Positions 1 to 45,049 of a stretch of 45,049 nucleotides of DNA are shown here, in pieces; positions within the stretch are counted from its first letter, which is position 1, and the number at the start of each line of letters is the position of its first letter. The notes below the pieces were generated by a model that made no database searches, had not been told where the DNA came from, and saw only the letters and a program-made list of their open reading frames with translations. The DNA lies in contig CALVXN010000004.1 in the NCBI GenBank assembly GCA_944371315.1, forward strand, positions 1 through 45,049. Reading direction: 5' to 3'. The stretch is from an uncultured Bacilli bacterium (GTDB lineage Bacteria; Bacillota_I; Bacilli_A; RF39; UBA660). A program made the translations under genes and the position numbers.

Positions 1-4
1 TAAA

Positions 5-47
5 ACCTCTCAATCCTGCATAAATAAAGGAATTGAGAGGTTTTTAT
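5..47 (+). terminator. Rho-independent terminator-like hairpin for an off-window upstream gene
   Basis: CCTCTCAAT (6-14) is the exact reverse complement of ATTGAGAGG (32-40). It is followed by TTTTT (41-45). Confidence 0.6.
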
Positions 48-50
48 TTC

Positions 51-79
51 TTCAAACTGTCAAACTTGAGATTATAATA
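51..79 (+). promoter_or_regulatory. Sigma-A-type promoter for the ABC transporter operon
   Basis: TTCAAA (51-56), 17-nt spacer, TATAAT (74-79). GGAGG RBS at 92-96 precedes the ATG at 104. Confidence 0.5.
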
Positions 80-103
80 TAATTATTGTAATGGAGGTAA
101 ATA

Positions 104-1000
104 ATGTTAAAAGTAAAAAATATTACAAAGAAATATGGGGAACTATTAGCAGTTGACAATTTATCATTTGAAGTGAATGATGGTGAAATATTTGGCTTAC
201 TTGGTGAAAATGGAGCTGGAAAAACCACTACATTTAGAGTGATAATGGGATTATTAGAACCAAATAATGGAGAAGTTTTATTAAATGGCAAAAATATTGA
301 CTATAATGTAACAGATGAAATAGGATTTGTTACGGAAGAAAGAAGCTTACTTACTAAATTAACTGTTCAAGAACAAATTGAATTTTATGGAACATTAAAA
401 GGTTTAACAATAGAAGAAATAGAAAAAAGATTGGATAAATGGTTAGAAAGATTTGAAATAAAAAGCTATAAAAATAGAAAAATAAAAGAATTATCTAAAG
501 GTAATCAACAAAAAGTTCAATTTATATCAGCAGTTATTCATGAACCAAAATTATTAATATTAGATGAACCATTTACAGGACTTGATCCAATAAATGTTAA
601 ATTAATAAAAGAGGCAATCATTGAATTGAAGGAAAAAGGATGCTCAATTATTTTTTCATCTCATCAAATGGAATATATAGAAGATTTTTGTGAAAAATTA
701 ATAATATTAGTCAAAGGAAAACCAATTTTAGAAGGAAACATTGATGATATTAAAGAAAATTATGCTAAGAAAAATATATTAATTAGAGGAAATAATCTTG
801 AAATTAATAAATTAAATAATATAAAAGGGGTAATAAGTATTAATAAAGTAAAAGGAGAATATGAAATAAAAATAGAAAATAAAAATGTTGCTCCAAAAAT
901 ATTTGAAATAGTTAAAGAATGGGATATAACTAAATATGATGTAGTTGAACCAACACTAAATGAAATATTTATAGAAAGTGTAGGTGGAATTCATGAATAA
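104..1000 (+). CDS. ABC transporter ATP-binding protein (ABC-2/NatA-like)
   Basis: Walker A GENGAGKTT, signature LSKGNQQKV, Walker B LLILDEPFTGLD, H-loop SSHQM. Strong RBS upstream. Confidence 0.92.
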   Translation: MLKVKNITKKYGELLAVDNLSFEVNDGEIFGLLGENGAGKTTTFRVIMGLLEPNNGEVLLNGKNIDYNVTDEIGFVTEERSLLTKLTVQEQIEFYGTLKGLTIEEIEKRLDKWLERFEIKSYKNRKIKELSKGNQQKVQFISAVIHEPKLLILDEPFTGLDPINVKLIKEAIIELKEKGCSIIFSSHQMEYIEDFCEKLIILVKGKPILEGNIDDIKENYAKKNILIRGNNLEINKLNNIKGVISINKVKGEYEIKIENKNVAPKIFEIVKEWDITKYDVVEPTLNEIFIESVGGIHE

Positions 1001-2285
1001 GAAATTTTTATACTTAACTAAATTAAGTTTAAATAAGAAGATAAAATCAAAATGGTTTTTAATAACAAATATTATATTATTAATAGCAATAGTTTGTTTA
1101 TTTAATATTTCATCAATTATTAAATTTTTTGGTGGAGATTTTGCTAATGATACTAACGTATTAGTAATAGATAACACAAATTTAGCATATGACTATTTTA
1201 AAGCAAATTTAGAAACAATTAATGAAGACGAAAATATAACTACAGAAAAAATTAATGGTAACATAGAAACCATAAAAAAAGATATAGACGATAAAGAAAT
1301 AGTTATTGTTTTAAATAATGATTCAGAAAAATTTTTAAAGGCAGAAGTTATTAGCAATGATAAGATTGATAATTTAACATATCAAATAATATTACAAGCA
1401 CTAAATAGCACAAAAACTACCATTGGAATGATTTCTAGCAATATTGATCCTACAATTTTACAAAATATTTCGTCAAACATTGAAGTAGAAAGAACAATAT
1501 TAAATGATTCAACATCCACTGATGAAAATATGGATTTAATAATGAGTAATGTATTTCCAACACTTATATTACCATTTTTTATGTTAATAATATTTTTAGT
1601 TCAAATGGTTGGTGGAGAAATTTGTGAAGAAAAAACCACTAGAAGTATGGAAATAATTATATCTAATGTATCACCTAAACAACATTTACTATCAAAAGTG
1701 TTAGCTAGTAATTTATTTGTTATAATTCAAGGATTGTTATTAATATTTTATGTAGGAGTTGCTTTTTATATAAGCCATTTACTTGGAACATCATTAGTAG
1801 ATATTCCAATAGATTTTAACAGTTTAATTAATATTCTTAAAGAAACTGGCATAATTAATAAATTGATTTATATTATTCCTTTAACGATTATATTAATAAT
1901 TTTATCATTTATGGCATATTCAATTGTTGCAGGCATATTGGCATCAATGACTGTAAATATTGAAGATTTTAACCAATTGCAATCACCAATAATGTTGATA
2001 TCAATTGCAGGCTATTACTTGGCGATTATGGCAGCAATGTTTGATGGATCAATATTTATTAGAATAATTTCTTATATTCCATTTTTATCAGTATTTATAA
2101 GTCCAACATTATTTCTTTTAGGGCAAATTACAATATTTGATATGCTAATTTCAATTAGTATTTTAGGTATATTTGTTTACATAATGCTTAAATTTGGATT
2201 AAAAGTATATAAAGTTGGAATATTAAACTATTCAAGTGGCAAAGTATGGAATAAATTTTTAAAAGCAATAAAAAATAAAAATTAA
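993..2285 (+). CDS. ABC-2 family transporter permease (NatB/YhaP-like)
   Basis: N-terminal TM helix, large extracytoplasmic loop, then a C-terminal cluster of about 5 TM helices. ATG 993 overlaps the ATPase stop (ATGAATAA) with GGTGGA RBS. The track start at 984 is a GTG. Confidence 0.7.
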   Translation: MNKKFLYLTKLSLNKKIKSKWFLITNIILLIAIVCLFNISSIIKFFGGDFANDTNVLVIDNTNLAYDYFKANLETINEDENITTEKINGNIETIKKDIDDKEIVIVLNNDSEKFLKAEVISNDKIDNLTYQIILQALNSTKTTIGMISSNIDPTILQNISSNIEVERTILNDSTSTDENMDLIMSNVFPTLILPFFMLIIFLVQMVGGEICEEKTTRSMEIIISNVSPKQHLLSKVLASNLFVIIQGLLLIFYVGVAFYISHLLGTSLVDIPIDFNSLINILKETGIINKLIYIIPLTIILIILSFMAYSIVAGILASMTVNIEDFNQLQSPIMLISIAGYYLAIMAAMFDGSIFIRIISYIPFLSVFISPTLFLLGQITIFDMLISISILGIFVYIMLKFGLKVYKVGILNYSSGKVWNKFLKAIKNKN

Positions 2286-2290
2286 AAAAA

Positions 2291-2320
2291 AAGCGACGTT
2301 AAAATCGCTTTTTATTTTTT
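2291..2320. terminator. Bidirectional terminator between convergent genes
   Basis: AAGCGA (2291-2296) pairs with TCGCTT (2305-2310). An A-run lies upstream and a T-run downstream. Confidence 0.6.
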
Positions 2321-2321
2321 A

Positions 2322-3533
2322 TTAATTTCCTAACGGAGCAATATTTAAATCTGTCCCCATGCTTTTTAAAATATCACTATATTTAGTATATAACCTTTGA
2401 TAATCAGTCAAATAACTATCATCTGTCATCATACTAAATGGTATGACTATATGCCCATCGTGATTTGCAGTAGTAATTGGATTTCCGTTGTATTTTGTAA
2501 ATATTAATTCACCACCTAAATTATCAATATCTATTGTTACCTCATTATCTGGGCTAACAGTTTTAGTAATATCTAAAGTAGCCATAAATCCGATTAATTT
2601 ATTATAATCATCTGTTCCATATTGATTTGAAATAAAATTGCCTAAAGAATACATAACAATGGTATCATCAATTTTTGTTATAGGTTGTAAAACATGAGGG
2701 TGTGTTCCAATAATAATATCTACCCCTAAATCTGTAAGATATTCAGCAATTTCAATTTGACTATTATTTGGTTCCGATGCATATTCAACGCCCCAATGCA
2801 TTGCAACTATTAACACATCAACTTTGTCTCTTAAAGCTAGAATATCTTCTTTTACTTGTTCTTTATCATAAACATTTACTAGATATTCTTTACCACTAGG
2901 AACATTGAGCCCATTGGTTGATGTAGTATAGGAAAGCATTGAATAAGTAATGTTATTTTTTTCACCAATTATAAAATTATTTCTGGACTCAAAACTATCA
3001 GCAATACCATTATAAACAATGTCTTTCTTACCTTTAAAATAATTATAAAAATTTAAAACACCATTTTCTCCTTTATCATATGTATGATTAGTTGCTAGAG
3101 AAACCATATTAAATCCAGCATCAATCATGGCATCACCAAATTCTGATGGAGTAGAGAACCTTGGATATCCGGATGGCTCACCACCAGCAAATGGAGTTTC
3201 TTGGTTATAATATGCAATATCATAATTTTTTACAATATCTTTAACATATTTAAGAGCACCACTAAAATTATAAGAGCCATCACTTTGCTCATAAGAGAAA
3301 TAAACGGCATTATGAATTAATCCATCTCCTGTAGCTATTAAATTTATTTTATATACTTCATCTTCTTTAATATTGTTATTTTTATTTTCAGTTTTATTAT
3401 TATTGTTATCAAAAACGCTATCTTTATTATTAGTGAAATACAAAATAGAAAAATAAGCTAATAATGGAAGTGCAATAATTAAAAAAATTGAAAATAAAAA
3501 TTTCTTTTTTATTTTTCTTCTTCTTTTTGTCAT
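2322..3533 (-). CDS. CapA/PgsA-family metallophosphatase-like protein, membrane anchored
   Basis: N-terminal TM segment. Motifs ATGDGLIH, NHTYDKG, HWGVEY, GTHPHVLQP and YSLGNFIS are typical of the PGA_cap family. Confidence 0.75.
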   Translation of the reverse strand: MTKRRRKIKKKFLFSIFLIIALPLLAYFSILYFTNNKDSVFDNNNNKTENKNNNIKEDEVYKINLIATGDGLIHNAVYFSYEQSDGSYNFSGALKYVKDIVKNYDIAYYNQETPFAGGEPSGYPRFSTPSEFGDAMIDAGFNMVSLATNHTYDKGENGVLNFYNYFKGKKDIVYNGIADSFESRNNFIIGEKNNITYSMLSYTTSTNGLNVPSGKEYLVNVYDKEQVKEDILALRDKVDVLIVAMHWGVEYASEPNNSQIEIAEYLTDLGVDIIIGTHPHVLQPITKIDDTIVMYSLGNFISNQYGTDDYNKLIGFMATLDITKTVSPDNEVTIDIDNLGGELIFTKYNGNPITTANHDGHIVIPFSMMTDDSYLTDYQRLYTKYSDILKSMGTDLNIAPLGN

Positions 3534-3534
3534 A

Positions 3535-3906
3535 TTACTCCTTAATTAATTTATATACTTCATCGTTAGTATATTTGTGTGTTTTTTTATCATAATCAGG
3601 TAAAATATGTAAATGAAGATGTTTTATAGCTTGGGCATCACCATAATTAATTAAAAATGTTACTCCTTTTTTATTTAATTTTTCCATAATTATTTGGGCA
3701 TATTCTTTAGCTTTGTTAATCATTTTATTAAAAATTTCATTATCAACATCATAAATATCCTCATAATGTTTTTTAGGAATTACTAACGCATGGCCATCAG
3801 TATCTGGATAAGCATCCAGTAAAATCATAATATCATTATCTTCGTATAAAATTTTGCTAGGAATTTCACCACTAATAATTTTGCAAAATATACAATTTTC
3901 TTTCAT
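3535..3906 (-). CDS. HIT family (histidine triad) nucleotide hydrolase
   Basis: CIFCKII N-terminus and histidine triad HLHLHILP. There is a 1-nt gap to the downstream capA-like gene, suggesting an operon. Confidence 0.9.
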   Translation of the reverse strand: MKENCIFCKIISGEIPSKILYEDNDIMILLDAYPDTDGHALVIPKKHYEDIYDVDNEIFNKMINKAKEYAQIIMEKLNKKGVTFLINYGDAQAIKHLHLHILPDYDKKTHKYTNDEVYKLIKE

Positions 3907-3966
3907 TTAAATCACCATTCAAATTATATCATATAAAAAAATGGCAAACAATTTAAAAAAGTTTAT

Positions 3967-3994
3967 TTGACTATATCTTGCATAATTGTAATCC
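3967..3994 (+). promoter_or_regulatory. Promoter-like or operator motif, copy 1 of a conserved 24-nt element
   Basis: TTGACT-N16-TAATCC. GTTTATTTGACTATATCTTGCATA (3961-3984) matches 5287-5310 at 22 of 24 positions. Confidence 0.3.
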
Positions 3995-4059
3995 TCAAAA
4001 CATTTTTATGTATTTAATACAAAAAATTATTAATTATAAAAAAAACTAAAAATGAAATG

Positions 4060-4088
4060 TTGTTTAATTCCTTGAATTATGATAATAT
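4060..4088 (+). promoter_or_regulatory. Sigma-A-type extended -10 promoter for the leader-cysK transcript
   Basis: TTGTTT (4060-4065), 17-nt spacer ending in TG-A, TAATAT (4083-4088). Confidence 0.45.
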
Positions 4089-4134
4089 AAATATACAAAA
4101 AATTATATATTTATATTAGAAAAGAGAAACACAT

Positions 4135-4203
4135 ATGAAATTTATATTAAAAAATAATTATTGTAAAAGTTGTTGCGATAAAATTGTAAAAAAAATTACA
4201 TAA
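4135..4203 (+). CDS. Candidate Cys-rich leader peptide (22 aa, MKFILKNNYCKSCCDKIVKKIT)
   Basis: ATG 4135 to TAA 4201-4203. It has 3 Cys codons (TGT 4162, TGT 4171, TGC 4174) in a Cys-poor, AT-rich context, with only a weak purine-rich RBS (AAAGAGAAA). It lies directly upstream of a terminator hairpin and cysteine synthase. Confidence 0.35.
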   Translation: MKFILKNNYCKSCCDKIVKKIT

Positions 4204-4236
4204 ATTTTCATATGAACTAAAATAATTGAATATTAA

Positions 4237-4272
4237 ACTTCATATTATAGTTTGTATGATATGAAGTTTTTT
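4237..4272 (+). terminator. Intrinsic terminator/attenuator in the cysK leader
   Basis: 13-bp stem: 4237-4249 pairs with 4255-4267 (one G-U), loop GTTTG, followed by a T-run to 4272. An alternative pairing joins 4210-4216 (ATATGAA) with 4239-4245 (TTCATAT). Confidence 0.55.
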
Positions 4273-4302
4273 ATTGTCAAAAATAATAGAAAAGAGGTAA
4301 AA

Positions 4303-5247
4303 ATGATAAATAATATAATTGGAAATACTCCAATGGTTAAAATTAAATATGAATATAACAAAAATATAAAAAATATATATGCAAAACTAGAATATTATAA
4401 TTACACCGGTAGTATAAAAGATAGGTTAGCTTTGTATATTTTAACTGAATCAAAACGGATGGGATTATTAAAAGATAATCAAATTATTGTTGAAGCAACG
4501 AGCGGTAATACTGGAATTAGTTTTGCTGCATTAGGAGCTTATTTTGGGCATGAAGTTCATATTTTTATGCCAACAAGTGTAAGTGTAGAAAGAAGAAAAT
4601 TAATAGAACTATATGGAGCAAAGTTACATTTAATTGATGCAGGTTTTAAAGATACAATAAAAGAAGCTGACTTGTATGCTAGAAAAAATAATGCATTTAG
4701 GCCGAATCAATTTAGTAATGTAATGAATATAAATGCCCACTATTATGGAATTGGGGAAGAAATAATTAATAAATCTTTAAATATAAATGGATTTGTAAGT
4801 GGAATAGGAACTGGTGGCACACTAATGGGAGTAGGAAAAAGACTAAAAGAATATAATAAAAAAATAAAAATAATAGCATTAGAGCCTAAAACTATGCCAT
4901 TATTAAGTGAGGGAAAAATAATAGGACCACATAAAATTGAAGGAATAGGAGATGATTTTATACCAAAACTGGTTGATAAAAACATTATTGATGAAGTAAT
5001 ATCAATAGATGATGAAGATGCAATTAATATGAGTAGAATATTATCTCAAAAATTTGGTTTAGGAGTAGGAATATCAAGTGGTGCAAATTTTTTAGCAGGG
5101 GTATTAAGTAAAATTGATAATTTAGTAACAGTATTTGCAGATGACTCAAAAAAATATTTATCTACAGATTTGATAAAACCTATAAATAATGAAAAAAATT
5201 TAATTTCAAATAATATTAAAATAATTAGTATAGAATTTATTAAATAA
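4303..5247 (+). CDS. cysK: Cysteine synthase / O-acetylserine sulfhydrylase family PLP enzyme
   Basis: PLP-lysine motif SIKDR, TSGNTGIS and GIGTGGTL. AAAGAGG RBS at 4291-4297 supports ATG 4303. The track start at 4252 lies inside the terminator hairpin. Confidence 0.85.
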   Translation: MINNIIGNTPMVKIKYEYNKNIKNIYAKLEYYNYTGSIKDRLALYILTESKRMGLLKDNQIIVEATSGNTGISFAALGAYFGHEVHIFMPTSVSVERRKLIELYGAKLHLIDAGFKDTIKEADLYARKNNAFRPNQFSNVMNINAHYYGIGEEIINKSLNINGFVSGIGTGGTLMGVGKRLKEYNKKIKIIALEPKTMPLLSEGKIIGPHKIEGIGDDFIPKLVDKNIIDEVISIDDEDAINMSRILSQKFGLGVGISSGANFLAGVLSKIDNLVTVFADDSKKYLSTDLIKPINNEKNLISNNIKIISIEFIK

Positions 5248-5292
5248 ATTAAAAAGATATAATTAGAAAGTAAATAACCTAAAAGTGTTCAT

Positions 5293-5320
5293 TTGACCAT
5301 ATCTTGCATATATTTAATTA
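5293..5320 (+). promoter_or_regulatory. Promoter-like or operator motif, copy 2, upstream of cotE
   Basis: TTGACC-N16-TAATTA. It also contains CATATATT (5307-5314), which resembles the sigma-E -10 consensus CATACAHT. Confidence 0.3.
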
Positions 5321-5334
5321 GGAAGGTGATTTAC

Positions 5335-5871
5335 GTGTCTAGTTATAAAGAAATAGTTACAAAAGCAGTGATTGGAAAAGCTAAAAAAACAAGTAGTAAT
5401 AAATTTTCTTTAACACCAGAAGAGCTACCAAATACTGTTTTAGGTTGCTGGGTGATTAATCATAAATTTAATGGTAGCAAGAATGCTAAGGGGAGTGTTT
5501 TAGTTAATGGATCATTTGATGTAAACGTTTGGTATTCTTATGACTCTGATAAAAAGACTGCTGTAACAACACAAAATTTTACTTATAGTGATGTTATGAA
5601 TGTTCCTCTTAAAGAAGATCATAATATGCAAGATGCATCAGAAATAATTGTTAGGTGTTTAAAACAACCAACAGTTTCTAATGTTCAAATAGATAATAAT
5701 ATCGTAAGTTTAGATGTTGCAAAAGAAATGGGTGTAGAAATTGTTGGAGATACTAAAGTGAAAGTTAGTGTAGAAGATGATGAAGATGACTACGAAGAAA
5801 TATTTGATGAACAAGAACTTGATGAAATTGAAGATGTAAATGAAAATTACTTAAATGAAGCATCTGAATGA
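5335..5871 (+). CDS. cotE: Spore coat morphogenetic protein CotE homologue
   Basis: From GTG 5335 (RBS GGAAGGTGA) the protein reads SSYKEIVTKAV...LGCWVINHKF...DVNVWYSY...IVGDTKVKV and ends in an acidic DE-rich tail. This matches my recollection of B. subtilis CotE (YREIITKAV, GGWIINHKY, INVWYSY, acidic C-terminus). Confidence 0.65.
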   Translation: MSSYKEIVTKAVIGKAKKTSSNKFSLTPEELPNTVLGCWVINHKFNGSKNAKGSVLVNGSFDVNVWYSYDSDKKTAVTTQNFTYSDVMNVPLKEDHNMQDASEIIVRCLKQPTVSNVQIDNNIVSLDVAKEMGVEIVGDTKVKVSVEDDEDDYEEIFDEQELDEIEDVNENYLNEASE

Positions 5872-5884
5872 TGCTTTTTTTAAT
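5858..5884 (+). terminator. Rho-independent terminator after cotE
   Basis: AAGCATC (5858-5864) pairs with GATGCTT (5870-5876), followed by a T-run. Confidence 0.6.
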
Positions 5885-5914
5885 AAAAATCAAATAAGGG
5901 TCAACATAAATTAG

Positions 5915-5943
5915 TTGACATACTAAATTTAATATAGTAATAT
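5915..5943 (+). promoter_or_regulatory. Sigma-A promoter of rpsP-khpA
   Basis: TTGACA (5915-5920), 17-nt spacer, TAATAT (5938-5943). A GTCAAC-N8-GTTGAC inverted repeat overlaps the -35. Confidence 0.6.
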
Positions 5944-5968
5944 GTTTATAGGAAGTGAGGAGAGAAAA

Positions 5969-6247
5969 ATGGCTGTAAAGTTAAGATTAAAAAGAATGGG
6001 TGCTAAACAAAAACCTTTTTATCGTATAGTTGCTGCTGATTCAAGAAGTCCAAGAGATGGAAGATTTATTGAAACTGTTGGAACTTATAATCCAATTGCA
6101 AAACCAGCAGAAATAAAAATTAACAAAGAAGTTGCTTTAAAATGGTTAAATAATGGTGCACAACCAACAGATACAGTAAAAGCAATATTTAAAAACGAAG
6201 GTATAATGAAAGAATTTGCTGATTCAAAAGTAAAAAAAGGTAACTAA
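5969..6247 (+). CDS. rpsP: 30S ribosomal protein S16
   Basis: [35 protein letters not shown] is the canonical S16 N-terminus. GAGGAG RBS upstream. Confidence 0.95.
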
Positions 6248-6249
6248 AT

Positions 6250-6495
6250 ATGGATGTAGTAGAATATACAGAATTTTTAGTTAAAGAATTAGTAAAAGAT
6301 CCTGAATCTATTAAAGTAGAATGCTTTGAATCTGATGAAGATACAAAAATAATTGAAATAATAGTTTCTGAAAATGATATGAAAAATATCATAGGAAAAA
6401 ACGGAAAAAATGCATCAGCATTAAGAACAATAATTCAAGCCTTTGCTTATGTAAAAGGAATGAAAAAATTAAAAATTAACATCGATTCATATTAA
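6250..6495 (+). CDS. khpA: KH-domain RNA-binding protein (KhpA/YlqC, UPF0109)
   Basis: 81 aa with the GxxG KH motif IIGKNGKN. It sits in the conserved position immediately after rpsP. Confidence 0.85.
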   Translation: MDVVEYTEFLVKELVKDPESIKVECFESDEDTKIIEIIVSENDMKNIIGKNGKNASALRTIIQAFAYVKGMKKLKINIDSY

Positions 6496-6520
6496 ATGCT
6501 TAAAAGCATTTTTTATTTTG
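6494..6520 (+). terminator. Rho-independent terminator after khpA
   Basis: AAATGCTT / AAGCATTT hairpin followed by TTTTATTTT. Confidence 0.55.
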
Positions 6521-6540
6521 CCCAAAAGTAAAGTTTAATA

Positions 6541-6569
6541 TTTAAAAAGATTTCTTATTGTGTTAAAAT
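6541..6569 (+). promoter_or_regulatory. Extended -10 promoter for the repeat-protein/sigma operon
   Basis: TTTAAA (6541-6546), 17-nt spacer, TG-T-TAAAAT (6561-6569). Confidence 0.4.
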
Positions 6570-6604
6570 AATAACCATTGACTTATTATGAAAGGAATAT
6601 AAAA

Positions 6605-9600
6605 ATGGAACAAATATTTTGGGATAACTTCAAAAATACAGATAAATTATTAATTTTAGATTATGTAGGTAGACTGCCACTGATATACCAAAAAGCATTA
6701 CAAGATTGCTATGGTGAAGATTACAATGAATTATTAAAAAGGGGAGTTAAACTTACTGATGCCAAAAAAGCTATAAAAAAAATTAATTATTTAATTAACA
6801 ATCCTAATTATTATGTGCGTGCAACAAATTATAATCCAGCTAAAAATTTAAATGGAGAAATAAAGGTATTTAGTGGTAAACAAAAAAAAGTTTATTTAAA
6901 AGAAAAATTAAACTGTGATGAAAACACTATAAAAAGAATATCGATTATTTTCAGATTAAATCCAGAATTTAAAATTTTATATAAATATTTCGGTATAAAT
7001 TTAGACGAAAGTATTGACGAATTTGAATTATCAAGAGAAGATTATGAAACATTAAAAAAACTTTATAAGAATCTTAATGATTTTATAAGTAATAAATCAA
7101 TTTTAATAAGAAACATTTTAGGTTTAACATATAGTGAATTTGTATCTTATTTTGAAAAAGAATTAACGATAAATCCCAAGTTAAAAAAAATAAAACTGCT
7201 ATGTAAAAAGAACATAATTACTGAGCCTATAAACTTATTGGATATAGATGATAAAACATTTTTAAGTATAATTAAATGTATTTATTGTTTAAAACCAAAT
7301 ATATTAGTGAATCAAATACTTGCAAATAATAAATTTAATATTACATTACAAGAGTTCTTAGATGCAAATGAAAAAGAAATGGATTTTATATTAGAAAAAA
7401 ATAAAAATACTGATGTAGGTAACACTTTAAAAAATTTATGGCAAGACGATTACACAAAATTATGTATTGATAAAAATAATGATTCTATAAACGAATTAGT
7501 AACAATATTAAATGTTTTAATTAATGATTTATTTTCATATAGATATTTAATTAAAGTTAAAACATTACAAGAAATATTGGAAGCAACAGAAGAAGAAATA
7601 GATTTTTTAAAAAATAATTTATCAAAAGAAACATCTTCATATAAAATTATTTCAAAAGTATTTGGAAGTAACTTTAGAGGAACAAATGAGTTGAGATATA
7701 TGTTGCATGGCAAAGATAATGAAGCATATCATAATGCATTATTAAATTTGAAATTAAAACTAAGTAATTATAGAAATGGAAAATCTAGAAAATTTAAAAC
7801 ATTACAAGAATTATTAGGGGCATCAGAAGAAGAAATAGATTTTTTAAAAAAATATATTAATGATAATTATGAAAAATTTGCTATTATTATTAAAGTCTTT
7901 GGGAAAGAATTAAATGGGATAAATGAATTTTATAAATATTTAAGCGCCGAAGAAAAAGTAGCATATTCTGAAAAAATTCATATTTTAAGAATAAATTTAC
8001 AAAAGTTTAGAACAGGAAAATTACATGAATATAAAAAATTAAAAGATATATTAAATGTATCAGAAGAAGAAATAGAACACATAAAAAAATACTATCCTAA
8101 AACAACAAAAGGCTATCAAATTTTATTAAAAGTATTTGGAGAAAATTTGGATAATGATGACTCATTATATTGTAATTTATTAGAAAAAGAAAAAAATTTA
8201 TATCGATATACATTGCAAGCTTTAAATAGGTTTTTAAAAGATGGCATTAAAAAATATAAAACTTTACAAGAAATACTTGAAGCAACAGAAGAAGAAATGG
8301 AATTTTTAAAACAAAAATATCCTAAAAATACAAAAAATTATATTTTGCTTATAAAAGTATTTGGAAATAATTTTGAAAATTCAAATTATAATTATGACAA
8401 ACTAAATGGGGACGAAAAGAAAAAATACAGAAGTGCTTTAAAATCAATAAGGAAATTTTTAGAAAAACATAGAAAAAATTTAATAAAAAATGGTAAAACA
8501 TTAGCCGAAATAATAAAAATATCACCAGAAGAAATTGAATATATAAAACAACAATATCCTAAAAATACAAAAAACTATAAAATTATAGTTAAGGTATTTG
8601 GCATAGAATTAAAGGACACAAATGAAAAATTAAATTGTTTAACCAACGAAGAAAGAAAAACCTACTATAACGCTCTAAATTGCTTAAAAAGATTTATTAA
8701 AAGAAGTGAAACAAAGTGTAAACCTAAAACTTTACAAGAGTTATTAAAAGCAACAGAAAAAGAAATAGATTTTTTAAATAAAAAAATATCTAAAAAAACA
8801 AAGACTTATACTATATTATCAAAAGTATTTGGTAATGATTTTAAAAAAACAAATAAATGTTATGATAGTTTAACAACACTAGAAAAAAGAACTTTTTCAC
8901 AGACAATAATAAGATTAAAAAGCCTTTTAGAAAAATACAGAGAAACAAAGAAATTTGATTTTAAAACACTTTCCCAAATATTAGGCGCGACAAAAGAAGA
9001 AATAGAATTTTTGATGGATGAAGCAGATAAAAGTTCAAAAATTTACAAAGTGATTTTAAAAGTATTTGGAGAGGATTTTGAAGGAACTAACGAAAAGAAG
9101 TTTTTATTAAATAATGAAGAAAAAAAGACATATAATAATGCAATATCATCATTAAAAGCTAGATTAAAAAATTATAGGAAAAATAAAAATATTAAATATA
9201 AAACTTTACAAGAAATACTTGAAGCAACAGAAGAAGAAATAGACTTTTTAAGTGAAATTACTCCTAAAAAAACTAAAAATTATGTTGTTCTTGTTAAAGT
9301 TTTTGGAGAAAGTTTTAAAGGAACAAATGAACTATATGAACAACTAGCTGATGAAGAGAAGGTAACTTATTTTGCAGCAATAAAATCATTATCAGTAAGG
9401 CTAAAAAAATATCGTGACAATGGAAAAGATTATAAAACCTTGCAAGAAATACTAAATGCAACAGATGAAGAAATGAATTATTTAAGTAAAATTTACCCTC
9501 AAAATACAAGAAGTTATCAATTTTTGGTAAGTATGTTTGGAATAGATTTTAGAAATATAGGAAATTTGAGTAAATTATCTAGTGAAGCAAATATGTTGTT

Positions 9601-10012
9601 AAATGATACGATAGCAATATTACAAACATATTTATGTATGCAAAGAGAAAATACGAAAGATGGAAATTTACAACAAATCGAAACAGAAGGCCCTGTTGAA
9701 ATTTTAACAAGTAAAGAATATACAACGGTGGAAACACCATTTAAACATCCATTTTTTAAAGAATTTTTAATATTACTACCTATTGAATATCAATATATTA
9801 CAGCATTAAGATTAGGTTTAGTATATGATGGAAAAATTCATTCCATTGAAGAATTAGCGGAAATATTTAATATTGATATTGAAACTGCAAGAGAAAGATG
9901 TTCAAAAGGAATAAACATATTTATATTAATAATTGAAAGATATAAAGAATTGTATAATCAAAACGTCCCAAATATTGATGCACTAATAGAAAACATAAAA
10001 TTAGTTTTATAG
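6605..10012 (+). CDS. Giant repeat protein (1135 aa) with no sigma domain: FWDNF cap, about 12-13 copies of the ~78-aa helical repeat, and a C-terminal sigma4/YlxM-like HTH
   Basis: Uninterrupted ORF. ATG 6605 is preceded by a GAAAGGA RBS. The track TTG start at 6578 would lie at the predicted transcription start. Repeats and the C-terminal domain are paralogous to the ORFs at 10025 and 14406. Confidence 0.85.
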   Translation: MEQIFWDNFKNTDKLLILDYVGRLPLIYQKALQDCYGEDYNELLKRGVKLTDAKKAIKKINYLINNPNYYVRATNYNPAKNLNGEIKVFSGKQKKVYLKEKLNCDENTIKRISIIFRLNPEFKILYKYFGINLDESIDEFELSREDYETLKKLYKNLNDFISNKSILIRNILGLTYSEFVSYFEKELTINPKLKKIKLLCKKNIITEPINLLDIDDKTFLSIIKCIYCLKPNILVNQILANNKFNITLQEFLDANEKEMDFILEKNKNTDVGNTLKNLWQDDYTKLCIDKNNDSINELVTILNVLINDLFSYRYLIKVKTLQEILEATEEEIDFLKNNLSKETSSYKIISKVFGSNFRGTNELRYMLHGKDNEAYHNALLNLKLKLSNYRNGKSRKFKTLQELLGASEEEIDFLKKYINDNYEKFAIIIKVFGKELNGINEFYKYLSAEEKVAYSEKIHILRINLQKFRTGKLHEYKKLKDILNVSEEEIEHIKKYYPKTTKGYQILLKVFGENLDNDDSLYCNLLEKEKNLYRYTLQALNRFLKDGIKKYKTLQEILEATEEEMEFLKQKYPKNTKNYILLIKVFGNNFENSNYNYDKLNGDEKKKYRSALKSIRKFLEKHRKNLIKNGKTLAEIIKISPEEIEYIKQQYPKNTKNYKIIVKVFGIELKDTNEKLNCLTNEERKTYYNALNCLKRFIKRSETKCKPKTLQELLKATEKEIDFLNKKISKKTKTYTILSKVFGNDFKKTNKCYDSLTTLEKRTFSQTIIRLKSLLEKYRETKKFDFKTLSQILGATKEEIEFLMDEADKSSKIYKVILKVFGEDFEGTNEKKFLLNNEEKKTYNNAISSLKARLKNYRKNKNIKYKTLQEILEATEEEIDFLSEITPKKTKNYVVLVKVFGESFKGTNELYEQLADEEKVTYFAAIKSLSVRLKKYRDNGKDYKTLQEILNATDEEMNYLSKIYPQNTRSYQFLVSMFGIDFRNIGNLSKLSSEANMLLNDTIAILQTYLCMQRENTKDGNLQQIETEGPVEILTSKEYTTVETPFKHPFFKEFLILLPIEYQYITALRLGLVYDGKIHSIEELAEIFNIDIETARERCSKGINIFILIIERYKELYNQNVPNIDALIENIKLVL
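7559..9667 (+). repeat. Nine well-conserved in-frame tandem coding repeats (mean 78.1 aa, about 234 nt)
   Basis: Anchors [18 protein letters not shown]...YxILxKVFGxxFxGTN...LxxEEKxxYxxAIxxLKxxLKxYR recur at about 7559, 7796, 8036, 8259, 8497, 8727, 8966, 9201 and 9436. Three or four degenerate copies lie upstream (about 6890-7558). Confidence 0.9.
8252..8298 (+). repeat. 47-nt exact direct repeat (partner at 9194-9240)
   Basis: AAATATAAAACTTTACAAGAAATACTTGAAGCAACAGAAGAAGAAAT occurs twice, 942 nt (314 codons) apart and in frame. Confidence 0.9.
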
Positions 10013-10024
10013 AAAGGAGGATAA

Positions 10025-13000
10025 ATGAAAAATAGTATTTTATTATATCAGCTTATGCAAGAATATGGTTTTTATAATAAATCAAGTGAATTTTATATTG
10101 AAATTATAAAAAAATATGAAATAAATGGCGAAGTTAATAGACAAGACATAATAAAAATTAGAGAAAGTATATTAAAAAAAATAAAATGGGATATAAAAAA
10201 TTTAAATATTGATTGGCTGATAAATTTGTTCTTAAAAGTTAAAACATTAAGCGATTTATCAAAGCTATTAAATTTATTAAATAAATATACTATAGTTTTA
10301 GATTTTAGTTTAATTGAAAGTTTAATAAATAATAATTCGCAAGTTGATGCTTTAATATTTAGTTTTTTAAAAAAAGGAAAAAATATAACAATTTCATATA
10401 TAGATAGAATTAGTGATAATGAGTTAGTAACTGAACTTTTAATTGCCTATGCAACTATAAAAAATATCTTAATAAATGAATCAGAAAGAGAAGCAAACGA
10501 ATATTATGAAAATGCCCCCCAAAATTTTAAAATTGATGATTCAATAGGCATGTATTTAAAAGAAATAGGTAGTATACCATTATTATCAAAAGAAGAAGAA
10601 CTTGAATTGTTTAAAAAGATAGAAATGGGTAGTAAACAAGCAAAAGATAGAGTAATTGAAGCAAATTTACGTCTAGCAGCTTCTATTGCCAAAAAATATT
10701 TGAACAAAGGTTTAGGGCTACAAGACCTTATTCAAGAAGGAAATATAGGGATTATGAAGGCAGTAGAAAGGTTTGATTATAAGAAGGGATACAAATTTTC
10801 TACTTATGCTACCTGGTGGATTAGACAAACTATTACAAGGGCAATAAGTGAACAATCTAGACCCATTAGAGTGCCAGTTTATATGGATGAAAATATAAAA
10901 AATTTACATATAGCGAAAAATAATTTATCAATTAAGCTAAATAGAGAACCAACTATTGAGGAAATTGCCGAAGTATTAAATATGACACCAGATAAAGTAT
11001 TAGAAATAATTAGATTTGACACAGAAACATCAACAGCATCATTAAATGCTACAGTTGGTGATGAAGATGATTCAGAGCTAGGGAATTTCATTGAAGATAC
11101 TTTTTTTGAATCTCCAACAAAAACTTTTGAACAAAAAGATTTACGTATTAGGTTAAATGAGATAATTAATGAATTAGATGAAAGAGAAAAATCAGTTATA
11201 ATGTATAGATTTGGTTTAATAGATGGAAAACCTTATACACTTGAAGAAATAGGTAGAATATTAAATGTTACAAGGGAAAGAATTAGACAAATTGAAAAAA
11301 AAGCTTTAAGAAAATTAGGTAACCCTGTAAGAGCTAAAAAAATAGAAGATTATTATGAATCTAATGATATTGATTATACAATAGCAAAAGGATTTTGGAA
11401 TAATTTCATACATTATACAAAAGATATTATATTTTTAATAATTGATAATGATCTTAAAAAAGATTTAAAAAGCGCATTGTATAAAGTTTTTGGAAAAGAT
11501 TTATCAAAAGTAAAAATTAAAAATTCAAGTGAAACAGCAAAAGCAATTGAAGCAATAGAAGCAATTAAAACAATTTTAAAAACAAAAGATAAAAGCCAGT
11601 ATGAAATAACTTTACAAGAATATTTAAAAGCAACCGATGAAGAATATGAAAATTTAAAAAAGATTATTATATGTTCTTCTTACTGTGAAATATTATCAGA
11701 ATTATTTGGTAGTAATTTTGATCAACCAAAATCAGGTATAATAGCATCGCCAAGTAATGAGGCAACTTATTATAATATTGCATTTTGTTATTTAAAAAAT
11801 TGTTTAAATAAACGATGCGAAGTTCTACCTGAATTTAGATTAGGAACGCTACAGGAGATACTTAATGCAAACAAAGAAGAAATAAAATATTTAAAAGATA
11901 GCGTATTAAGTAAAACGGCTAACCGTTCTATAATAATAAAAGTTTTTGGAAATAACTTAGATCAAATAAATTCAGGTTATTATGAATTAGAATATAGTGA
12001 AAAAAATAAATATTTTAAATCTATTTCGTATTTAAAAAAAGAATTAACTAATTACAGAAAATTAAATTCAAGTAATAATATAACTTTGCAAGAAATACTA
12101 AATGCAACTGATGAAGAAATGTTATTTATAAAATGTAAAATTATAAATGATTCTTATTTTCAAATAATATTAAGAGTTTTTGGAAATGAATTAAACCAAA
12201 CAAATAAAAGCTTTAATGAATTAAGCGAAGAAGAAAAAATAGAATATAATAAATGTATAAGAAGTTTAAAAGACAAAATACGAGGATTTAGAGTATTTAA
12301 CAATAATAGAAGAAATTTGCAAAAGTATTTAAACGCATCTGATGAAGAAATGGTTTATTTAAATCAAACGTATATAGCTTCAGCAAAATTAAAAAATATT
12401 ATCTATGGAATATATGGTGAAAATTTAAACGAATTTAACGTTTATTTTTACGCTAGCTTATCTGATAAAGAGTTATTTAATTATAGTTCATTTATAACAA
12501 ATTTGCAAAAAAAATTAGAAAAACATCGCCATGAGCAAAAAGATTGTAAAACTATTCAAGAACTTTTAGAACTATCAAATGAAGAATTAGAATTAATTAG
12601 ACTTTATTATATAAATAAATCAGATAGATACCAAATATTAATAGAAGTATTCGGAGAAAATTTAGACCAAACAAATAAAATAGTTTGTTCATTTAATAAT
12701 CATAAAAATCAAACCTATAATAACGCTTTAAATGATTTAAGAAAAACAATAAAAATGCACAGGTTAATAGTAGGGGTTGGAAAAGCTATTTTTGAAATTT
12801 TAAATATGTCAATTGACGAATTTAATTTGATTAAACAAAACTTTTCACAAAATTTTGCAAATTTTAATGTTTTAATAAAAGTATTTGGGGATAATTTTGA
12901 TAAAACTGATGAAAACTATCATAATTTATCAATTGAAGAAAAAGTAGAATATATTAAAGCATTAGAAGAGTTTACTAAGTGTTTGATATCTGTTAGAACA

Positions 13001-13630
13001 TACAAAACTAAACATCAAACATTACAAGAAATACTGGAAGCTACAGAAGAAGAAATAGCATTTATAAAAGATAATTATCCACAAAATACAAAAAATTATG
13101 ATATTTTAGTCAAAGTCTTTGGCATAGATTTCACAAATAATAATTATATTTTAACTGAATTAAATGATTTTGAGAAAGATCAATATTACCGAGCAATAGA
13201 TTGTTTAAGAAAATATTTAAAAAATTATAGGAAAGGTAAAAATAAATTACCTAAAAAAGAAGAGTTAAAATTACCAAATGATACTACTAAAATAGATAAA
13301 CAAGATGACATAGAATATTTAGATGCAATACCTGATATAAATTTAAATGAAATTAAAACACCTTTTACGCATCCATATTTTCAAGAATTTATTAATATTT
13401 TACCAGAAGAGTATCGTATTATAACTGCTAAAAGAATGGGATTAAGTGATGGTTGCATCCATTCTTTAACAAGCCTAGCAAAAGAATTTAAAATAAGTCC
13501 ACAAGAGGTATATACCAAATGCGAAAATGGCATAGCATTATTTATATTAATAGTTAAAACTTACCAAACCACATTTAATAAAGAATTACCAATTTTAGAT
13601 TTAGATATGTTATTAAAACGTCTTATATAA
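10025..13630 (+). CDS. Primary-like (RpoD/SigA-type) sigma-70 factor fused to a novel N-terminal domain, 7 helical repeats and a C-terminal HTH (1201 aa)
   Basis: aa 171-444 (10535-11356) carry regions 1.2-4.2: [81 protein letters not shown] and [39 protein letters not shown] sits 12 nt after the stop of the upstream ORF. Confidence 0.9.
11606..13246 (+). repeat. Seven in-frame ~78-aa tandem coding repeats of the same family
   Basis: Anchors xTLQE[IY]Lx A[TS][DE]EE occur at about 11606, 11846, 12081, 12313, 12550, 12787 and 13018. A 23-nt exact match TTGCAAGAAATACTAAATGCAAC is shared with the 6605 ORF (about 9438 and about 12087). Confidence 0.85.
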
Positions 13631-13633
13631 AAA

Positions 13634-14332
13634 TTAAATATTTTTGTTTTTAATAAATTCAGTGAGCATTTTAGTAAGTGCTCTTTTTTCAATTCTAGAA
13701 ACATAACTTCTAGATATTTTTAACTCTTTTGCTATTTCTTTTTGCGTCATTTCCTTAGTGTTAAATAATCCATATCTTTTAACAATAATTTCTTTTTCAC
13801 GATCATTTAAAAGTTTTAGATATTTATTTAATAAATTAATATTGTTTTTAATTTCAAGTTGATCAAATAAATCTTTATCCTTATCTTTTATTACATCTAT
13901 TAAACTTATTTCATTTCCATCTTTATCATAACCAATAGCATCATTTAAACTAACAGTAACATTAACATGTTTATTAGCTCTAAAATGCATTAATAATTCA
14001 TTTTGAATACATCTAGCAGCATAAGTAGTAATTTTTGTTTTTTTATCATTATTATATGTATCAATTCCTTTAATAAGACCAATAGTTCCAATACTTATTA
14101 AATCATCAGTATCAACATCTTTGGTATCAAACTTTTTAACTATATGTGCAACCAAACGTAAATTATGCTCAATAAGTTTATTGCGAGCATTTTTATCTCC
14201 ATTTAACATGTCATTTATACATTTTTCTTCTTCTATAGCATTAAGTGGTTCAGGAAAAACATTATTAGAATAACTTCCTGTAAAAAACAACATATCTTTA
14301 ATAATATTTAACAAATTAAATAACATAAACAC
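13634..14332 (-). CDS. sigK: Sporulation sigma factor K precursor (pro-sigma-K), uninterrupted
   Basis: LIEHNLRLVAHIVKKF, DLISIGTIGLIKGI, TYAARCIQNELLMH, VSLNDAIGYDKDGNEISLIDV and ISRSYVSRIEKRAL match B. subtilis SigK rather than SigE. The hydrophobic N-terminal pro-sequence ends ...FFTGS / YSNNVFPEPL. AGGGGTG RBS upstream. Confidence 0.9.
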   Translation of the reverse strand: MFMLFNLLNIIKDMLFFTGSYSNNVFPEPLNAIEEEKCINDMLNGDKNARNKLIEHNLRLVAHIVKKFDTKDVDTDDLISIGTIGLIKGIDTYNNDKKTKITTYAARCIQNELLMHFRANKHVNVTVSLNDAIGYDKDGNEISLIDVIKDKDKDLFDQLEIKNNINLLNKYLKLLNDREKEIIVKRYGLFNTKEMTQKEIAKELKISRSYVSRIEKRALTKMLTEFIKNKNI

Positions 14333-14350
14333 CCCTATACTTTATTTTAT

Positions 14351-14378
14351 TTGCAATTTTTAAATAATATGTTAAAAT
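14351..14378 (+). promoter_or_regulatory. Extended -10 sigma-A-type promoter for the 775-aa sigma-repeat gene
   Basis: TTGCAA (14351-14356), 16-nt spacer ending in TGT, TAAAAT (14373-14378). It lies in the 73-nt divergent region shared with sigK. Confidence 0.5.
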
Positions 14379-14405
14379 ATATAACTATTACTGGGGGAAT
14401 TAATA

Positions 14406-16733
14406 ATGGATATAAGTGTGATTGTAGAAAAATTAAGTGAAGAATTTTCTTTTTACAATAAACCATACGAATATTATTTTAAGATATGTAATGAAATATT
14501 ATGTGATGATGCAAATTTAATGTATAAATTTTGTTATGAAAAAGTAGTTTTAGATATAAAAAACGATTGGAAAAGTTTAAAAATTGGTTGGTTTATTGCA
14601 ATATTTAAAGAAAATTTAAATGGAATGTTAGAAATATTAACTAAATTTGGATTAGTGATAGATAATACTAATTTTAAGCAAATTATAAAAAAATATCCTG
14701 ATTTTGAAAATACTTTATGTGATTTAGTAGAAAACGATGCTTATTTAGATGAAAATGAAACATTAAAAAAACTAATTAAATTATACTTAAGTTATACAGA
14801 AAGCAAAATGAAAAATAAACAAGATAAGGATATATTATTGTGGGAAGAACAGTTAGAAATATTTAAGATTTTAAAAGAATTAAGTAAAGAACCAGAAAAA
14901 AATAAAACTTCCATAGCTTATTATTATGATTTACTAGTAGAGCAATATAAAAATTTTGTTCGATCCCTAATACCAAAATATGAACAAGAAAAAGTAGAAT
15001 ATGATGATTTAGTTCAAGAAGGATTCATTGGATTAATTAATGCAATTAGAAATTTTGATTATACAAAGAGTTATAAATTTTCATCATATGCTTATGTTGT
15101 TATAAAAAACGCTATTAGGAAATACATAAATAAAAACATTAGATCAATAAGAATTCCTGATTCAATGTTAAACGATTATTTTAGAATAATATATACTCAA
15201 AGAGATTATTATATGTTAAATGGAAAAGAAGCAAGCGAAGAAAAACTATCAGAAATGTTATGTATGTCAATAGAAAAAATTAGAAATGTTTTAATGTGCT
15301 GTGAAGATACAATATCATTATATGATTCTTTAGGTAGGGGACCAGAAGAAGCAGAATACACTTTATTGTGTGCAATAAAAAATGAATCGTCCCCATTACC
15401 AGATGAAATATATGAAAGAAAACAAATAAATTTGATGATAGAAGAATTGTTTAGTGTTTTAACGGACATTCAAAGAAAAGTAATTGAACAATATTTTGGA
15501 TTTTATAATCAAAAACCTAAATCAATTCAAAATATAGCAGATGAACTTGGTTGTTCCAGAGAAAATATAGATCAAATAAGAAGTAATGCATTAAAACGAA
15601 TGAGAAAACACTTAGCTGATAAAAAGGATAATGATTTAAATACCTTTAGTAAATTTTCGTTAAATACAAATTATTTTTGGTATAACTTTATAGGTTTTAA
15701 AAAGTCTGAAGTATTAGAAGCTATAAACGAACTTGTAAATGAAGAAAATTTAAGTTATTTAGAACAAAAATCCTTAATAGATAGATTTGGTAAAAAATAT
15801 AATTTATTAAATAAAGTAGATGAAGAAACAATAAAAGTTGTTAGTGTTGCTATAGAAAAGATAAAAGAAAAACTTCTTGAAATACGAAAACGACAATCAA
15901 TGTTAAAAACCAAGATTGAAATAGGCAGTTTAATGGATATTTTAGATGCAACGATTGATGAAATAAAATATCTTAGATCAACTAGAAAAAAAGATAGTAA
16001 AAGCATAAATTTACTTACTAGATTATTTAATGATGATTTTTTAAGAGAAGGATTAATACCAGTTTATTTAAGTAAAACTGAATTAAGAACATATTATTCT
16101 GCTATAAGTGCATTAAGAGAATCATTAAAACTTTATAGAAAAAAAGAAAAAAATAAAAAGTATTACTTTGGCTTAACACTAAAACAAATATTAAATATAA
16201 CGGGTGAAGAAATTGAATTTTTAAAAAGGACGATTAATCCTAAATCTGCTTATTATTCAGTATTAACTAAATGCTTTGGAACTTCATTAGAAGAAGAAAA
16301 TAAAAATGAAAAATTAGATGAAAAAGAATTAAAATTATTAAAAAATGCTATAAACACAATGGAAGTGCTAATTTTTTATTATAGAGAGGAAGAAACTAAA
16401 AGACTATTAAAAATCTATAGCTATTTTAACATACCTGAAGAAACTAATGAAAAAGTAGTTACTCCATTTAGTAATCCAATGTTTAAATTATTTATTCAAT
16501 GTTTGCCTGATGAGCTACAAACTGTAACAGCGATGAGAATTGGGGCAGATAACGGTATTATTAAATCAATATTTGAAATTGCAATGTATTTAAATGAAGA
16601 TGAGGAAGAAGTAGCAAGAAAATGCAAAATAGGAATAGATTTATTTAAAACATTAGTAAGTGAATATAAAAATGAGTATGATAATGATTTTGAAGATTAT
16701 TTAATAGAAAGTAGAAAAAAATACGGTAAATAA
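14406..16733 (+). CDS. Divergent sigma-70 family factor fused to the same N-terminal domain, about 2 helical repeats and the C-terminal HTH (775 aa)
   Basis: Region 2: DLVQEGFIGLINAIRNFDYTKSYKFSSYAYVVIKNAIRKY. Region 4: LTDIQRKVIEQYFGF...SIQNIADELGCSRENIDQIRSNALKRMRKHL. These are followed by FWYNF (tgg at 15678), the repeats, then TPFSNPMF...LPDE...TAMRIG. GGGGGA RBS upstream. Confidence 0.85.
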   Translation: MDISVIVEKLSEEFSFYNKPYEYYFKICNEILCDDANLMYKFCYEKVVLDIKNDWKSLKIGWFIAIFKENLNGMLEILTKFGLVIDNTNFKQIIKKYPDFENTLCDLVENDAYLDENETLKKLIKLYLSYTESKMKNKQDKDILLWEEQLEIFKILKELSKEPEKNKTSIAYYYDLLVEQYKNFVRSLIPKYEQEKVEYDDLVQEGFIGLINAIRNFDYTKSYKFSSYAYVVIKNAIRKYINKNIRSIRIPDSMLNDYFRIIYTQRDYYMLNGKEASEEKLSEMLCMSIEKIRNVLMCCEDTISLYDSLGRGPEEAEYTLLCAIKNESSPLPDEIYERKQINLMIEELFSVLTDIQRKVIEQYFGFYNQKPKSIQNIADELGCSRENIDQIRSNALKRMRKHLADKKDNDLNTFSKFSLNTNYFWYNFIGFKKSEVLEAINELVNEENLSYLEQKSLIDRFGKKYNLLNKVDEETIKVVSVAIEKIKEKLLEIRKRQSMLKTKIEIGSLMDILDATIDEIKYLRSTRKKDSKSINLLTRLFNDDFLREGLIPVYLSKTELRTYYSAISALRESLKLYRKKEKNKKYYFGLTLKQILNITGEEIEFLKRTINPKSAYYSVLTKCFGTSLEEENKNEKLDEKELKLLKNAINTMEVLIFYYREEETKRLLKIYSYFNIPEETNEKVVTPFSNPMFKLFIQCLPDELQTVTAMRIGADNGIIKSIFEIAMYLNEDEEEVARKCKIGIDLFKTLVSEYKNEYDNDFEDYLIESRKKYGK
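15927..16400 (+). repeat. Two in-frame copies of the ~78-aa helical repeat
   Basis: SLMDILDATIDEIKYL...LTRLFNDDF...YYSAISALRESLKLYRK and LTLKQILNITGEEIEFLK...LTKCFGTSL...LKNAINTMEVL. Confidence 0.7.
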
Positions 16734-16834
16734 CATTAATTATGATATACTATTAAAGAATGGAGAAGAAAAATATGGTAAATAACATTAATTATGATAT
16801 ACTATTAAAGAATGGAGAAGAAAAATATGGTAAA
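16725..16834 (+). repeat. Perfect 52-nt tandem duplication (2.1 copies) spanning the stop of the 775-aa ORF and the RBS/start of polA
   Basis: 16725-16776 and 16777-16828 are identical (GGTAAATAACATTAATTATGATATACTATTAAAGAATGGAGAAGAAAAATAT). A third copy starts at 16829 (GGTAAA). Each copy carries TGATATACT (extended -10) and GGAG. Confidence 0.95.
16795..16803 (+). promoter_or_regulatory. Extended -10 element (TG-A-TATACT) proximal to polA, duplicated at 16743-16751
   Basis: TGATATACT at 16795-16803, with GGAG at 16813-16816 and ATG at 16827. Confidence 0.4.
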
Positions 16835-19379
16835 AAAACTGATTTTAATAGATGGAAATAATTTAATGTTTAGAAGTTATTATGCAACTGCATATAGTGG
16901 GAATATGATGAAAAACTCAAAAGGCATGCCAACCAATGCCTTGTTTGGTTTTGTATCAATGGTTAATAAAATTATCAATGAAGAAAATCCCAAGTATATT
17001 GCAGTTGCTTTTGACATTGGGAAAAACTTTCGTAAAGAACAATATGATTTTTATAAAGAAGGAAGACAACAAACACCTGATGAATTAAAAGCTCAAATGC
17101 CAATAGCTAGAAAAATTCTTGATGCTATGAATATTAAACATTTTGAATTAGAACCATATGAAGCGGATGATATAATTGGAACTATAGTAAAAATGACTGA
17201 AGAAGATAAAGATTTTGCAAGTGTAATCGTATCTAGTGATAAAGATTTACTTCAATTAATAAGTGAAGAAACAGAAGTAAAATTATTAAAACAAACAGGA
17301 TTTATAAGATATGACTATAAAACATTTGTAGATGATTATAAAATTGAACCAATTAGAATAATTGATTTAAAAGCATTAATGGGTGATAGTTCTGATAATA
17401 TTCCTGGCGTTAAAGGGATTGGCGAAAAAACAGCATTAAAATTGCTTCAAGAATATAAATCATTAGAAAACTTATATGATAATGTTGAAAGTATAACCGG
17501 TAAAACAAAAGAAAAATTGATAAATGATAAAGAAAATGCATTTATGAGTAAAAAGATTGCTACAATTTATAGAGATGTTCCATTAAATATTGATTTAGAA
17601 GATTTAAAGTTTGACTTAAAAGATGATACAAAATTAAAAGAAGTATATAATGAATTAGAATTTTATTCGTTATTAAAATCTACAAATGTAAAAAAAGAAG
17701 AAGTAAAAATAGAATATAAAGAAATAACTTCAATAAGTGAACTAAATTTAAATGAAAAAATAGCAATTTATTTAGAGCTAGATAATGAAAATTACCATAT
17801 AGCTAATCAAGTATGTTTAACTATTACTGATGGAAAAAATAACTATTATGTAAAAAAAGATTTAATTAAAGACGTATTAGATATAATTAAAGATAGAAAA
17901 ATAATAACTTATGATGCTAAAAAGATAATAGGTAATACGAAAATTTATATAAATTCAAGTTTTGATGTATCTATTGCTAGTTATATTTTAAACTATAATG
18001 TTAAAGATGATTTAGCATTTTTAGCTAATCAAATGGATTATCAAATTGAATTTTGGGATGTTTCAAAGAAAAATAATTTTGCAAATAAAGAAGAAGCAAT
18101 TAAAAAGTGTTTATTTTTATATAATATAAAAGAAAAATTAGAAAATAAATTAATTGAAGAAAATCAAATAGATTTATTTAAAAATATTGAAATGCCATTA
18201 ATTAATGTGTTAGCTGACATGGAAATAACAGGCATTAAAGTTGATGAAAATGAATTAAAGAAAATGGGTGAAGAATTTACTGTTAAATTAGAACTATTAG
18301 AAAAAGAAATATATAATTTAGCAGGAATAGAATTTAATATTAATAGTCCTAAACAATTAGGTGAAATACTATTTGACAAATTACAATTAGCTAAGGGCAA
18401 GAAAAATAAAACTGGTTATAAAACAGATGTTAAAGTTTTAGAAAAACTTGCTGAAAACTACCCAATAGCTAAAAAGATTCTTGAATATAGAGGACTTGCA
18501 AAATTAAAAAACACCTATATTGATGGCTTAAAAAATTGCATTTTAAACGATGGTAAAATACACACTATATATAAACAAACTTTAACTAGAACTGGAAGAT
18601 TATCATCAACTGAACCTAATTTACAAAATATACCAGTTAGAGACGAATTAGGAAGAAAAATAAGAAAAGCATTTGTCCCTTCAAATGACTTGCTGCTTAG
18701 TGCTGATTATTCACAAATAGAACTTAGAATTCTTGCACACATATCTAAATGTCCTAAGTTAATTCAATCTTTTATTGATGGATTAGATATTCACACAAAA
18801 GTTGCAAGTGATATTTATGGTATAAATAAAGAAGAAGTTACAAAAACAATGAGAAGAACTGCAAAGGCTGTAATATTTGGTATTGTATATGGAATTAGTG
18901 GCTTTGGTTTAGGAGAAAATCTACATATATCTAGAAAAGATGCTGAAAGTTTTATAAATAAATATTTTGAAATTTATCCTGAGGTAAAAAAATATACAGA
19001 AGATATAGTTAAATATGCTCATGAAAATGGTTATGTTAAAACTTTATTTAATAGAAAAAGAATATTAGATGAAATCAATAATCCTAATTATATGATAAAA
19101 AGTATGGGAGAAAGAATGGCAATGAATACCCCAATTCAGGGAACTAGTGCAGACATAATGAAAATGGCTATGATTAATGTCCATCATAGATTTAAAAAAG
19201 ATAACATTGAAAGTAAAATTTTATTACAAGTCCATGATGAAATAATAGTTGATGTAAAATTAAATGAATTAGAACAAGTTAAAAAAATAATAAAAGAAGA
19301 AATGGAAAATGTTTATAAATTAGATGTCCCATTAAAAGTAGAAATTGATACTGGAACAAACTGGTATGAAGCAAAATAA
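16827..19379 (+). CDS. polA: DNA polymerase I
   Basis: 5'-nuclease N-terminus LILIDGNNLMFRSYYA, polymerase motif A LLSADYSQIELRILAH, motif B RRTAKAVIFGIVYG, motif C LQVHDEII. ATG 16827 is preferred over 16812 because of GGAG spacing. Confidence 0.95.
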   Translation: MVKKLILIDGNNLMFRSYYATAYSGNMMKNSKGMPTNALFGFVSMVNKIINEENPKYIAVAFDIGKNFRKEQYDFYKEGRQQTPDELKAQMPIARKILDAMNIKHFELEPYEADDIIGTIVKMTEEDKDFASVIVSSDKDLLQLISEETEVKLLKQTGFIRYDYKTFVDDYKIEPIRIIDLKALMGDSSDNIPGVKGIGEKTALKLLQEYKSLENLYDNVESITGKTKEKLINDKENAFMSKKIATIYRDVPLNIDLEDLKFDLKDDTKLKEVYNELEFYSLLKSTNVKKEEVKIEYKEITSISELNLNEKIAIYLELDNENYHIANQVCLTITDGKNNYYVKKDLIKDVLDIIKDRKIITYDAKKIIGNTKIYINSSFDVSIASYILNYNVKDDLAFLANQMDYQIEFWDVSKKNNFANKEEAIKKCLFLYNIKEKLENKLIEENQIDLFKNIEMPLINVLADMEITGIKVDENELKKMGEEFTVKLELLEKEIYNLAGIEFNINSPKQLGEILFDKLQLAKGKKNKTGYKTDVKVLEKLAENYPIAKKILEYRGLAKLKNTYIDGLKNCILNDGKIHTIYKQTLTRTGRLSSTEPNLQNIPVRDELGRKIRKAFVPSNDLLLSADYSQIELRILAHISKCPKLIQSFIDGLDIHTKVASDIYGINKEEVTKTMRRTAKAVIFGIVYGISGFGLGENLHISRKDAESFINKYFEIYPEVKKYTEDIVKYAHENGYVKTLFNRKRILDEINNPNYMIKSMGERMAMNTPIQGTSADIMKMAMINVHHRFKKDNIESKILLQVHDEIIVDVKLNELEQVKKIIKEEMENVYKLDVPLKVEIDTGTNWYEAK

Positions 19380-19394
19380 AAAGTAGGTGATTAA

Positions 19395-20225
19395 ATGCCG
19401 GAAATAGCAGAAGTTGAAACTGTTAGAAATACTTTAAAAAGAATGATTTTAAATAAAAAAATTAAAGAGGTAAATATAATTTATTCTAAAATGATAGAAA
19501 GCGATATAGATGATTTTAAAAATATATTGCCAGGAAAAACAATAATGGATATAAAAAGGATTGGAAAATGGTTAATATTTGATTTAGGAAAATATTATTT
19601 GCTTAGTCATTTGAGGATGGAAGGTAAATACTTTGTGAAAAAACATGATGAAGAGATTAATAAACATGAGCATGTAATTATCACATTTACTGATAATACA
19701 GATTTAAGGTATCATGATACAAGAAAATTTGGAAGAATGAATTTAATAAAAAAAGAAGATTTATATAAGGTAGAAGCAATAAAAAAACAAGGACTTGAAC
19801 CAACTGATAAAAATTTAACTGCAAATTATTTATATGAAAAAATTCATAAAAAAAATTTGCCTATTAAAACAATTTTACTAGATCAAACTATAATTTCGGG
19901 TTTAGGTAACATATATGCTGATGAAGTTTTATTTTCATCTAAAATAAATCCATTAAAAAAAGGAAAAGATATTACTCTAAATGAGTGCGAAAATATAAAG
20001 GTGAGTTCTAAAAAAGTTATTGAAGAAGCTATAAAGTGTGGTGGCACAACTATAAGAAGTTATACCTCATCACTGGGAGTTACAGGAAGATTTCAACAAT
20101 ACTTAAATGTTCATAAAAAAGAAGGGGAAAAATGCAAAAATTGTGGAAATATAATAAAAAAAATTAAAGTTGGTGGAAGAAGCACTTATTATTGTCCCAA
20201 TTGTCAAAAAGAAGATATGGAGTAA
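19395..20225 (+). CDS. mutM: Formamidopyrimidine-DNA glycosylase
   Basis: MPEIAEVETV N-terminus (catalytic Pro2/Glu3), H2TH region, and C-terminal zinc finger CKNCG...YYCPNCQ. Confidence 0.9.
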   Translation: MPEIAEVETVRNTLKRMILNKKIKEVNIIYSKMIESDIDDFKNILPGKTIMDIKRIGKWLIFDLGKYYLLSHLRMEGKYFVKKHDEEINKHEHVIITFTDNTDLRYHDTRKFGRMNLIKKEDLYKVEAIKKQGLEPTDKNLTANYLYEKIHKKNLPIKTILLDQTIISGLGNIYADEVLFSSKINPLKKGKDITLNECENIKVSSKKVIEEAIKCGGTTIRSYTSSLGVTGRFQQYLNVHKKEGEKCKNCGNIIKKIKVGGRSTYYCPNCQKEDME

Positions 20226-20227
20226 AA

Positions 20228-21121
20228 ATGGAGTTTTTAAAGAAAAATTTAATAAGTATAGTTTCAATGTTAATTATTTTAATAATTTTTATGTTATCTT
20301 TTTTTTCAGTAAAAAAGGAATATGATAGTATGTATAGTAGTCAAAAAAATTTATATTATAGTTGTCTTGAAAATAAAAATGATAATTGTCTTGAATACAT
20401 AAAAGAATTTGAAGAGAATGATGTAAAGACTGCTGATACAATTACTGTATTTTTTACTTCTTTAATGGAACAAAAAGCTAGTATAATGAATTATTTGTTA
20501 GTTATATTTTTAGTAGTTCCATCATTAATTCCATTTTCTAAAATATGTAAAAATAAAATAATTAACAATATACTAAATAGGAAAAAATATAATGAATTTT
20601 TAAAAGAAACATTTATTAATTGTTATAAAAATATTTGGATAATTTTTATCCCATTATTAATATTATTTATAGCATCTTTAATGTATTCAGGTCATTTTAA
20701 TTATGATTACATATTAAATAGTGAAAGCTATTATTCATTCTATGTTTACATAAATCCATTAATATATTGCATTTTATATTTTGTATCAATATTATTTTTT
20801 ACTATATTTTATATTAATATAGGTTTAATAGTTGCAAGGAAAAATAGTAATATAGCAATAGTAGGAATTGAAAGCTTTTTATTATTTATATTAATAGATA
20901 TTATATTTGAAATAATATTTGGTTTATTAATTAGCAAGATAATATTTAATTCATTTTCATCAAGATTTAATTTATTAAATATTTTAAATATTGGTTATGC
21001 TAAAAACATATTAGAAATGATTTTAATTCCATTAATATTAGTAATAATTACTTTTATTATTTTAAAAATCATTTATAAAAGTAAAGAAAAATTTATAATA
21101 GATTGTAATAAAAATAATTAA
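20228..21121 (+). CDS. Polytopic membrane protein, probable ABC-2-type permease subunit
   Basis: About 6 hydrophobic segments. ATG 20228 with GGAG RBS lies just after the mutM stop. An ABC ATPase follows. Confidence 0.55.
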   Translation: MEFLKKNLISIVSMLIILIIFMLSFFSVKKEYDSMYSSQKNLYYSCLENKNDNCLEYIKEFEENDVKTADTITVFFTSLMEQKASIMNYLLVIFLVVPSLIPFSKICKNKIINNILNRKKYNEFLKETFINCYKNIWIIFIPLLILFIASLMYSGHFNYDYILNSESYYSFYVYINPLIYCILYFVSILFFTIFYINIGLIVARKNSNIAIVGIESFLLFILIDIIFEIIFGLLISKIIFNSFSSRFNLLNILNIGYAKNILEMILIPLILVIITFIILKIIYKSKEKFIIDCNKNN

Positions 21122-21137
21122 TATAATAAGGAGTAAC

Positions 21138-21773
21138 ATGGAAATATTAATAAGAAATTTATCAAAAAAGTTTAAAGATAATTTAGTGCTTGATAATGTC
21201 AATTTAAAATTTGAATCAGGAAATATATATGGTTTTGTAGGAGAAAATGGCAGTGGGAAAAGCGTTTTATTAAAATTAATTTGTTCATTTTATATCCCAA
21301 GTAATGGAGAAATATTAATTGATAACATAAATTACTGTGATAATTCAAGTTTTCCAAATAATTTAAGGGCTTTTATTGATATACCCAGTTTTTATCCGGA
21401 AAAAACAGGATTTGAAAATTTGAAAATACTTGCTAAAATTCAAAATAAAATTAATGATGAAAAAATTATAGAGACTTTAAAAATTGTTAATTTATATGAA
21501 GAAAAAGATAAAAAATTTTATGAATACTCAATGGGTATGAAACAAAAATTAGGTATAGCAAGTGTAATTATGGAAGATCCTAAAATCATGATTTTTGATG
21601 AACCTTTTAATGGAGTAGATCAAAAAAGTAAGGAAAAAATAATTGATTATTTAAAAAAAATAAAAAATAAAAAAATAATAATTGTAAGTAGTCATATAAA
21701 AGAGGATATAAACAAATTATGCGATAAAATATATTGTTTTGAAAAAGGAACCATTAAATTAAATGAAAACTAA
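21138..21773 (+). CDS. ABC transporter ATP-binding protein (short, 211 aa)
   Basis: Walker A GENGSGKS, signature SMGMKQKLG, Walker B IMIFDEPFNGVD, H-loop SSHI. Confidence 0.9.
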   Translation: MEILIRNLSKKFKDNLVLDNVNLKFESGNIYGFVGENGSGKSVLLKLICSFYIPSNGEILIDNINYCDNSSFPNNLRAFIDIPSFYPEKTGFENLKILAKIQNKINDEKIIETLKIVNLYEEKDKKFYEYSMGMKQKLGIASVIMEDPKIMIFDEPFNGVDQKSKEKIIDYLKKIKNKKIIIVSSHIKEDINKLCDKIYCFEKGTIKLNEN

Positions 21774-22488
21774 AGAAAATAAATATAAATTATATTTTTT
21801 AATACTATTATTAGGTAGCTTAACATTGGGCATAAGTTATGGTGGAGGACGAAATGACTTTTTTACAATGATTTTATGTTCATACTCTTATATAGGAACA
21901 ATTTTAATATTAATTTGTCTAATACTTTATAATACAATTATTATAGTAAAAGATATTGATAATAACTATTTATTTTTATGTCGTTTTAAAAATATAAAAC
22001 AATATTATAAATTTACAATTACAAGGTGCATAAAATCTAATTTGCTTATTTTACTAATTTTTTTGCTTTTAAATATAATTGTTTCTTTTTTCTTTTGCTA
22101 TAATAACTTTAAAATACCAACAAATATATACAATCAAAGCTTTATTTTAATATTTGCTTATTGGACACTAAAATTAGTTATTATTATTCTATTATTTATA
22201 ATATTATCAATATTTATTTATAAGATATTTAATAAATTTGGAATACTAATTTATAGTCTAACTTTAATTTTATGTAATATTCTATCTTACTATCAAAAAA
22301 ATATAGTAACTATTGGTATAAATAGTTTGCATAATAATTTTTCCATTAATTTTGTTAATTATTTGACAATAAATAATTTTGCTACTTTATCAAATGATAT
22401 AAAATATTTTTTAATTTATTTAATGTCTTTGGTATTAATTATTATTGTATTTTATTTAATAGGAAATAAAAAGAAAGATATAAACTAA
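21763..22488 (+). CDS. Polytopic membrane protein, probable second permease subunit
   Basis: About 6 TM segments. It overlaps the ATPase stop by 11 nt. Confidence 0.55.
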   Translation: MKTKENKYKLYFLILLLGSLTLGISYGGGRNDFFTMILCSYSYIGTILILICLILYNTIIIVKDIDNNYLFLCRFKNIKQYYKFTITRCIKSNLLILLIFLLLNIIVSFFFCYNNFKIPTNIYNQSFILIFAYWTLKLVIIILLFIILSIFIYKIFNKFGILIYSLTLILCNILSYYQKNIVTIGINSLHNNFSINFVNYLTINNFATLSNDIKYFLIYLMSLVLIIIVFYLIGNKKKDIN

Positions 22489-22502
22489 TAACATACATTA
22501 AT

Positions 22503-22531
22503 TTGACAAAATCAAAGTATTATAATAAAAT
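22503..22531 (+). promoter_or_regulatory. Sigma-A promoter upstream of fic
   Basis: TTGACA (22503-22508), 17-nt spacer, TAAAAT (22526-22531). Confidence 0.5.
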
Positions 22532-22558
22532 ACAGCAATAAAAAAGGGGGAAATTATT

Positions 22559-23716
22559 GTGCAATTTAGAGATTATATAAAGTTACCTGATGCTAGTGGT
22601 AATAATTTTTATTATCATCCAGAACAATTAACTCCAATAAAAGAAGAAATAGAAGAGTTTTTAACACTAAGCCCTGAAATATCTGATTTGCACTTAGCTA
22701 AAAAAGTTTTATTTTCTCACGAAATACAATCAAATAATCAAGTTGAAGGTTATGGTTATGATGTTAGTTTAATAGAAGATGTTATAAAAAGGAAAACTCA
22801 AAGAGTAAAAAGTGAAGTTGTTAAAAGAAGAATAGAAAATCTTTATCGAGGATATCAATATATTTTAAGACATAGAAAAATAGATGAAGAACATTTAAGA
22901 GAATTATATCAAATATTAAGTAAAGATTTGATTGAATATAGAGACTTAATTAGAATGGGAGAATATTATAGGACTGATACAGTTTATATTTTACGTAATG
23001 GCAGATTAGATGATAGTGCGATTGATGAAGGAGTATTATGGACACAAATTCCATATTTAATAGAAAAATATTTTGAATTTTTACATTCTTTAAATTTTAA
23101 TGAATCTATGACAGATGAATATATAAAATCCCAAATTATGCATTTTTACTTTGTTTTTATTCATCCATATTTTGATGCAAATGGAAGAACTTCAAGAACT
23201 ATGGCCTTATGGTATTTGTTAAATAAGAAAGATTATCCTTTTATAATATTTAATCGTGGAATTAGTTTTGCAGGTGCAAAATATGGTAAATTAATTGCTG
23301 ATGCAAAAGATACAAAAGATTTAACAAAATTTTTAAATTTTATGTTAGAAACAGTAAAATTAGAAATGGAAAAAGAAACTGTAATGCAAACAATAGCTAA
23401 TAATTGTAATCATAGATTAAATGGAGTAGATTATCAAACACTTTTATATTTTTTAAGTATGAAAAGAAATAAAACAGTAACTGATTTTGCGTCGTTTTAT
23501 AATCAAAAAAATGAAAAGAAGAGAGTATTTGAAATATATAAAGAAATGATTTTGCCTTTGATTGAAATGGATATTTTAGAAGTTGTAGGGTATTCTAAAA
23601 AAATGTTTTCCCCAGATTTAAATAATATGTTTTTAGAATTAAATCCCCAAATAGTCCCAAAAGAAGAAGAGATGCAATTAAAAAGATTGAAAGTATTTCA
23701 ATCTTCTAAAAAGTAA
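22559..23716 (+). CDS. Fic family protein (AMPylase-type fold)
   Basis: The Fic active-site loop HPYFDANGRTSR resembles HPFx[DE]GNGRxxR. GTG start with AAAGGGGGA RBS. Confidence 0.85.
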   Translation: MQFRDYIKLPDASGNNFYYHPEQLTPIKEEIEEFLTLSPEISDLHLAKKVLFSHEIQSNNQVEGYGYDVSLIEDVIKRKTQRVKSEVVKRRIENLYRGYQYILRHRKIDEEHLRELYQILSKDLIEYRDLIRMGEYYRTDTVYILRNGRLDDSAIDEGVLWTQIPYLIEKYFEFLHSLNFNESMTDEYIKSQIMHFYFVFIHPYFDANGRTSRTMALWYLLNKKDYPFIIFNRGISFAGAKYGKLIADAKDTKDLTKFLNFMLETVKLEMEKETVMQTIANNCNHRLNGVDYQTLLYFLSMKRNKTVTDFASFYNQKNEKKRVFEIYKEMILPLIEMDILEVVGYSKKMFSPDLNNMFLELNPQIVPKEEEMQLKRLKVFQSSKK

Positions 23717-24660
23717 GCATAATATTCTTCATAAGTAATATCATTTTCGTAAATATATGTAGCAATATCTTTGCCTACATATCTGTAATGCCAAGATTCA
23801 AATGAATAACCCGTAATATCAACTTTATCTTCAGGATACCTTAATATAAAACCAAAATTATGTGCATTTTCTTTTAACCACTTAGCTTCATCGGTTTGGG
23901 AAAATGTGTTTTTATTTGTATTAGTTTTACTAAATATATCTAAAGCAAGTCCAGTTTGATGTTCACTAGAACCAGGTCTTGCAGCAATTGAATCAGCAAA
24001 TCTTTCACCACTAGAATTTTTATAATTATTATAAACTATTTCTTGATCTTCATAAGATCTATAAGAAGAATTAATCATCAAGTAATATCCTTCTTCATTA
24101 GCAGCATTCCACATATCTAAAAAGGCATTATAAGCGACCTCACGAACTTTTTGACTACCAACTTCTCCCCAAGCATAATTTTGAGAAACATTTACTAAAT
24201 CATCAGGTATATAATCTTTATCAAGTAAATAATGTTTATTTACAAGCAAAGTAGTATCTAGGGTAGTATTTGCTTTTTCAGTATCTTCATAAAAATTTTT
24301 ATCTAAGTGAATATTAATATTTCTAACAATTTCTGATGAACTTAAATCTTTATTATTATTCATATATTCGATATATAAATTAAAGTTTTTAGTTAAAAAG
24401 TATTTTTCATTTAATATATTAATAATTTTACTATTTTTTTCTTGACTTAAAACATAATTTATAATTTCATCATCGTTTAAATCTAATAAAAAGTCAACTT
24501 CATCATTAGAATAACCCAAATTTAATAATTTATACTCATTAGTTTTATGATATTGATATTCTTTAAATTTATTAATACCAAATATAACTCCTCCGACAAT
24601 TACGATAATTAAACCAATAAATAAATAAACTTCCTTCTTTAATTTTTTTCTTGTTGCCAA
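23698..24660 (-). CDS. D-alanyl-D-alanine carboxypeptidase, VanY/M15B family, membrane anchored
   Basis: N-terminal TM helix. Motifs SSYRSYEDQ, GSSEHQTGLALDI and ESWHYRYVG match the M15B zinc-binding pattern. Confidence 0.8.
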   Translation of the reverse strand: MATRKKLKKEVYLFIGLIIVIVGGVIFGINKFKEYQYHKTNEYKLLNLGYSNDEVDFLLDLNDDEIINYVLSQEKNSKIINILNEKYFLTKNFNLYIEYMNNNKDLSSSEIVRNINIHLDKNFYEDTEKANTTLDTTLLVNKHYLLDKDYIPDDLVNVSQNYAWGEVGSQKVREVAYNAFLDMWNAANEEGYYLMINSSYRSYEDQEIVYNNYKNSSGERFADSIAARPGSSEHQTGLALDIFSKTNTNKNTFSQTDEAKWLKENAHNFGFILRYPEDKVDITGYSFESWHYRYVGKDIATYIYENDITYEEYYAYFLED

Positions 24661-24744
24661 TTTATACCTCCATTATTATATTAATTATAACACTAAATAG
24701 CTATTTACAAAACAATTTATTTGTAGTAGTATTTTATTAAGGTA

Positions 24745-25116
24745 GTGGTGATAATATTGAATGTAAATAAAGAAATAATTAGCTATTGTCCAAATTTCTA
24801 TAAAATCATCAATTGGACTCCGTATGAAGACGATAAAATAAGTGATAAGATAGTAAAATTATATCAAAAATATATTTTTAAAATAGATATTAATGATAAT
24901 GAAGATATAGAACGAATTAAGCAACTTGATCAGGTAGTTAATAAATATATTGATGATTTTGCATTCAGAAAAGAAATGCAAAAACAAATAGTTACAATAA
25001 AAGTAGCAAAAAATGCTACTGATATATTAAAAGAAATAATAAAGTCAATCATAAAAATATTTGATAATTATGAAGAATATACAACAAGAGTTATATATAT
25101 ATCTCGTTGGATTTAA
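24745..25116 (+). CDS. Hypothetical protein (123 aa)
   Basis: Open frame only. It has a non-ATG start and no recognisable motif. Confidence 0.4.
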   Translation: MVIILNVNKEIISYCPNFYKIINWTPYEDDKISDKIVKLYQKYIFKIDINDNEDIERIKQLDQVVNKYIDDFAFRKEMQKQIVTIKVAKNATDILKEIIKSIIKIFDNYEEYTTRVIYISRWI

Positions 25117-25150
25117 AAAGCAATTAGATTAATTTTTAATTGCTTTTTTG
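25117..25150. terminator. Bidirectional terminator between convergent genes
   Basis: AAAGCAATTA (25117-25126) pairs with TAATTGCTTT (25137-25146). It is flanked by A and T runs. Confidence 0.55.
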
Positions 25151-26157
25151 TTTGTCCAAATTTTAATATATATTAACATAAATAATAAAATCATAAATAT
25201 AAATAGTATAGTAGGAAAACTTTTATATATTATCATTGAATTATAAAAGCTATTAGCAGTATATTGATTAACTATAATTAATAGTATTAGATTTATTAAA
25301 AATGGTATATAACTTTTTTTAACATTTATAATATTTTTAATCTTTAATGAACTAACTGACATACAAATAAATATATCAAAAAACCATCCTACTGAAATAA
25401 AATTTTCAATATTTTCAATAAATTTGAAAAAGCTTATTTTTCTTAAAACAGAATACTCAGGATAACTATAAATATTTACTAAGTTTCCTAAAACAATTGT
25501 TAAAGTTAACACTACTACTAGAATTGTAAATGAACTAATTAAATAATATTTTAAACTATTTTTAAAGTCTATATTTTCATCTACTAATGTAATAAATGGA
25601 GCAGTAGATAAAATTGCAAATATTAAACTAGTTTTAAATATATTAGTAGGTTTAGTAGTAAAAAAGGGAAGTAAATTATTAAAATCAAATTCATTTGTCA
25701 AAAGACAAGTTTTTAAAATAACTAAAACAATACTTATAACAAATAATATTTGTGCAACGTATATTATCTTTTTTATAGATTTTGTGTTTAAAAAAGATGC
25801 TAAAAATATGAATGGTAAACAAGAAATAATTGATGGATTAAATGGAAGGAAATATGAATATAAAAAAGTGGATAAAATAATTAGTAAGACAAAAATTCCA
25901 AATAAAATGAAACCTATTAGTATAATTTTAATTATAATGCTTAAAATAGAATCATTTTTTAAAAATGAGCTTAAAGGCATATTTATCTTTTTTTTAAAAT
26001 AATTTATTAAATAGATAATAGCAATTCCTAAAAGTGAACCTAATATTACTGCAATATAAGCATCTTTATCACTATATAAAAATAAAGTTGAAATACCACC
26101 GCCTAAAAACAAACTGCGAGCTAAAAAGTAAGTTAAAATATTAGAATTATTTTTCAT
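25129..26157 (-). CDS. Spore germination protein, GerAB/GerKB-type permease subunit
   Basis: About 10 TM helices and last gene of a gerA-type operon. The ATG at 26157 is preceded by GAGGTG. Confidence 0.8.
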   Translation of the reverse strand: MKNNSNILTYFLARSLFLGGGISTLFLYSDKDAYIAVILGSLLGIAIIYLINYFKKKINMPLSSFLKNDSILSIIIKIILIGFILFGIFVLLIILSTFLYSYFLPFNPSIISCLPFIFLASFLNTKSIKKIIYVAQILFVISIVLVILKTCLLTNEFDFNNLLPFFTTKPTNIFKTSLIFAILSTAPFITLVDENIDFKNSLKYYLISSFTILVVVLTLTIVLGNLVNIYSYPEYSVLRKISFFKFIENIENFISVGWFFDIFICMSVSSLKIKNIINVKKSYIPFLINLILLIIVNQYTANSFYNSMIIYKSFPTILFIFMILLFMLIYIKIWTNKKAIKN

Positions 26158-27223
26158 CGCGCACCTCATAAATTAAACCTTTTTTATTAATATTGAAATT
26201 AATATTACTTTTTATTTTTAAATTTAACCAATAATTTTCTTCTTTTTCTCTAGTTTTTTGATAATAGCTTTTTGATAATCCTAAAATATCACTCTTATAT
26301 TTTTGAATTTTTTCTAAAAAGTCATTGATCTTATTATTCATTATTTTAGTAAAGTCATTGTTTAAATTATTTAAAATATTCAAATTTCTTACATCATAAT
26401 TAGTTTCATTATCCATTATCTTTCCTTCTAAGCCACCTTCAACAAAAATCTTATTATCTGATATATATGTTTTTGTATCACCAGATGTAATAGCTACAGA
26501 AAAATACAGATTATCGTATTCTTTCGAAAAAATTGGACGATAAAAATTATTTGTTAAAATATTATAAATAGTAGCTTCATCATTATTTAGTTTTTCTTTA
26601 AATTCGTATTCATCAAATATTAATAAACCATCTATTTTAAATTGTTCATCATTTAAGGTAATGTTTGAAAAACATGTATCAATACCAAAAGTAATAATTT
26701 CATCAATCACTTGATCAAATGTTTTCATAACACTACTATTTGATGAATAATTATTACTTTCTAAAAGAGATATAATACTTGAACTCACTACAGGATTATT
26801 TTTAGTAGTATTATTAAGTATTTCTTTTGGAGATGAATCAATTGATGAAATAACGTAAAAATTTTCTCTAAAATATGTGCTTCTTATAAAATAATCAATT
26901 ATAGTTTGAAATTTATCCTGAATAATAGAATCACTCAAAATCATTAATTTAACATGAGTATAATTGGCTTTATCTGCAATCAAATCAGCAGTTTTTTCTA
27001 TTGCTTTAGCAAGTGATTTATCACTATTTGTTTTTGTATATGAACTAATTTTAGATGATTCTTTATCACCAGAATCATTTAATATTTCTAATGTGATAAT
27101 ATATTTATCATCCTCATAATCAATTCCAATAGCACTAATAATACCTAAATTATTTACTTCTTGATAATCATAACAGCCGGAAAGTAAAAAAATAAAAGTA
27201 AGTAATAAAATTGCTTTTTTCAT
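26147..27223 (-). CDS. Spore germination protein, GerAC-type lipoprotein subunit
   Basis: Lipobox LLSGC at the N-terminus. Size and position fit the Ger(x)C family. Confidence 0.8.
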   Translation of the reverse strand: MKKAILLLTFIFLLSGCYDYQEVNNLGIISAIGIDYEDDKYIITLEILNDSGDKESSKISSYTKTNSDKSLAKAIEKTADLIADKANYTHVKLMILSDSIIQDKFQTIIDYFIRSTYFRENFYVISSIDSSPKEILNNTTKNNPVVSSSIISLLESNNYSSNSSVMKTFDQVIDEIITFGIDTCFSNITLNDEQFKIDGLLIFDEYEFKEKLNNDEATIYNILTNNFYRPIFSKEYDNLYFSVAITSGDTKTYISDNKIFVEGGLEGKIMDNETNYDVRNLNILNNLNNDFTKIMNNKINDFLEKIQKYKSDILGLSKSYYQKTREKEENYWLNLKIKSNINFNINKKGLIYEVRDEK

Positions 27224-28665
27224 TCTTTATCCTCCTTTTGTTTAATGATATTTTTATGAGTAAATAAGGTCGAGCGTTTAACATCCTTTTTAATTGAAGA
27301 TTTTAATACGGAGTTATTAAAGTAAGTTTTTTCAAATGGAGCTACCGGAGCAAAGTAAGGTTTTTTAAAACTTGTTATATTTGTGGTATAAATTAGAAAA
27401 TATAAGAAACCTAAGGTTAGACCATATAATCCAAAGAAACCAGCTAGAATAATAAAAATAAATCTAAAAAATCTTAATGAATTATTTATCTCAACATTAG
27501 TAAATGTTAAACTAGAAATAAATGTAATAGCAATAATAATTATCGTAATAGGGGATGCTATACCAGCAGAAACAGAAGCTTCACCCAAAACAATTGCACC
27601 TAAAATGGATATAGCTGAACCATAATTTGAAGGAAATCTCAAATCGCTTTCTCTTAATATTTCACAAACTAATAGCATTAAAATTGTTTCAATAATGGTT
27701 GGAAAAGGAACTCCATTACGCTGGATTGCAAAATCAATTAAAAGGTTAGTAGGTATAGTTTCTTGATTATAATTCATTATTGCAATGTAAAGTGCCGGCG
27801 CCATCATTGAAATAAAATAAGCAAAAAATCTTAAAATTTTAATAAAATTTATATTTTTACTTTTATTGTAATTATCAATATTTGGATTAATAAAATCTAT
27901 AAAAAAAGCTGGAATAATCAAAGCATATGGAGAAGTGTCAATAACTAATGCTATTTTTCCTTTTAGTAAAGCAGTAGCTACCATATCTGGCCGTTCTGTT
28001 TGTAAAAATGTAGGATATACATTTTTGTTTTCTTCATCTAATAAAAAACCTATAGAACTAGAATCAATAATCCCATCAATATCAATATTATCTAATTTTT
28101 TTAATATTTCTTTTACTAAATCCTCATCGGTAATATCATCAAAATACAAAACTCCAACATTAGTGTTAGTTTTTCTACCTATAATTCTATTTTCAATTTT
28201 TAAATGACTAGATTTAATTCTTCTTTTTATTAATCCCACATTTATTTGATAATTTTCTGTAAAAGAATCTTTAGGACCATTAATAGAAGTTTCAACATCA
28301 GCATTAGAAATACTTCTATTTATATCTGCTCTAGTTTCTACTGCAACAATTACATCTTTAAAAATAACAATTGTAAAACCATTTGTTAAATAAAACTCAA
28401 TTTCATCTTCCAAAACATTTTTTTTAGTATTTGGTCCTGCTAAAAAAGATAATAAATTTTGTTTATTTATTTTATTATTAGTTTTTCCTATAATAATATT
28501 TTTAAGTATATAATCATTAATTTTGTCACTTCCACTAACAGTTTCTAAATATATAACATATAATGTGTTTATTAAATTTAATTTTATTTCTTTGATAATT
28601 AAATCTGGTGTTTTATTAAATTCTTTTTTTACTCTTTCAACTATTTTATTCAAGGTTATCACCAT
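27220..28665 (-). CDS. Spore germination protein, GerAA-type subunit
   Basis: Soluble N-terminal domain plus 4-5 C-terminal TM helices, typical of the GerA family. ATG 28665 lacks an RBS. TTG at 28653 has GGTGA 5 nt upstream and may be the true start. Confidence 0.85.
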   Translation of the reverse strand: MVITLNKIVERVKKEFNKTPDLIIKEIKLNLINTLYVIYLETVSGSDKINDYILKNIIIGKTNNKINKQNLLSFLAGPNTKKNVLEDEIEFYLTNGFTIVIFKDVIVAVETRADINRSISNADVETSINGPKDSFTENYQINVGLIKRRIKSSHLKIENRIIGRKTNTNVGVLYFDDITDEDLVKEILKKLDNIDIDGIIDSSSIGFLLDEENKNVYPTFLQTERPDMVATALLKGKIALVIDTSPYALIIPAFFIDFINPNIDNYNKSKNINFIKILRFFAYFISMMAPALYIAIMNYNQETIPTNLLIDFAIQRNGVPFPTIIETILMLLVCEILRESDLRFPSNYGSAISILGAIVLGEASVSAGIASPITIIIIAITFISSLTFTNVEINNSLRFFRFIFIILAGFFGLYGLTLGFLYFLIYTTNITSFKKPYFAPVAPFEKTYFNNSVLKSSIKKDVKRSTLFTHKNIIKQKEDKE

Positions 28666-28758
28666 TTATAATATTTACCATTTTATGGTATTTATAACAT
28701 TATTTACCTTTATTAATTATTTATTATGAATTATAATTATATTAAATGGAGTTATTAA

Positions 28759-29265
28759 ATGAAAGAAGAAATACTTTATAATGGTAATAAAAAAATACAT
28801 AAAAAAGAAATGTTTATAATATTGGTAGCATATATTTTTGTAATATTTATAATACCGTATTTATTATTGCATTTTGATATTGTTAAAGTATATGCAACAA
28901 CAGAAGCGTGGAAAATTAAAGGAAATGTAAATTTAGCCTTTATAATAATGATTACTTTTGAATTATTAAGTGGCATTATAGTAGGTTATAAAACTAATAA
29001 GGGGTTAGTTTATATATTAATGATTTTATTAAGTTTTCTTATAAAACTAATATTATATATATTATTTTCAGTCATTTTATTTTGGACTATTCAAAGTTTT
29101 TTTACAGATATGGAATTTTTAAATTCAAGACTAATAATTTCTTATTATGCATTTAATAATATATTTTTTGTTGTTCATTTACTAGGCTTACCTAGTATTT
29201 TAGGAGTTCAAATAGGAATATTTTTAAAAAATAAATTAGGAGTTAAACATGGAAGTAAAAATTGA
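28759..29265 (+). CDS. Hypothetical small membrane protein (168 aa, about 5 TM)
   Basis: Hydrophobic profile and GGAG RBS upstream. Confidence 0.5.
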   Translation: MKEEILYNGNKKIHKKEMFIILVAYIFVIFIIPYLLLHFDIVKVYATTEAWKIKGNVNLAFIIMITFELLSGIIVGYKTNKGLVYILMILLSFLIKLILYILFSVILFWTIQSFFTDMEFLNSRLIISYYAFNNIFFVVHLLGLPSILGVQIGIFLKNKLGVKHGSKN

Positions 29266-30451
29266 AAAGCTTGATGATTTTGGAAGAGGAATTTGTTATA
29301 TTGATAACAAAGTAACTTTTGTTCCAAATACTATTCCAAATGATTTGGTAGAAATTAAAATTACAAAAGAATTTAAAAATTATAATGAAGGAAAATTAAT
29401 TAATATATTAATACCATCTAAAAAAAGAATTGAACCAAAATGCCCTTATTTTTCAAAGTGCGGTGGTTGTGTATTACAAAATATGAATTATAAAGATACA
29501 TTAGAATACAAAAAAGAAAAAGTAACAAATATATTTAAAAAAAATAAGTTAGAGATAAATCCAATAGTAATAGAAAATGCTAATTATTACAATTATAGAA
29601 ATAAAATTAGTTTAAAAGTAATTGATAAAAAAATAGGATACTATGAACCTAAAAGCCACTCTATAGTTGAAATAGACTCATGTTTAGTTGCAAGTAATTC
29701 AATTAACAAAACAATTCAATTGATTAAAAAAATGAATATTATTAATGGGTTAGTTACTATTAGATGTAATAAAAATGATGAAATATTAATTATAATTAAT
29801 AGTAAAGATAAATTAAATATTGATGTAGATAGTATAAAGGAAAAGATAAAATTAGTGGGGATTGTGATAAACAATAAGCTTTTTTATGGCGAAGATTTTT
29901 TATATGAAAATATAAATGGAATTTTTTATAAAATATCATATGATTCATTCTTTCAAGTAAATCCGTATATTGCATCAAAAATATTTGATATTATCAAAGA
30001 AAATATTAATTCAAATGAAACAGTTTTAGATATTTATTCTGGAGTAGGAACTCTAAGTTTAACTGCATCAACGGTAGCTAAGAAGGTAATAGGTATAGAA
30101 ATAGTTGAAAATGCTGTATTAAATGCTATCCATAATGCTAAAATTAATAAAATAAATAATGTAGGTTTTTTGCTTAATGATGCAACTAAAGCAATAACAA
30201 AATTAAATTTATTTTTTGATAAAGTTATAGTTGATCCTCCAAGGGCAGGTTTAACAAAAACAGTAATTGACACAATTAAGAAAATAAAACCAAAAGAAAT
30301 TATATACGTTTCTTGTGATCCTCAAACCTTAGTTAGAGATATTAAATTATTAAGTGATTTATACATAATAAATAAATTTTATATTGCAGATATGTTTAGT
30401 TTTAGTTATCACGTTGAAAGTGTGTGTATTCTAAAAATAAATAATATATGA
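29249..30451 (+). CDS. 23S rRNA (uracil-C5)-methyltransferase, RumA/RlmCD family
   Basis: TRAM-like N-terminus, Fe-S cysteines CPYFSKCGGCVLQ, SAM motif VLDIYSGVGTLSL, plus DPPRAGL and YVSCDP. Confidence 0.85.
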   Translation: MEVKIEKLDDFGRGICYIDNKVTFVPNTIPNDLVEIKITKEFKNYNEGKLINILIPSKKRIEPKCPYFSKCGGCVLQNMNYKDTLEYKKEKVTNIFKKNKLEINPIVIENANYYNYRNKISLKVIDKKIGYYEPKSHSIVEIDSCLVASNSINKTIQLIKKMNIINGLVTIRCNKNDEILIIINSKDKLNIDVDSIKEKIKLVGIVINNKLFYGEDFLYENINGIFYKISYDSFFQVNPYIASKIFDIIKENINSNETVLDIYSGVGTLSLTASTVAKKVIGIEIVENAVLNAIHNAKINKINNVGFLLNDATKAITKLNLFFDKVIVDPPRAGLTKTVIDTIKKIKPKEIIYVSCDPQTLVRDIKLLSDLYIINKFYIADMFSFSYHVESVCILKINNI

Positions 30452-30484
30452 AATTATAAAAAAATGAATGGGAAAGTGAAAGAT

Positions 30485-31015
30485 ATGATATACAGAAAAG
30501 CAACAACTAACGATATTTACCAGATAGCATATCTTATTACAAAAACAATTGGAACATGTAATATTAAATCATCTAAAAATATTTTTGAAAGTAACATAGA
30601 AGAAGTTACAAAAGACATTAAAAATTATTATGTATGTAGCTCTAATAAAAAAATAATAGGTTTATGTGGTATAAGTAAAATTTTAAATAAAGATAGTTTT
30701 AATTTAGGATTAAAAAATGTAAAAGAAATTTTGTATTTTTGTGTAGAGCCAAAATATCAATTCAATGGAATAGGAACTAATTTATTGAAATTATGTATTA
30801 ATAATATTAAAAATGATATTATTTTTGAAGCTTGGGGAGATAATGGAAAATATGTTAATTCAAAATTTATATTAGAAAAAAATGGGTTTAGAATGGTAAA
30901 AAACCTAGGTGATAGTTATTATAGAAAAAATAATTATTGTCATAAATGCATAAATAAAAACAAGGGCTGTAATAAGTGTATTGCTGAAATTTGGGTTAAA
31001 TATAAAACAATTTAG
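30485..31015 (+). CDS. GNAT family N-acetyltransferase with a Cys-rich C-terminal tail
   Basis: Acetyl-CoA motif A QFNGIGTNLLK. C-terminal CHKCINKNKGCNKC. ATG 30485 follows a purine-rich RBS, and the track start is 30464. Confidence 0.6.
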   Translation: MIYRKATTNDIYQIAYLITKTIGTCNIKSSKNIFESNIEEVTKDIKNYYVCSSNKKIIGLCGISKILNKDSFNLGLKNVKEILYFCVEPKYQFNGIGTNLLKLCINNIKNDIIFEAWGDNGKYVNSKFILEKNGFRMVKNLGDSYYRKNNYCHKCINKNKGCNKCIAEIWVKYKTI

Positions 31016-31030
31016 TATTTGGAGTAAGGT

Positions 31031-31873
31031 ATGAATAAAAGTGTAATTGATAGAGCTTTATTATTTTACGATATTAACGATGAAAATTATAAAAATAAAT
31101 GTTATAAATGTTTAGATAGTTTAAATAAGAATATAAAAACTTTGAAAAAATTTTACAATATTAGAAATAAAATATATAACAATAAAAATAGAAAAATAGA
31201 GAAACTGTGGGAAACAAAGTCTAAGGATAAAATGTTTGATAAAAAAGTTCATCCTTATATAACAAATTTATTGTTATTAAGCGGATATAATATTCATAAA
31301 AAAAATATGAAAAAGTTTAATCTAGATATTGAACAAATAAAAATACACAAATTGAGAGTGAAAGAGTGTTTAACAAAAGATATTATTATAAGAAACTATG
31401 ATGGAATTAGAATTTCACAAATGTTATGGGGAACTTATTTTATTAATATAAAACTAATAGAAGTAGGAATATTACAATATGAAAAATATGAAAATTGTAT
31501 AAAAATACATATTCCATCATGTGGAAAATTAAATATTAATAAAGTAAAACAATCATTAGATAATTCAAAAAAATACATAAAAAGGTATTTTAAGCTCAAA
31601 GATTACAATTATTATTGTGATTCGTGGTTACTAAGTAAGCAAATCCATGAAATAATAGACAAAAATAGTAATATTTATAAATTTTACAATTTATTTAATG
31701 TTGAAGAAGGCGAAAGTTGCATTGATGATATTTTAAATTTTGTATATCAAAAAAATTTTTTTGCTGATTACAATAAGCTTCCAGAAAATACAAGCTTACA
31801 AATTAAAATAAAAAAACTTTTATTAAATGGCACTGATATAAGAAAGGGAAAAGGAATTCTTAAAAAAATATAA
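31031..31873 (+). CDS. Hypothetical protein, possibly acyltransferase-like (DUF5596-type)
   Basis: The pattern LQYE...IHIP...CDSWLL recalls clostridial acyltransferase-domain proteins. This is a weak assignment from memory. Confidence 0.45.
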   Translation: MNKSVIDRALLFYDINDENYKNKCYKCLDSLNKNIKTLKKFYNIRNKIYNNKNRKIEKLWETKSKDKMFDKKVHPYITNLLLLSGYNIHKKNMKKFNLDIEQIKIHKLRVKECLTKDIIIRNYDGIRISQMLWGTYFINIKLIEVGILQYEKYENCIKIHIPSCGKLNINKVKQSLDNSKKYIKRYFKLKDYNYYCDSWLLSKQIHEIIDKNSNIYKFYNLFNVEEGESCIDDILNFVYQKNFFADYNKLPENTSLQIKIKKLLLNGTDIRKGKGILKKI

Positions 31874-31928
31874 ATTTACTTTCATGTATAACGTTTGTTA
31901 TAATATTAAACAATGTGGGGGAATATAT

Positions 31929-33701
31929 ATGTTAACTCTTAAAATTACAAAAAAAATAAATAGTGATGATGATGCATTTGAAAAGTTTAAAAAAAGACTT
32001 CAAAAAATTTATGAAAGATCCCGGGAAAAAGATGAAAATTTAGACATTAAATTAGTTTTTGAAGAAGGAATTGATAAGATAAATCCAAAATTAACGAGTA
32101 TGTTTGGATACCACCACGCCATTAGAGAAATTGAATATCCAAGCTCATTAACAATATTGTCTAGAGTGGACTATTCAAATGTAAAAATTAATTATGATAA
32201 GACAAGCATAAATGGTTATAATCCATCAAATGGAATAGAAATAATTGGAGAAGCTACCTTTTTGAGAAAGAAAATCGAAAAGCCGATATGGATTAATGCT
32301 GGTGTAAGAAAAATTTCACATAATGCATTTGGAGATAGTGAAATAGAAAAAATGATTTTTCTAAGTCCAGACGTTGAAATTGCTTCTAATGCTTTTACGA
32401 ATTCAAATATTAATAAATTATATTGTGGGAGTTTAAATTTATTGCATTATTTTTATAATTATCTTGTTAATTCTATAAATCATGTAAAAAGAAGAGGCGA
32501 TTCTAGTTTATTCAGCAATATAAAATTGCCTATAAATGAATTAATAATTCCAGAAGAAATATTACCAGAATTCATTAATTTATTTTGTTCACATAGACTT
32601 ATATGTGATTTAATATCTTTTAAAATTATAATTGATTGTCCAAATGACTTTTATCATAATTATATTTATCAAAATTATTTGAGAATATTAAAATCAAGCA
32701 TGCGAAAATGCCAAATCGTAATGGACCATGACTATGTAATAGAAACTTTTGCAGAAGTAAAAGATTTATACAAAACTTCTAACATGGATAGTTATATGAG
32801 TATTACAAATGATAAATACACCCGAATATTAAATAGTTGTTATAATGAAAAAATTAGAGAAATAGTATTAGACCTTTTACTTAAAATAGCTGATGAAAAT
32901 AACGCAAAACTAATAGGACAAAAAGATGATAATTATGAACGTTTCTGTAACCCAAATTTAACTTTTTCTAATAATGGTATTAATGAACTTGATATAATGC
33001 TAGCTGAACTTGAAAGAAAAGTTAATTTTGTAAGTGAAAAATTAAAATATTATGATGAAACATTATCATTTATTGAAGAATTGGAAAATGAAATAAGTGC
33101 TTGTGAAATATATGATATTGATATTATTTATTTAAATGAATCCTTAAGCTCTCATATATGGCAGTATATATATTTGTTAAATTTTGTTAGTTCTGAAATA
33201 AAAGAAGAGTGTTTAAGCAAAATAATTAATATTTTAAATAGGTTTAAAGAAATTTTAACACAGAAGAAAACAGAAATGTTAAATTTATTTCCAGATATAG
33301 ATGTAAATCTAAATGACCAATTTAATTTTGAAATAGAATTTAGAATAATATTTATTAATGAGATATTATCTTTTTATCAAAAGTTCTTAAACTTAGATGA
33401 GGATAATCATTTTATTAATTCTCTTAAAAACCAAGACATTGATGAAAAAAGTTTTGAGAAAAATATGAAAATCAAAGTAATAAAAAGCTTTATTGAAGAT
33501 ATTTTATTGTTAGAATATATGATTCCAAACAAATTAATGGAAAGAATAAGAGAAATAATTAATTCTGATATAACAACTTTAAGCGATGATGAACTTCAAA
33601 AAATAATAGAAGAATTAGCAAAAATTAAAGTATACTTAACTTTTGAAGAAATAAAATTAAAAAAACAAGGATTAATTAGAGTTCGAACAATTAATAATTA
33701 G
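31929..33701 (+). CDS. Hypothetical protein with BspA-type leucine-rich-repeat-like N-terminal half and a long helical C-terminal half
   Basis: Repeated I..(N)AF....I motifs (IGEATF, ISHNAFGDSEIEKMIF, IASNAFTNSNINKLY). GTGGGGGAA RBS precedes ATG 31929. Confidence 0.55.
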   Translation: MLTLKITKKINSDDDAFEKFKKRLQKIYERSREKDENLDIKLVFEEGIDKINPKLTSMFGYHHAIREIEYPSSLTILSRVDYSNVKINYDKTSINGYNPSNGIEIIGEATFLRKKIEKPIWINAGVRKISHNAFGDSEIEKMIFLSPDVEIASNAFTNSNINKLYCGSLNLLHYFYNYLVNSINHVKRRGDSSLFSNIKLPINELIIPEEILPEFINLFCSHRLICDLISFKIIIDCPNDFYHNYIYQNYLRILKSSMRKCQIVMDHDYVIETFAEVKDLYKTSNMDSYMSITNDKYTRILNSCYNEKIREIVLDLLLKIADENNAKLIGQKDDNYERFCNPNLTFSNNGINELDIMLAELERKVNFVSEKLKYYDETLSFIEELENEISACEIYDIDIIYLNESLSSHIWQYIYLLNFVSSEIKEECLSKIINILNRFKEILTQKKTEMLNLFPDIDVNLNDQFNFEIEFRIIFINEILSFYQKFLNLDEDNHFINSLKNQDIDEKSFEKNMKIKVIKSFIEDILLLEYMIPNKLMERIREIINSDITTLSDDELQKIIEELAKIKVYLTFEEIKLKKQGLIRVRTINN

Positions 33702-33763
33702 CATAGTTGATGTAATTAAAATAAATATGATAAAATTAATAATATAAAAGGATGGATGTCTTA

Positions 33764-34558
33764 ATGAATTATGAAGAAGCAATAAAGGCTTTTGAAAAAT
33801 ACTTAAATAATTATGATAAGACTAATGGAAGTATTAATTTAAAAATAATACATACTTTTGAAGTGGTTAGAAATAGTGAATTTTTAGCAAAAAAATTAAA
33901 ATTAGATGAAAAAGATATAACTTTATCAAAAATCATAGCATTACTTCATGATATAGGTAGATTTGAACAGATTAAAGCATTTGGATGTTTTAATGAAAAG
34001 AAACTTGACCATGCGGAATTTGGAGTAAAAATATTATTTGGAAACAAATTAATAAGAAACTTTGTTAAAACAGATAAATATGATGAAATTATATATAAAG
34101 CAATCGCTAATCATAACAAATTAAAAATTGAAGATAATTTAACTGAAAAAGAATTATTACACTCTAAAATAATCCGTGATGCTGATAAATTAGATATATT
34201 TAGAGTTTTATTAAATGAAAAATTAGAAAATATATATCCTAAAATATATGATGAACAAACAATAAACTATGAAAGTATTAGTCCTAAGATATATAAAGAT
34301 TTTTTAAATCATAAAAGTATAAATATAAAGAATCGAAAAAGAGTGCTTGATTATTGGTTATGTTCAATTGCTTTTATATATGATTTAAATTATAATGAAT
34401 CGTTAATATACATTAAAGAAAAAGATTATATAAATAAAATGTCTAATAAAATTGAATACAAAAATAAAATAACGAAAAAACAAATGGAAACGCTAAGATT
34501 AACAGCTATTAAATATATAGATGATAAAATTAATTTAAATGAGAAAGGACAAAAATGA
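33764..34558 (+). CDS. HD-domain phosphohydrolase
   Basis: LHDIGR...HAEFG...DADKLD match the H...HD...D metal-binding signature. Confidence 0.75.
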   Translation: MNYEEAIKAFEKYLNNYDKTNGSINLKIIHTFEVVRNSEFLAKKLKLDEKDITLSKIIALLHDIGRFEQIKAFGCFNEKKLDHAEFGVKILFGNKLIRNFVKTDKYDEIIYKAIANHNKLKIEDNLTEKELLHSKIIRDADKLDIFRVLLNEKLENIYPKIYDEQTINYESISPKIYKDFLNHKSINIKNRKRVLDYWLCSIAFIYDLNYNESLIYIKEKDYINKMSNKIEYKNKITKKQMETLRLTAIKYIDDKINLNEKGQK

Positions 34559-35084
34559 AATTTGAAAAAATTTGTAATGATAATTTAGAACAAGCATGTA
34601 AAATACAAAATGAAATTTTCCCTGATGAAGATGGACGTCAAAATTTTATTGAACAAATAAATAAAGATCCATATCGAAAAAAATGGATTATTATATAGTT
34701 TATCAAGGTGATATTCCGATTGGAGTAACTGGAATATATTCTTACCATGAATATCCTGATGATGCATGGTTAGGTTGGTTTGGAATATTAGATAAATATC
34801 GAAATAAAGGTTATGGTGGACAAGCTCTCGATAAAACAATAAAACTTGCAAAAGAAAAAGGATATAAAAATTTTAGATTATATACTGATGAGTTTGCAAA
34901 ATCTGCTCATAAACTTTATGAATCTAGAAATATGTTAAAGGAAATATATGATAATTTAGATGACAAGGATAATTTTATAGATGCAAAAATATATATTTAT
35001 TCGCTTAGTTTAGATGGAAAAACGATAGAAAAATGGAATAATAAATTACTTGGATTAAAAGAACAATCAAATAAAGAACATTAA
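34555..35084 (+). pseudogene. GNAT N-acetyltransferase split by a frameshift in an A7 run
   Basis: The N-terminal 43 codons (MKFEKICNDNLEQACKIQNEIFPDEDGRQNFIEQINKDPYRKK) start at the ATGA overlap with the HD gene and run into a stop at 34696. The body (MDYYIVYQGDIPIGV...YRNKGYGGQAL) is in the -1 frame from 34683. The junction is AAAAAAA at 34677-34683. Confidence 0.55.
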
Positions 35085-35097
35085 ATAAGGAGTAAAG

Positions 35098-35730
35098 ATG
35101 ATAAATAACATAAGTATAAATTGCCATAGTAGTATAAAAATTAATGGAGAAAAAGTAATATATGTAGATCCATATAAAATAAAAGGAATTAATAATGACG
35201 CTGATTTAATTTTTATTACACATGAACATTATGATCATTATTCAATCGAAGATATAAATAAAATTAAAAAAAGTAATACAAGATTTATAGTTCCTAAAAG
35301 TATGAAAAATAGGTTAATAATTGATAGAATAAGTGAAAATGATATTATAAGTGTTGATGTAAAAAACAAATATAATGTAGATGATATAGAATTTGAAACA
35401 ATACCAGCTTATAACATAAATAAAAGTTTTCATCCTAAAAATAATAATTGGGTTGGATATATAATTAATATAAATAATATAAAATATTACATTGCTGGTG
35501 ATACTGATATAACAGATGAAGCAATAAATGTAAAATGTGATATTGCATTTATTCCAATTGGTGGAACATATACAATGGATTATAAAGAAGCAGCAACACT
35601 TACAAATAAAATGAAACCTAAATATACAATACCAATTCATTATGGTTTAATTGTTGGAAAGTATGAAGATGCAATAAAATATTCTAATTTACTAGATAAA
35701 GAAATAGAATGTAAAATAATAATAAAATAA
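35098..35730 (+). CDS. MBL-fold metallo-hydrolase
   Basis: HxHxDH motif THEHYDHY and a later H in PIHYG. AAGGAG RBS upstream. Confidence 0.8.
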   Translation: MINNISINCHSSIKINGEKVIYVDPYKIKGINNDADLIFITHEHYDHYSIEDINKIKKSNTRFIVPKSMKNRLIIDRISENDIISVDVKNKYNVDDIEFETIPAYNINKSFHPKNNNWVGYIININNIKYYIAGDTDITDEAINVKCDIAFIPIGGTYTMDYKEAATLTNKMKPKYTIPIHYGLIVGKYEDAIKYSNLLDKEIECKIIIK

Positions 35731-35782
35731 TTTACATAAAAATTAATCAATGATAAAATCATTATAGTTAAGGAGAATAAAT

Positions 35783-36406
35783 ATGCAAGAAATAATACTA
35801 TCGATAATGGAAAGTTACGGCTATTTTGGAGTATTTGCAATGATTGCAATTGAAAATATATTTCCTCCGATACCATCAGAAGTAATCCTTCTATTTGGGG
35901 GATTTATGACTACATATACAACTTTAAATATTGTCATAATGATTATTAGTGCAACACTAGGATCCCTAATTGGAGCAATAGTCTTATATTATATAGGTAA
36001 AATATTTAATAAAGAAAGACTTAAAAAAATTGTTTCTGGAAAAATAGGTAAGGTTTTAAGATTAAAGGAAAAAGATATAGAAAAAGCAGATGAATGGTTT
36101 GATAATAAGGGAAATAAAACAGTATTTTTTTGTAGATTTGTGCCAATTGTGCGAAGTTTAATTTCCATACCAGCAGGTATGAGTGAAATGCCAATGTTTA
36201 AATTTTTAATTTATACAACATTAGGTTCAGCAATATGGAATACAGTATTAATTAGTATAGGTAATAAAGTTGGTAAAAACTGGGAATCAATATTAGGAAT
36301 ATTTGATAAATATTCACATTTAGTTGCAATATTATTAATATTATTATTTATTGGATTTATAATTTGGTTTTATGGATTTAGAAAGAAGAACAAAAGAGCA
36401 GAATAA
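35783..36406 (+). CDS. DedA family membrane protein
   Basis: YGYFGVFAMIAIENIFPPIPSEVILLFGG and FCRFVPIVRSLISIPAG are typical DedA/SNARE-associated motifs. Confidence 0.85.
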   Translation: MQEIILSIMESYGYFGVFAMIAIENIFPPIPSEVILLFGGFMTTYTTLNIVIMIISATLGSLIGAIVLYYIGKIFNKERLKKIVSGKIGKVLRLKEKDIEKADEWFDNKGNKTVFFCRFVPIVRSLISIPAGMSEMPMFKFLIYTTLGSAIWNTVLISIGNKVGKNWESILGIFDKYSHLVAILLILLFIGFIIWFYGFRKKNKRAE

Positions 36407-36459
36407 TGCTTTTTTTTATTTTATATGTTATAATTAAAAACAGTTAGAAAGGAGCAAAA

Positions 36460-36978
36460 ATGGATAAATTTATACCAGATATATATCAAAAAAGTATATA
36501 TACAATAGATTATAAAAAACTAAAAAAGAATGGAATAAAATGTTTGTTATTTGATTTAGATAACACGATCGCTCCATATAAGACATTAGAACCAGATACC
36601 AAGGTAAAAGAGTTATTTGCAAATTTAAGCAATGATTTTAAAATTATAATAATATCTAATAGTAATAAAAATAGGTTAAGACCATTTAAAGAAAAGCTAA
36701 ATGTTGATACAGCATACAGTAGTAAGAAACCATTTAAATTTAAATATAAAAAAATACTCGAAATATATAAATTTAAAATAGATGAAATTGCTTGCATTGG
36801 GGATCAACTATTAACAGACATTTTAGGAGCTAATAGAATGGGCTTTACAAGCATATTGGTAAATAGAGTAGCAAAATATGAAACTATATTTACTAGATTT
36901 AACCGTTTTTTTGAAAAATTTATTTTAAAAAAATTAGAAAAAGAACGAATTTTAGTAAGTGGTGAATACTATGATTAA
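36460..36978 (+). CDS. yqeG: YqeG-family HAD-IIIA phosphatase
   Basis: DLDNT catalytic motif, SNS and GDQLLTD. It lies immediately upstream of yqeH, as in Bacillus. Confidence 0.8.
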   Translation: MDKFIPDIYQKSIYTIDYKKLKKNGIKCLLFDLDNTIAPYKTLEPDTKVKELFANLSNDFKIIIISNSNKNRLRPFKEKLNVDTAYSSKKPFKFKYKKILEIYKFKIDEIACIGDQLLTDILGANRMGFTSILVNRVAKYETIFTRFNRFFEKFILKKLEKERILVSGEYYD

Positions 36979-37891
36979 AAAATGTATTGGTTGTGGAATA
37001 CCTTTACAAACAGAAAATGAAAATGATTTAGGATATACACCAAAATTAGAAAATGATTTATGTGCAAGATGTTTTAAATTAAAACACTATGGCAATAAAA
37101 TCGATGAAGGCAAAAATCAAAATAATACTATTTTATTAGAAAAAATAAATAAAAATAAGTGTCATGTTTTATTTATTACAGATTTTTTAAATATTAATAA
37201 TGAGGTTATTGATACATATAAAAAAATAAAAAATTCTAAAAATTTAGTAATAAATAAAAGCGATATAATACCCAAAAACATAATAGTTAGTAAATTATTA
37301 TGCAATATAAAAAAAATATATAAAATTGATGAAGATATAATTCTAAGCAGTAGTAAAAATAACAAATTAGATGATTTATATAAAATTATAAATAAACATA
37401 ATAAGATTTTATTTTGTGGTTATACAAATATGGGGAAAAGTAGTTTGATTAATAAAATAACCAAAACCAATTTAACTGTAAGTAATAAAAGAAATACTAC
37501 CCAAGAATTTATAAAAATGAGTTATGAAGATAAAACCATTATAGATGCTCCAGGTTTTATAAATAATTATATTATAGAAAAAGATATTAAAAATATAATT
37601 AGACCAATAACTTATCAAATGAAAAATAAATATTATTTAAATATAGAAGAAATTAAATTGGCTTTTAATAAAGATGTAAATTTAACAATATATATAGATA
37701 ATAACATAAGAGTAGAAAAAAGAAAAATTAAAGAAACATTAAATTATGAAGAAAAAATAAACTCAAATTGTGATATTTTAATAAAAGGAATAGGTTTTAT
37801 TAAAGTAAAAGGAGATACAAATTTTTTTATTAATATTTCAAAAGACAGATATGAAATTAGGCCTTCAATTGTAGGGGGTAACTATGAGTAA
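36971..37891 (+). CDS. yqeH: Ribosome biogenesis GTPase YqeH (circularly permuted)
   Basis: Zn-finger CIGCG...CARCFKLKHYG, then G4 NKSD before G1 GYTNMGKSS and G3 DAPG. Confidence 0.8.
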   Translation: MIKKCIGCGIPLQTENENDLGYTPKLENDLCARCFKLKHYGNKIDEGKNQNNTILLEKINKNKCHVLFITDFLNINNEVIDTYKKIKNSKNLVINKSDIIPKNIIVSKLLCNIKKIYKIDEDIILSSSKNNKLDDLYKIINKHNKILFCGYTNMGKSSLINKITKTNLTVSNKRNTTQEFIKMSYEDKTIIDAPGFINNYIIEKDIKNIIRPITYQMKNKYYLNIEEIKLAFNKDVNLTIYIDNNIRVEKRKIKETLNYEEKINSNCDILIKGIGFIKVKGDTNFFINISKDRYEIRPSIVGGNYE

Positions 37892-39638
37892 AATTAAAAT
37901 AATGAGTGAAAATCTAGCCAATAAAATAGCGGCCGGAGAAGTAGTAGAAAAATGTGCATCAGTAGTAAAAGAATTAGTAGAAAATGCAATTGATGCTAAA
38001 GCTAATAATATAAAAGTAAATTTAGAAGATGGCGGATTAAGAAAAATTGAAATAATTGATAATGGAATAGGGATGGATAAAGAAGATGCTGTTTTGGCAT
38101 TTGCAAGGCATGCGACAAGTAAAATTTATAAAGACGATGATTTATTTTTTATTGAAACATTGGGCTTTAGAGGAGAAGCCTTAGCAAGCATTGCAAGTGT
38201 AAGTGAAGTAAATTTAGAAACGTGTTCAAAAGATATTGGAACTCACGTTCATATAAAAGGTGGTAAAATGGATTTAGTTGAACCATCAAATGCTAGAATA
38301 GGAACAAGTATTTGTGTTACAAATTTATTTTATAACACACCAGCAAGATTAAAATATTTAAAAAGTGAAGCAACAGAGTTAAATAATTGTATCCAGTTTA
38401 TTGAAAAATTAGCATTATCAAAGCCAGATATAGCGTTTACGTTAACAAACAATGATAAAGTAATTGTAAAAACAAGTGGAAAAAACAATTTATTAAAAAC
38501 AATTCATGAAATATATGGTTTAACAGTATCAAGTAATATGTTAAGCATTAATAAAACTAGTGATGATTTTGAAATAAGCGGTTATGTTGGATTACCAGGA
38601 TTGCTTAAAAAAAATAGAAATCACTTTAATACAATAGTAAATGGTAGAGTTGTTAGAAATAATGATATTAATAGAGCAATAAATGATGCATATTATACAT
38701 ATAAACATGAGGGCTTTTTTCCAATAGTAGTAATTAATATAGAAACTGATCCTACATTAGTAGATGTAAATATTCATCCAACAAAGCAAGATATAAAATT
38801 AAGTAAAATAGATGAATTATGTAAAATGTTATATGAAACAATAAAAGATACATTATATAAAAATTTATTAATTCCAGATGCAATTATAGATGAAGACGAT
38901 AGCAATGAGAGTGATTCAGGATTAGTAACTAATACGAATTTAAATTATATTAAAGCAGATACAAATAATAATGAAGAAGAAACTATAGTTCAAACAGCAA
39001 TGGATTTTAGCTCAAATGATAAAGAAGAAAATATAATAAAAAATGAAGAATTTAAAGGCTTAAAATTATATCCTATTGGACAAGTCCATGGAACATATAT
39101 AATTGCTGAAAATGAAGATGGGATGTTTATATTAGATCAACATGCTGCCCATGAAAGAATTAATTATGAAATGATTAAGAAAAGATTTCAGGATGATAAA
39201 CCAACTTATACAGATATGTTAATACCATTTTCGATTGAACTTACTGCGAGTGATTTTGCGACATTTATGGAAAATAAACAAGTTTTAGAAGATTTGGGAT
39301 TTAAAATAGAAGAATTTGGAATTAATACAATAGTAATTAAAAGTCATCCGACATGGTTGACAAAAAACTTTGAAAATGATAATTTAAAAACAATAGTAGA
39401 TTTAGTTATTTTAAATCATAAAAAATTTAATAAAGATAGATTTTTAGACAGTCTTGCTAAAATGGTTTCATGCAAAATGAGTGTTAAAGCAAATGAACAT
39501 TTAAGTAAAGAGCAAATGGAACAACTATTAAATGATTTAGTAAAATGTGATAATCCATACAATTGTTGTCATGGAAGACCTTCAATAATGAAATTTACTA
39601 ACTATGAATTAGAAAAAATGTTTAAAAGGGTGATTTAA
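37884..39638 (+). CDS. mutL: DNA mismatch repair protein MutL
   Basis: LANKIAAGEVVEKCASVVKELVENAIDA, GFRGEAL, and the C-terminal endonuclease-type motif DQHAAHERI. Confidence 0.95.
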   Translation: MSKIKIMSENLANKIAAGEVVEKCASVVKELVENAIDAKANNIKVNLEDGGLRKIEIIDNGIGMDKEDAVLAFARHATSKIYKDDDLFFIETLGFRGEALASIASVSEVNLETCSKDIGTHVHIKGGKMDLVEPSNARIGTSICVTNLFYNTPARLKYLKSEATELNNCIQFIEKLALSKPDIAFTLTNNDKVIVKTSGKNNLLKTIHEIYGLTVSSNMLSINKTSDDFEISGYVGLPGLLKKNRNHFNTIVNGRVVRNNDINRAINDAYYTYKHEGFFPIVVINIETDPTLVDVNIHPTKQDIKLSKIDELCKMLYETIKDTLYKNLLIPDAIIDEDDSNESDSGLVTNTNLNYIKADTNNNEEETIVQTAMDFSSNDKEENIIKNEEFKGLKLYPIGQVHGTYIIAENEDGMFILDQHAAHERINYEMIKKRFQDDKPTYTDMLIPFSIELTASDFATFMENKQVLEDLGFKIEEFGINTIVIKSHPTWLTKNFENDNLKTIVDLVILNHKKFNKDRFLDSLAKMVSCKMSVKANEHLSKEQMEQLLNDLVKCDNPYNCCHGRPSIMKFTNYELEKMFKRVI

Positions 39639-39639
39639 G

Positions 39640-40665
39640 GTGTTACCAGAAAAAAGAAAAGAATTAATAATTTTAGGAGCATCAATAATTGGTGTTATAA
39701 TAGTAATATTATTAATGTATAATCTTGCTAAATTTATGCACAACCGTAGTGAAAAATTAGAAGCTCCCGATGATGCATATGATACATATTATAATTATTA
39801 TGGGGTAATTACTGACAAAGATGATAACTACCAATTAGTAGGAATTAATAGTGAGTATATAGAAAAAGAAATAGGATTAAGATCATTTTATCCAATAAAT
39901 AAAATGTATTATTATAATAATCATTTGCGTTTTTATTCAGATGCCATAAATGAACTTAGGTATGATAATGAAGAGGCAAAATATTATTTATATGAATTAA
40001 ATAATTTTTATAATAAAGATACAAGTGTTTATTTAACTAATGTATTTTTGATAAAATTAAATAAAAACACATTAAGTTATGAAAAATATGACGATGATGA
40101 AAACAAAATTATAAGTGAAAATGTAGAAAAAGACAATATATTAATATATGACAATAAAATATATTATATTACAAATGAAGGCGTAGAAGTATTTGATTTT
40201 GAATTGGAAAATAAAAATACATTGGTTGTTAAAAAAAGTAATACAAATATCAATTTATTACAAATGAATTTGAAATATTTAGTATATGATGTGGATGGAA
40301 CGTATTTTGTATATAATATAGAAACGGAAAAAACAATTAACATAAGCTATTATATAGAAAAAGATATTCGAAATGAATACAAATTTATAGCATTAACTAA
40401 TGATAGTTTTATATTTCAAACTACAAATAATTCTAATGATATAGTATTAAAAAAATTAAGGCTTTCAGATAATGTATTATTGAACAATTCATTTATCTTA
40501 GGCAATGAATCTATAGATAAATCAATTTATTTAAAAAATGGAATACTTTATGCAGAATTAATTGATGAAGAAGAAAATAAACGTAATGTAATTATGGATA
40601 TAGAAGGGGAAGAAATATTAAAAGAATTAAAAAATACATACATAACACTATGCAGTGTGGATTGA
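39640..40665 (+). CDS. Hypothetical membrane-anchored protein (possible beta-propeller-like ectodomain)
   Basis: GTG start with GGGTGA RBS, one N-terminal TM helix, and a Y/N-rich repetitive body. No confident family assignment. Confidence 0.5.
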   Translation: MLPEKRKELIILGASIIGVIIVILLMYNLAKFMHNRSEKLEAPDDAYDTYYNYYGVITDKDDNYQLVGINSEYIEKEIGLRSFYPINKMYYYNNHLRFYSDAINELRYDNEEAKYYLYELNNFYNKDTSVYLTNVFLIKLNKNTLSYEKYDDDENKIISENVEKDNILIYDNKIYYITNEGVEVFDFELENKNTLVVKKSNTNINLLQMNLKYLVYDVDGTYFVYNIETEKTINISYYIEKDIRNEYKFIALTNDSFIFQTTNNSNDIVLKKLRLSDNVLLNNSFILGNESIDKSIYLKNGILYAELIDEEENKRNVIMDIEGEEILKELKNTYITLCSVD

Positions 40666-40673
40666 GGTTAAAA

Positions 40674-41147
40674 ATGGAAAAAATTAATTTAAATTTATTG
40701 CCAATAGAAATTGATGATTATATAGAATTTGATGAAAATTATTATAAAAATACTGATATAAAACACATGGATAAATTTCATATAAAGGGCAAAATATTTT
40801 ATAATTTAAGTGAAGAAATAGAAATAGATTTAAATGTTGAAGGTAATATTTATCTAGATGATGCAATTACTTTAGAAGAAATAAAATATCCAATAAATAT
40901 AAAATTAAATGAAATTTTAAATGATTCTGAAGAAAATTCAAGTGAATTTTATGAAAAAAACAAAAATATACTTGATATAAATGAATTTTTATGGGAAAAT
41001 ATTGTATTGGAAGTTCCTATTAGTTTAACCAAAAAATCTGGAACTAATTTAAAAGGCAATGGCTGGGAATTAAATAAAAAGTCCAATGAGGAAGAAATCG
41101 ATCCTCGCTTAGCAAAATTGAATGAAATATTTAAAGGTGGTGAATAA
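40674..41147 (+). CDS. yceD: YceD/DUF177 family protein
   Basis: Acidic protein of about 157 aa immediately upstream of rpmF (conserved pairing). GAGG RBS precedes ATG 40674. Confidence 0.7.
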
Positions 41148-41149
41148 AA

Positions 41150-41341
41150 ATGGCAGTTCCTTTTAGAAGAACAAGTAAAACTAAAAAAAGAATGCGTAGA
41201 ACTCATTTAAAGAAAACAGTAGGTGCTCTAACAACATGTCCTAAATGTGGAGCAACATTAAGACCACATAGAGCATGCACTAAATGTGGTTATTACAAAG
41301 ATACAGAAGTAATTAAAGTTGCTGATAATAATGAACAATAA
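41150..41341 (+). CDS. rpmF: 50S ribosomal protein L32 (zinc-ribbon form)
   Basis: [18 protein letters not shown]-terminus with CPKC...CTKC. Confidence 0.95.
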
Positions 41342-41342
41342 A

Positions 41343-41368
41343 AACCGATTAATTTCGGTGTTTTTTTT
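41343..41368 (+). terminator. Rho-independent terminator after rpmF
   Basis: ACCGA / TCGGT hairpin followed by a T8 run. Confidence 0.55.
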
Positions 41369-41369
41369 A

Positions 41370-41398
41370 TTGCTTAAAAATATATTTTGTGATAAAAT
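41370..41398 (+). promoter_or_regulatory. Extended -10 sigma-A promoter
   Basis: TTGCTT (41370-41375), 17-nt spacer ending in TG-A, TAAAAT (41393-41398). Confidence 0.5.
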
Positions 41399-41422
41399 CT
41401 AAAATAGAGAGGTTGAATAAAT

Positions 41423-43210
41423 ATGTATGAAGAAAGAAATGAAGATGTATTAGTTAATTTATTTGTTGACAATGGTTTTATTATACCTAATGATCCTCAA
41501 AAAATGTTGCTTTTTTCTAAAGAATCATCAATTTTTGGTAGAGATGCACTAATAAATAAGCTAATAGAATTAAAAAAGAAAGCCAAAGCCAAAGAAAATA
41601 TAACTGGTTTTATTCCAGTTTTAATGGATCCGTTAGCTGAAATAGAAAAAATTGTTAATGAAGATGAGTTTTCTAAATTATCAGATGTTGCAGCTATTGA
41701 TAAAGTAAATGAATTGATTAAATCAGCAAAAAATATAGGCAATTTTAGAGCTTATGATGAAGCACAAAAAATAATGCTTGATCAAAGATCTTTTATGTAT
41801 GAATCTATAAAAGCATTATACGATCTACAAAATAACAAAACAGATAGTCAAGCGAAAAAAACAAAAATGACTTTAGAGATATGTGATCGAAAAGAAAAAA
41901 CAGAAAAAGAATTTTTAAAAGCTGCAGCAGCATTTAGAGAAGAAGAACAAAAACTAAATGGTTATAGTTTAGTAGAATTAAAAAATCAAGCTTTAACAAC
42001 CATTAATAATTTAGAAGATGCTATAAAAAAATTGGCTTTAACAACATCTAATAAAGAAAAAATACAAGGAATAATTACCAAAACTAGAGATGAAATTGTA
42101 TATTACGGATTAGAAGCAGTTAGAGCTCAAGCTGAATTAGATGACTTATGTAAACGTGTTGGTGTAGTTTATGATTTTAAGGAACAAAAAGAATTAACAG
42201 AATCTGACGCTAAGAAAGAAAAAGCACCGGAAAGAGTTCCAAACTTTTTTGACACTCCATCACCAACTGTAGAAACTGAACAAAAACTAACATCAGAAGC
42301 ACCAGTAAAAAGCCCAATAAGTGAAAATATAGAATTGTCGAACGATTTTTCAAAAAGATTCTTAGATGCAGCACAAAGATTAAATGAACCTGAAACTCAT
42401 TCTTTAGATCTAGCAGAAGAACCAACAAAGGTTTTAGATCCAGACGAAGTAAGAAAACATTTAAGTGATTCAATGAGAATTGAAAAAAGAATTGCTAAGT
42501 TTATGGGATTATTAAAAGCTAGAAATCCATTTACAGATTTTGAAGTTATTGATTCTTCAATGAATGATACCTATGATGCACATATAATAAGTTCAGATCC
42601 GATAGAAAATTTATTTTTACCAAATAATTATGAATTAGTAAATGGATATATTACAAATACTCATAGCGAAGAAGCACCTGTAAAATATTTGATTACAGAA
42701 AGAAAAAAAGAAGAAAATTTAACAGAAAGTGATAGCGACGTATTAGAAGAAACATCAGAAGCTCCTGAAATAAGTGAACCAGATTTATCTTTAGCTCAAC
42801 CTAGTGAATCTAAAGCTCAAAAAGAAAAAGTTACTAGAACAAGAGGGGCTATAATGGGAAAATTCCCAAAAGCATTACTTACTCATTTAGGAATTTATAA
42901 ATTATTATCAAAAATAAATAATAGAGGTAAAAACGTTGAAATTTCTGAACTAGAAGAAGCATCAGAAAAAATATCAGACAAAGTTGATGGAAGTAGTAGA
43001 GATGTTTCAAAAAATGCTACACCTCAAGAAAAATCTAGATCTGGTGTTAAAAGAGGAATAAAATTATTGGGTGGATATAAAGGAAAAAGAACTGCACGCT
43101 CAATGGCTCAAAAAGAAAAGCCTAAACAAGAAAAAATAGATAATCCAATGGAAGGATTAGAAGATTTATATGCCCAAATAGATAGCTTAACTGGAAATAA
43201 GGGGAGGTAA
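41423..43210 (+). CDS. Hypothetical 595-aa protein, helical/coiled-coil N-terminal half and Glu/Lys/Ser/Pro-rich low-complexity C-terminal half
   Basis: Long ORF with GAGAGG RBS and no recognisable catalytic motif. Confidence 0.6.
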   Translation: MYEERNEDVLVNLFVDNGFIIPNDPQKMLLFSKESSIFGRDALINKLIELKKKAKAKENITGFIPVLMDPLAEIEKIVNEDEFSKLSDVAAIDKVNELIKSAKNIGNFRAYDEAQKIMLDQRSFMYESIKALYDLQNNKTDSQAKKTKMTLEICDRKEKTEKEFLKAAAAFREEEQKLNGYSLVELKNQALTTINNLEDAIKKLALTTSNKEKIQGIITKTRDEIVYYGLEAVRAQAELDDLCKRVGVVYDFKEQKELTESDAKKEKAPERVPNFFDTPSPTVETEQKLTSEAPVKSPISENIELSNDFSKRFLDAAQRLNEPETHSLDLAEEPTKVLDPDEVRKHLSDSMRIEKRIAKFMGLLKARNPFTDFEVIDSSMNDTYDAHIISSDPIENLFLPNNYELVNGYITNTHSEEAPVKYLITERKKEENLTESDSDVLEETSEAPEISEPDLSLAQPSESKAQKEKVTRTRGAIMGKFPKALLTHLGIYKLLSKINNRGKNVEISELEEASEKISDKVDGSSRDVSKNATPQEKSRSGVKRGIKLLGGYKGKRTARSMAQKEKPKQEKIDNPMEGLEDLYAQIDSLTGNKGR

Positions 43211-43213
43211 AAA

Positions 43214-43498
43214 ATGAAGGTTGATACTGTGATTACTTTAGAAAACAATGAAAATTGTTTATTACTTGAAAAAGCTGTTTATGAAAATAACAACTATTTC
43301 TTATCGGTAATTTTAAATGAACTTGAAGAACCAAGCGAAGATTATATAATATTAAAAGAAATTGCAAATGAAGGAGAAAAATTTGTAGAAAGAGTAACAA
43401 ATGATGATTTAATTTCTGAACTTTTAAAATTATTTTCTCAAAATTTTAATAAATTGGTTGATGAATTACCAAACTTAAATGAAGAAGGTGCAATATAG
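43214..43498 (+). CDS. Small acidic protein, possibly DUF1292-like
   Basis: 94 aa, acidic, with GGGGAGG RBS. The family assignment is tentative. Confidence 0.45.
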   Translation: MKVDTVITLENNENCLLLEKAVYENNNYFLSVILNELEEPSEDYIILKEIANEGEKFVERVTNDDLISELLKLFSQNFNKLVDELPNLNEEGAI

Positions 43499-43510
43499 CA
43501 TCTTCTTTTA
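43484..43510 (+). terminator. Rho-independent terminator
   Basis: GAAGGTGC (43484-43491) pairs with GCATCTTC (43498-43505, one G-U), followed by TTTT. Confidence 0.55.
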
Positions 43511-43565
43511 ATATTTAATAGAAATTTTATAATTTATATAATATAATAAAATTGGAGTTGATATT

Positions 43566-43985
43566 ATGGATTGGATTTTTTGGTTAGTGTTAGTTATAGT
43601 ATTATCAATAATTGAAATAGCAACTGTGAACCTTTTGACGATATGGTTTGTAATTAGTGGAATTGTAGCTTTAATTTTATCTTTTTTTATAAAAGATGTT
43701 GCAATAGTATCTACTATATTCGCTTTATTAGGAATAATATTATTATTCACAACTAGACCAATATTTAGTAAATTACTAAAACCTAAGAATGAGAAAACAA
43801 ATTTTGATCGTATTATTGGAAAAGTAGGAATAGTAACTGAAGAAATAAAGCGTAATCAAATAGGAGAAGTAAAAATTGATGGAAAAAAATGGAGTGCAAT
43901 AAGTAATAAAAAAATTGAAGTAGGTAAAGAAGTCATAATTGAAGCAATTGAAGGCGTAAAATTAGTAGTAAAGGAGAGTGATTAA
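43566..43985 (+). CDS. NfeD family membrane protein
   Basis: Three N-terminal TM helices plus a C-terminal OB-like GKVGIVTEEI...GEVKIDGKKWSA...VEGVKLVV. It lies upstream of an SPFH gene. Confidence 0.8.
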   Translation: MDWIFWLVLVIVLSIIEIATVNLLTIWFVISGIVALILSFFIKDVAIVSTIFALLGIILLFTTRPIFSKLLKPKNEKTNFDRIIGKVGIVTEEIKRNQIGEVKIDGKKWSAISNKKIEVGKEVIIEAIEGVKLVVKESD

Positions 43986-43986
43986 T

Positions 43987-44892
43987 ATGCCAGAAATTTT
44001 ATTTGCATTATTAATACTATTATTAATAATAGTTATTCCAAATATAAAAATTGTTCCACAAGCAAAAAGCTATGTTATTGAAAGATTAGGCTCTTATTAT
44101 ACAACTTGGCAAAATGGATTACATTTTAAAATACCATTTATAGACTCAATTTCAAATAAAGTATCATTAAAAGAAACTGTAAAAGATTTTGCACCTCAAC
44201 CAGTAATTACAAAAGATAACGTAACAATGCAAATTGATACAGTAGTATATTTTCAAATAACAGATGCTAAATTATATACTTATGGAGTAGATTATCCAAT
44301 AAGTGCAATAGAAAATTTAACAGCAACAACTCTAAGAAACATAATAGGAGAATTAGAACTTGACCAAACACTTACAAGTAGGGATATAATTAACTCAAAA
44401 ATGCGTGCAATATTAGACGAAGCAACAGACCCTTGGGGAATAAAAGTAAATCGTGTTGAAGTAAAAAATATTTTACCTCCAAGAGATATTCAAGATGCAA
44501 TGGAAAAGCAAATGCGTGCAGAAAGAGAAAGAAGAGAAAAAATACTACAGGCTGAAGGTGAAAAAAAATCAAGTATTCTTATTGCAGAAGGAGAAAAAGA
44601 AAGCACAATATTGCGTGCAGAAGCTCAAAAAATGAGTCAAATCAAAATAGCTGAAGGACAAGCAGAAGCACTATTAAAAATAAAAGAAGCAGAAGCAGAA
44701 GGATTGAGATTATTGAAAGAAGCAAAAGCTGATGAATCAGTTTTAAGACTTAAAAGCTATGAAACATTAGCAAAAGTAGCAGATGGTAAATCTACAAAAA
44801 TTATAGTTCCTGCTGAATTACAAGGTGTAGCAACGTTTGGAACCATGATTAAAGAGACTATAGAAGAAAAAGATAAAAAAGATAAAAATTAG
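43987..44892 (+). CDS. SPFH/band-7 (stomatin-like) protein
   Basis: N-terminal TM helix, IVPQAKSYVIERLG, VITKDNVTMQIDTVVYFQI, GIKVNRVEVKNI, and an A/E-rich coiled coil. AAGGAG RBS precedes ATG 43987. Confidence 0.9.
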   Translation: MPEILFALLILLLIIVIPNIKIVPQAKSYVIERLGSYYTTWQNGLHFKIPFIDSISNKVSLKETVKDFAPQPVITKDNVTMQIDTVVYFQITDAKLYTYGVDYPISAIENLTATTLRNIIGELELDQTLTSRDIINSKMRAILDEATDPWGIKVNRVEVKNILPPRDIQDAMEKQMRAERERREKILQAEGEKKSSILIAEGEKESTILRAEAQKMSQIKIAEGQAEALLKIKEAEAEGLRLLKEAKADESVLRLKSYETLAKVADGKSTKIIVPAELQGVATFGTMIKETIEEKDKKDKN

Positions 44893-44905
44893 TTATGAAA
44901 AAAAG

Positions 44906-44932
44906 ACATATTATTGAATTAATATGTTTTTT
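44906..44932 (+). terminator. Rho-independent terminator after the SPFH gene
   Basis: ACATATTA (44906-44913) pairs with TAATATGT (44920-44927), followed by a T-run. Confidence 0.55.
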
Positions 44933-45049
44933 AATGCCCAGGTGTTGCATTTCAAATTTAAATTAACATTTATTGATGAAGTAAAGTAAATGTTGGAAAA
45001 ATTTTAGAGAAAATACAAGTTATACAATTAATTTGTATTTTTTTTATAA

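Follow-up and report, generated by a model that had tools for sequence, protein, structure and literature searches.

What may a long repetitive tail behind a sigma-70 domain serve for, and why should two genes encoding such fusions, together with a third one that encodes the tail alone, be gathered around the sporulation gene sigK of an uncultured Bacilli bacterium? Sigma factors of groups 1–3 are believed to extend only a little beyond region 4.2. The earlier note on this DNA, made from the letters of the window (the whole analysed stretch of 45,049 nt), considered the genes as one functional system modulating RNA polymerase and possibly linked to sporulation.

Three intact genes around sigK

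Genes A (6605–10012, 1135 aa), B (10025–13630, 1201 aa) and C (14406–16733, 775 aa), all on the forward strand, are intact open reading frames with one C-terminal module in common, which supports their earlier description as paralogues with a modular C-terminal architecture. The order of the module is the same in all of them: a divergent first unit opening with FWxNF (its FW codons lie at 6620, 11396 and 15678, as was reported), five-helix units of ~78 aa, an acidic linker and finally a conserved end domain, designated below as sigma4'. In B the module comprises eight units and follows an N-terminal domain and sigma regions 1.2–4.2; in C three units stand behind an N-terminal domain and a divergent sigma-70 domain. 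A is the module alone and lacks sigma regions 1.2–3. Its start is likely the ATG at 6605, which has an AAAGGA ribosome-binding site and on which gene callers agree in three other assemblies. A and B are separated by 12 nt, each gene having its own ribosome-binding site, strong in the case of B (AAAGGAGG). A 232-aa ORF on the reverse strand, sigK (13634–14332, probable start ATG at 14326), has its stop codon 3 nt from that of B, and the arrangement noticed earlier, with A and B convergent on sigK and C divergent from it, was confirmed.

The same three intact genes recur in four independent assemblies (the window, L001, L002 and L006), and the longest near-identical stretch between repeat copies is ~47 nt. 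For these two reasons mis-assembly of the repeat genes is unlikely. The source, short-read metagenome assemblies, and the existence of truncated-looking relatives, such as sigma ORFs of 280, 521 and 551 aa in L003 and L011, might still suggest mis-assembled repeats or decaying pseudogenes. However, besides the recurrence of the ORFs, the repeat copies are only 60–75% identical at the DNA level (period 225–237 nt, identity far above chance), dN/dS is below 1 in every part and the AlphaFold2 models are confident, so that an artefact, against which the earlier note had cautioned, is extremely improbable. Between strains dN/dS amounts to 0.28 for B, 0.28 for C and 0.29–0.54 for A, and all three genes are under purifying selection.

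An Rfam scan of the window found no RNA family. Neither hydrophobic or membrane segments nor a localisation signal were found in the proteins (maximal hydropathy 1.34), and membrane association was rejected because there are no hydrophobic segments. Mobile-element or phage origin was rejected as well, since chromosomal synteny rpsP...polA is conserved. The full-length form, represented by B and C, is a cytoplasmic sigma-70-type factor of four parts: an N-terminal domain of ~150 aa specific to the family, standing where region 1.1 would be; regions 1.2, 2, 3 and 4, the last of which retains the residues reading the −35 element; a chain of three to more than ten units; and the acidic linker with sigma4'.

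Sigma domains of B and C

Pfam registered Sigma70 regions 1.2, 2, 3 and 4 in B (aa 172–431; E 3e-11 to 2e-21) and regions 2, 3 and 4 in C (aa 177–401), while its scan of A gave no sigma-70 region and left this protein with only the sigma4-like end domain. The two fusions to complete sigma-70 domains announced earlier were thereby confirmed. In B the complete domain of RpoD/SigA type, with regions 1.2, 2, 3 and 4, occupies aa 172–445 (10538–11359, forward strand), and in C divergent regions 2, 3 and 4, which are 28–33% identical to RpoDs, occupy aa 177–410 (14934–15635, forward strand). Neither protein is an ECF factor, which has sigma2 and sigma4 only, since region 3 is present in both and B possesses region 1.2 in addition. 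Region 1.1 (PF03979) gave no Pfam match in B or C.

In B its place is taken by a family-specific N-terminal domain (aa 1–165; 10025–10519, forward strand), which is 30% identical to the N-terminus of C (E 5e-8) and is present in about 20 family members. It has no match in Pfam, and hhalign connected it neither with the unit nor with the sigma or end domains, due to which its interpretation as a degenerate unit or a sigma part was rejected.

Is B then the housekeeping sigma of its lineage, with the tail and the paralogues as tolerated decoration having no dedicated regulatory role? Its sigma part gives 308 bits with B. subtilis SigA (7ckq_F) and is aligned up to the last residue of SigA; it is 52–55% identical to canonical RpoDs of other Firmicutes and keeps the motifs reading the −10 and −35 elements, TRERIRQIE among them. 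In the tree it lies closest to canonical RpoDs, there is no other group-1 sigma gene within the 45-kb window, and a composition screen found no obviously AT-biased canonical SigA among the top 120 database relatives of B. One candidate for the lineage's canonical SigA, P0120, was rejected: it lies on a contig with 29% GC and has an internal duplication of regions 2–3, and therefore says nothing on this genome; the composition screen was uninformative in this respect too.

Apart from P0120, these observations argue for a primary function, and B could serve as primary sigma in a lineage that evolves fast. On the other side, B scores 363.6 bits against the NCBIfam RpoD model NF006666, below its cut-off of 572, and 311.9 bits against RpoD_Cterm, below 354. 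Its sigma part evolves fast (omega 0.16, dN 0.015 versus 0.005 for polA and 0 for sigK); the fusion gene closest to B at the corresponding locus of a genome with PolA 76% and SigK 83% identical shares only 52% identity with it, and branches of the family are long compared with those of canonical RpoDs. Moreover, purifying selection acts on the tail, about 60 clusters share its conserved end domain, a separate tail-only gene is maintained, and the rpsP...sigK...polA locus of related genomes carries from one to three such genes, the sigma domain of some being just 38% identical to that of B. A housekeeping sigma with a merely decorative tail is thus improbable. Taking together the missing region 1.1, the RpoD score below cut-off, the fast evolution and the long branches, we tentatively infer that B does not serve as the housekeeping sigma. 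The designation “SigA-like” given to B earlier remains true of its sequence, but the gene evolves too fast to be taken as the housekeeping one.

The 78-aa unit and its arrays

With the unit HMM we counted nine strong copies in A (aa 319–1021; E 1e-31 to 1e-36 each), seven in B (aa 528–1075) and two in C (aa 507–667), in agreement with the numbers proposed before. Tandem Repeats Finder reported no 230-nt array in the region because the copies are too diverged, and protein HMMs were needed. The FWxNF segment, initially considered as a capping unit, is indeed present in all three proteins; according to the family-wide HMM, however, it is not a separate cap but a divergent first unit. Thus, the array of B (aa 457–1075; 11393–13249, forward strand) consists of the FWNNF first unit and seven canonical ones, and that of C (aa 424–667; 15675–16406, forward strand) of the FWYNF first unit and two canonical ones. 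In A the FWDNF first unit is followed by about three degenerate units (aa 1–318; 6605–7558, forward strand), foreseen in the earlier reading and detected by the family unit HMM as weak matches at aa 28–55, 97–164 and 247–303; this part is 95% identical between strains. Nine canonical units of 75–79 aa come next (aa 319–1021; 7559–9667, forward strand), units 1–8 of which (aa 319–943) are hypervariable between strains: dS is 0.59 and amino-acid identity 56%, versus dS of 0.06–0.08 in the flanks. The array of A has, therefore, conserved ends and a middle that varies freely.

The expectation that the unit is all-helical was borne out by AlphaFold2, which predicted five helices per unit for two consecutive units of A (aa 787–943; pLDDT 92.5; 15-row alignment with the unit pairs of B included). 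Units and sigma4' are confidently predicted, while the acidic linker, which in B has a net charge of −5 (aa 1076–1110; 13250–13354, forward strand), is predicted to be disordered, with pLDDT below 50 at model residues 165–185. The geometry between units is of low confidence (pTM 0.41–0.53). Conserved residues within the unit belong mostly to the hydrophobic core, and surfaces are variable.

As supposed, the unit is not a named domain: it has no significant match in Pfam, NCBIfam, PHROG, PDB or BFVD, and when the two-unit model was compared with PDB and BFVD by Foldseek, no match reached E ≤ 1e-3 (best E ~1). A faint summed match to phrog_23229 (E 4e-5) was registered, in which no single stretch is significant. 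The first two helices of the unit are weakly HTH-like (hhalign versus the end domain: E 1.8e-4, Prob 49%), and its weak profile matches coincide with HTH segments in sigma region 3.1 and in the end domain. The idea that the units are copies of region 4 was rejected as unproven, with hhalign E 0.48 against region 4 and at best 0.016 against the whole sigma domain.

A second region 4 at the end of the tail

The terminal domain is conserved in all three proteins, as was claimed, and can now be defined more precisely. It occupies aa 1043–1135 of A together with the TPFKHPFFKEF motif (9731–10009), aa 1111–1201 of B (13355–13627) and aa 685–775 of C (16458–16730), all on the forward strand, and it is a second sigma region 4. 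Comparison with region 4 by hhalign gave Prob 97.6% and E 2.9e-12 over 59 columns; Pfam recognised Sigma70_r4_2 in four and Sigma70_r4 in two of 30 end domains; and for a model of two units, linker and end domain the top 50 Foldseek matches are all sigma-A/sigma-70 chains (best E 3e-3, prob 0.96).

Residues contacting the −35 element were tested in the recognition helix at positions of E. coli R584, E585, R586, R588 and Q589. In 61 end domains the columns of R584 and R586 are acidic in 57–66% and basic in 3–8% of cases, and the R588 column is basic in 26%. By comparison, the genuine region 4 keeps Arg or Lys at the R584 and R586 columns in about 90% of 54 sigma-bearing proteins (the fusions of the family and B, C and SigK of the window). 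Judging by these residues, sigma4', which has lost the DNA-contact arginines, in B as elsewhere, and mostly has Glu or Asp instead, is predicted to be “DNA-blind”.

This bears on the assumption that units or sigma4' contact DNA upstream of the −35 element, in the manner of UP-element recognition or TALE proteins, and extend promoter specificity in a genome with 23% GC, while A acts as a nucleoid- or promoter-binding competitor. The HTH-like pair opening the unit, with its matches to HTH parts of region 3.1 and of the end domain, would suit such a role, as would the net charge of the A array (+32, pI 9.3) and the hypervariability of its central units, expected of an array determining specificity. 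However, the would-be recognition helix is acidic both in the unit (consensus TEEEIDFLK) and in sigma4', the array of B is neutral (+2), the unit model matches no DNA-binding fold, and variation extends over the whole unit rather than being confined to a few positions. We therefore hold DNA reading by the array to be quite unlikely.

Family and genomic neighbourhood

Word-indexed homology searches are nearly blind to this family: A retrieved three matches and a profile of 70 units only one. It was found only by exhaustive HMMER, which collected 103 protein clusters among 1.8 billion, about half of them full sigma fusions; genome contigs were scanned with an 8-sequence alignment. Cluster look-up gave no name for any member. 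All genomes identified for the family belong to uncultured low-GC Bacilli from gut-type samples, and A, B and C are members of a rare family restricted to this lineage of uncultured, low-GC, spore-forming Bacilli. The number of units ranges in it from one to more than ten. In L010 a repeat-only gene lies between two fusion genes. The literature searched does not describe this class of sigma fusions and mentions C-terminal extensions only for ECF sigma factors, which agrees with the earlier statement that it is not a described class.

The 232-aa ORF is a genuine sigK by the SigK model NF004471 (313.8 bits, cut-off 252); TIGR02846 gave 298.5 bits versus its cut-off of 298.65. The tie of the repeat to sigK surroundings, suggested before, holds for one clade, where family genes adjoin sigK, but it is not general: the family is limited neither to this locus nor to sigK surroundings, in other clades its genes are near spoIIA/spoVA or SASP genes, and neighbouring genes differ between clades.

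Transcription signals were considered with caution, as a generic promoter scan gave 86 matches versus 94 expected from shuffled sequence, that is no excess. Only two sites are cited here, having the extended −10 element in both cases and cross-genome conservation in the case of C. A promoter-like site before A (6541–6569, forward strand) combines TTTAAA, a 17-nt spacer and TGtTAAAAT and is of sigma-A type, by consensus match only. An AT-rich hairpin with a T-run was seen just 3' of a KH-domain gene that ends at 6495. The site for C (14351–14378, forward strand) has TTGCAA, a 16-nt spacer and TGtTAAAAT, and it is conserved in L003, L008, L009 and L010, 5' of the fusion gene that diverges from sigK. 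The promoter of this fusion gene looks like a vegetative one of sigma-A type with extended −10. A terminator-like hairpin with a T-run for the A–B transcript (13664–13683, forward strand), also known by consensus match only, falls inside the 3' coding end of sigK. The proposed link to sporulation could not be upheld, since adjacency to sigK is conserved in one clade only, the promoter of the fusion gene looks vegetative, and synteny is all that speaks for it. That A, B and C form one functional system is plausible from the 12-nt distance between A and B and the common module.

The same data concern the possibility that the chain with sigma4' is a tether or scaffold, which recruits or localises RNA polymerase and may bind some partner protein, another polymerase or a cellular structure, possibly one related to sporulation, but does not regulate the sigma domain; A would then compete for the scaffold or extend it. 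The long, confidently helical chain with geometry between units of low confidence, the variable surfaces over conserved cores, the wide range of unit numbers and the proximity to sigK in one clade and to spoIIA/spoVA or SASP genes in others are consistent with this. Nevertheless, the analysis revealed neither a partner domain nor a membrane segment or localisation signal, neighbour genes vary between clades, and the conserved promoter 5' of the fusion gene is of sigma-A type, not a recognisable mother-cell promoter, so that we regard scaffolding as somewhat unlikely.

A decoy copy of region 4 as a possible regulator

The reading that we tentatively put forward as a possible one is that B and C function as alternative sigma factors, distinct from the housekeeping one, whose tail is a self-contained regulatory module. 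The chain of repeats would serve as a long spacer presenting the DNA-blind mimic of region 4, and this mimic may compete for the dock of the real region 4, be it the beta-flap tip on the core enzyme or a regulator binding region 4. In this way the tail of B and C would control in cis how the holoenzyme forms or which promoters it uses, and the free-standing A may do the same in trans, like an anti-sigma or decoy whose gene adjoins that of its sigma. The conserved hydrophobic core of the units and the array of A with its conserved ends and variable middle fit the role of a spacer. The tail is modular indeed: A runs precisely from the first unit to sigma4', that is, the third and fourth parts of the full-length form exist as a separate protein, and the 12-nt gap suggests that A is expressed from the same operon as B. 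Binding of sigma4' to the beta flap, to region 4 or to another target is only proposed here. Against the decoy stands the strongly basic array of A (net charge +32), which would also suit nucleic-acid binding.

One can go further and suppose a new type of sigma control, in which a DNA-blind copy of region 4 on a repeat arm, together with a sigma-less paralogue acting in trans, occupies the beta flap, or a partner binding region 4, either on its own RNA polymerase or on a further one. Competition of sigma factors or coupling of polymerases would then be achieved by paralogous mimicry, with no classical anti-sigma, and the hypervariable array of A would tune it between strains. We consider this extended version unlikely, though worth formulating.

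Comparison with known systems

Tandem all-helical units with conserved cores, variable surfaces and changing copy number are familiar from TPR, HEAT/ARM, PPR and TALE proteins, but the unit described here matches none of them in sequence or structure and is longer (78 aa, five helices). MzaA of the MZA anti-phage system is likewise a large member of the sigma-70 family that carries an additional part of non-sigma nature, and its models match B with 194 bits (PADLOC) and 303 bits (NCBIfam). Yet the match covers the sigma domain only, which is C-terminal in the MzaA models (positions 427–670 of 683 in the PADLOC profile), and misses the NCBIfam cut-off of 800; no other Mza component was matched in three neighbouring ORFs scanned. 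The anti-phage reading was rejected because PADLOC matches only the sigma part of MzaA.

It is well known that Rsd, T4 AsiA and anti-sigma factors act on or through sigma region 4 and that region 1.1 is autoinhibitory. The proposed tail resembles them in controlling sigma via docking of region 4 or via an intramolecular domain. To our knowledge none of Rsd, AsiA and anti-sigma factors is a homologue of region 4, and we know of no description of a tethered or free-standing copy of this region.

A group-1 sigma is encoded by a single gene of its genome, in Firmicutes typically in the dnaG–sigA operon, and evolves very slowly, its orthologues hardly differing between close relatives. B resembles RpoD/SigA (B. 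subtilis SigA, chain F of 7ckq) in regions 1.2–4, in the TRERIRQIE motif and in the alignment reaching the last residue of SigA. In contrast to it, B has an unrelated 150-aa domain instead of region 1.1 and a 755-aa tail after region 4.2, stays below the NCBIfam equivalog cut-off, evolves fast, does not stand beside dnaG and has several paralogues at its locus. E. coli RpoD tolerates C-terminal run-on poorly, a 49-residue run-on lowering fitness (PMC8716302); such tails, therefore, matter, but this does not tell how.

Extensions of ECF factors are SnoaL-like, TPR or zinc-binding domains of roughly 100–200 aa. ECF (group 4) factors with such extensions are similar to B and C as sigma factors with a fused C-terminal domain. 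In ECF41, ECF42 and related proteins this domain is thought to be a built-in regulator replacing or adding to the anti-sigma (PMC4598750, PMC8999054, PMC7826278). ECF proteins have sigma2 and sigma4 only, whereas here regions from 1.2 to 4 are followed by a 350–750-aa tail of a new repeat that ends in a duplicated region 4. C-terminal regulatory extensions were hitherto a hallmark of ECF factors only. At this locus a coherent family of RpoD-like proteins is met with, to which the lineage has added a novel N-terminal domain, a 78-aa repeat of a new kind and a second copy of region 4 devoid of DNA contacts, as well as a tail-only gene. An uncharacterised domain family gains hereby its first structural and genomic description. 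If the tail really is a region-4 decoy or tether, it would represent a new principle of sigma regulation and offer a module, compact and amenable to tests, with which RNA polymerase might be put under synthetic control.

Gene layout and expression signals

Four genes lie between rpsP/KH (5942-6495) and polA/fpg (16812-20225): A (6605-10012, plus strand, 1135 aa), B (10025-13630, plus, 1201 aa), sigK (13634-14332, minus) and C (14406-16733, plus, 775 aa), and all coordinates of the earlier note proved correct when the window was re-examined. A, B and C are paralogues sharing a C-terminal module, which follows a sigma domain in B and C and makes up the whole of A. The window (~23% GC) comes from a spore-former, because CotE (5293-5871), a GerA-type germinant receptor operon (25129-28665, minus) and SigK are encoded in it. 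At the 3' end of the locus a 52-bp tandem repeat (16701-16834; 2.6 copies, 93% identical) duplicates the region of the polA ribosome-binding site and start codon, and its first copy provides the final codons (..KYGK) and stop of C. Overlapping blastn segments in strain L001 suggest another copy number there. A Fic-domain protein (22559-23716; 88 bits to the PADLOC SoFic model) has homologues at the equivalent position 3' of fpg in the related loci L003 and L007. BspA-type leucine-rich repeats, typical of host-associated bacteria, are present in a 605-aa protein (31884-33701), which fits a gut origin.

Promoter, ribosome-binding and terminator signals were assigned by consensus matches only. 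Upstream of A there are a putative promoter TTTAAA-N17-TGtTAAAAT (6541-6569, plus) and a good ribosome-binding site. The gap between A and B is 12 nt and B has a strong ribosome-binding site of its own, which suggests that both genes form an operon. Stop codons of B (plus) and sigK (minus) are 3 nt apart (region 13628-13683), and the sole terminator-like hairpin for the A-B transcript (13664-13683) is situated within the sigK coding sequence; convergent A-B and sigK transcripts are therefore predicted to overlap in antisense. Upstream of C there is TTGCAA-N16-TGtTAAAAT (14351-14378) with an extended -10, and a promoter of this type is kept ahead of the sigK-divergent fusion gene in four further genomes (L003, ~5440-5470; L008, ~6770-6800; L009, ~7477-7506; L010, ~1404-1433). 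The form conserved in the five loci has TTGxAA in all but L003 (TTTAAA), a spacer of N15-16 and TGtTAnAAT. The site resembles a vegetative promoter of sigma-A type, or one read by B, but not a mother-cell promoter. Since the divergent region between sigK and the fusion gene is ~75 bp, the conserved promoter leaves little space for a separate sigK promoter.

Repeat unit and end domain

The HMM of the ~78-aa helical unit built from A found nine copies in A, seven in B and two in C, those of A having E ~1e-31 to 1e-36 each, thus reproducing the earlier counts of clear units. With a family-wide HMM, the family being proteins that carry units and the end domain, further degenerate units were registered in aa 1-318 of A. 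The FWxNF motif described in the earlier note is present, while the separate cap assigned to it turned out to be a divergent first unit. At the DNA level the repeats have a period of 225-237 nt, with 60-75% identity between copies. Two consecutive units modelled by AlphaFold2, with paralogous units as alignment, gave pLDDT 92.5 and five helices per unit, the last of ~25 residues. No significant match to the unit was found in Pfam, NCBIfam, PHROGs, PDB sequences, PDB structures or BFVD, in agreement with the initial impression that it is no named domain. Protein A faintly matched phrog_23229, a phage family of unknown function with 91 positions (aa 943-968, window 9431-9508; summed E 4e-5, no single stretch significant), a hint at the possible existence of single units as small phage proteins.

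The end domain has the fold of a sigma region 4. In the second AlphaFold2 model (B aa 920-1201, 22 family sequences, pLDDT 82) two units are followed by a linker that is disordered (model residues 165-185) and by a compact end domain of four helices, and the top 50 Foldseek matches of this model were sigma-A or sigma-70 chains only (best E 3e-3, prob 0.96). Alignment by hhalign of 61 end domains with genuine region 4 of 54 sigma-bearing proteins (family fusions and B, C and SigK of the window) gave Prob 97.6% and E 2.9e-12 over 59 columns. In it the pattern LPxEYRxITxLRLGLYDGxIHSxxEIAxIFNISEEEV is aligned to region-4 [41 protein letters not shown]. Searched singly, 6 of 30 end domains matched Sigma70_r4_2 or Sigma70_r4. 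At the columns matching E. coli R584 and R586, 57-66% of end domains have acidic and 3-8% basic residues; in the family's real region 4 the same columns keep Arg or Lys in ~90%. The end domain is therefore called sigma4', a region-4 fold without -35 contacts.

Helices 1-2 of the unit show weak alignment to the HTH of sigma4' (E 1.8e-4, Prob 49%) and of sigma region 3.1 (E 0.016). The tail might be considered a DNA-reading array, but its "recognition" helices are acidic and the array of B is neutral, so that this explanation is improbable.

Sigma parts of B and C

Pfam and NCBIfam registered Sigma70 r1.2, r2, r3 and r4 in B (aa 172-431), r2, r3 and r4 in C (aa 177-401) and no domain in A; these matches are, as anticipated, confined to the central parts of the two fusions. 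An N-terminal domain of ~150 aa is common to B and C (30% identity, E 5e-8) and occurs in ~20 family members; it showed no relation to the unit, sigma domain or sigma4'. No membrane segment was found in A, B or C.

In B, aa 154-445 can be aligned with residues 84-371 of B. subtilis SigA, up to its last residue (308 bits); the 2.3/2.4 and 4.2 motifs are retained, and identity to canonical RpoDs of other Firmicutes is 52-55%. The sigma part of C is far more diverged (28-33%). B could be taken for a housekeeping sigma with a tolerated tail, but it is unlike a standard primary sigma, because region 1.1 is absent (Pfam), scores are below the RpoD equivalog cut-offs (NCBIfam), identity to P0007, the fusion gene most similar to B at the corresponding locus of another genome, is 52% (PolA 76%, SigK 83%, RpsP 85%), dN between two strains is 0.015 for the sigma part (polA 0.005, sigK 0), and in a distance tree family sigma domains form long branches round a tight canonical RpoD cluster, B and P0007 being nearest to it. 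The housekeeping role is improbable, and B probably acts as an alternative sigma whose promoter specificity is near-canonical. The best canonical match to B, P0120 (L015 3851-5176, 29% GC contig), is a dnaG-linked SigA of 441 aa, in which regions 2.3-3.0 are duplicated internally, possibly through an assembly artefact; on the genome of the window it is uninformative.

Strain comparison

The window and L001 represent two strains of one species with 94-98% nucleotide identity. B and C each have dS 0.08 and dN/dS 0.28, and the flanks of A dS 0.06-0.08 and dN/dS 0.29-0.31 (95-96% aa identity). Central units of A (aa 319-943; window 7559-9433, L001 1715-3556) are hypervariable, with dS 0.59, dN 0.32, dN/dS 0.54 and 56% aa identity; the first units, last unit and sigma4' are 93-99% identical. 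L001 has ten canonical units in A versus nine in the window, including a recent four-unit amplification, and the middle of this array is turned over by recombination or duplication. Every part of A, B and C is under purifying selection and they are, therefore, functional genes; an artefact is extremely improbable.

Family distribution and neighbourhoods

An exhaustive HMMER search of 1.84 billion cluster representatives with a profile of two units and sigma4' yielded 103 family clusters at E <= 1e-3, of which 67 reach E <= 1e-10. According to local HMMs, ~55 of the 103 have a full sigma domain N-terminal to units and sigma4' and ~30 are repeat-only; cluster look-up gave no name from any source. 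The profile scan of GTDB species genomes found seven loci: CASFPB01 (the window's own species), five "uncultured Bacilli bacterium" MAGs and Candidatus Onthocola stercoravium, recorded as Bacilli incertae sedis. GC of family loci is 23-30%, and all organisms bearing them are uncultured.

In the window's clade the frame rpsP-KH ... sigK (minus) ... polA-fpg is conserved, with one family gene (L008, L009), two (L003, L007) or three (L010, L011, window); unrelated ORFs fill the position of A in L003 and L008. sigK is divergent from the fusion gene in all loci of the frame that include it (window, L003/L007, L008, L009, L010). Outside the clade family genes adjoin YolD and a Y-family polymerase gene, near spoIIAA-sigF-spoVA or SASP genes. 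The link to sigK proposed in the earlier note therefore holds as clade-level synteny and is no rule of the family.

In another clade (L013 3454-11729, L016 8301-13300) family genes, encoding a 1626-aa fusion with an extra HTH_ParB match and a 1099-aa repeat-only protein, directly follow a divergent YolD and Y-family DNA polymerase pair, and in L016 spoIIAA-sigF-spoVAC/D/E is just upstream. Short sigma-like ORFs of 280, 521, 551 and 526 aa adjoin full-length fusion genes (L003 8930-9772; L011 2842-6102; L013 10149-11729). They comprise a sigma domain with at most a few units, lack the end domain, and may be truncated or decaying paralogues.

Possible role and comparison with known systems

The tail is modular, is encoded separately by A, and ends in a homologue of region 4 that has lost DNA-contact residues. 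Tentatively, it may be a regulatory module, whose long spacer would present a region-4 mimic competing for the beta-flap or a region-4 partner, in cis in B and C and in trans in A. The same tail as a localisation or partner scaffold is a rather doubtful assumption. Regarding known systems, B and C belong to the sigma-70-family proteins, and the match to MzaA is restricted to the sigma domain. In the literature examined C-terminal extensions are described for ECF sigma factors only, and a C-terminal run-on of E. coli RpoD is reported to be tolerated poorly (PMC8716302). The combination of an RpoD-like core, new N-terminal domain, new repeat, duplicated DNA-blind region 4 and free-standing tail paralogue appears to be undescribed.

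Follow-up and report, generated by a model that had tools for sequence, protein, structure and literature searches.

A free-standing gene for the repeat tail of RpoD-like sigma factors in an uncultured Bacilli bacterium

What does a gene do that lies beside two sigma-factor fusions and carries their C-terminal repeats, yet none of their sigma regions? The gene, here called R1135, lies in a window of 45,049 nucleotides (the whole stretch of DNA analysed) from an uncultured Bacilli bacterium with a genome G+C content of about 23%. R1135 encodes only the tail that is carried by the sigma-70-type factors of this lineage, and in the following I consider how this tail is built, where else it occurs, what it may do on its own and whether the gene is maintained.

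The gene and its neighbours

The preliminary description of this DNA placed an open reading frame at 6605..10012 of the forward strand, starting with ATG and encoding 1135 aa from the N-terminus MEQIFWDNF, and this is what the sequence encodes. The protein has a pI of 9.06 and a net charge of +31; so strongly basic a protein would suit nucleic-acid binding too. The longest open reading frame starts at TTG 6578 and adds nine residues, but I prefer ATG 6605, because AAAGGA lies 8 nt upstream of it (6591..6596, forward strand) and because the gene calls of two other strains and of the relatives P0033 and P0024 have the identical start. This AAAGGA, read from the sequence, is the gene's own ribosome binding site, as had been proposed. 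Further upstream, a terminator-like hairpin (AAAUGCU-UAAA-AGCAUUU and a U tract, 6494..6519, forward strand) adjoins the stop codon of khpA; it folds with -8.3 kcal/mol (z -2.6 against shuffles) and fails the terminator scan, having too few G-C pairs. The promoter-like element that had been described is present on the same strand (TTTAAA-17-TAAAAT, 6541..6569, 9/12 matches, with a TG one base before the -10 hexamer), but such sites are no commoner than in shuffled sequence, with 86 found by the consensus scan and 93.8 expected in this AT-rich DNA, and a promoter of R1135 is therefore plausible rather than demonstrated. I have set the consensus scan aside as promoter evidence, as it is uninformative in AT-rich DNA. 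No Rfam RNA family was found within the whole window.

At the other end, the stop codon TAG (10010-10012) is followed by AAAGGAGGATAA (10013..10024, forward strand) and then by ATG 10025 of the next gene, so that the stop does lie 12 nt before the SigA-like fusion, with the ribosome binding site of the latter, AAAGGAGG, in the gap directly after it. R1135 and this fusion share a reading frame in which TAG and TAA separate them, and the 12-nt spacing is identical in the strains L001 and L002. The suggested co-transcription of the two genes is plausible, as the terminator scan found no terminator-like site between them and the tandem arrangement recurs in the loci L011 and L006.

The downstream fusion, SigA1201 (10025..13630, forward strand), consists of an RpoD-like sigma factor with regions 1.2, 2, 3 and 4 (aa 172-431), a segment termed module 0, seven to eight repeats and the tail domain. 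Convergent with it lies sigK (13634..14332, reverse strand), which scores 313.8 bits on NF004471 (PRK05803.1, SigK subfamily) against a cut-off of 252. The second fusion, Sig775 (14406..16733, forward strand), has sigma regions 2-4 at aa 177-401, followed by module 0, two repeats and the tail domain. Both fusions score best against RpoD models, and their PADLOC matches to MzaA are limited to the sigma cores.

Domains of the tail

Sigma regions 1.2 to 4 were not found in R1135 by Pfam and NCBIfam scans, and the absence of regions 2-4 had been noted before. Sigma70_r2 (PF04542) is matched by the two neighbours at E 2e-21 and 3e-18 and was not found in R1135 with Pfam, NCBIfam or phmmer using the SigA1201 core; lacking region 2, R1135 therefore cannot be a sigma factor. 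It matches no family of Pfam, NCBIfam, PADLOC or PHROGs (the last giving sub-threshold fragments only) and has no signal peptide or hydrophobic segment. In order, the protein consists of module 0, a short conserved linker, about 13 five-helix domains and an acidic end that resembles sigma region 4.

Module 0 (6617..6820, forward strand, aa 5-72) follows the pattern FWxNF ... L-x(3)-Q-x(2)-L-x(3)-YG ... NPxYxxR. Its opening motif is FWDNF at residues 5-9 of R1135, FWNNF at 457-461 of SigA1201 and FWYNF at 424-428 of Sig775. The correspondence that had been proposed between these motifs is real, but the distance from region 4 is 11-26 residues and not strictly 10-15, with region 4 ending at 431 (Pfam) or 444-446 (NCBIfam) in SigA1201 and at 401 (Pfam) or 407-408 (NCBIfam) in Sig775. 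A leave-out profile built from 17 family members, all from other organisms, gives a single strong match in each protein: aa 5-72 of R1135 (44.6 bits), 454-522 of SigA1201 (30.5 bits) and 423-488 of Sig775 (31.1 bits). It bears out the view of R1135 as a sigma-less paralogue that begins at a domain boundary. Residues 1-72 match the conserved module 0 found after region 4 in about 40 sigma-fusion clusters, and they contain the family-defining signature FWxxF ... YG/FG ... NPxY. By hhalign, with an alignment of 20 family members, module 0 is related to the repeat profile (probability 91%, E 1e-6) and, weakly, to region 4.1 (probability 50%, E 1.6e-4).

The array opens with about three degenerate units (6893..7558, forward strand; aa 97-163, 164-246 and 247-318), the first and third recognised by repeat HMM matches at 97-163 (E 5e-10) and 247-288 (E 7e-6) and the middle one assigned by eye. 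In BLAST comparisons the segment of about aa 88-170 aligns collinearly with what follows the sigma regions in fusions of other species (P0090, P0035, P0017, P0030, P0060 and L4_931). Nine canonical repeats of 78 aa follow (7550..9658, forward strand, aa 316-1018), each scoring 98-114 bits on the HMM and 31-54% identical to one another, with the consensus KTLQEILxATxEEIxFLK...TKxYxILxKVFGxxF...L...EK..Y..AI..L...L...R. With about four degenerate units in total the array comes to about 13 copies and is the largest of the three, as had been claimed, against seven to eight units in SigA1201 and two in Sig775. Neither DNA-level tandem repeats nor signs of recent homogenisation were found in the arrays.

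A single unit is predicted by AlphaFold as five helices (pLDDT 95.3, pTM 0.81), so that R1135 has the tandem 78-aa five-helix repeats with a K-V-F-G core that characterise the family. The single-unit model found no fold match with Foldseek (best E 1.2 in the PDB and 1.7 in BFVD), and the best hit of a sequence-profile search of the PDB with the repeat, at E 0.12, is below significance; with Pfam included, these searches place R1135 in none of the known helical repeat classes, such as TPR, HEAT or ankyrin. That the repeat is a plain copy of region 4 is rejected by hhalign (probability about 1% against region 4 or the tail domain), and a derivation of the repeats from region 4 is a hypothesis.

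The C-terminal tail domain (9710..10009, forward strand, aa 1036-1135) consists of TPFKHPFF followed by an acidic domain like sigma region 4, in keeping with the C-terminal TPFxHPxF motif and acidic region-4-like domain of the whole family. The relation to genuine region 4 is seen with hhalign (probability 96%, E 1.5e-9) and with Foldseek, which superposes the tail on sigma-A region 4 (1ku7_A, a structure of region 4 bound to -35 DNA) with a TM score of 0.67 and an rmsd of 2.8 A over 68 columns. A model of four repeats plus tail matches only sigma factors in Foldseek, which is best explained by the tail domain. In a single-sequence Pfam scan the tail alone has no significant match to PF04545. 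The tail profile scores 146 bits on the window's open reading frame, and the tail HMM matches aa 1036-1133 of P0001, a 97%-identical orthologue.

The framework L-P-x-E...R-x-G...G...S...A of region 4 is kept in this domain, but in contrast to region 4 it carries the conserved TPFxHPxF prefix, it is acidic, and the recognition-helix positions R-E-R-x-R-Q are not conserved. Residues 1019-1135 of R1135 have a net charge of -8, the median charge per 100 aa is -3.2 in the tail family against +5.6 in genuine region 4 (p 3e-14), and at the -35-contact positions RERxRQ the tail family has acidic or neutral residues instead. The C-terminal helix-turn-helix described for the three proteins is common to all of them and has a region-4-like fold, but DNA binding through it is unlikely: being acidic and lacking the -35-contact residues, it is likelier to bind protein than DNA.

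Relatives in other species and possible roles

Among 1.84 billion representatives the repeat profile finds 88 proteins, 41 of them at E <= 1e-10. About 40 clusters combine sigma regions 2-4 with repeats and tail, about 18 proteins have repeats and tail without sigma, and in P0055 the repeats are fused N-terminally to a sigma factor. No relatives were found in IMG/VR or in a scan of JGI metagenomes, and a phage or defence origin was rejected, as there is no PADLOC or PHROGs membership and no relative in IMG/VR.

The sigma-less form is old and recurrent. Two sigma-less genes in other species, P0033 in L011 and P0024 in L007, have the same start boundary as R1135 and lie beside sigma fusions. The former (L11_461) begins MRVKLFWEYF; a TGA lies in frame 18 nt before it, and the ribosome binding site GGGAG and TGTTATAAT with an extended -10 are found 5' of the gene. 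P0024 begins MNFFDYF and occupies the same position after rpsP and khpA, beside sigK and three sigma fusions. Tandem pairs on the same strand are separated by 12 nt in the window, 28 nt in L011 and 50 nt in L006, in the recurring order of a sigma-less gene followed by a sigma-fused or sigma-4-fused one. What follows the sigma-less gene in L007 is a convergent sigK and not a sigma fusion, so that coupling to a downstream sigma is not universal. As to the question whether the two forms always co-occur, the relation is one-sided: wherever enough context is available a sigma-less gene has fused forms nearby, whereas fused forms also occur in several genomes that lack a sigma-less gene at this locus. 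The presence of tailed sigmas in several relatives that have no sigma-less gene at the locus is an observation that counts against a tail acting in trans. Genes of 302-309 aa after khpA in L009, L010 and L012 were considered as orthologues and proved to encode unrelated secreted proteins.

The tail of R1135 is 45% identical to that of SigA1201 and 59-61% identical to tails in other species. Closer to the latter, R1135 does not stem from a recent duplication of one of its neighbours, and a partner shared with the neighbouring tails would need to tolerate this divergence.

From these data R1135 may tentatively be read as an independent sigma tail, co-expressed and acting in trans, with RNA polymerase or the sigma paralogues as its target; I consider this reading a real possibility, at somewhat less than even chance. 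R1135 would be made together with SigA1201 and would represent the free form of the tail, and its region-4-like end, without basic DNA-contact residues, would bind a protein. Candidate targets are the surface of RNA polymerase or sigma that is bound by the fused tails, or these tails' own arrays, and R1135 could thereby modulate the usage of the tailed sigma paralogues. Decoy, partner and scaffold, as suggested in the preliminary description, may all be named as candidate roles.

Fused regulatory extensions are established for ECF sigma factors. In ECF41, for example (PMC3426412), an extension fused after region 4 is proposed to regulate the sigma in cis. The likeness lies in a protein of the sigma-70 family with an extra domain after region 4, and a module working in trans would parallel the relation of fused extensions to separate anti-sigma factors. 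The differences are that the sigmas of the window are RpoD-like with regions 1.2, 2, 3 and 4 instead of two domains, that their extension consists of two to more than ten undescribed five-helix domains and a second region-4-like domain, and that here the tail is also found as a separate conserved gene. R1135 itself is not an ECF sigma with an extension, as it has no sigma core and as the extension belongs to no Pfam family.

Anti-sigma factors such as Rsd, FlgM, AsiA and those of the ASD type are separate proteins that bind sigma factors and do not recognise promoters. R1135 would resemble them in the proposed modulation of sigma by protein contacts and in the location of its gene beside sigmas, but it is five to ten times larger and its repeats also occur within the sigmas themselves; no sequence or fold match to known anti-sigma families was found with Pfam, NCBIfam, Foldseek or the PDB profile search. 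In large regulators of the LuxR/GerE type a long helical array precedes a small domain at the C-terminus, which belongs to the region-4/GerE fold class. Their layout is similar to that of R1135, which however has no ATPase or TPR module, a new array domain and no match to GerE (PF00196; the tail alone at E <= 1, the whole protein at E <= 0.1), and whose acidic end domain makes DNA binding of the LuxR/GerE kind doubtful.

Alternatively, R1135 could be an architectural protein, whose long, lysine-rich helices bind AT-rich DNA or RNA independently of RNA polymerase, in which case the arrays fused to sigmas would simply tether these to the nucleoid. The basic pI and net charge, the low G+C content of the genome, the charge of the canonical units (seven of nine basic, net +2 to +11), the conserved positive charge in the C-terminal half of the long helix (column charges across units) and the net positive charge of all sigma-less arrays of at least seven units point in this direction. 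However, sigma-less arrays are not systematically more basic than sigma-fused ones (p 0.34) and many arrays of the family are neutral or acidic (that of SigA1201 has -1.4 per 100 aa), searches with the single-unit model returned no known DNA-binding fold, and the only HTH-like domain is acidic and without DNA-contact residues. I consider this explanation unlikely.

In a narrower version of the trans-acting tail, which appears distinctly unlikely, the arrays of the sigmas would be region-4-derived domains that end in a DNA-blind decoy region 4, and the sigma-less tail, conserved as a gene of its own and hypervariable between strains, would compete in trans, either for the site on RNA polymerase that normally holds region 4 or for the paralogous sigmas' tails.

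A role of R1135 in sporulation, as a scaffold or structural protein whose domains in common with the sigma tails are incidental, is very doubtful; in that case its array would serve as a rod or spacer of variable length. The locus lies among sporulation genes, with cotE upstream and sigK adjacent in a synteny kept across species, the repeat conserves mainly its core hydrophobics and varies on its surfaces, copy number in the family ranges from 3 to 12 units, and the geometry between units is not confidently predicted (pTM 0.28). Against this, R1135 lacks a signal peptide and any hydrophobic segment, and the repeat hardly ever occurs apart from sigma or region-4-like domains; as evidence for sporulation the locus is weak, because the flanking rpsP, khpA and polA are housekeeping genes.

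Maintenance of the gene and its meaning

The preliminary description had held that a remnant of sigma-coding sequence in homologous loci would mark R1135 as a truncated pseudogene. In the 109-nt spacer between khpA and R1135 (6496-6604), which is identical at 108 of 109 positions in strain L001, no sigma remnant was found, nor a sigma-4 signal in any frame. In the window, L001 and L002, three strains in all, the open reading frame has no interruption, and its dN/dS against L002 is 0.34 overall and 0.24 in the N-terminal part; the 0.6 of the repeats comes from only 22 substitutions. R1135 is intact and selectively maintained. That it is a functionless gene in decay, left over when a sigma fusion lost its 5' part, is scarcely credible and largely refuted by conservation: its dN/dS is the highest of the five genes compared at the locus (0.25 in SigA1201 and 0.105 in polA), its array varies in content and copy number between strains and some related genomes lack it at the locus, but a 3.4-kb reading frame has stayed open in three strains despite 23% G+C, it starts precisely at a domain boundary and with a ribosome binding site, no sigma remnant lies upstream, two deeply diverged alleles of the array still show a dN/dS of 0.44 at a dS of about 0.5, and the sigma-less genes of other species share the start boundary, one of them at the same rpsP-khpA position.

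Only the array of the sigma-less paralogue is hypervariable between strains, with 33-73% identity per 100 aa, as against 87-100% per 100 aa (about 95% overall) in the fused arrays of its neighbours. Such variation speaks against the array as a simple mimic of those next to it. It would not be expected of an array obliged to fit a conserved partner, and it raises the question of which kind of selection favours array turnover when the protein is cytoplasmic.

Neither tailed RpoD-like sigmas nor the 78-aa repeat were described in the literature searched, and the combination of an RpoD-like sigma, a long C-terminal repeat array and a second region-4-like domain was not found there or in Pfam, NCBIfam or the PDB. 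The sigma-less gene indicates that the tail is an autonomous unit, predicted to fold, and under selection, without a sigma, and it offers a natural experimental handle, as the tail could be expressed alone to find its partners. Binding of the tail to RNA polymerase or to the sigma paralogues, if it occurs, would show how the lineage allocates its several tandem RpoD-like paralogues, and the transcription toolkit would gain a new domain of about 78 residues (only about 80 clusters among the representatives searched). Should the free tail indeed be a competing decoy, it would represent an anti-sigma or sigma-partitioning factor of a new class, made from a domain of sigma itself, and a new layer of sigma control in this clade of uncultured, low-GC gut Bacilli.

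Architecture and N-terminal boundary of R1135

The anatomy given in the preliminary description is correct: the open reading frame at 6605-10012 (+), with an ATG start, encodes a protein of 1135 aa (R1135, N-terminus MEQIFWDNF) with repeats and a C-terminal domain shared with two neighbouring sigma fusions, and 12 nt separate it from the first of these, the RpoD-like SigA1201 (10025-13630; 1201 aa, regions 1.2, 2, 3 and 4 at aa 172-431). Next come sigK (13634-14332, minus strand), the second fusion Sig775 (14406-16733; 775 aa, regions 2-4 at aa 177-401), polA and fpg, and upstream of R1135 lie an ABC transporter pair, a PGA_cap gene, HIT, a PLP enzyme gene, cotE (5293-5871), rpsP and khpA. The presence of cotE and sigK makes spore formation probable for this organism. 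Several related metagenomic contigs (L009, L010, L012) keep the block from the ABC, PGA_cap, HIT, cotE, rpsP and khpA genes through sigK to polA in synteny.

A profile built from the repeats of R1135 itself finds nine strong 78-aa units at aa 316-1018 and weaker ones at 97-163 and 247-288, 7-8 units in SigA1201 and two in Sig775. The C-terminal domain common to the three proteins covers ~100 aa, with an invariant prefix TPF-x-x-P-x-F. R1135 belongs to no Pfam or NCBIfam family; in membership tests it lacks the region 2 of a sigma factor, and matches neither known anti-sigma families, GerE-type regulators or known repeat classes, nor defence or phage families.

It had been proposed that R1135 begins where the sigma domain of its neighbours ends. 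Its FWDNF motif, residues 5-9, has counterparts at 457-461 in SigA1201 and 424-428 in Sig775, and these do lie after region 4, but at a distance of 11-26 residues that varies with the model setting the boundary, instead of the ~10-15 described earlier. Because the pairwise likeness among the three proteins is weak in this region, I tested the boundary with outside data, namely a profile of module 0, the ~70 residues after region 4, aligned from 17 family members of other organisms. This profile has only one strong match in each protein, at aa 5-72 of R1135 (44.6 bits), 454-522 of SigA1201 (30.5 bits) and 423-488 of Sig775 (31.1 bits), which bears the proposal out. Over the following 250 residues, R1135 aligns collinearly with the linker that comes after sigma in fusions from other species (P0090, P0035, P0017, P0030, P0060, L4_931), and R1135 is therefore a typical fusion minus the sigma part, cut exactly at a domain boundary. 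By profile comparison with the repeat (hhalign probability 91%, E 1e-6), module 0 is a diverged repeat unit; its first half shows a faint likeness to region 4.1 (hhalign probability 50%).

Relatives, sigma-less genes and array alleles

A word-indexed search returned only an orthologue (P0001, 97% identity), a strain variant (P0002) and the neighbouring fusion. The exhaustive repeat-profile search among 1.84 billion representatives gave 88 proteins at E <= 0.001, a few weak matches being spurious, and 41 at E <= 1e-10; with classes assigned by local profiles, ~40 clusters have sigma regions 2-4, repeats and tail in that order, ~18 proteins have repeats and tail without sigma, and a third group combines module-0-like repeats with different ends. 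Relatives in named genomes occur in an uncultured Bacilli MAG and in Candidatus Onthocola stercoravium; none were found in IMG/VR or JGI metagenomes. A second protein group (P0013, P0036, P0038, P0066, P0045, P0075, P0085, P0088, P0089) carries near-identical module-0-like units in tandem (SIYDYF...KLYG..YD.LN...LT.EE), as many as 10 or more, between another N-terminus and another C-terminal HTH-like end (LT..EK.YLQLKL...), and is possibly a sister family to the R1135-type repeat. Tandem RpoD-like tailed sigma paralogues, two to three or more, are seen in L004 (75-6102), L007 (4257-13469) and L011 (2185-7082), which differ in how many repeats they carry, the smallest (L4_521) having one unit and no tail domain. 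The uncultured Bacilli MAG contig L003 encodes a 1137-aa sigma fusion (5388-8801) with an extra internal region-4-like domain in mid-tail (aa 644-710) and an 848-aa fusion (9673-12219) that appears to hold a second, internal tail-like segment; the tail architecture is therefore modular.

A sigma remnant at homologous loci, named in the preliminary description as the mark of a truncated pseudogene, was looked for and none was found, and region-4 signal is absent from every frame of the window except the three known sigma genes. The R1135 frame is intact in the window and in strains L002 and L001, and against L002 its dN/dS is 0.34, falling to 0.24 over the first 318 residues, compared with 0.25 for SigA1201, 0.17 for Sig775, 0.105 for polA and 0.08 for sigK. 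Other sigma-less genes have the same start boundary. P0033 begins MRVKLFWEYF, with an in-frame TGA 18 nt upstream, the RBS GGGAG and TGTTATAAT; in L011 a gap of 28 nt separates a near-identical copy from a downstream sigma fusion, beyond which come another fusion and polA. P0024 begins MNFFDYF and occupies in L007 the same slot after khpA as R1135 in the window, the order being rpsP, khpA, P0024, sigK (minus strand) and three sigma fusions, the first two of which flank the gene of a 588-aa membrane protein. The intact frame, the lack of a sigma remnant and these same-boundary genes contradict the reading as a truncated pseudogene. In L006, the gene 50 nt downstream of the sigma-less P0004 encodes repeats and two tails together with region 4 as its sole sigma region. 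Whether repeat-only and sigma-fused forms always co-occur has a one-sided answer, as tailed sigmas are present without a sigma-less gene at this locus in L003, L009, L010 and L012. The R1135 tail is 59-61% identical to the tails of P0017, P0033 and P0035 from other species, against 45% to that of its neighbour, and R1135 is therefore an old lineage rather than a recent local duplicate. The sigma-less form may derive from a fusion through loss of sigma, or conversely the fusions may derive from capture of an autonomous tail gene.

Between the window and L001, SigA1201 is 95% identical over its full length, array included, Sig775 95% and polA 98%; the arrays of both fusions are at ~95%. In R1135 the flanks are 87-99% identical and the array just 33-73% per 100 aa, so that at this locus array variability is confined to the sigma-less paralogue. 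The alleles (window 7550-9424, L001 761-4372) are unlike in unit order and number, the L001 allele having ten canonical units that start with four copies of a single unit type. Matched units have a dS of ~0.5, against 0.06-0.07 in the flanks, and a dN/dS of 0.44; a burst of positive selection is rejected, as these values fit diverged alleles under constraint instead. Judged from these comparisons, a single species carries two or more deeply diverged array alleles, both under constraint. Between the window and L002, the array is nearly identical (dS 0.016) and the N-terminal part has a dS of 0.12, which points to recombinational exchange of array alleles.

Expression signals and the gene junction

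The ATG at 6605 is preceded 8 nt upstream by AAAGGA, confirming that R1135 has its own RBS, and is also the start in the gene calls of other strains; a start at the upstream in-frame TTG (6578) would lengthen the protein by nine residues, but this codon lacks an RBS. The spacer after khpA is 109 nt long, and a hairpin with U tract directly follows the khpA stop (6494-6519, -8.3 kcal/mol, z -2.6). An extended -10-type element does exist where a promoter-like element had been described (6541-6569), but such matches are not enriched here, the window having a G+C of ~22-25%. The spacer is identical in L001 at 108 of 109 positions; at the dS of 0.07 of the adjoining coding flank, a neutral spacer should show several differences.

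No terminator-like site was found between R1135 and SigA1201, the next on the plus strand being at 13664, after SigA1201. These signals make both an own promoter and co-transcription with SigA1201 plausible predictions, which the recurrent tandem arrangement supports. At the junction, AAAGGAGGATAA stands between the R1135 stop TAG at 10010 and the ATG at 10025. Both genes are in the same reading frame, but two stop codons lie between them (TAG AAA GGA GGA TAA, window 10010-10027), so that a read-through fusion is unlikely. In another organism, P0055 has repeats N-terminal to a sigma, a fused counterpart of this gene pair.

The SigA1201 stop codon (end 13630) and the convergent sigK stop codon (end 13634, minus strand) are 3 nt apart, and the terminator-like hairpin at 13664-13683 (+), the sole one after SigA1201 (window 13630-13690), lies inside the sigK coding sequence. 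At 16701-16834, a 52-bp unit in tandem (2.6 copies, 93% matches) covers the last Sig775 codons and the polA RBS and start, the extra copy giving an 8-codon mini-ORF (MEKKNMVN) before polA. L002 has one copy fewer, with 26 nt from the Sig775 stop codon to the polA ATG, against 78 nt in the window.

The tail domain and the possible role of R1135

For a single repeat unit, AlphaFold with an 18-row alignment gives a confident model (pLDDT 95.3, pTM 0.81) of four short helices and then a long one of ~24 residues. Foldseek finds no match for it in the PDB (best E 1.2) or BFVD (best E 1.7), and a PDB sequence-profile search gave nothing significant for the repeat. In a model of four repeats plus tail (mean pLDDT 76), pTM is low (0.28) and confidence drops at every unit junction, which points to units that are well predicted in a mutual arrangement that is not. 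With this larger model Foldseek retrieves sigma factors only, the cleanest local match being 1ku7_A, region 4 bound to -35 DNA (TM 0.67, rmsd 2.8 A, 68 columns), in agreement with the profile-profile match of the tail domain to genuine region 4 (probability 96%, E 1.5e-9). Across the family, the median charge of the tail domain is -3.2 per 100 aa, where the genuine region 4 of these proteins has +5.6 (p 3e-14), and the -35-contacting R-E-R-x-R-Q positions hold strings such as IETARE, EEDASE and EEEVLQ. Because the domain is acidic and the -35-contact residues are replaced, I infer from its composition that it binds protein, not promoter DNA.

My tentative preference is that R1135 is a free sigma tail, which would be made together with SigA1201 and would act on RNA polymerase or the tailed sigma paralogues by protein contacts of the region-4-like end domain, of the array or of the two together. 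An architectural nucleic-acid binder, to which the net charge of +31 could point, is unlikely, since the charge of the array is no class feature and no DNA-binding fold was found. Less likely still is a scaffold in sporulation, for which the locus context is the sole basis. That R1135 is a decaying remnant is highly improbable, it being intact in three strains, with no sigma remnant in the window and same-boundary sigma-less genes elsewhere.

A literature search found no description of a protein of this type. The concept that comes nearest is that of a regulatory extension fused to certain ECF sigmas (PMC3426412); here, however, the sigmas are RpoD-like, the extension consists of a repeat array of an undescribed domain and a second region-4-like domain, and it exists also as a separate conserved gene. 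The 78-aa repeat is a new domain, and the family, whose function is a prediction that is directly testable, would surprise a specialist in transcription.

Follow-up and report, generated by a model that had tools for sequence, protein, structure and literature searches.

In sigma factors of the sigma-70 type, region 2 binds core RNA polymerase (RNAP) and melts and recognizes the -10 element, and region 4 carries the helix-turn-helix (HTH) that reads the -35 element and contacts the beta-flap. Primary (group 1) sigma factors begin with an acidic region 1.1 and have normally invariant regions 2 and 3.0, and in Bacillota the primary gene, sigA, typically lies next to dnaG. Group 2 sigma factors, which derive from group 1, are primary-like but non-essential; they retain regions 1.2-4.2, lack region 1.1 and exist as paralogues in cells that also have a housekeeping sigma. 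They include RpoS, Mycobacterium tuberculosis SigB, Streptomyces HrdA-D and cyanobacterial SigB-E. To our knowledge, group 2 proteins are ~300-350 amino acids (aa) long without a C-terminal extension, none has been described in Bacillota, and in groups 1 and 2 alike the chain stops only a few residues after region 4.2, a surface for activators and the beta-flap. Domains fused after region 4 are familiar from the ECF (group 4) sigma factors of the ECF41, ECF42 and CorE types, where they modulate sigma activity. Of the sigma regions, these proteins have only 2 and 4, and the fused domains, 100-200 aa in size, are of the SnoaL-like, TPR or Cys-rich type. MzaA (NCBIfam NF041931), the member of the sigma-70 family in the MZA anti-phage system, is another oversized protein with a group-1-like core at its C-terminus.

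We analyzed B1201, a giant sigma factor encoded in the window (the whole stretch of 45,049 nucleotides under study, a complete 45-kb MAG contig). The original prediction placed a primary-type sigma core inside this 1201-aa protein. Pfam searches and alignment with B. subtilis SigA bore this out, in that regions 1.2 to 4.2 are complete, the four families Sigma70_r1_2, r2, r3 and r4 all score above their gathering cut-offs, and the motifs of regions 1.2, 2 and 4.2 lie where they had been read. The protein is laid out as follows.

10025..13630, forward strand: B1201, giant sigma factor of 1201 aa, one uninterrupted frame of 1201 codons.
10025..10477, forward strand: N-domain, aa 1-151, family-specific, in the place of region 1.1, with no Pfam match.
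10538..10630, forward strand: sigma region 1.2, aa 172-202 (PF00140, E 2.8e-11), motif at aa 176-188.
10637..10864, forward strand: sigma region 2, aa 205-280, aligned to B. subtilis SigA (PF04542; Sigma70_r2 match at aa 211-279, E 1.8e-21, 76.1 bits against a cut-off of 24), motif at aa 258-274.
10889..11119, forward strand: sigma region 3, aa 289-365 (PF04539, E 4.4e-16).
11141..11356, forward strand: sigma region 4, aa 373-444 (PF04545; Sigma70_r4 match at aa 381-431, E 4e-19, 68.3 bits against a cut-off of 24.1), motif at aa 405-431.
11387..11596, forward strand: degenerate first repeat unit, aa 455-524 (FWNNF...VFGKDL), with a weak repeat-HMM match at aa 478-522.
11597..13240, forward strand: seven clear repeats of ~78 aa, aa 525-1072 (repeat HMM, iE 1e-22 to 1e-31).
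13241..13351, forward strand: acidic linker, aa 1073-1109, predicted to be disordered (pLDDT <50, model residues 235-271), pI 4.5.
13352..13627, forward strand: C-domain, aa 1110-1201, degenerate and sigma-4-like (hhalign against sigma-4, 95% probability, E 3e-8).

Regions 1.2, 2, 3 and 4 of B1201 are collinear with those of B. subtilis SigA, which is also its best match among solved structures (7CKQ_F, 308 bits, SigA residues 84-371). Group 1 sigma factors in the PDB scored 245-308 bits, as compared with 220 for M. tuberculosis SigB and 205 for RpoS. The alignment reaches the very end of SigA, so that the ~750 aa that follow lie truly beyond the normal sigma C-terminus. The promoter-reading residues named in the prediction are kept: the Y/W cluster, the Q-T-R of region 2.4 and the RERIRQ of region 4.2 are intact, and so are the core-binding DLIQEGN motif and the sigma finger. 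The sole notable change among the promoter-contact residues falls in region 3.0, just upstream of region 3, where Y286 replaces the canonical His. On this alignment, B1201 retains the residues for binding core RNAP and for reading -10 (TATAAT-like) and -35 (TTGACA-like) elements.

Outside the core, B1201 differs from SigA at both ends. Region 1.1 is replaced, as had been anticipated, by an unrelated domain. The Pfam search of B1201 returned no match to Sigma70_r1_1 (PF03979), and the N-domain found in its place has a pI of 6.4 and is conserved in 27 family representatives. We rejected the idea that this domain is a divergent region 1.1 because hhalign against canonical SigA region 1.1 gave a probability of 0.6%. 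Region 4 is followed by a basic linker of ~80 aa (pI 9.1), and the repeats and additional HTH expected beyond it took shape as seven clear units and one degenerate unit of ~78 aa each and the terminal C-domain. AlphaFold2 modeled a single repeat as a compact five-helix domain (pLDDT 96.2, pTM 0.83), for which searches of Pfam, PDB sequences and PDB folds returned no match (best fold E 2.5). We are confident that the repeat, as modeled, represents a novel five-helix domain. A model of several repeats had a pTM of 0.44 and no defined arrangement between them. The possibility that the repeat is a degenerate sigma HTH was rejected on hhalign probabilities of 0.3% against sigma-4, 1.0% against sigma-3 and 0.1% against sigma-2. 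When three repeats and the C-domain were submitted together to Foldseek, the first 50 matches listed were all sigma factors, at weak scores (E at least 8e-3, TM 0.17); these would most simply come from the C-domain. HMMs of the C-domain and of sigma-4 match each other in both directions, and the C-domain (pI 6.9) has none of the basic recognition-helix residues of sigma-4. The N-domain, the five-helix repeat and the C-domain all fall outside Pfam families, and B1201 would add these three as new domains.

If the 1201-aa frame were an assembly artefact or a strain-specific fusion, close relatives would be expected to carry an unextended orthologue, a scenario that the prediction had raised. The lengths in the 90% cluster of B1201 and the architectures of its family exclude it. 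Among the 62 members of that cluster, 14 of the 15 listed are 1200-1201 aa long and the remaining one is a 133-aa fragment; the samples behind the listed members come from ENA, Logan and NCBI. We rejected the artefact on these lengths, on the co-linear orthologues in L002 and L012, on the dN/dS values and on the lack of any detectable tandem repeat at the DNA level in the gene. Against those two orthologues dN/dS is 0.23-0.25 for B1201 as a whole, with omega of 0.12-0.17 in the sigma core and ~0.25 in the 78-aa repeats. Purifying selection acts along the entire length of B1201.

An exhaustive profile search of 1.84 billion representatives found the 78-aa repeat in 101 clusters, whose hosts are low-GC uncultured gut Bacilli. 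Sigma-2 and/or sigma-4 accompany it in 44 of these clusters, and both do so in 38. The full architecture of N-domain, sigma, repeats and C-domain occurs in 24 representative clusters, and 11 more lack the N-domain only. Literature searches returned no description of repeat-bearing giant sigma factors of this kind. We propose that proteins combining the N-domain, a sigma core, 78-aa repeats and a sigma-4-like C-domain form a new family, in which the family HMMs place B1201 (N-domain iE 7e-49, eight repeat matches, C-domain iE 4e-39). The family appears to be restricted to low-GC uncultured spore-forming gut Bacilli, namely Candidatus Onthocola and relatives. Its architectures are shuffled, with variable repeat number, sigma-less copies, extra internal sigma-4 and duplicated C-domains, and members in tandem also occur in L013 (1137, 280 and 848 aa), L014 (931, 521 and 551 aa) and L016 (754 and 881 aa). 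The contig studied here carries three in tandem, B1201 and the two paralogues below, together with a sporulation sigma gene.

6605..10012, forward strand: A1144, sigma-less paralogue with 11 repeats and a C-domain, 13 nt upstream of B1201.
13634..14332, reverse strand: sigK, encoding sporulation sigma K (NCBIfam SigK model, 313.8 bits against a cut-off of 252).
14406..16733, forward strand: C775, divergent paralogue with an N-domain, sigma 2-3-4, 2-3 repeats and a C-domain.

The degenerate unit that opens the C-terminal module of B1201 has collinear counterparts at the N-terminus of A1144 and directly after sigma-4 in C775. A1144 is itself under constraint (dN/dS 0.22-0.34). C775 keeps 33% of the canonical near-invariant columns, and in its region 2.3 the WW pair has become VV (FSSYAYVVIKNAIRKYI at aa 225-241). 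Between B1201 and C775 lies sigK, divergent from C775, and this arrangement recurs in L002, L003 and L013. The surroundings are chromosomal, with housekeeping genes and sporulation genes (sigK, CotE and a gerA operon in the window) and no defence genes; a 10-kb walk beyond the left edge reached ezrA, thiI, ackA and recX, and a look-up past the right edge found nothing. A phage or mobile origin of B1201 was rejected on these neighbors and on the lack of a match in IMG/VR or INPHARED.

We consider it likely that B1201 is a working sigma-70 initiation factor, derived from a primary sigma and specialized as an alternative one, in a hitherto undescribed family of giant proteins. It would act as a group-2-like sigma and would not be the cell's only housekeeping sigma; the genome probably has a conventional sigA at another locus. 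The prediction had left the choice between housekeeping sigma and primary-like paralogue undecided; membership of a tandem, fast-evolving family and a divergence exceeding that of PolA, Fpg and SigK favor the paralogue. To call the core nearly canonical, as was first done, was too strong. Across 117 canonical RpoD/SigA proteins, 147 columns show conservation of 95% or more; the core matches 75.5% of these (36 changes), whereas the canonical proteins match 99% on average and never less than 88%. Identity to canonical cores averages 55%, as opposed to 79% among canonical cores themselves, of which no pair falls under 63%. B1201 also falls below the NCBIfam cut-offs for RpoD (PRK09210, 363.6 against 572; TIGR02393 RpoD_Cterm, 311.9 against 354), whereas PolA, Fpg, S16 and SigK from the same contig pass theirs. 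Comparison of the window with the L013 organism gave identities of 75.5% for PolA, 83% for SigK and 79% for Fpg, but 52.8% for the best pair of family sigma cores; B1201 and L13_1137 may be non-orthologous, which would weaken this rate argument. Even against its close orthologue P0122, B1201 is most variable where primary sigma factors should be invariant, with 83% identity in region 2 and 66% in region 3.0-3.1, as compared with 91% in the N-domain and 90% in region 4. The gene context points the same way. The gene has no dnaG as a neighbor: none was found within the window, along the 10 kb to its left or at any related locus, unlike the canonical Bacillota sigA genes of L007 and L011 from the same search, which adjoin dnaG. 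Because of this low core identity, the failed RpoD cut-offs, the fast divergence and the lack of a nearby dnaG, an alternative sigma that arose from group 1 is the most likely identity of B1201, as far as sequence comparison can place it.

The main competing explanation is that B1201 is the organism's only primary sigma. In that case it would have shed region 1.1, acquired the N-domain and the C-terminal module and moved out of the dnaG operon before giving rise to the more divergent paralogues. The complete set of promoter contacts and the match to SigA would suit such a role. B1201 is the most SigA-like sigma of its locus, and in a rough NJ tree it lies, with P0122 and L13_1137, nearest to canonical SigA. 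The constraint on the core fits a primary sigma as well, and a fast-evolving lineage is conceivable. The best 120 of 8000 sigma-core matches included no canonical SigA with the AT-rich amino-acid composition that a genome of 23% GC should give, which is weak evidence because only those 120 of the 8000 scored proteins were listed; the best-scoring short sigma factors, P0159 and P0160, follow dnaG on 37-38% GC contigs of other organisms. Precedent exists, too, in long RpoD-like proteins that also lie away from dnaG in other low-GC uncultured genomes (P0002, 1171 aa; P0010, 1035 aa; P0014, 855 aa). Like B1201, these have an N-terminal domain other than region 1.1 ahead of an RpoD core, and their long C-terminal extension contains additional sigma-4-like copies. 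Their cores keep 88-93% of the invariant columns, however, which makes them far more canonical than B1201, and the N-domain, 78-aa repeat and C-domain HMMs found no match in them; on sequence they are a separate, analogous group. Against B1201 as sole primary sigma stand the divergence set out above and the fact that C775, clearly non-housekeeping by its WW to VV change, has the same extended architecture. On balance we regard this explanation as unlikely.

Taken as an alternative sigma, B1201 would class as group-2-like by its regions 1.2 to 4.2, its lack of region 1.1 and its paralogy within its own family. Like group 2 proteins, it appears to descend from group 1 with similar promoter-reading residues; unlike them, it carries three additions, namely the N-domain, the eight repeats and another sigma-4-like domain. 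It would be a first candidate for a group-2-like sigma in Bacillota. The extended ECF sigma factors offer a precedent for a regulatory role of the C-terminal module, but B1201 falls outside the ECF class, since regions 1.2 and 3 are present and its 750-aa array has a different, novel fold.

In the holoenzyme, the C-terminal module would project from sigma-4, upstream of the -35 element. It is probably a protein-interaction or regulatory appendage and not a second DNA reader, since the sigma-4 mimic no longer has basic recognition residues and the charge of the repeat array is near neutral (pI 6.1). A1144 is basic (pI 9.1), so the repeats could still bind nucleic acid. Carrying the same module, A1144 could compete or pair with B1201 for the module's target, for which the beta-flap or a partner protein are candidates. 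As a tentative and rather doubtful extension of this idea, the module may be a new kind of built-in sigma control or RNAP targeting, in which sigma-fused carriers (B1201, C775) and sigma-less ones (A1144) compete or pair, perhaps over the beta-flap tip or a shared partner, as a partner switch or decoy encoded by one sigma gene family. Its strongest version, if true, would have the B1201 type also serve as the only primary sigma of the lineage.

A different role for the appendages would be that of a pro-sequence, with the N-domain and/or the C-terminal module inhibiting B1201 until proteolysis frees a sigma of ~30 kDa. Sporulation provides the precedent of pro-sigma-E and pro-sigma-K, and the host is a spore-former with sigK adjacent and with CotE and the gerA operon in the window. 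The basic linker after region 4 and the disordered acidic linker before the C-domain would fit such a protein, and in L003 and L004 an in-frame TAA has already split the N-domain from a family member. Purifying selection, however, constrains the repeats and C-domain about as much as it does the remainder of B1201, and their stand-alone occurrence as A1144 suggests a function of their own, as opposed to a disposable pro-sequence. Neither a protease gene nor a known cleavage motif was found, and we regard processing of this kind as improbable. It would be compatible with B1201 being a specialized alternative sigma.

It is very improbable that B1201 is no longer mainly an initiation factor and that its core serves as an RNAP- or DNA-binding handle that brings the repeat scaffold to RNAP or the nucleoid, or that the family acts in a conflict system (e.g. 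as decoys for phage anti-sigma factors). The fast divergence of the family, its tandem copies, its changing number of repeats and its shuffled architectures would suit this, as would the known place of sigma-family proteins in defence and the match of the MzaA model to the core. But purifying selection has kept the residues for -10 melting and -35 reading intact, and phage or viral relatives (IMG/VR, INPHARED) and defence neighbors are lacking. The MzaA match (303.4 bits) covers aa 204-446 and model positions 474-716 only, and since it lies far under the cut-off of 800, B1201 is not MzaA. The extra ~470 aa of MzaA are N-terminal, moreover, and no MZA partner genes lie near B1201.

In B1201, then, ~750 residues, a second, degenerate sigma-4 among them, extend the protein beyond region 4.2, and this architecture is conserved and expanded across a lineage of uncultured gut spore-formers. 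A conserved and expanded appendage at this position implies an undescribed mode of sigma regulation or RNAP targeting. Automated annotation may attach the rpoD/sigA label to such genes, where the reading 'housekeeping sigma' needs checking.

A1144 is probably co-transcribed with B1201; its start, the ATG at 6605, agrees with the database orthologue P0121. Two candidate transcription signals flank the pair. The first is a consensus match only, of a type that shows no enrichment in this 23%-GC DNA (88 found against 101 expected from shuffles).

6541..6569, forward strand: promoter-like site upstream of A1144 (TTTAAA, 17 nt, TG-extended TAAAAT).
13664..13683, forward strand: terminator-like hairpin and T-run, 34 nt past the B1201 stop codon.

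The original prediction had placed a primary-type sigma domain inside a protein of 1201 residues (B1201), and this observation was borne out. The sigma motifs that it quoted were located in B1201 where it had put them, and four Pfam matches, all well over their gathering scores, covered Sigma70_r1_2 (residues 172-202), r2 (211-279), r3 (289-365) and r4 (381-431). The closest solved structure was B. subtilis SigA (7CKQ_F, 308 bits), with an alignment running from SigA residue 84 to residue 371. Since 371 is the final residue of SigA, this result indicated that the sigma core of B1201 is complete, and that about 750 residues lie beyond the normal sigma C-terminus. Among solved sigmas, group-1 members scored 245-308 bits, M. 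tuberculosis SigB 220 and RpoS 205. The residues that bind the beta' coiled coil (DLIQEGN region), those of the sigma finger, those that melt and read the -10 element (Y/W cluster, Q/T/R) and those that read the -35 element (RERIRQ) were present, with one notable change among them, His to Tyr at residue 286 in region 3.0. Judged by its sequence, the core is that of a sigma-70 family member and would work like a group-1 or group-2 sigma. The gene and its surroundings are organized as follows.

Features of the B1201 locus and of the B1201 protein
6605-10012, + strand: A1144, a paralogue with 11 repeats and a sigma-4-like C-domain, without sigma
10025-13630, + strand: B1201, one unbroken frame of 1201 codons
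B1201 residues 455-524: degenerate unit (FWNNF...VFGKDL), after region 4
B1201 residues 525-1072: seven clear repeats of ~78 residues, after the degenerate unit
B1201, after the repeats and before the C-domain: acidic linker, predicted to be disordered
B1201, C-terminal end: C-domain of ~90 residues
13634-14332, - strand: sigK, on the opposite strand between B1201 and C775
14406-16733, + strand: C775, a paralogue with N-domain, very divergent sigma, 2-3 repeats and C-domain

The original prediction had left two options for this protein, the organism's housekeeping sigma or a primary-like paralogue. The evidence that bears on this choice is indirect and points mostly toward the paralogue. B1201 scored 363.6 against the NCBIfam RpoD equivalog model (cut-off 572) and 311.9 against the RpoD C-terminal-domain model (cut-off 354) and passed neither, while PolA, Fpg, S16 and SigK from the same contig passed their own models. 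Of 147 columns with conservation of 95% or more across 117 canonical RpoD/SigA sequences, it kept 75.5%; those sequences themselves keep 99% on average and 88% at minimum. Its core was 55% identical to canonical cores (maximum 58%), which share a mean of 79% and a minimum of 63% among themselves. One would expect a housekeeping sigma core to exceed PolA in conservation rather than fall far behind it. Between the window and the L013 organism (BRZ_PF bin60), PolA was 75.5%, Fpg 79% and SigK 83% identical, yet within the family the two most similar sigma cores, those of B1201 and the 1137-residue L13_1137, shared only 52.8% identity. Compared with the close orthologue P0122, identity was 91% in the N-domain, 90% in region 4, 83% in region 2 and 66% in region 3.0-3.1, so that the parts normally frozen in primary sigmas are those that vary most in B1201. 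Region 1.1 was absent from B1201. A dnaG gene was found neither in the window nor in its left flank, nor at any of the related loci; the canonical sigA genes that the same search brought up lie directly 3' of dnaG. Taken together, these comparisons make it quite probable that B1201 is a group-2-like paralogue. The interpretation in the original prediction was correct in part: the core is of primary type, and of the two options the primary-like paralogue is the better one.

That B1201 is instead the sole housekeeping sigma we consider unlikely, although several observations speak for it. B1201 is the member of the locus most like SigA, and no canonical SigA with the AT-rich composition that such a genome would predict occurred among the 120 hits listed, which is weak evidence. 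The protein is also under purifying selection, with dN/dS against the co-linear orthologues at loci L002 and L012 of 0.23-0.25 overall, ~0.25 in the repeats and 0.12-0.17 in the sigma core. An artefactual origin is excluded by these co-linear orthologues and by a 62-member 90%-identity cluster; of its 15 listed members, which come from ENA, Logan and NCBI assemblies, 14 have 1200-1201 residues and one is a 133-residue fragment. An identity as MzaA was ruled out by score and context.

In terms of the established groups, B1201 departed from group 1 in three of the defining features tested: it lacks region 1.1, scores below the curated RpoD thresholds and shows neither the conservation nor the synteny of a housekeeping sigma. 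By sequence features it fits the definition of group 2, of which dispensability, a property beyond sequence, is also part; to our knowledge, group 2 sigmas carry no such extensions and have no known representatives in Bacillota. A functional precedent exists in ECF sigmas with regulatory extensions at the C-terminus, but these are a different group, as B1201 has regions 1.2 and 3. Three other RpoD-like proteins of 855-1171 residues, P0002, P0010 (L005, 10001-13108) and P0014 (L006, 10001-12568), were found in other low-GC uncultured genomes. They combine a near-canonical core (88-93% of invariant columns) with a non-1.1 N-terminal domain and C-terminal extensions, which in P0002 and P0010 hold one or two extra sigma-4-like copies, and none adjoins dnaG. 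Analogous to B1201 but lacking its N-domain, repeat and C-domain, they form a separate class of extended primary-type sigmas.

The appendages of B1201 were analyzed domain by domain. The first ~150 residues, kept in 27 family representatives, had no Pfam match and bear no relationship to region 1.1, with an hhalign probability of 0.6%. The repeat has the consensus KTLQEIL.AT.EEI..LK.....TK.Y.IL.KVFG..F...N.....L...EK..Y..AI..L...L...R. A single repeat, modeled from a 20-sequence alignment, was predicted very confidently to form a compact five-helix domain (pLDDT 96.2, pTM 0.83). The PDB fold search gave nothing significant for it (best E 2.5), and the repeat was unmatched in Pfam and by profile against PDB sequences; it is a new domain. 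Since no tandem repeats were detectable at the DNA level in the repeat region, the repeats are old, and arose neither by slippage nor by mis-assembly. The C-domain matched sigma-4 with an hhalign probability of 95% (E 3e-8, 45 columns), and the HMM matches were reciprocal; it is a degenerate sigma-4. Its 4.1-like helix is recognizable, and the counterpart of the DNA-reading helix lacks the basic residues.

A1144 ends 13 nt before B1201 and begins with the same segment that comes after sigma-4 in B1201 and C775. Its start is most likely ATG 6605, as in the database orthologue P0121, rather than TTG 6578, the start given in the ORF list. In C775, region 2.3 reads FSSYAYVVIKNAIRKYI, with both melting tryptophans replaced by valine (WW to VV), the -12-reading Gln is Asn, and only 33% of canonical invariant columns are retained. 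With so few canonical columns left, its -10 specificity may be quite different or absent. Similar TG-extended -10-like elements (TGTTAAAATA), of the TAAAAT type and representing matches to consensus only, lie 5' of both C775 and A1144 (14333-14405 and 6541-6575), ~17 nt 3' of TTTGCA or TTTAAA. These candidate extended -10 sites contain TGTTAAAAT.

From established sigma structure, B1201 would be expected to assemble into a holoenzyme that uses promoters of the TTGACA/TATAAT type, perhaps with a changed response to extended -10 elements. The C-terminus of region 4.2 would face away from core, on the upstream side of the promoter, and from this point the repeat array and the C-domain would project out of the holoenzyme. 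This C-terminal module may have a protein-interaction or regulatory role, that is autoinhibition, a beta-flap decoy or partner switching with A1144. We tentatively favor such a role over a second DNA-binding one because the array is near-neutral (pI 6.1), the sigma-4 mimic lacks DNA-reading residues and a second, probably co-transcribed protein consists of the module on its own. Our confidence is low: A1144 has a basic pI of 9.1, and in the model of three repeats their mutual geometry was undefined (pTM 0.44).

A word-indexed search with the C-terminal 757 residues of B1201 returned only four proteins among 5.8 billion, and the repeat profile, run exhaustively with HMMER (E at most 1e-3), returned 101 clusters among 1.84 billion representatives. 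By local HMM annotation, the full architecture of N-domain, sigma 2-3-4, repeats and C-domain was present in 24 of the 101, a further 11 lacked the N-domain alone, and 18 had repeats and C-domain without sigma; the rest were repeat-only proteins or fragments. Variants carried an extra internal sigma-4, duplicated C-domains or a reversed domain order. Among GTDB representative genomes the family occurred in three, those of the window species (uncultured bacterium SI.A4 bin 190), 'uncultured Bacilli bacterium' BRZ_PF bin60 and Candidatus Onthocola stercoravium (Bacilli incertae sedis). Assemblies that carry family members include the one containing the window, CASFPB01 (SI.A4.metabat-bins.190), CALVIZ01 (BRZ_PF bin60), DVHV01 (Ca. 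Onthocola stercoravium) and GCA_964537805.1. Members form tandem pairs or triplets in GTDB genomes and in human-gut contigs (L015, L016), and no relatives were found in IMG/VR or GenBank phages. Our literature search found no description of this giant sigma family. The real novelty lies in this undescribed, lineage-restricted family, whose members combine a repeat domain not seen before with a terminal domain resembling sigma-4.

In BRZ_PF bin60, three family genes stand in a row between sigK and polA (L013, 5388-12219). The first encodes 1137 residues with an extra internal sigma-4 copy within the repeat array, the second a 280-residue stand-alone sigma matching family HMM regions 2 and 3, and the third 848 residues with two C-domains in tandem and a weak match to part of region 3. 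A family gene also lies between sigK and polA in a related species of 29% GC (L003, 910-4095; L004, 903-4088), where an in-frame TAA after codon 106 divides the N-domain from a 941-residue remainder (P0123). Since the identical stop was seen in two independent samples, the gene must be either genuinely split or a pseudogene.

The window (23% GC) holds rpsP, a KH-domain gene, polA, fpg, mutL, yqeG/yqeH, cysK and HinT, together with sigK, CotE, a gerA-type germination operon and VanY; its context is chromosomal, from a spore-former. The window sigK is intact and free of any skin-like insertion, and its product has an extension at the N-terminus that is compatible with a pro-sequence. The product scored 298.5, just at the SigK equivalog cut-off of 298.65, and passed the subfamily model. 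A terminator-like hairpin 3' of B1201 falls within the sigK 3' end, and the start codons of the divergent sigK and C775 are only 73 bp apart (14333-14405). Four ORFs had no Pfam match (41423-43210, 595 residues; 39640-40665, 341; 20192-21121, 309; 21763-22488, 241; all + strand), and the first three, which were scanned, had no NCBIfam match. Amid the housekeeping genes lie a Fic/DOC-domain protein (22559-23716, +) and a 605-residue BspA-type leucine-rich-repeat protein (31884-33701, +), and the gerA-gerC-spore-permease operon occupies 25129-28665 (-). A direct tandem repeat of 52 nt (1.9 copies, 89% match) at 16701-16800 runs from the end of C775 into the start of polA.
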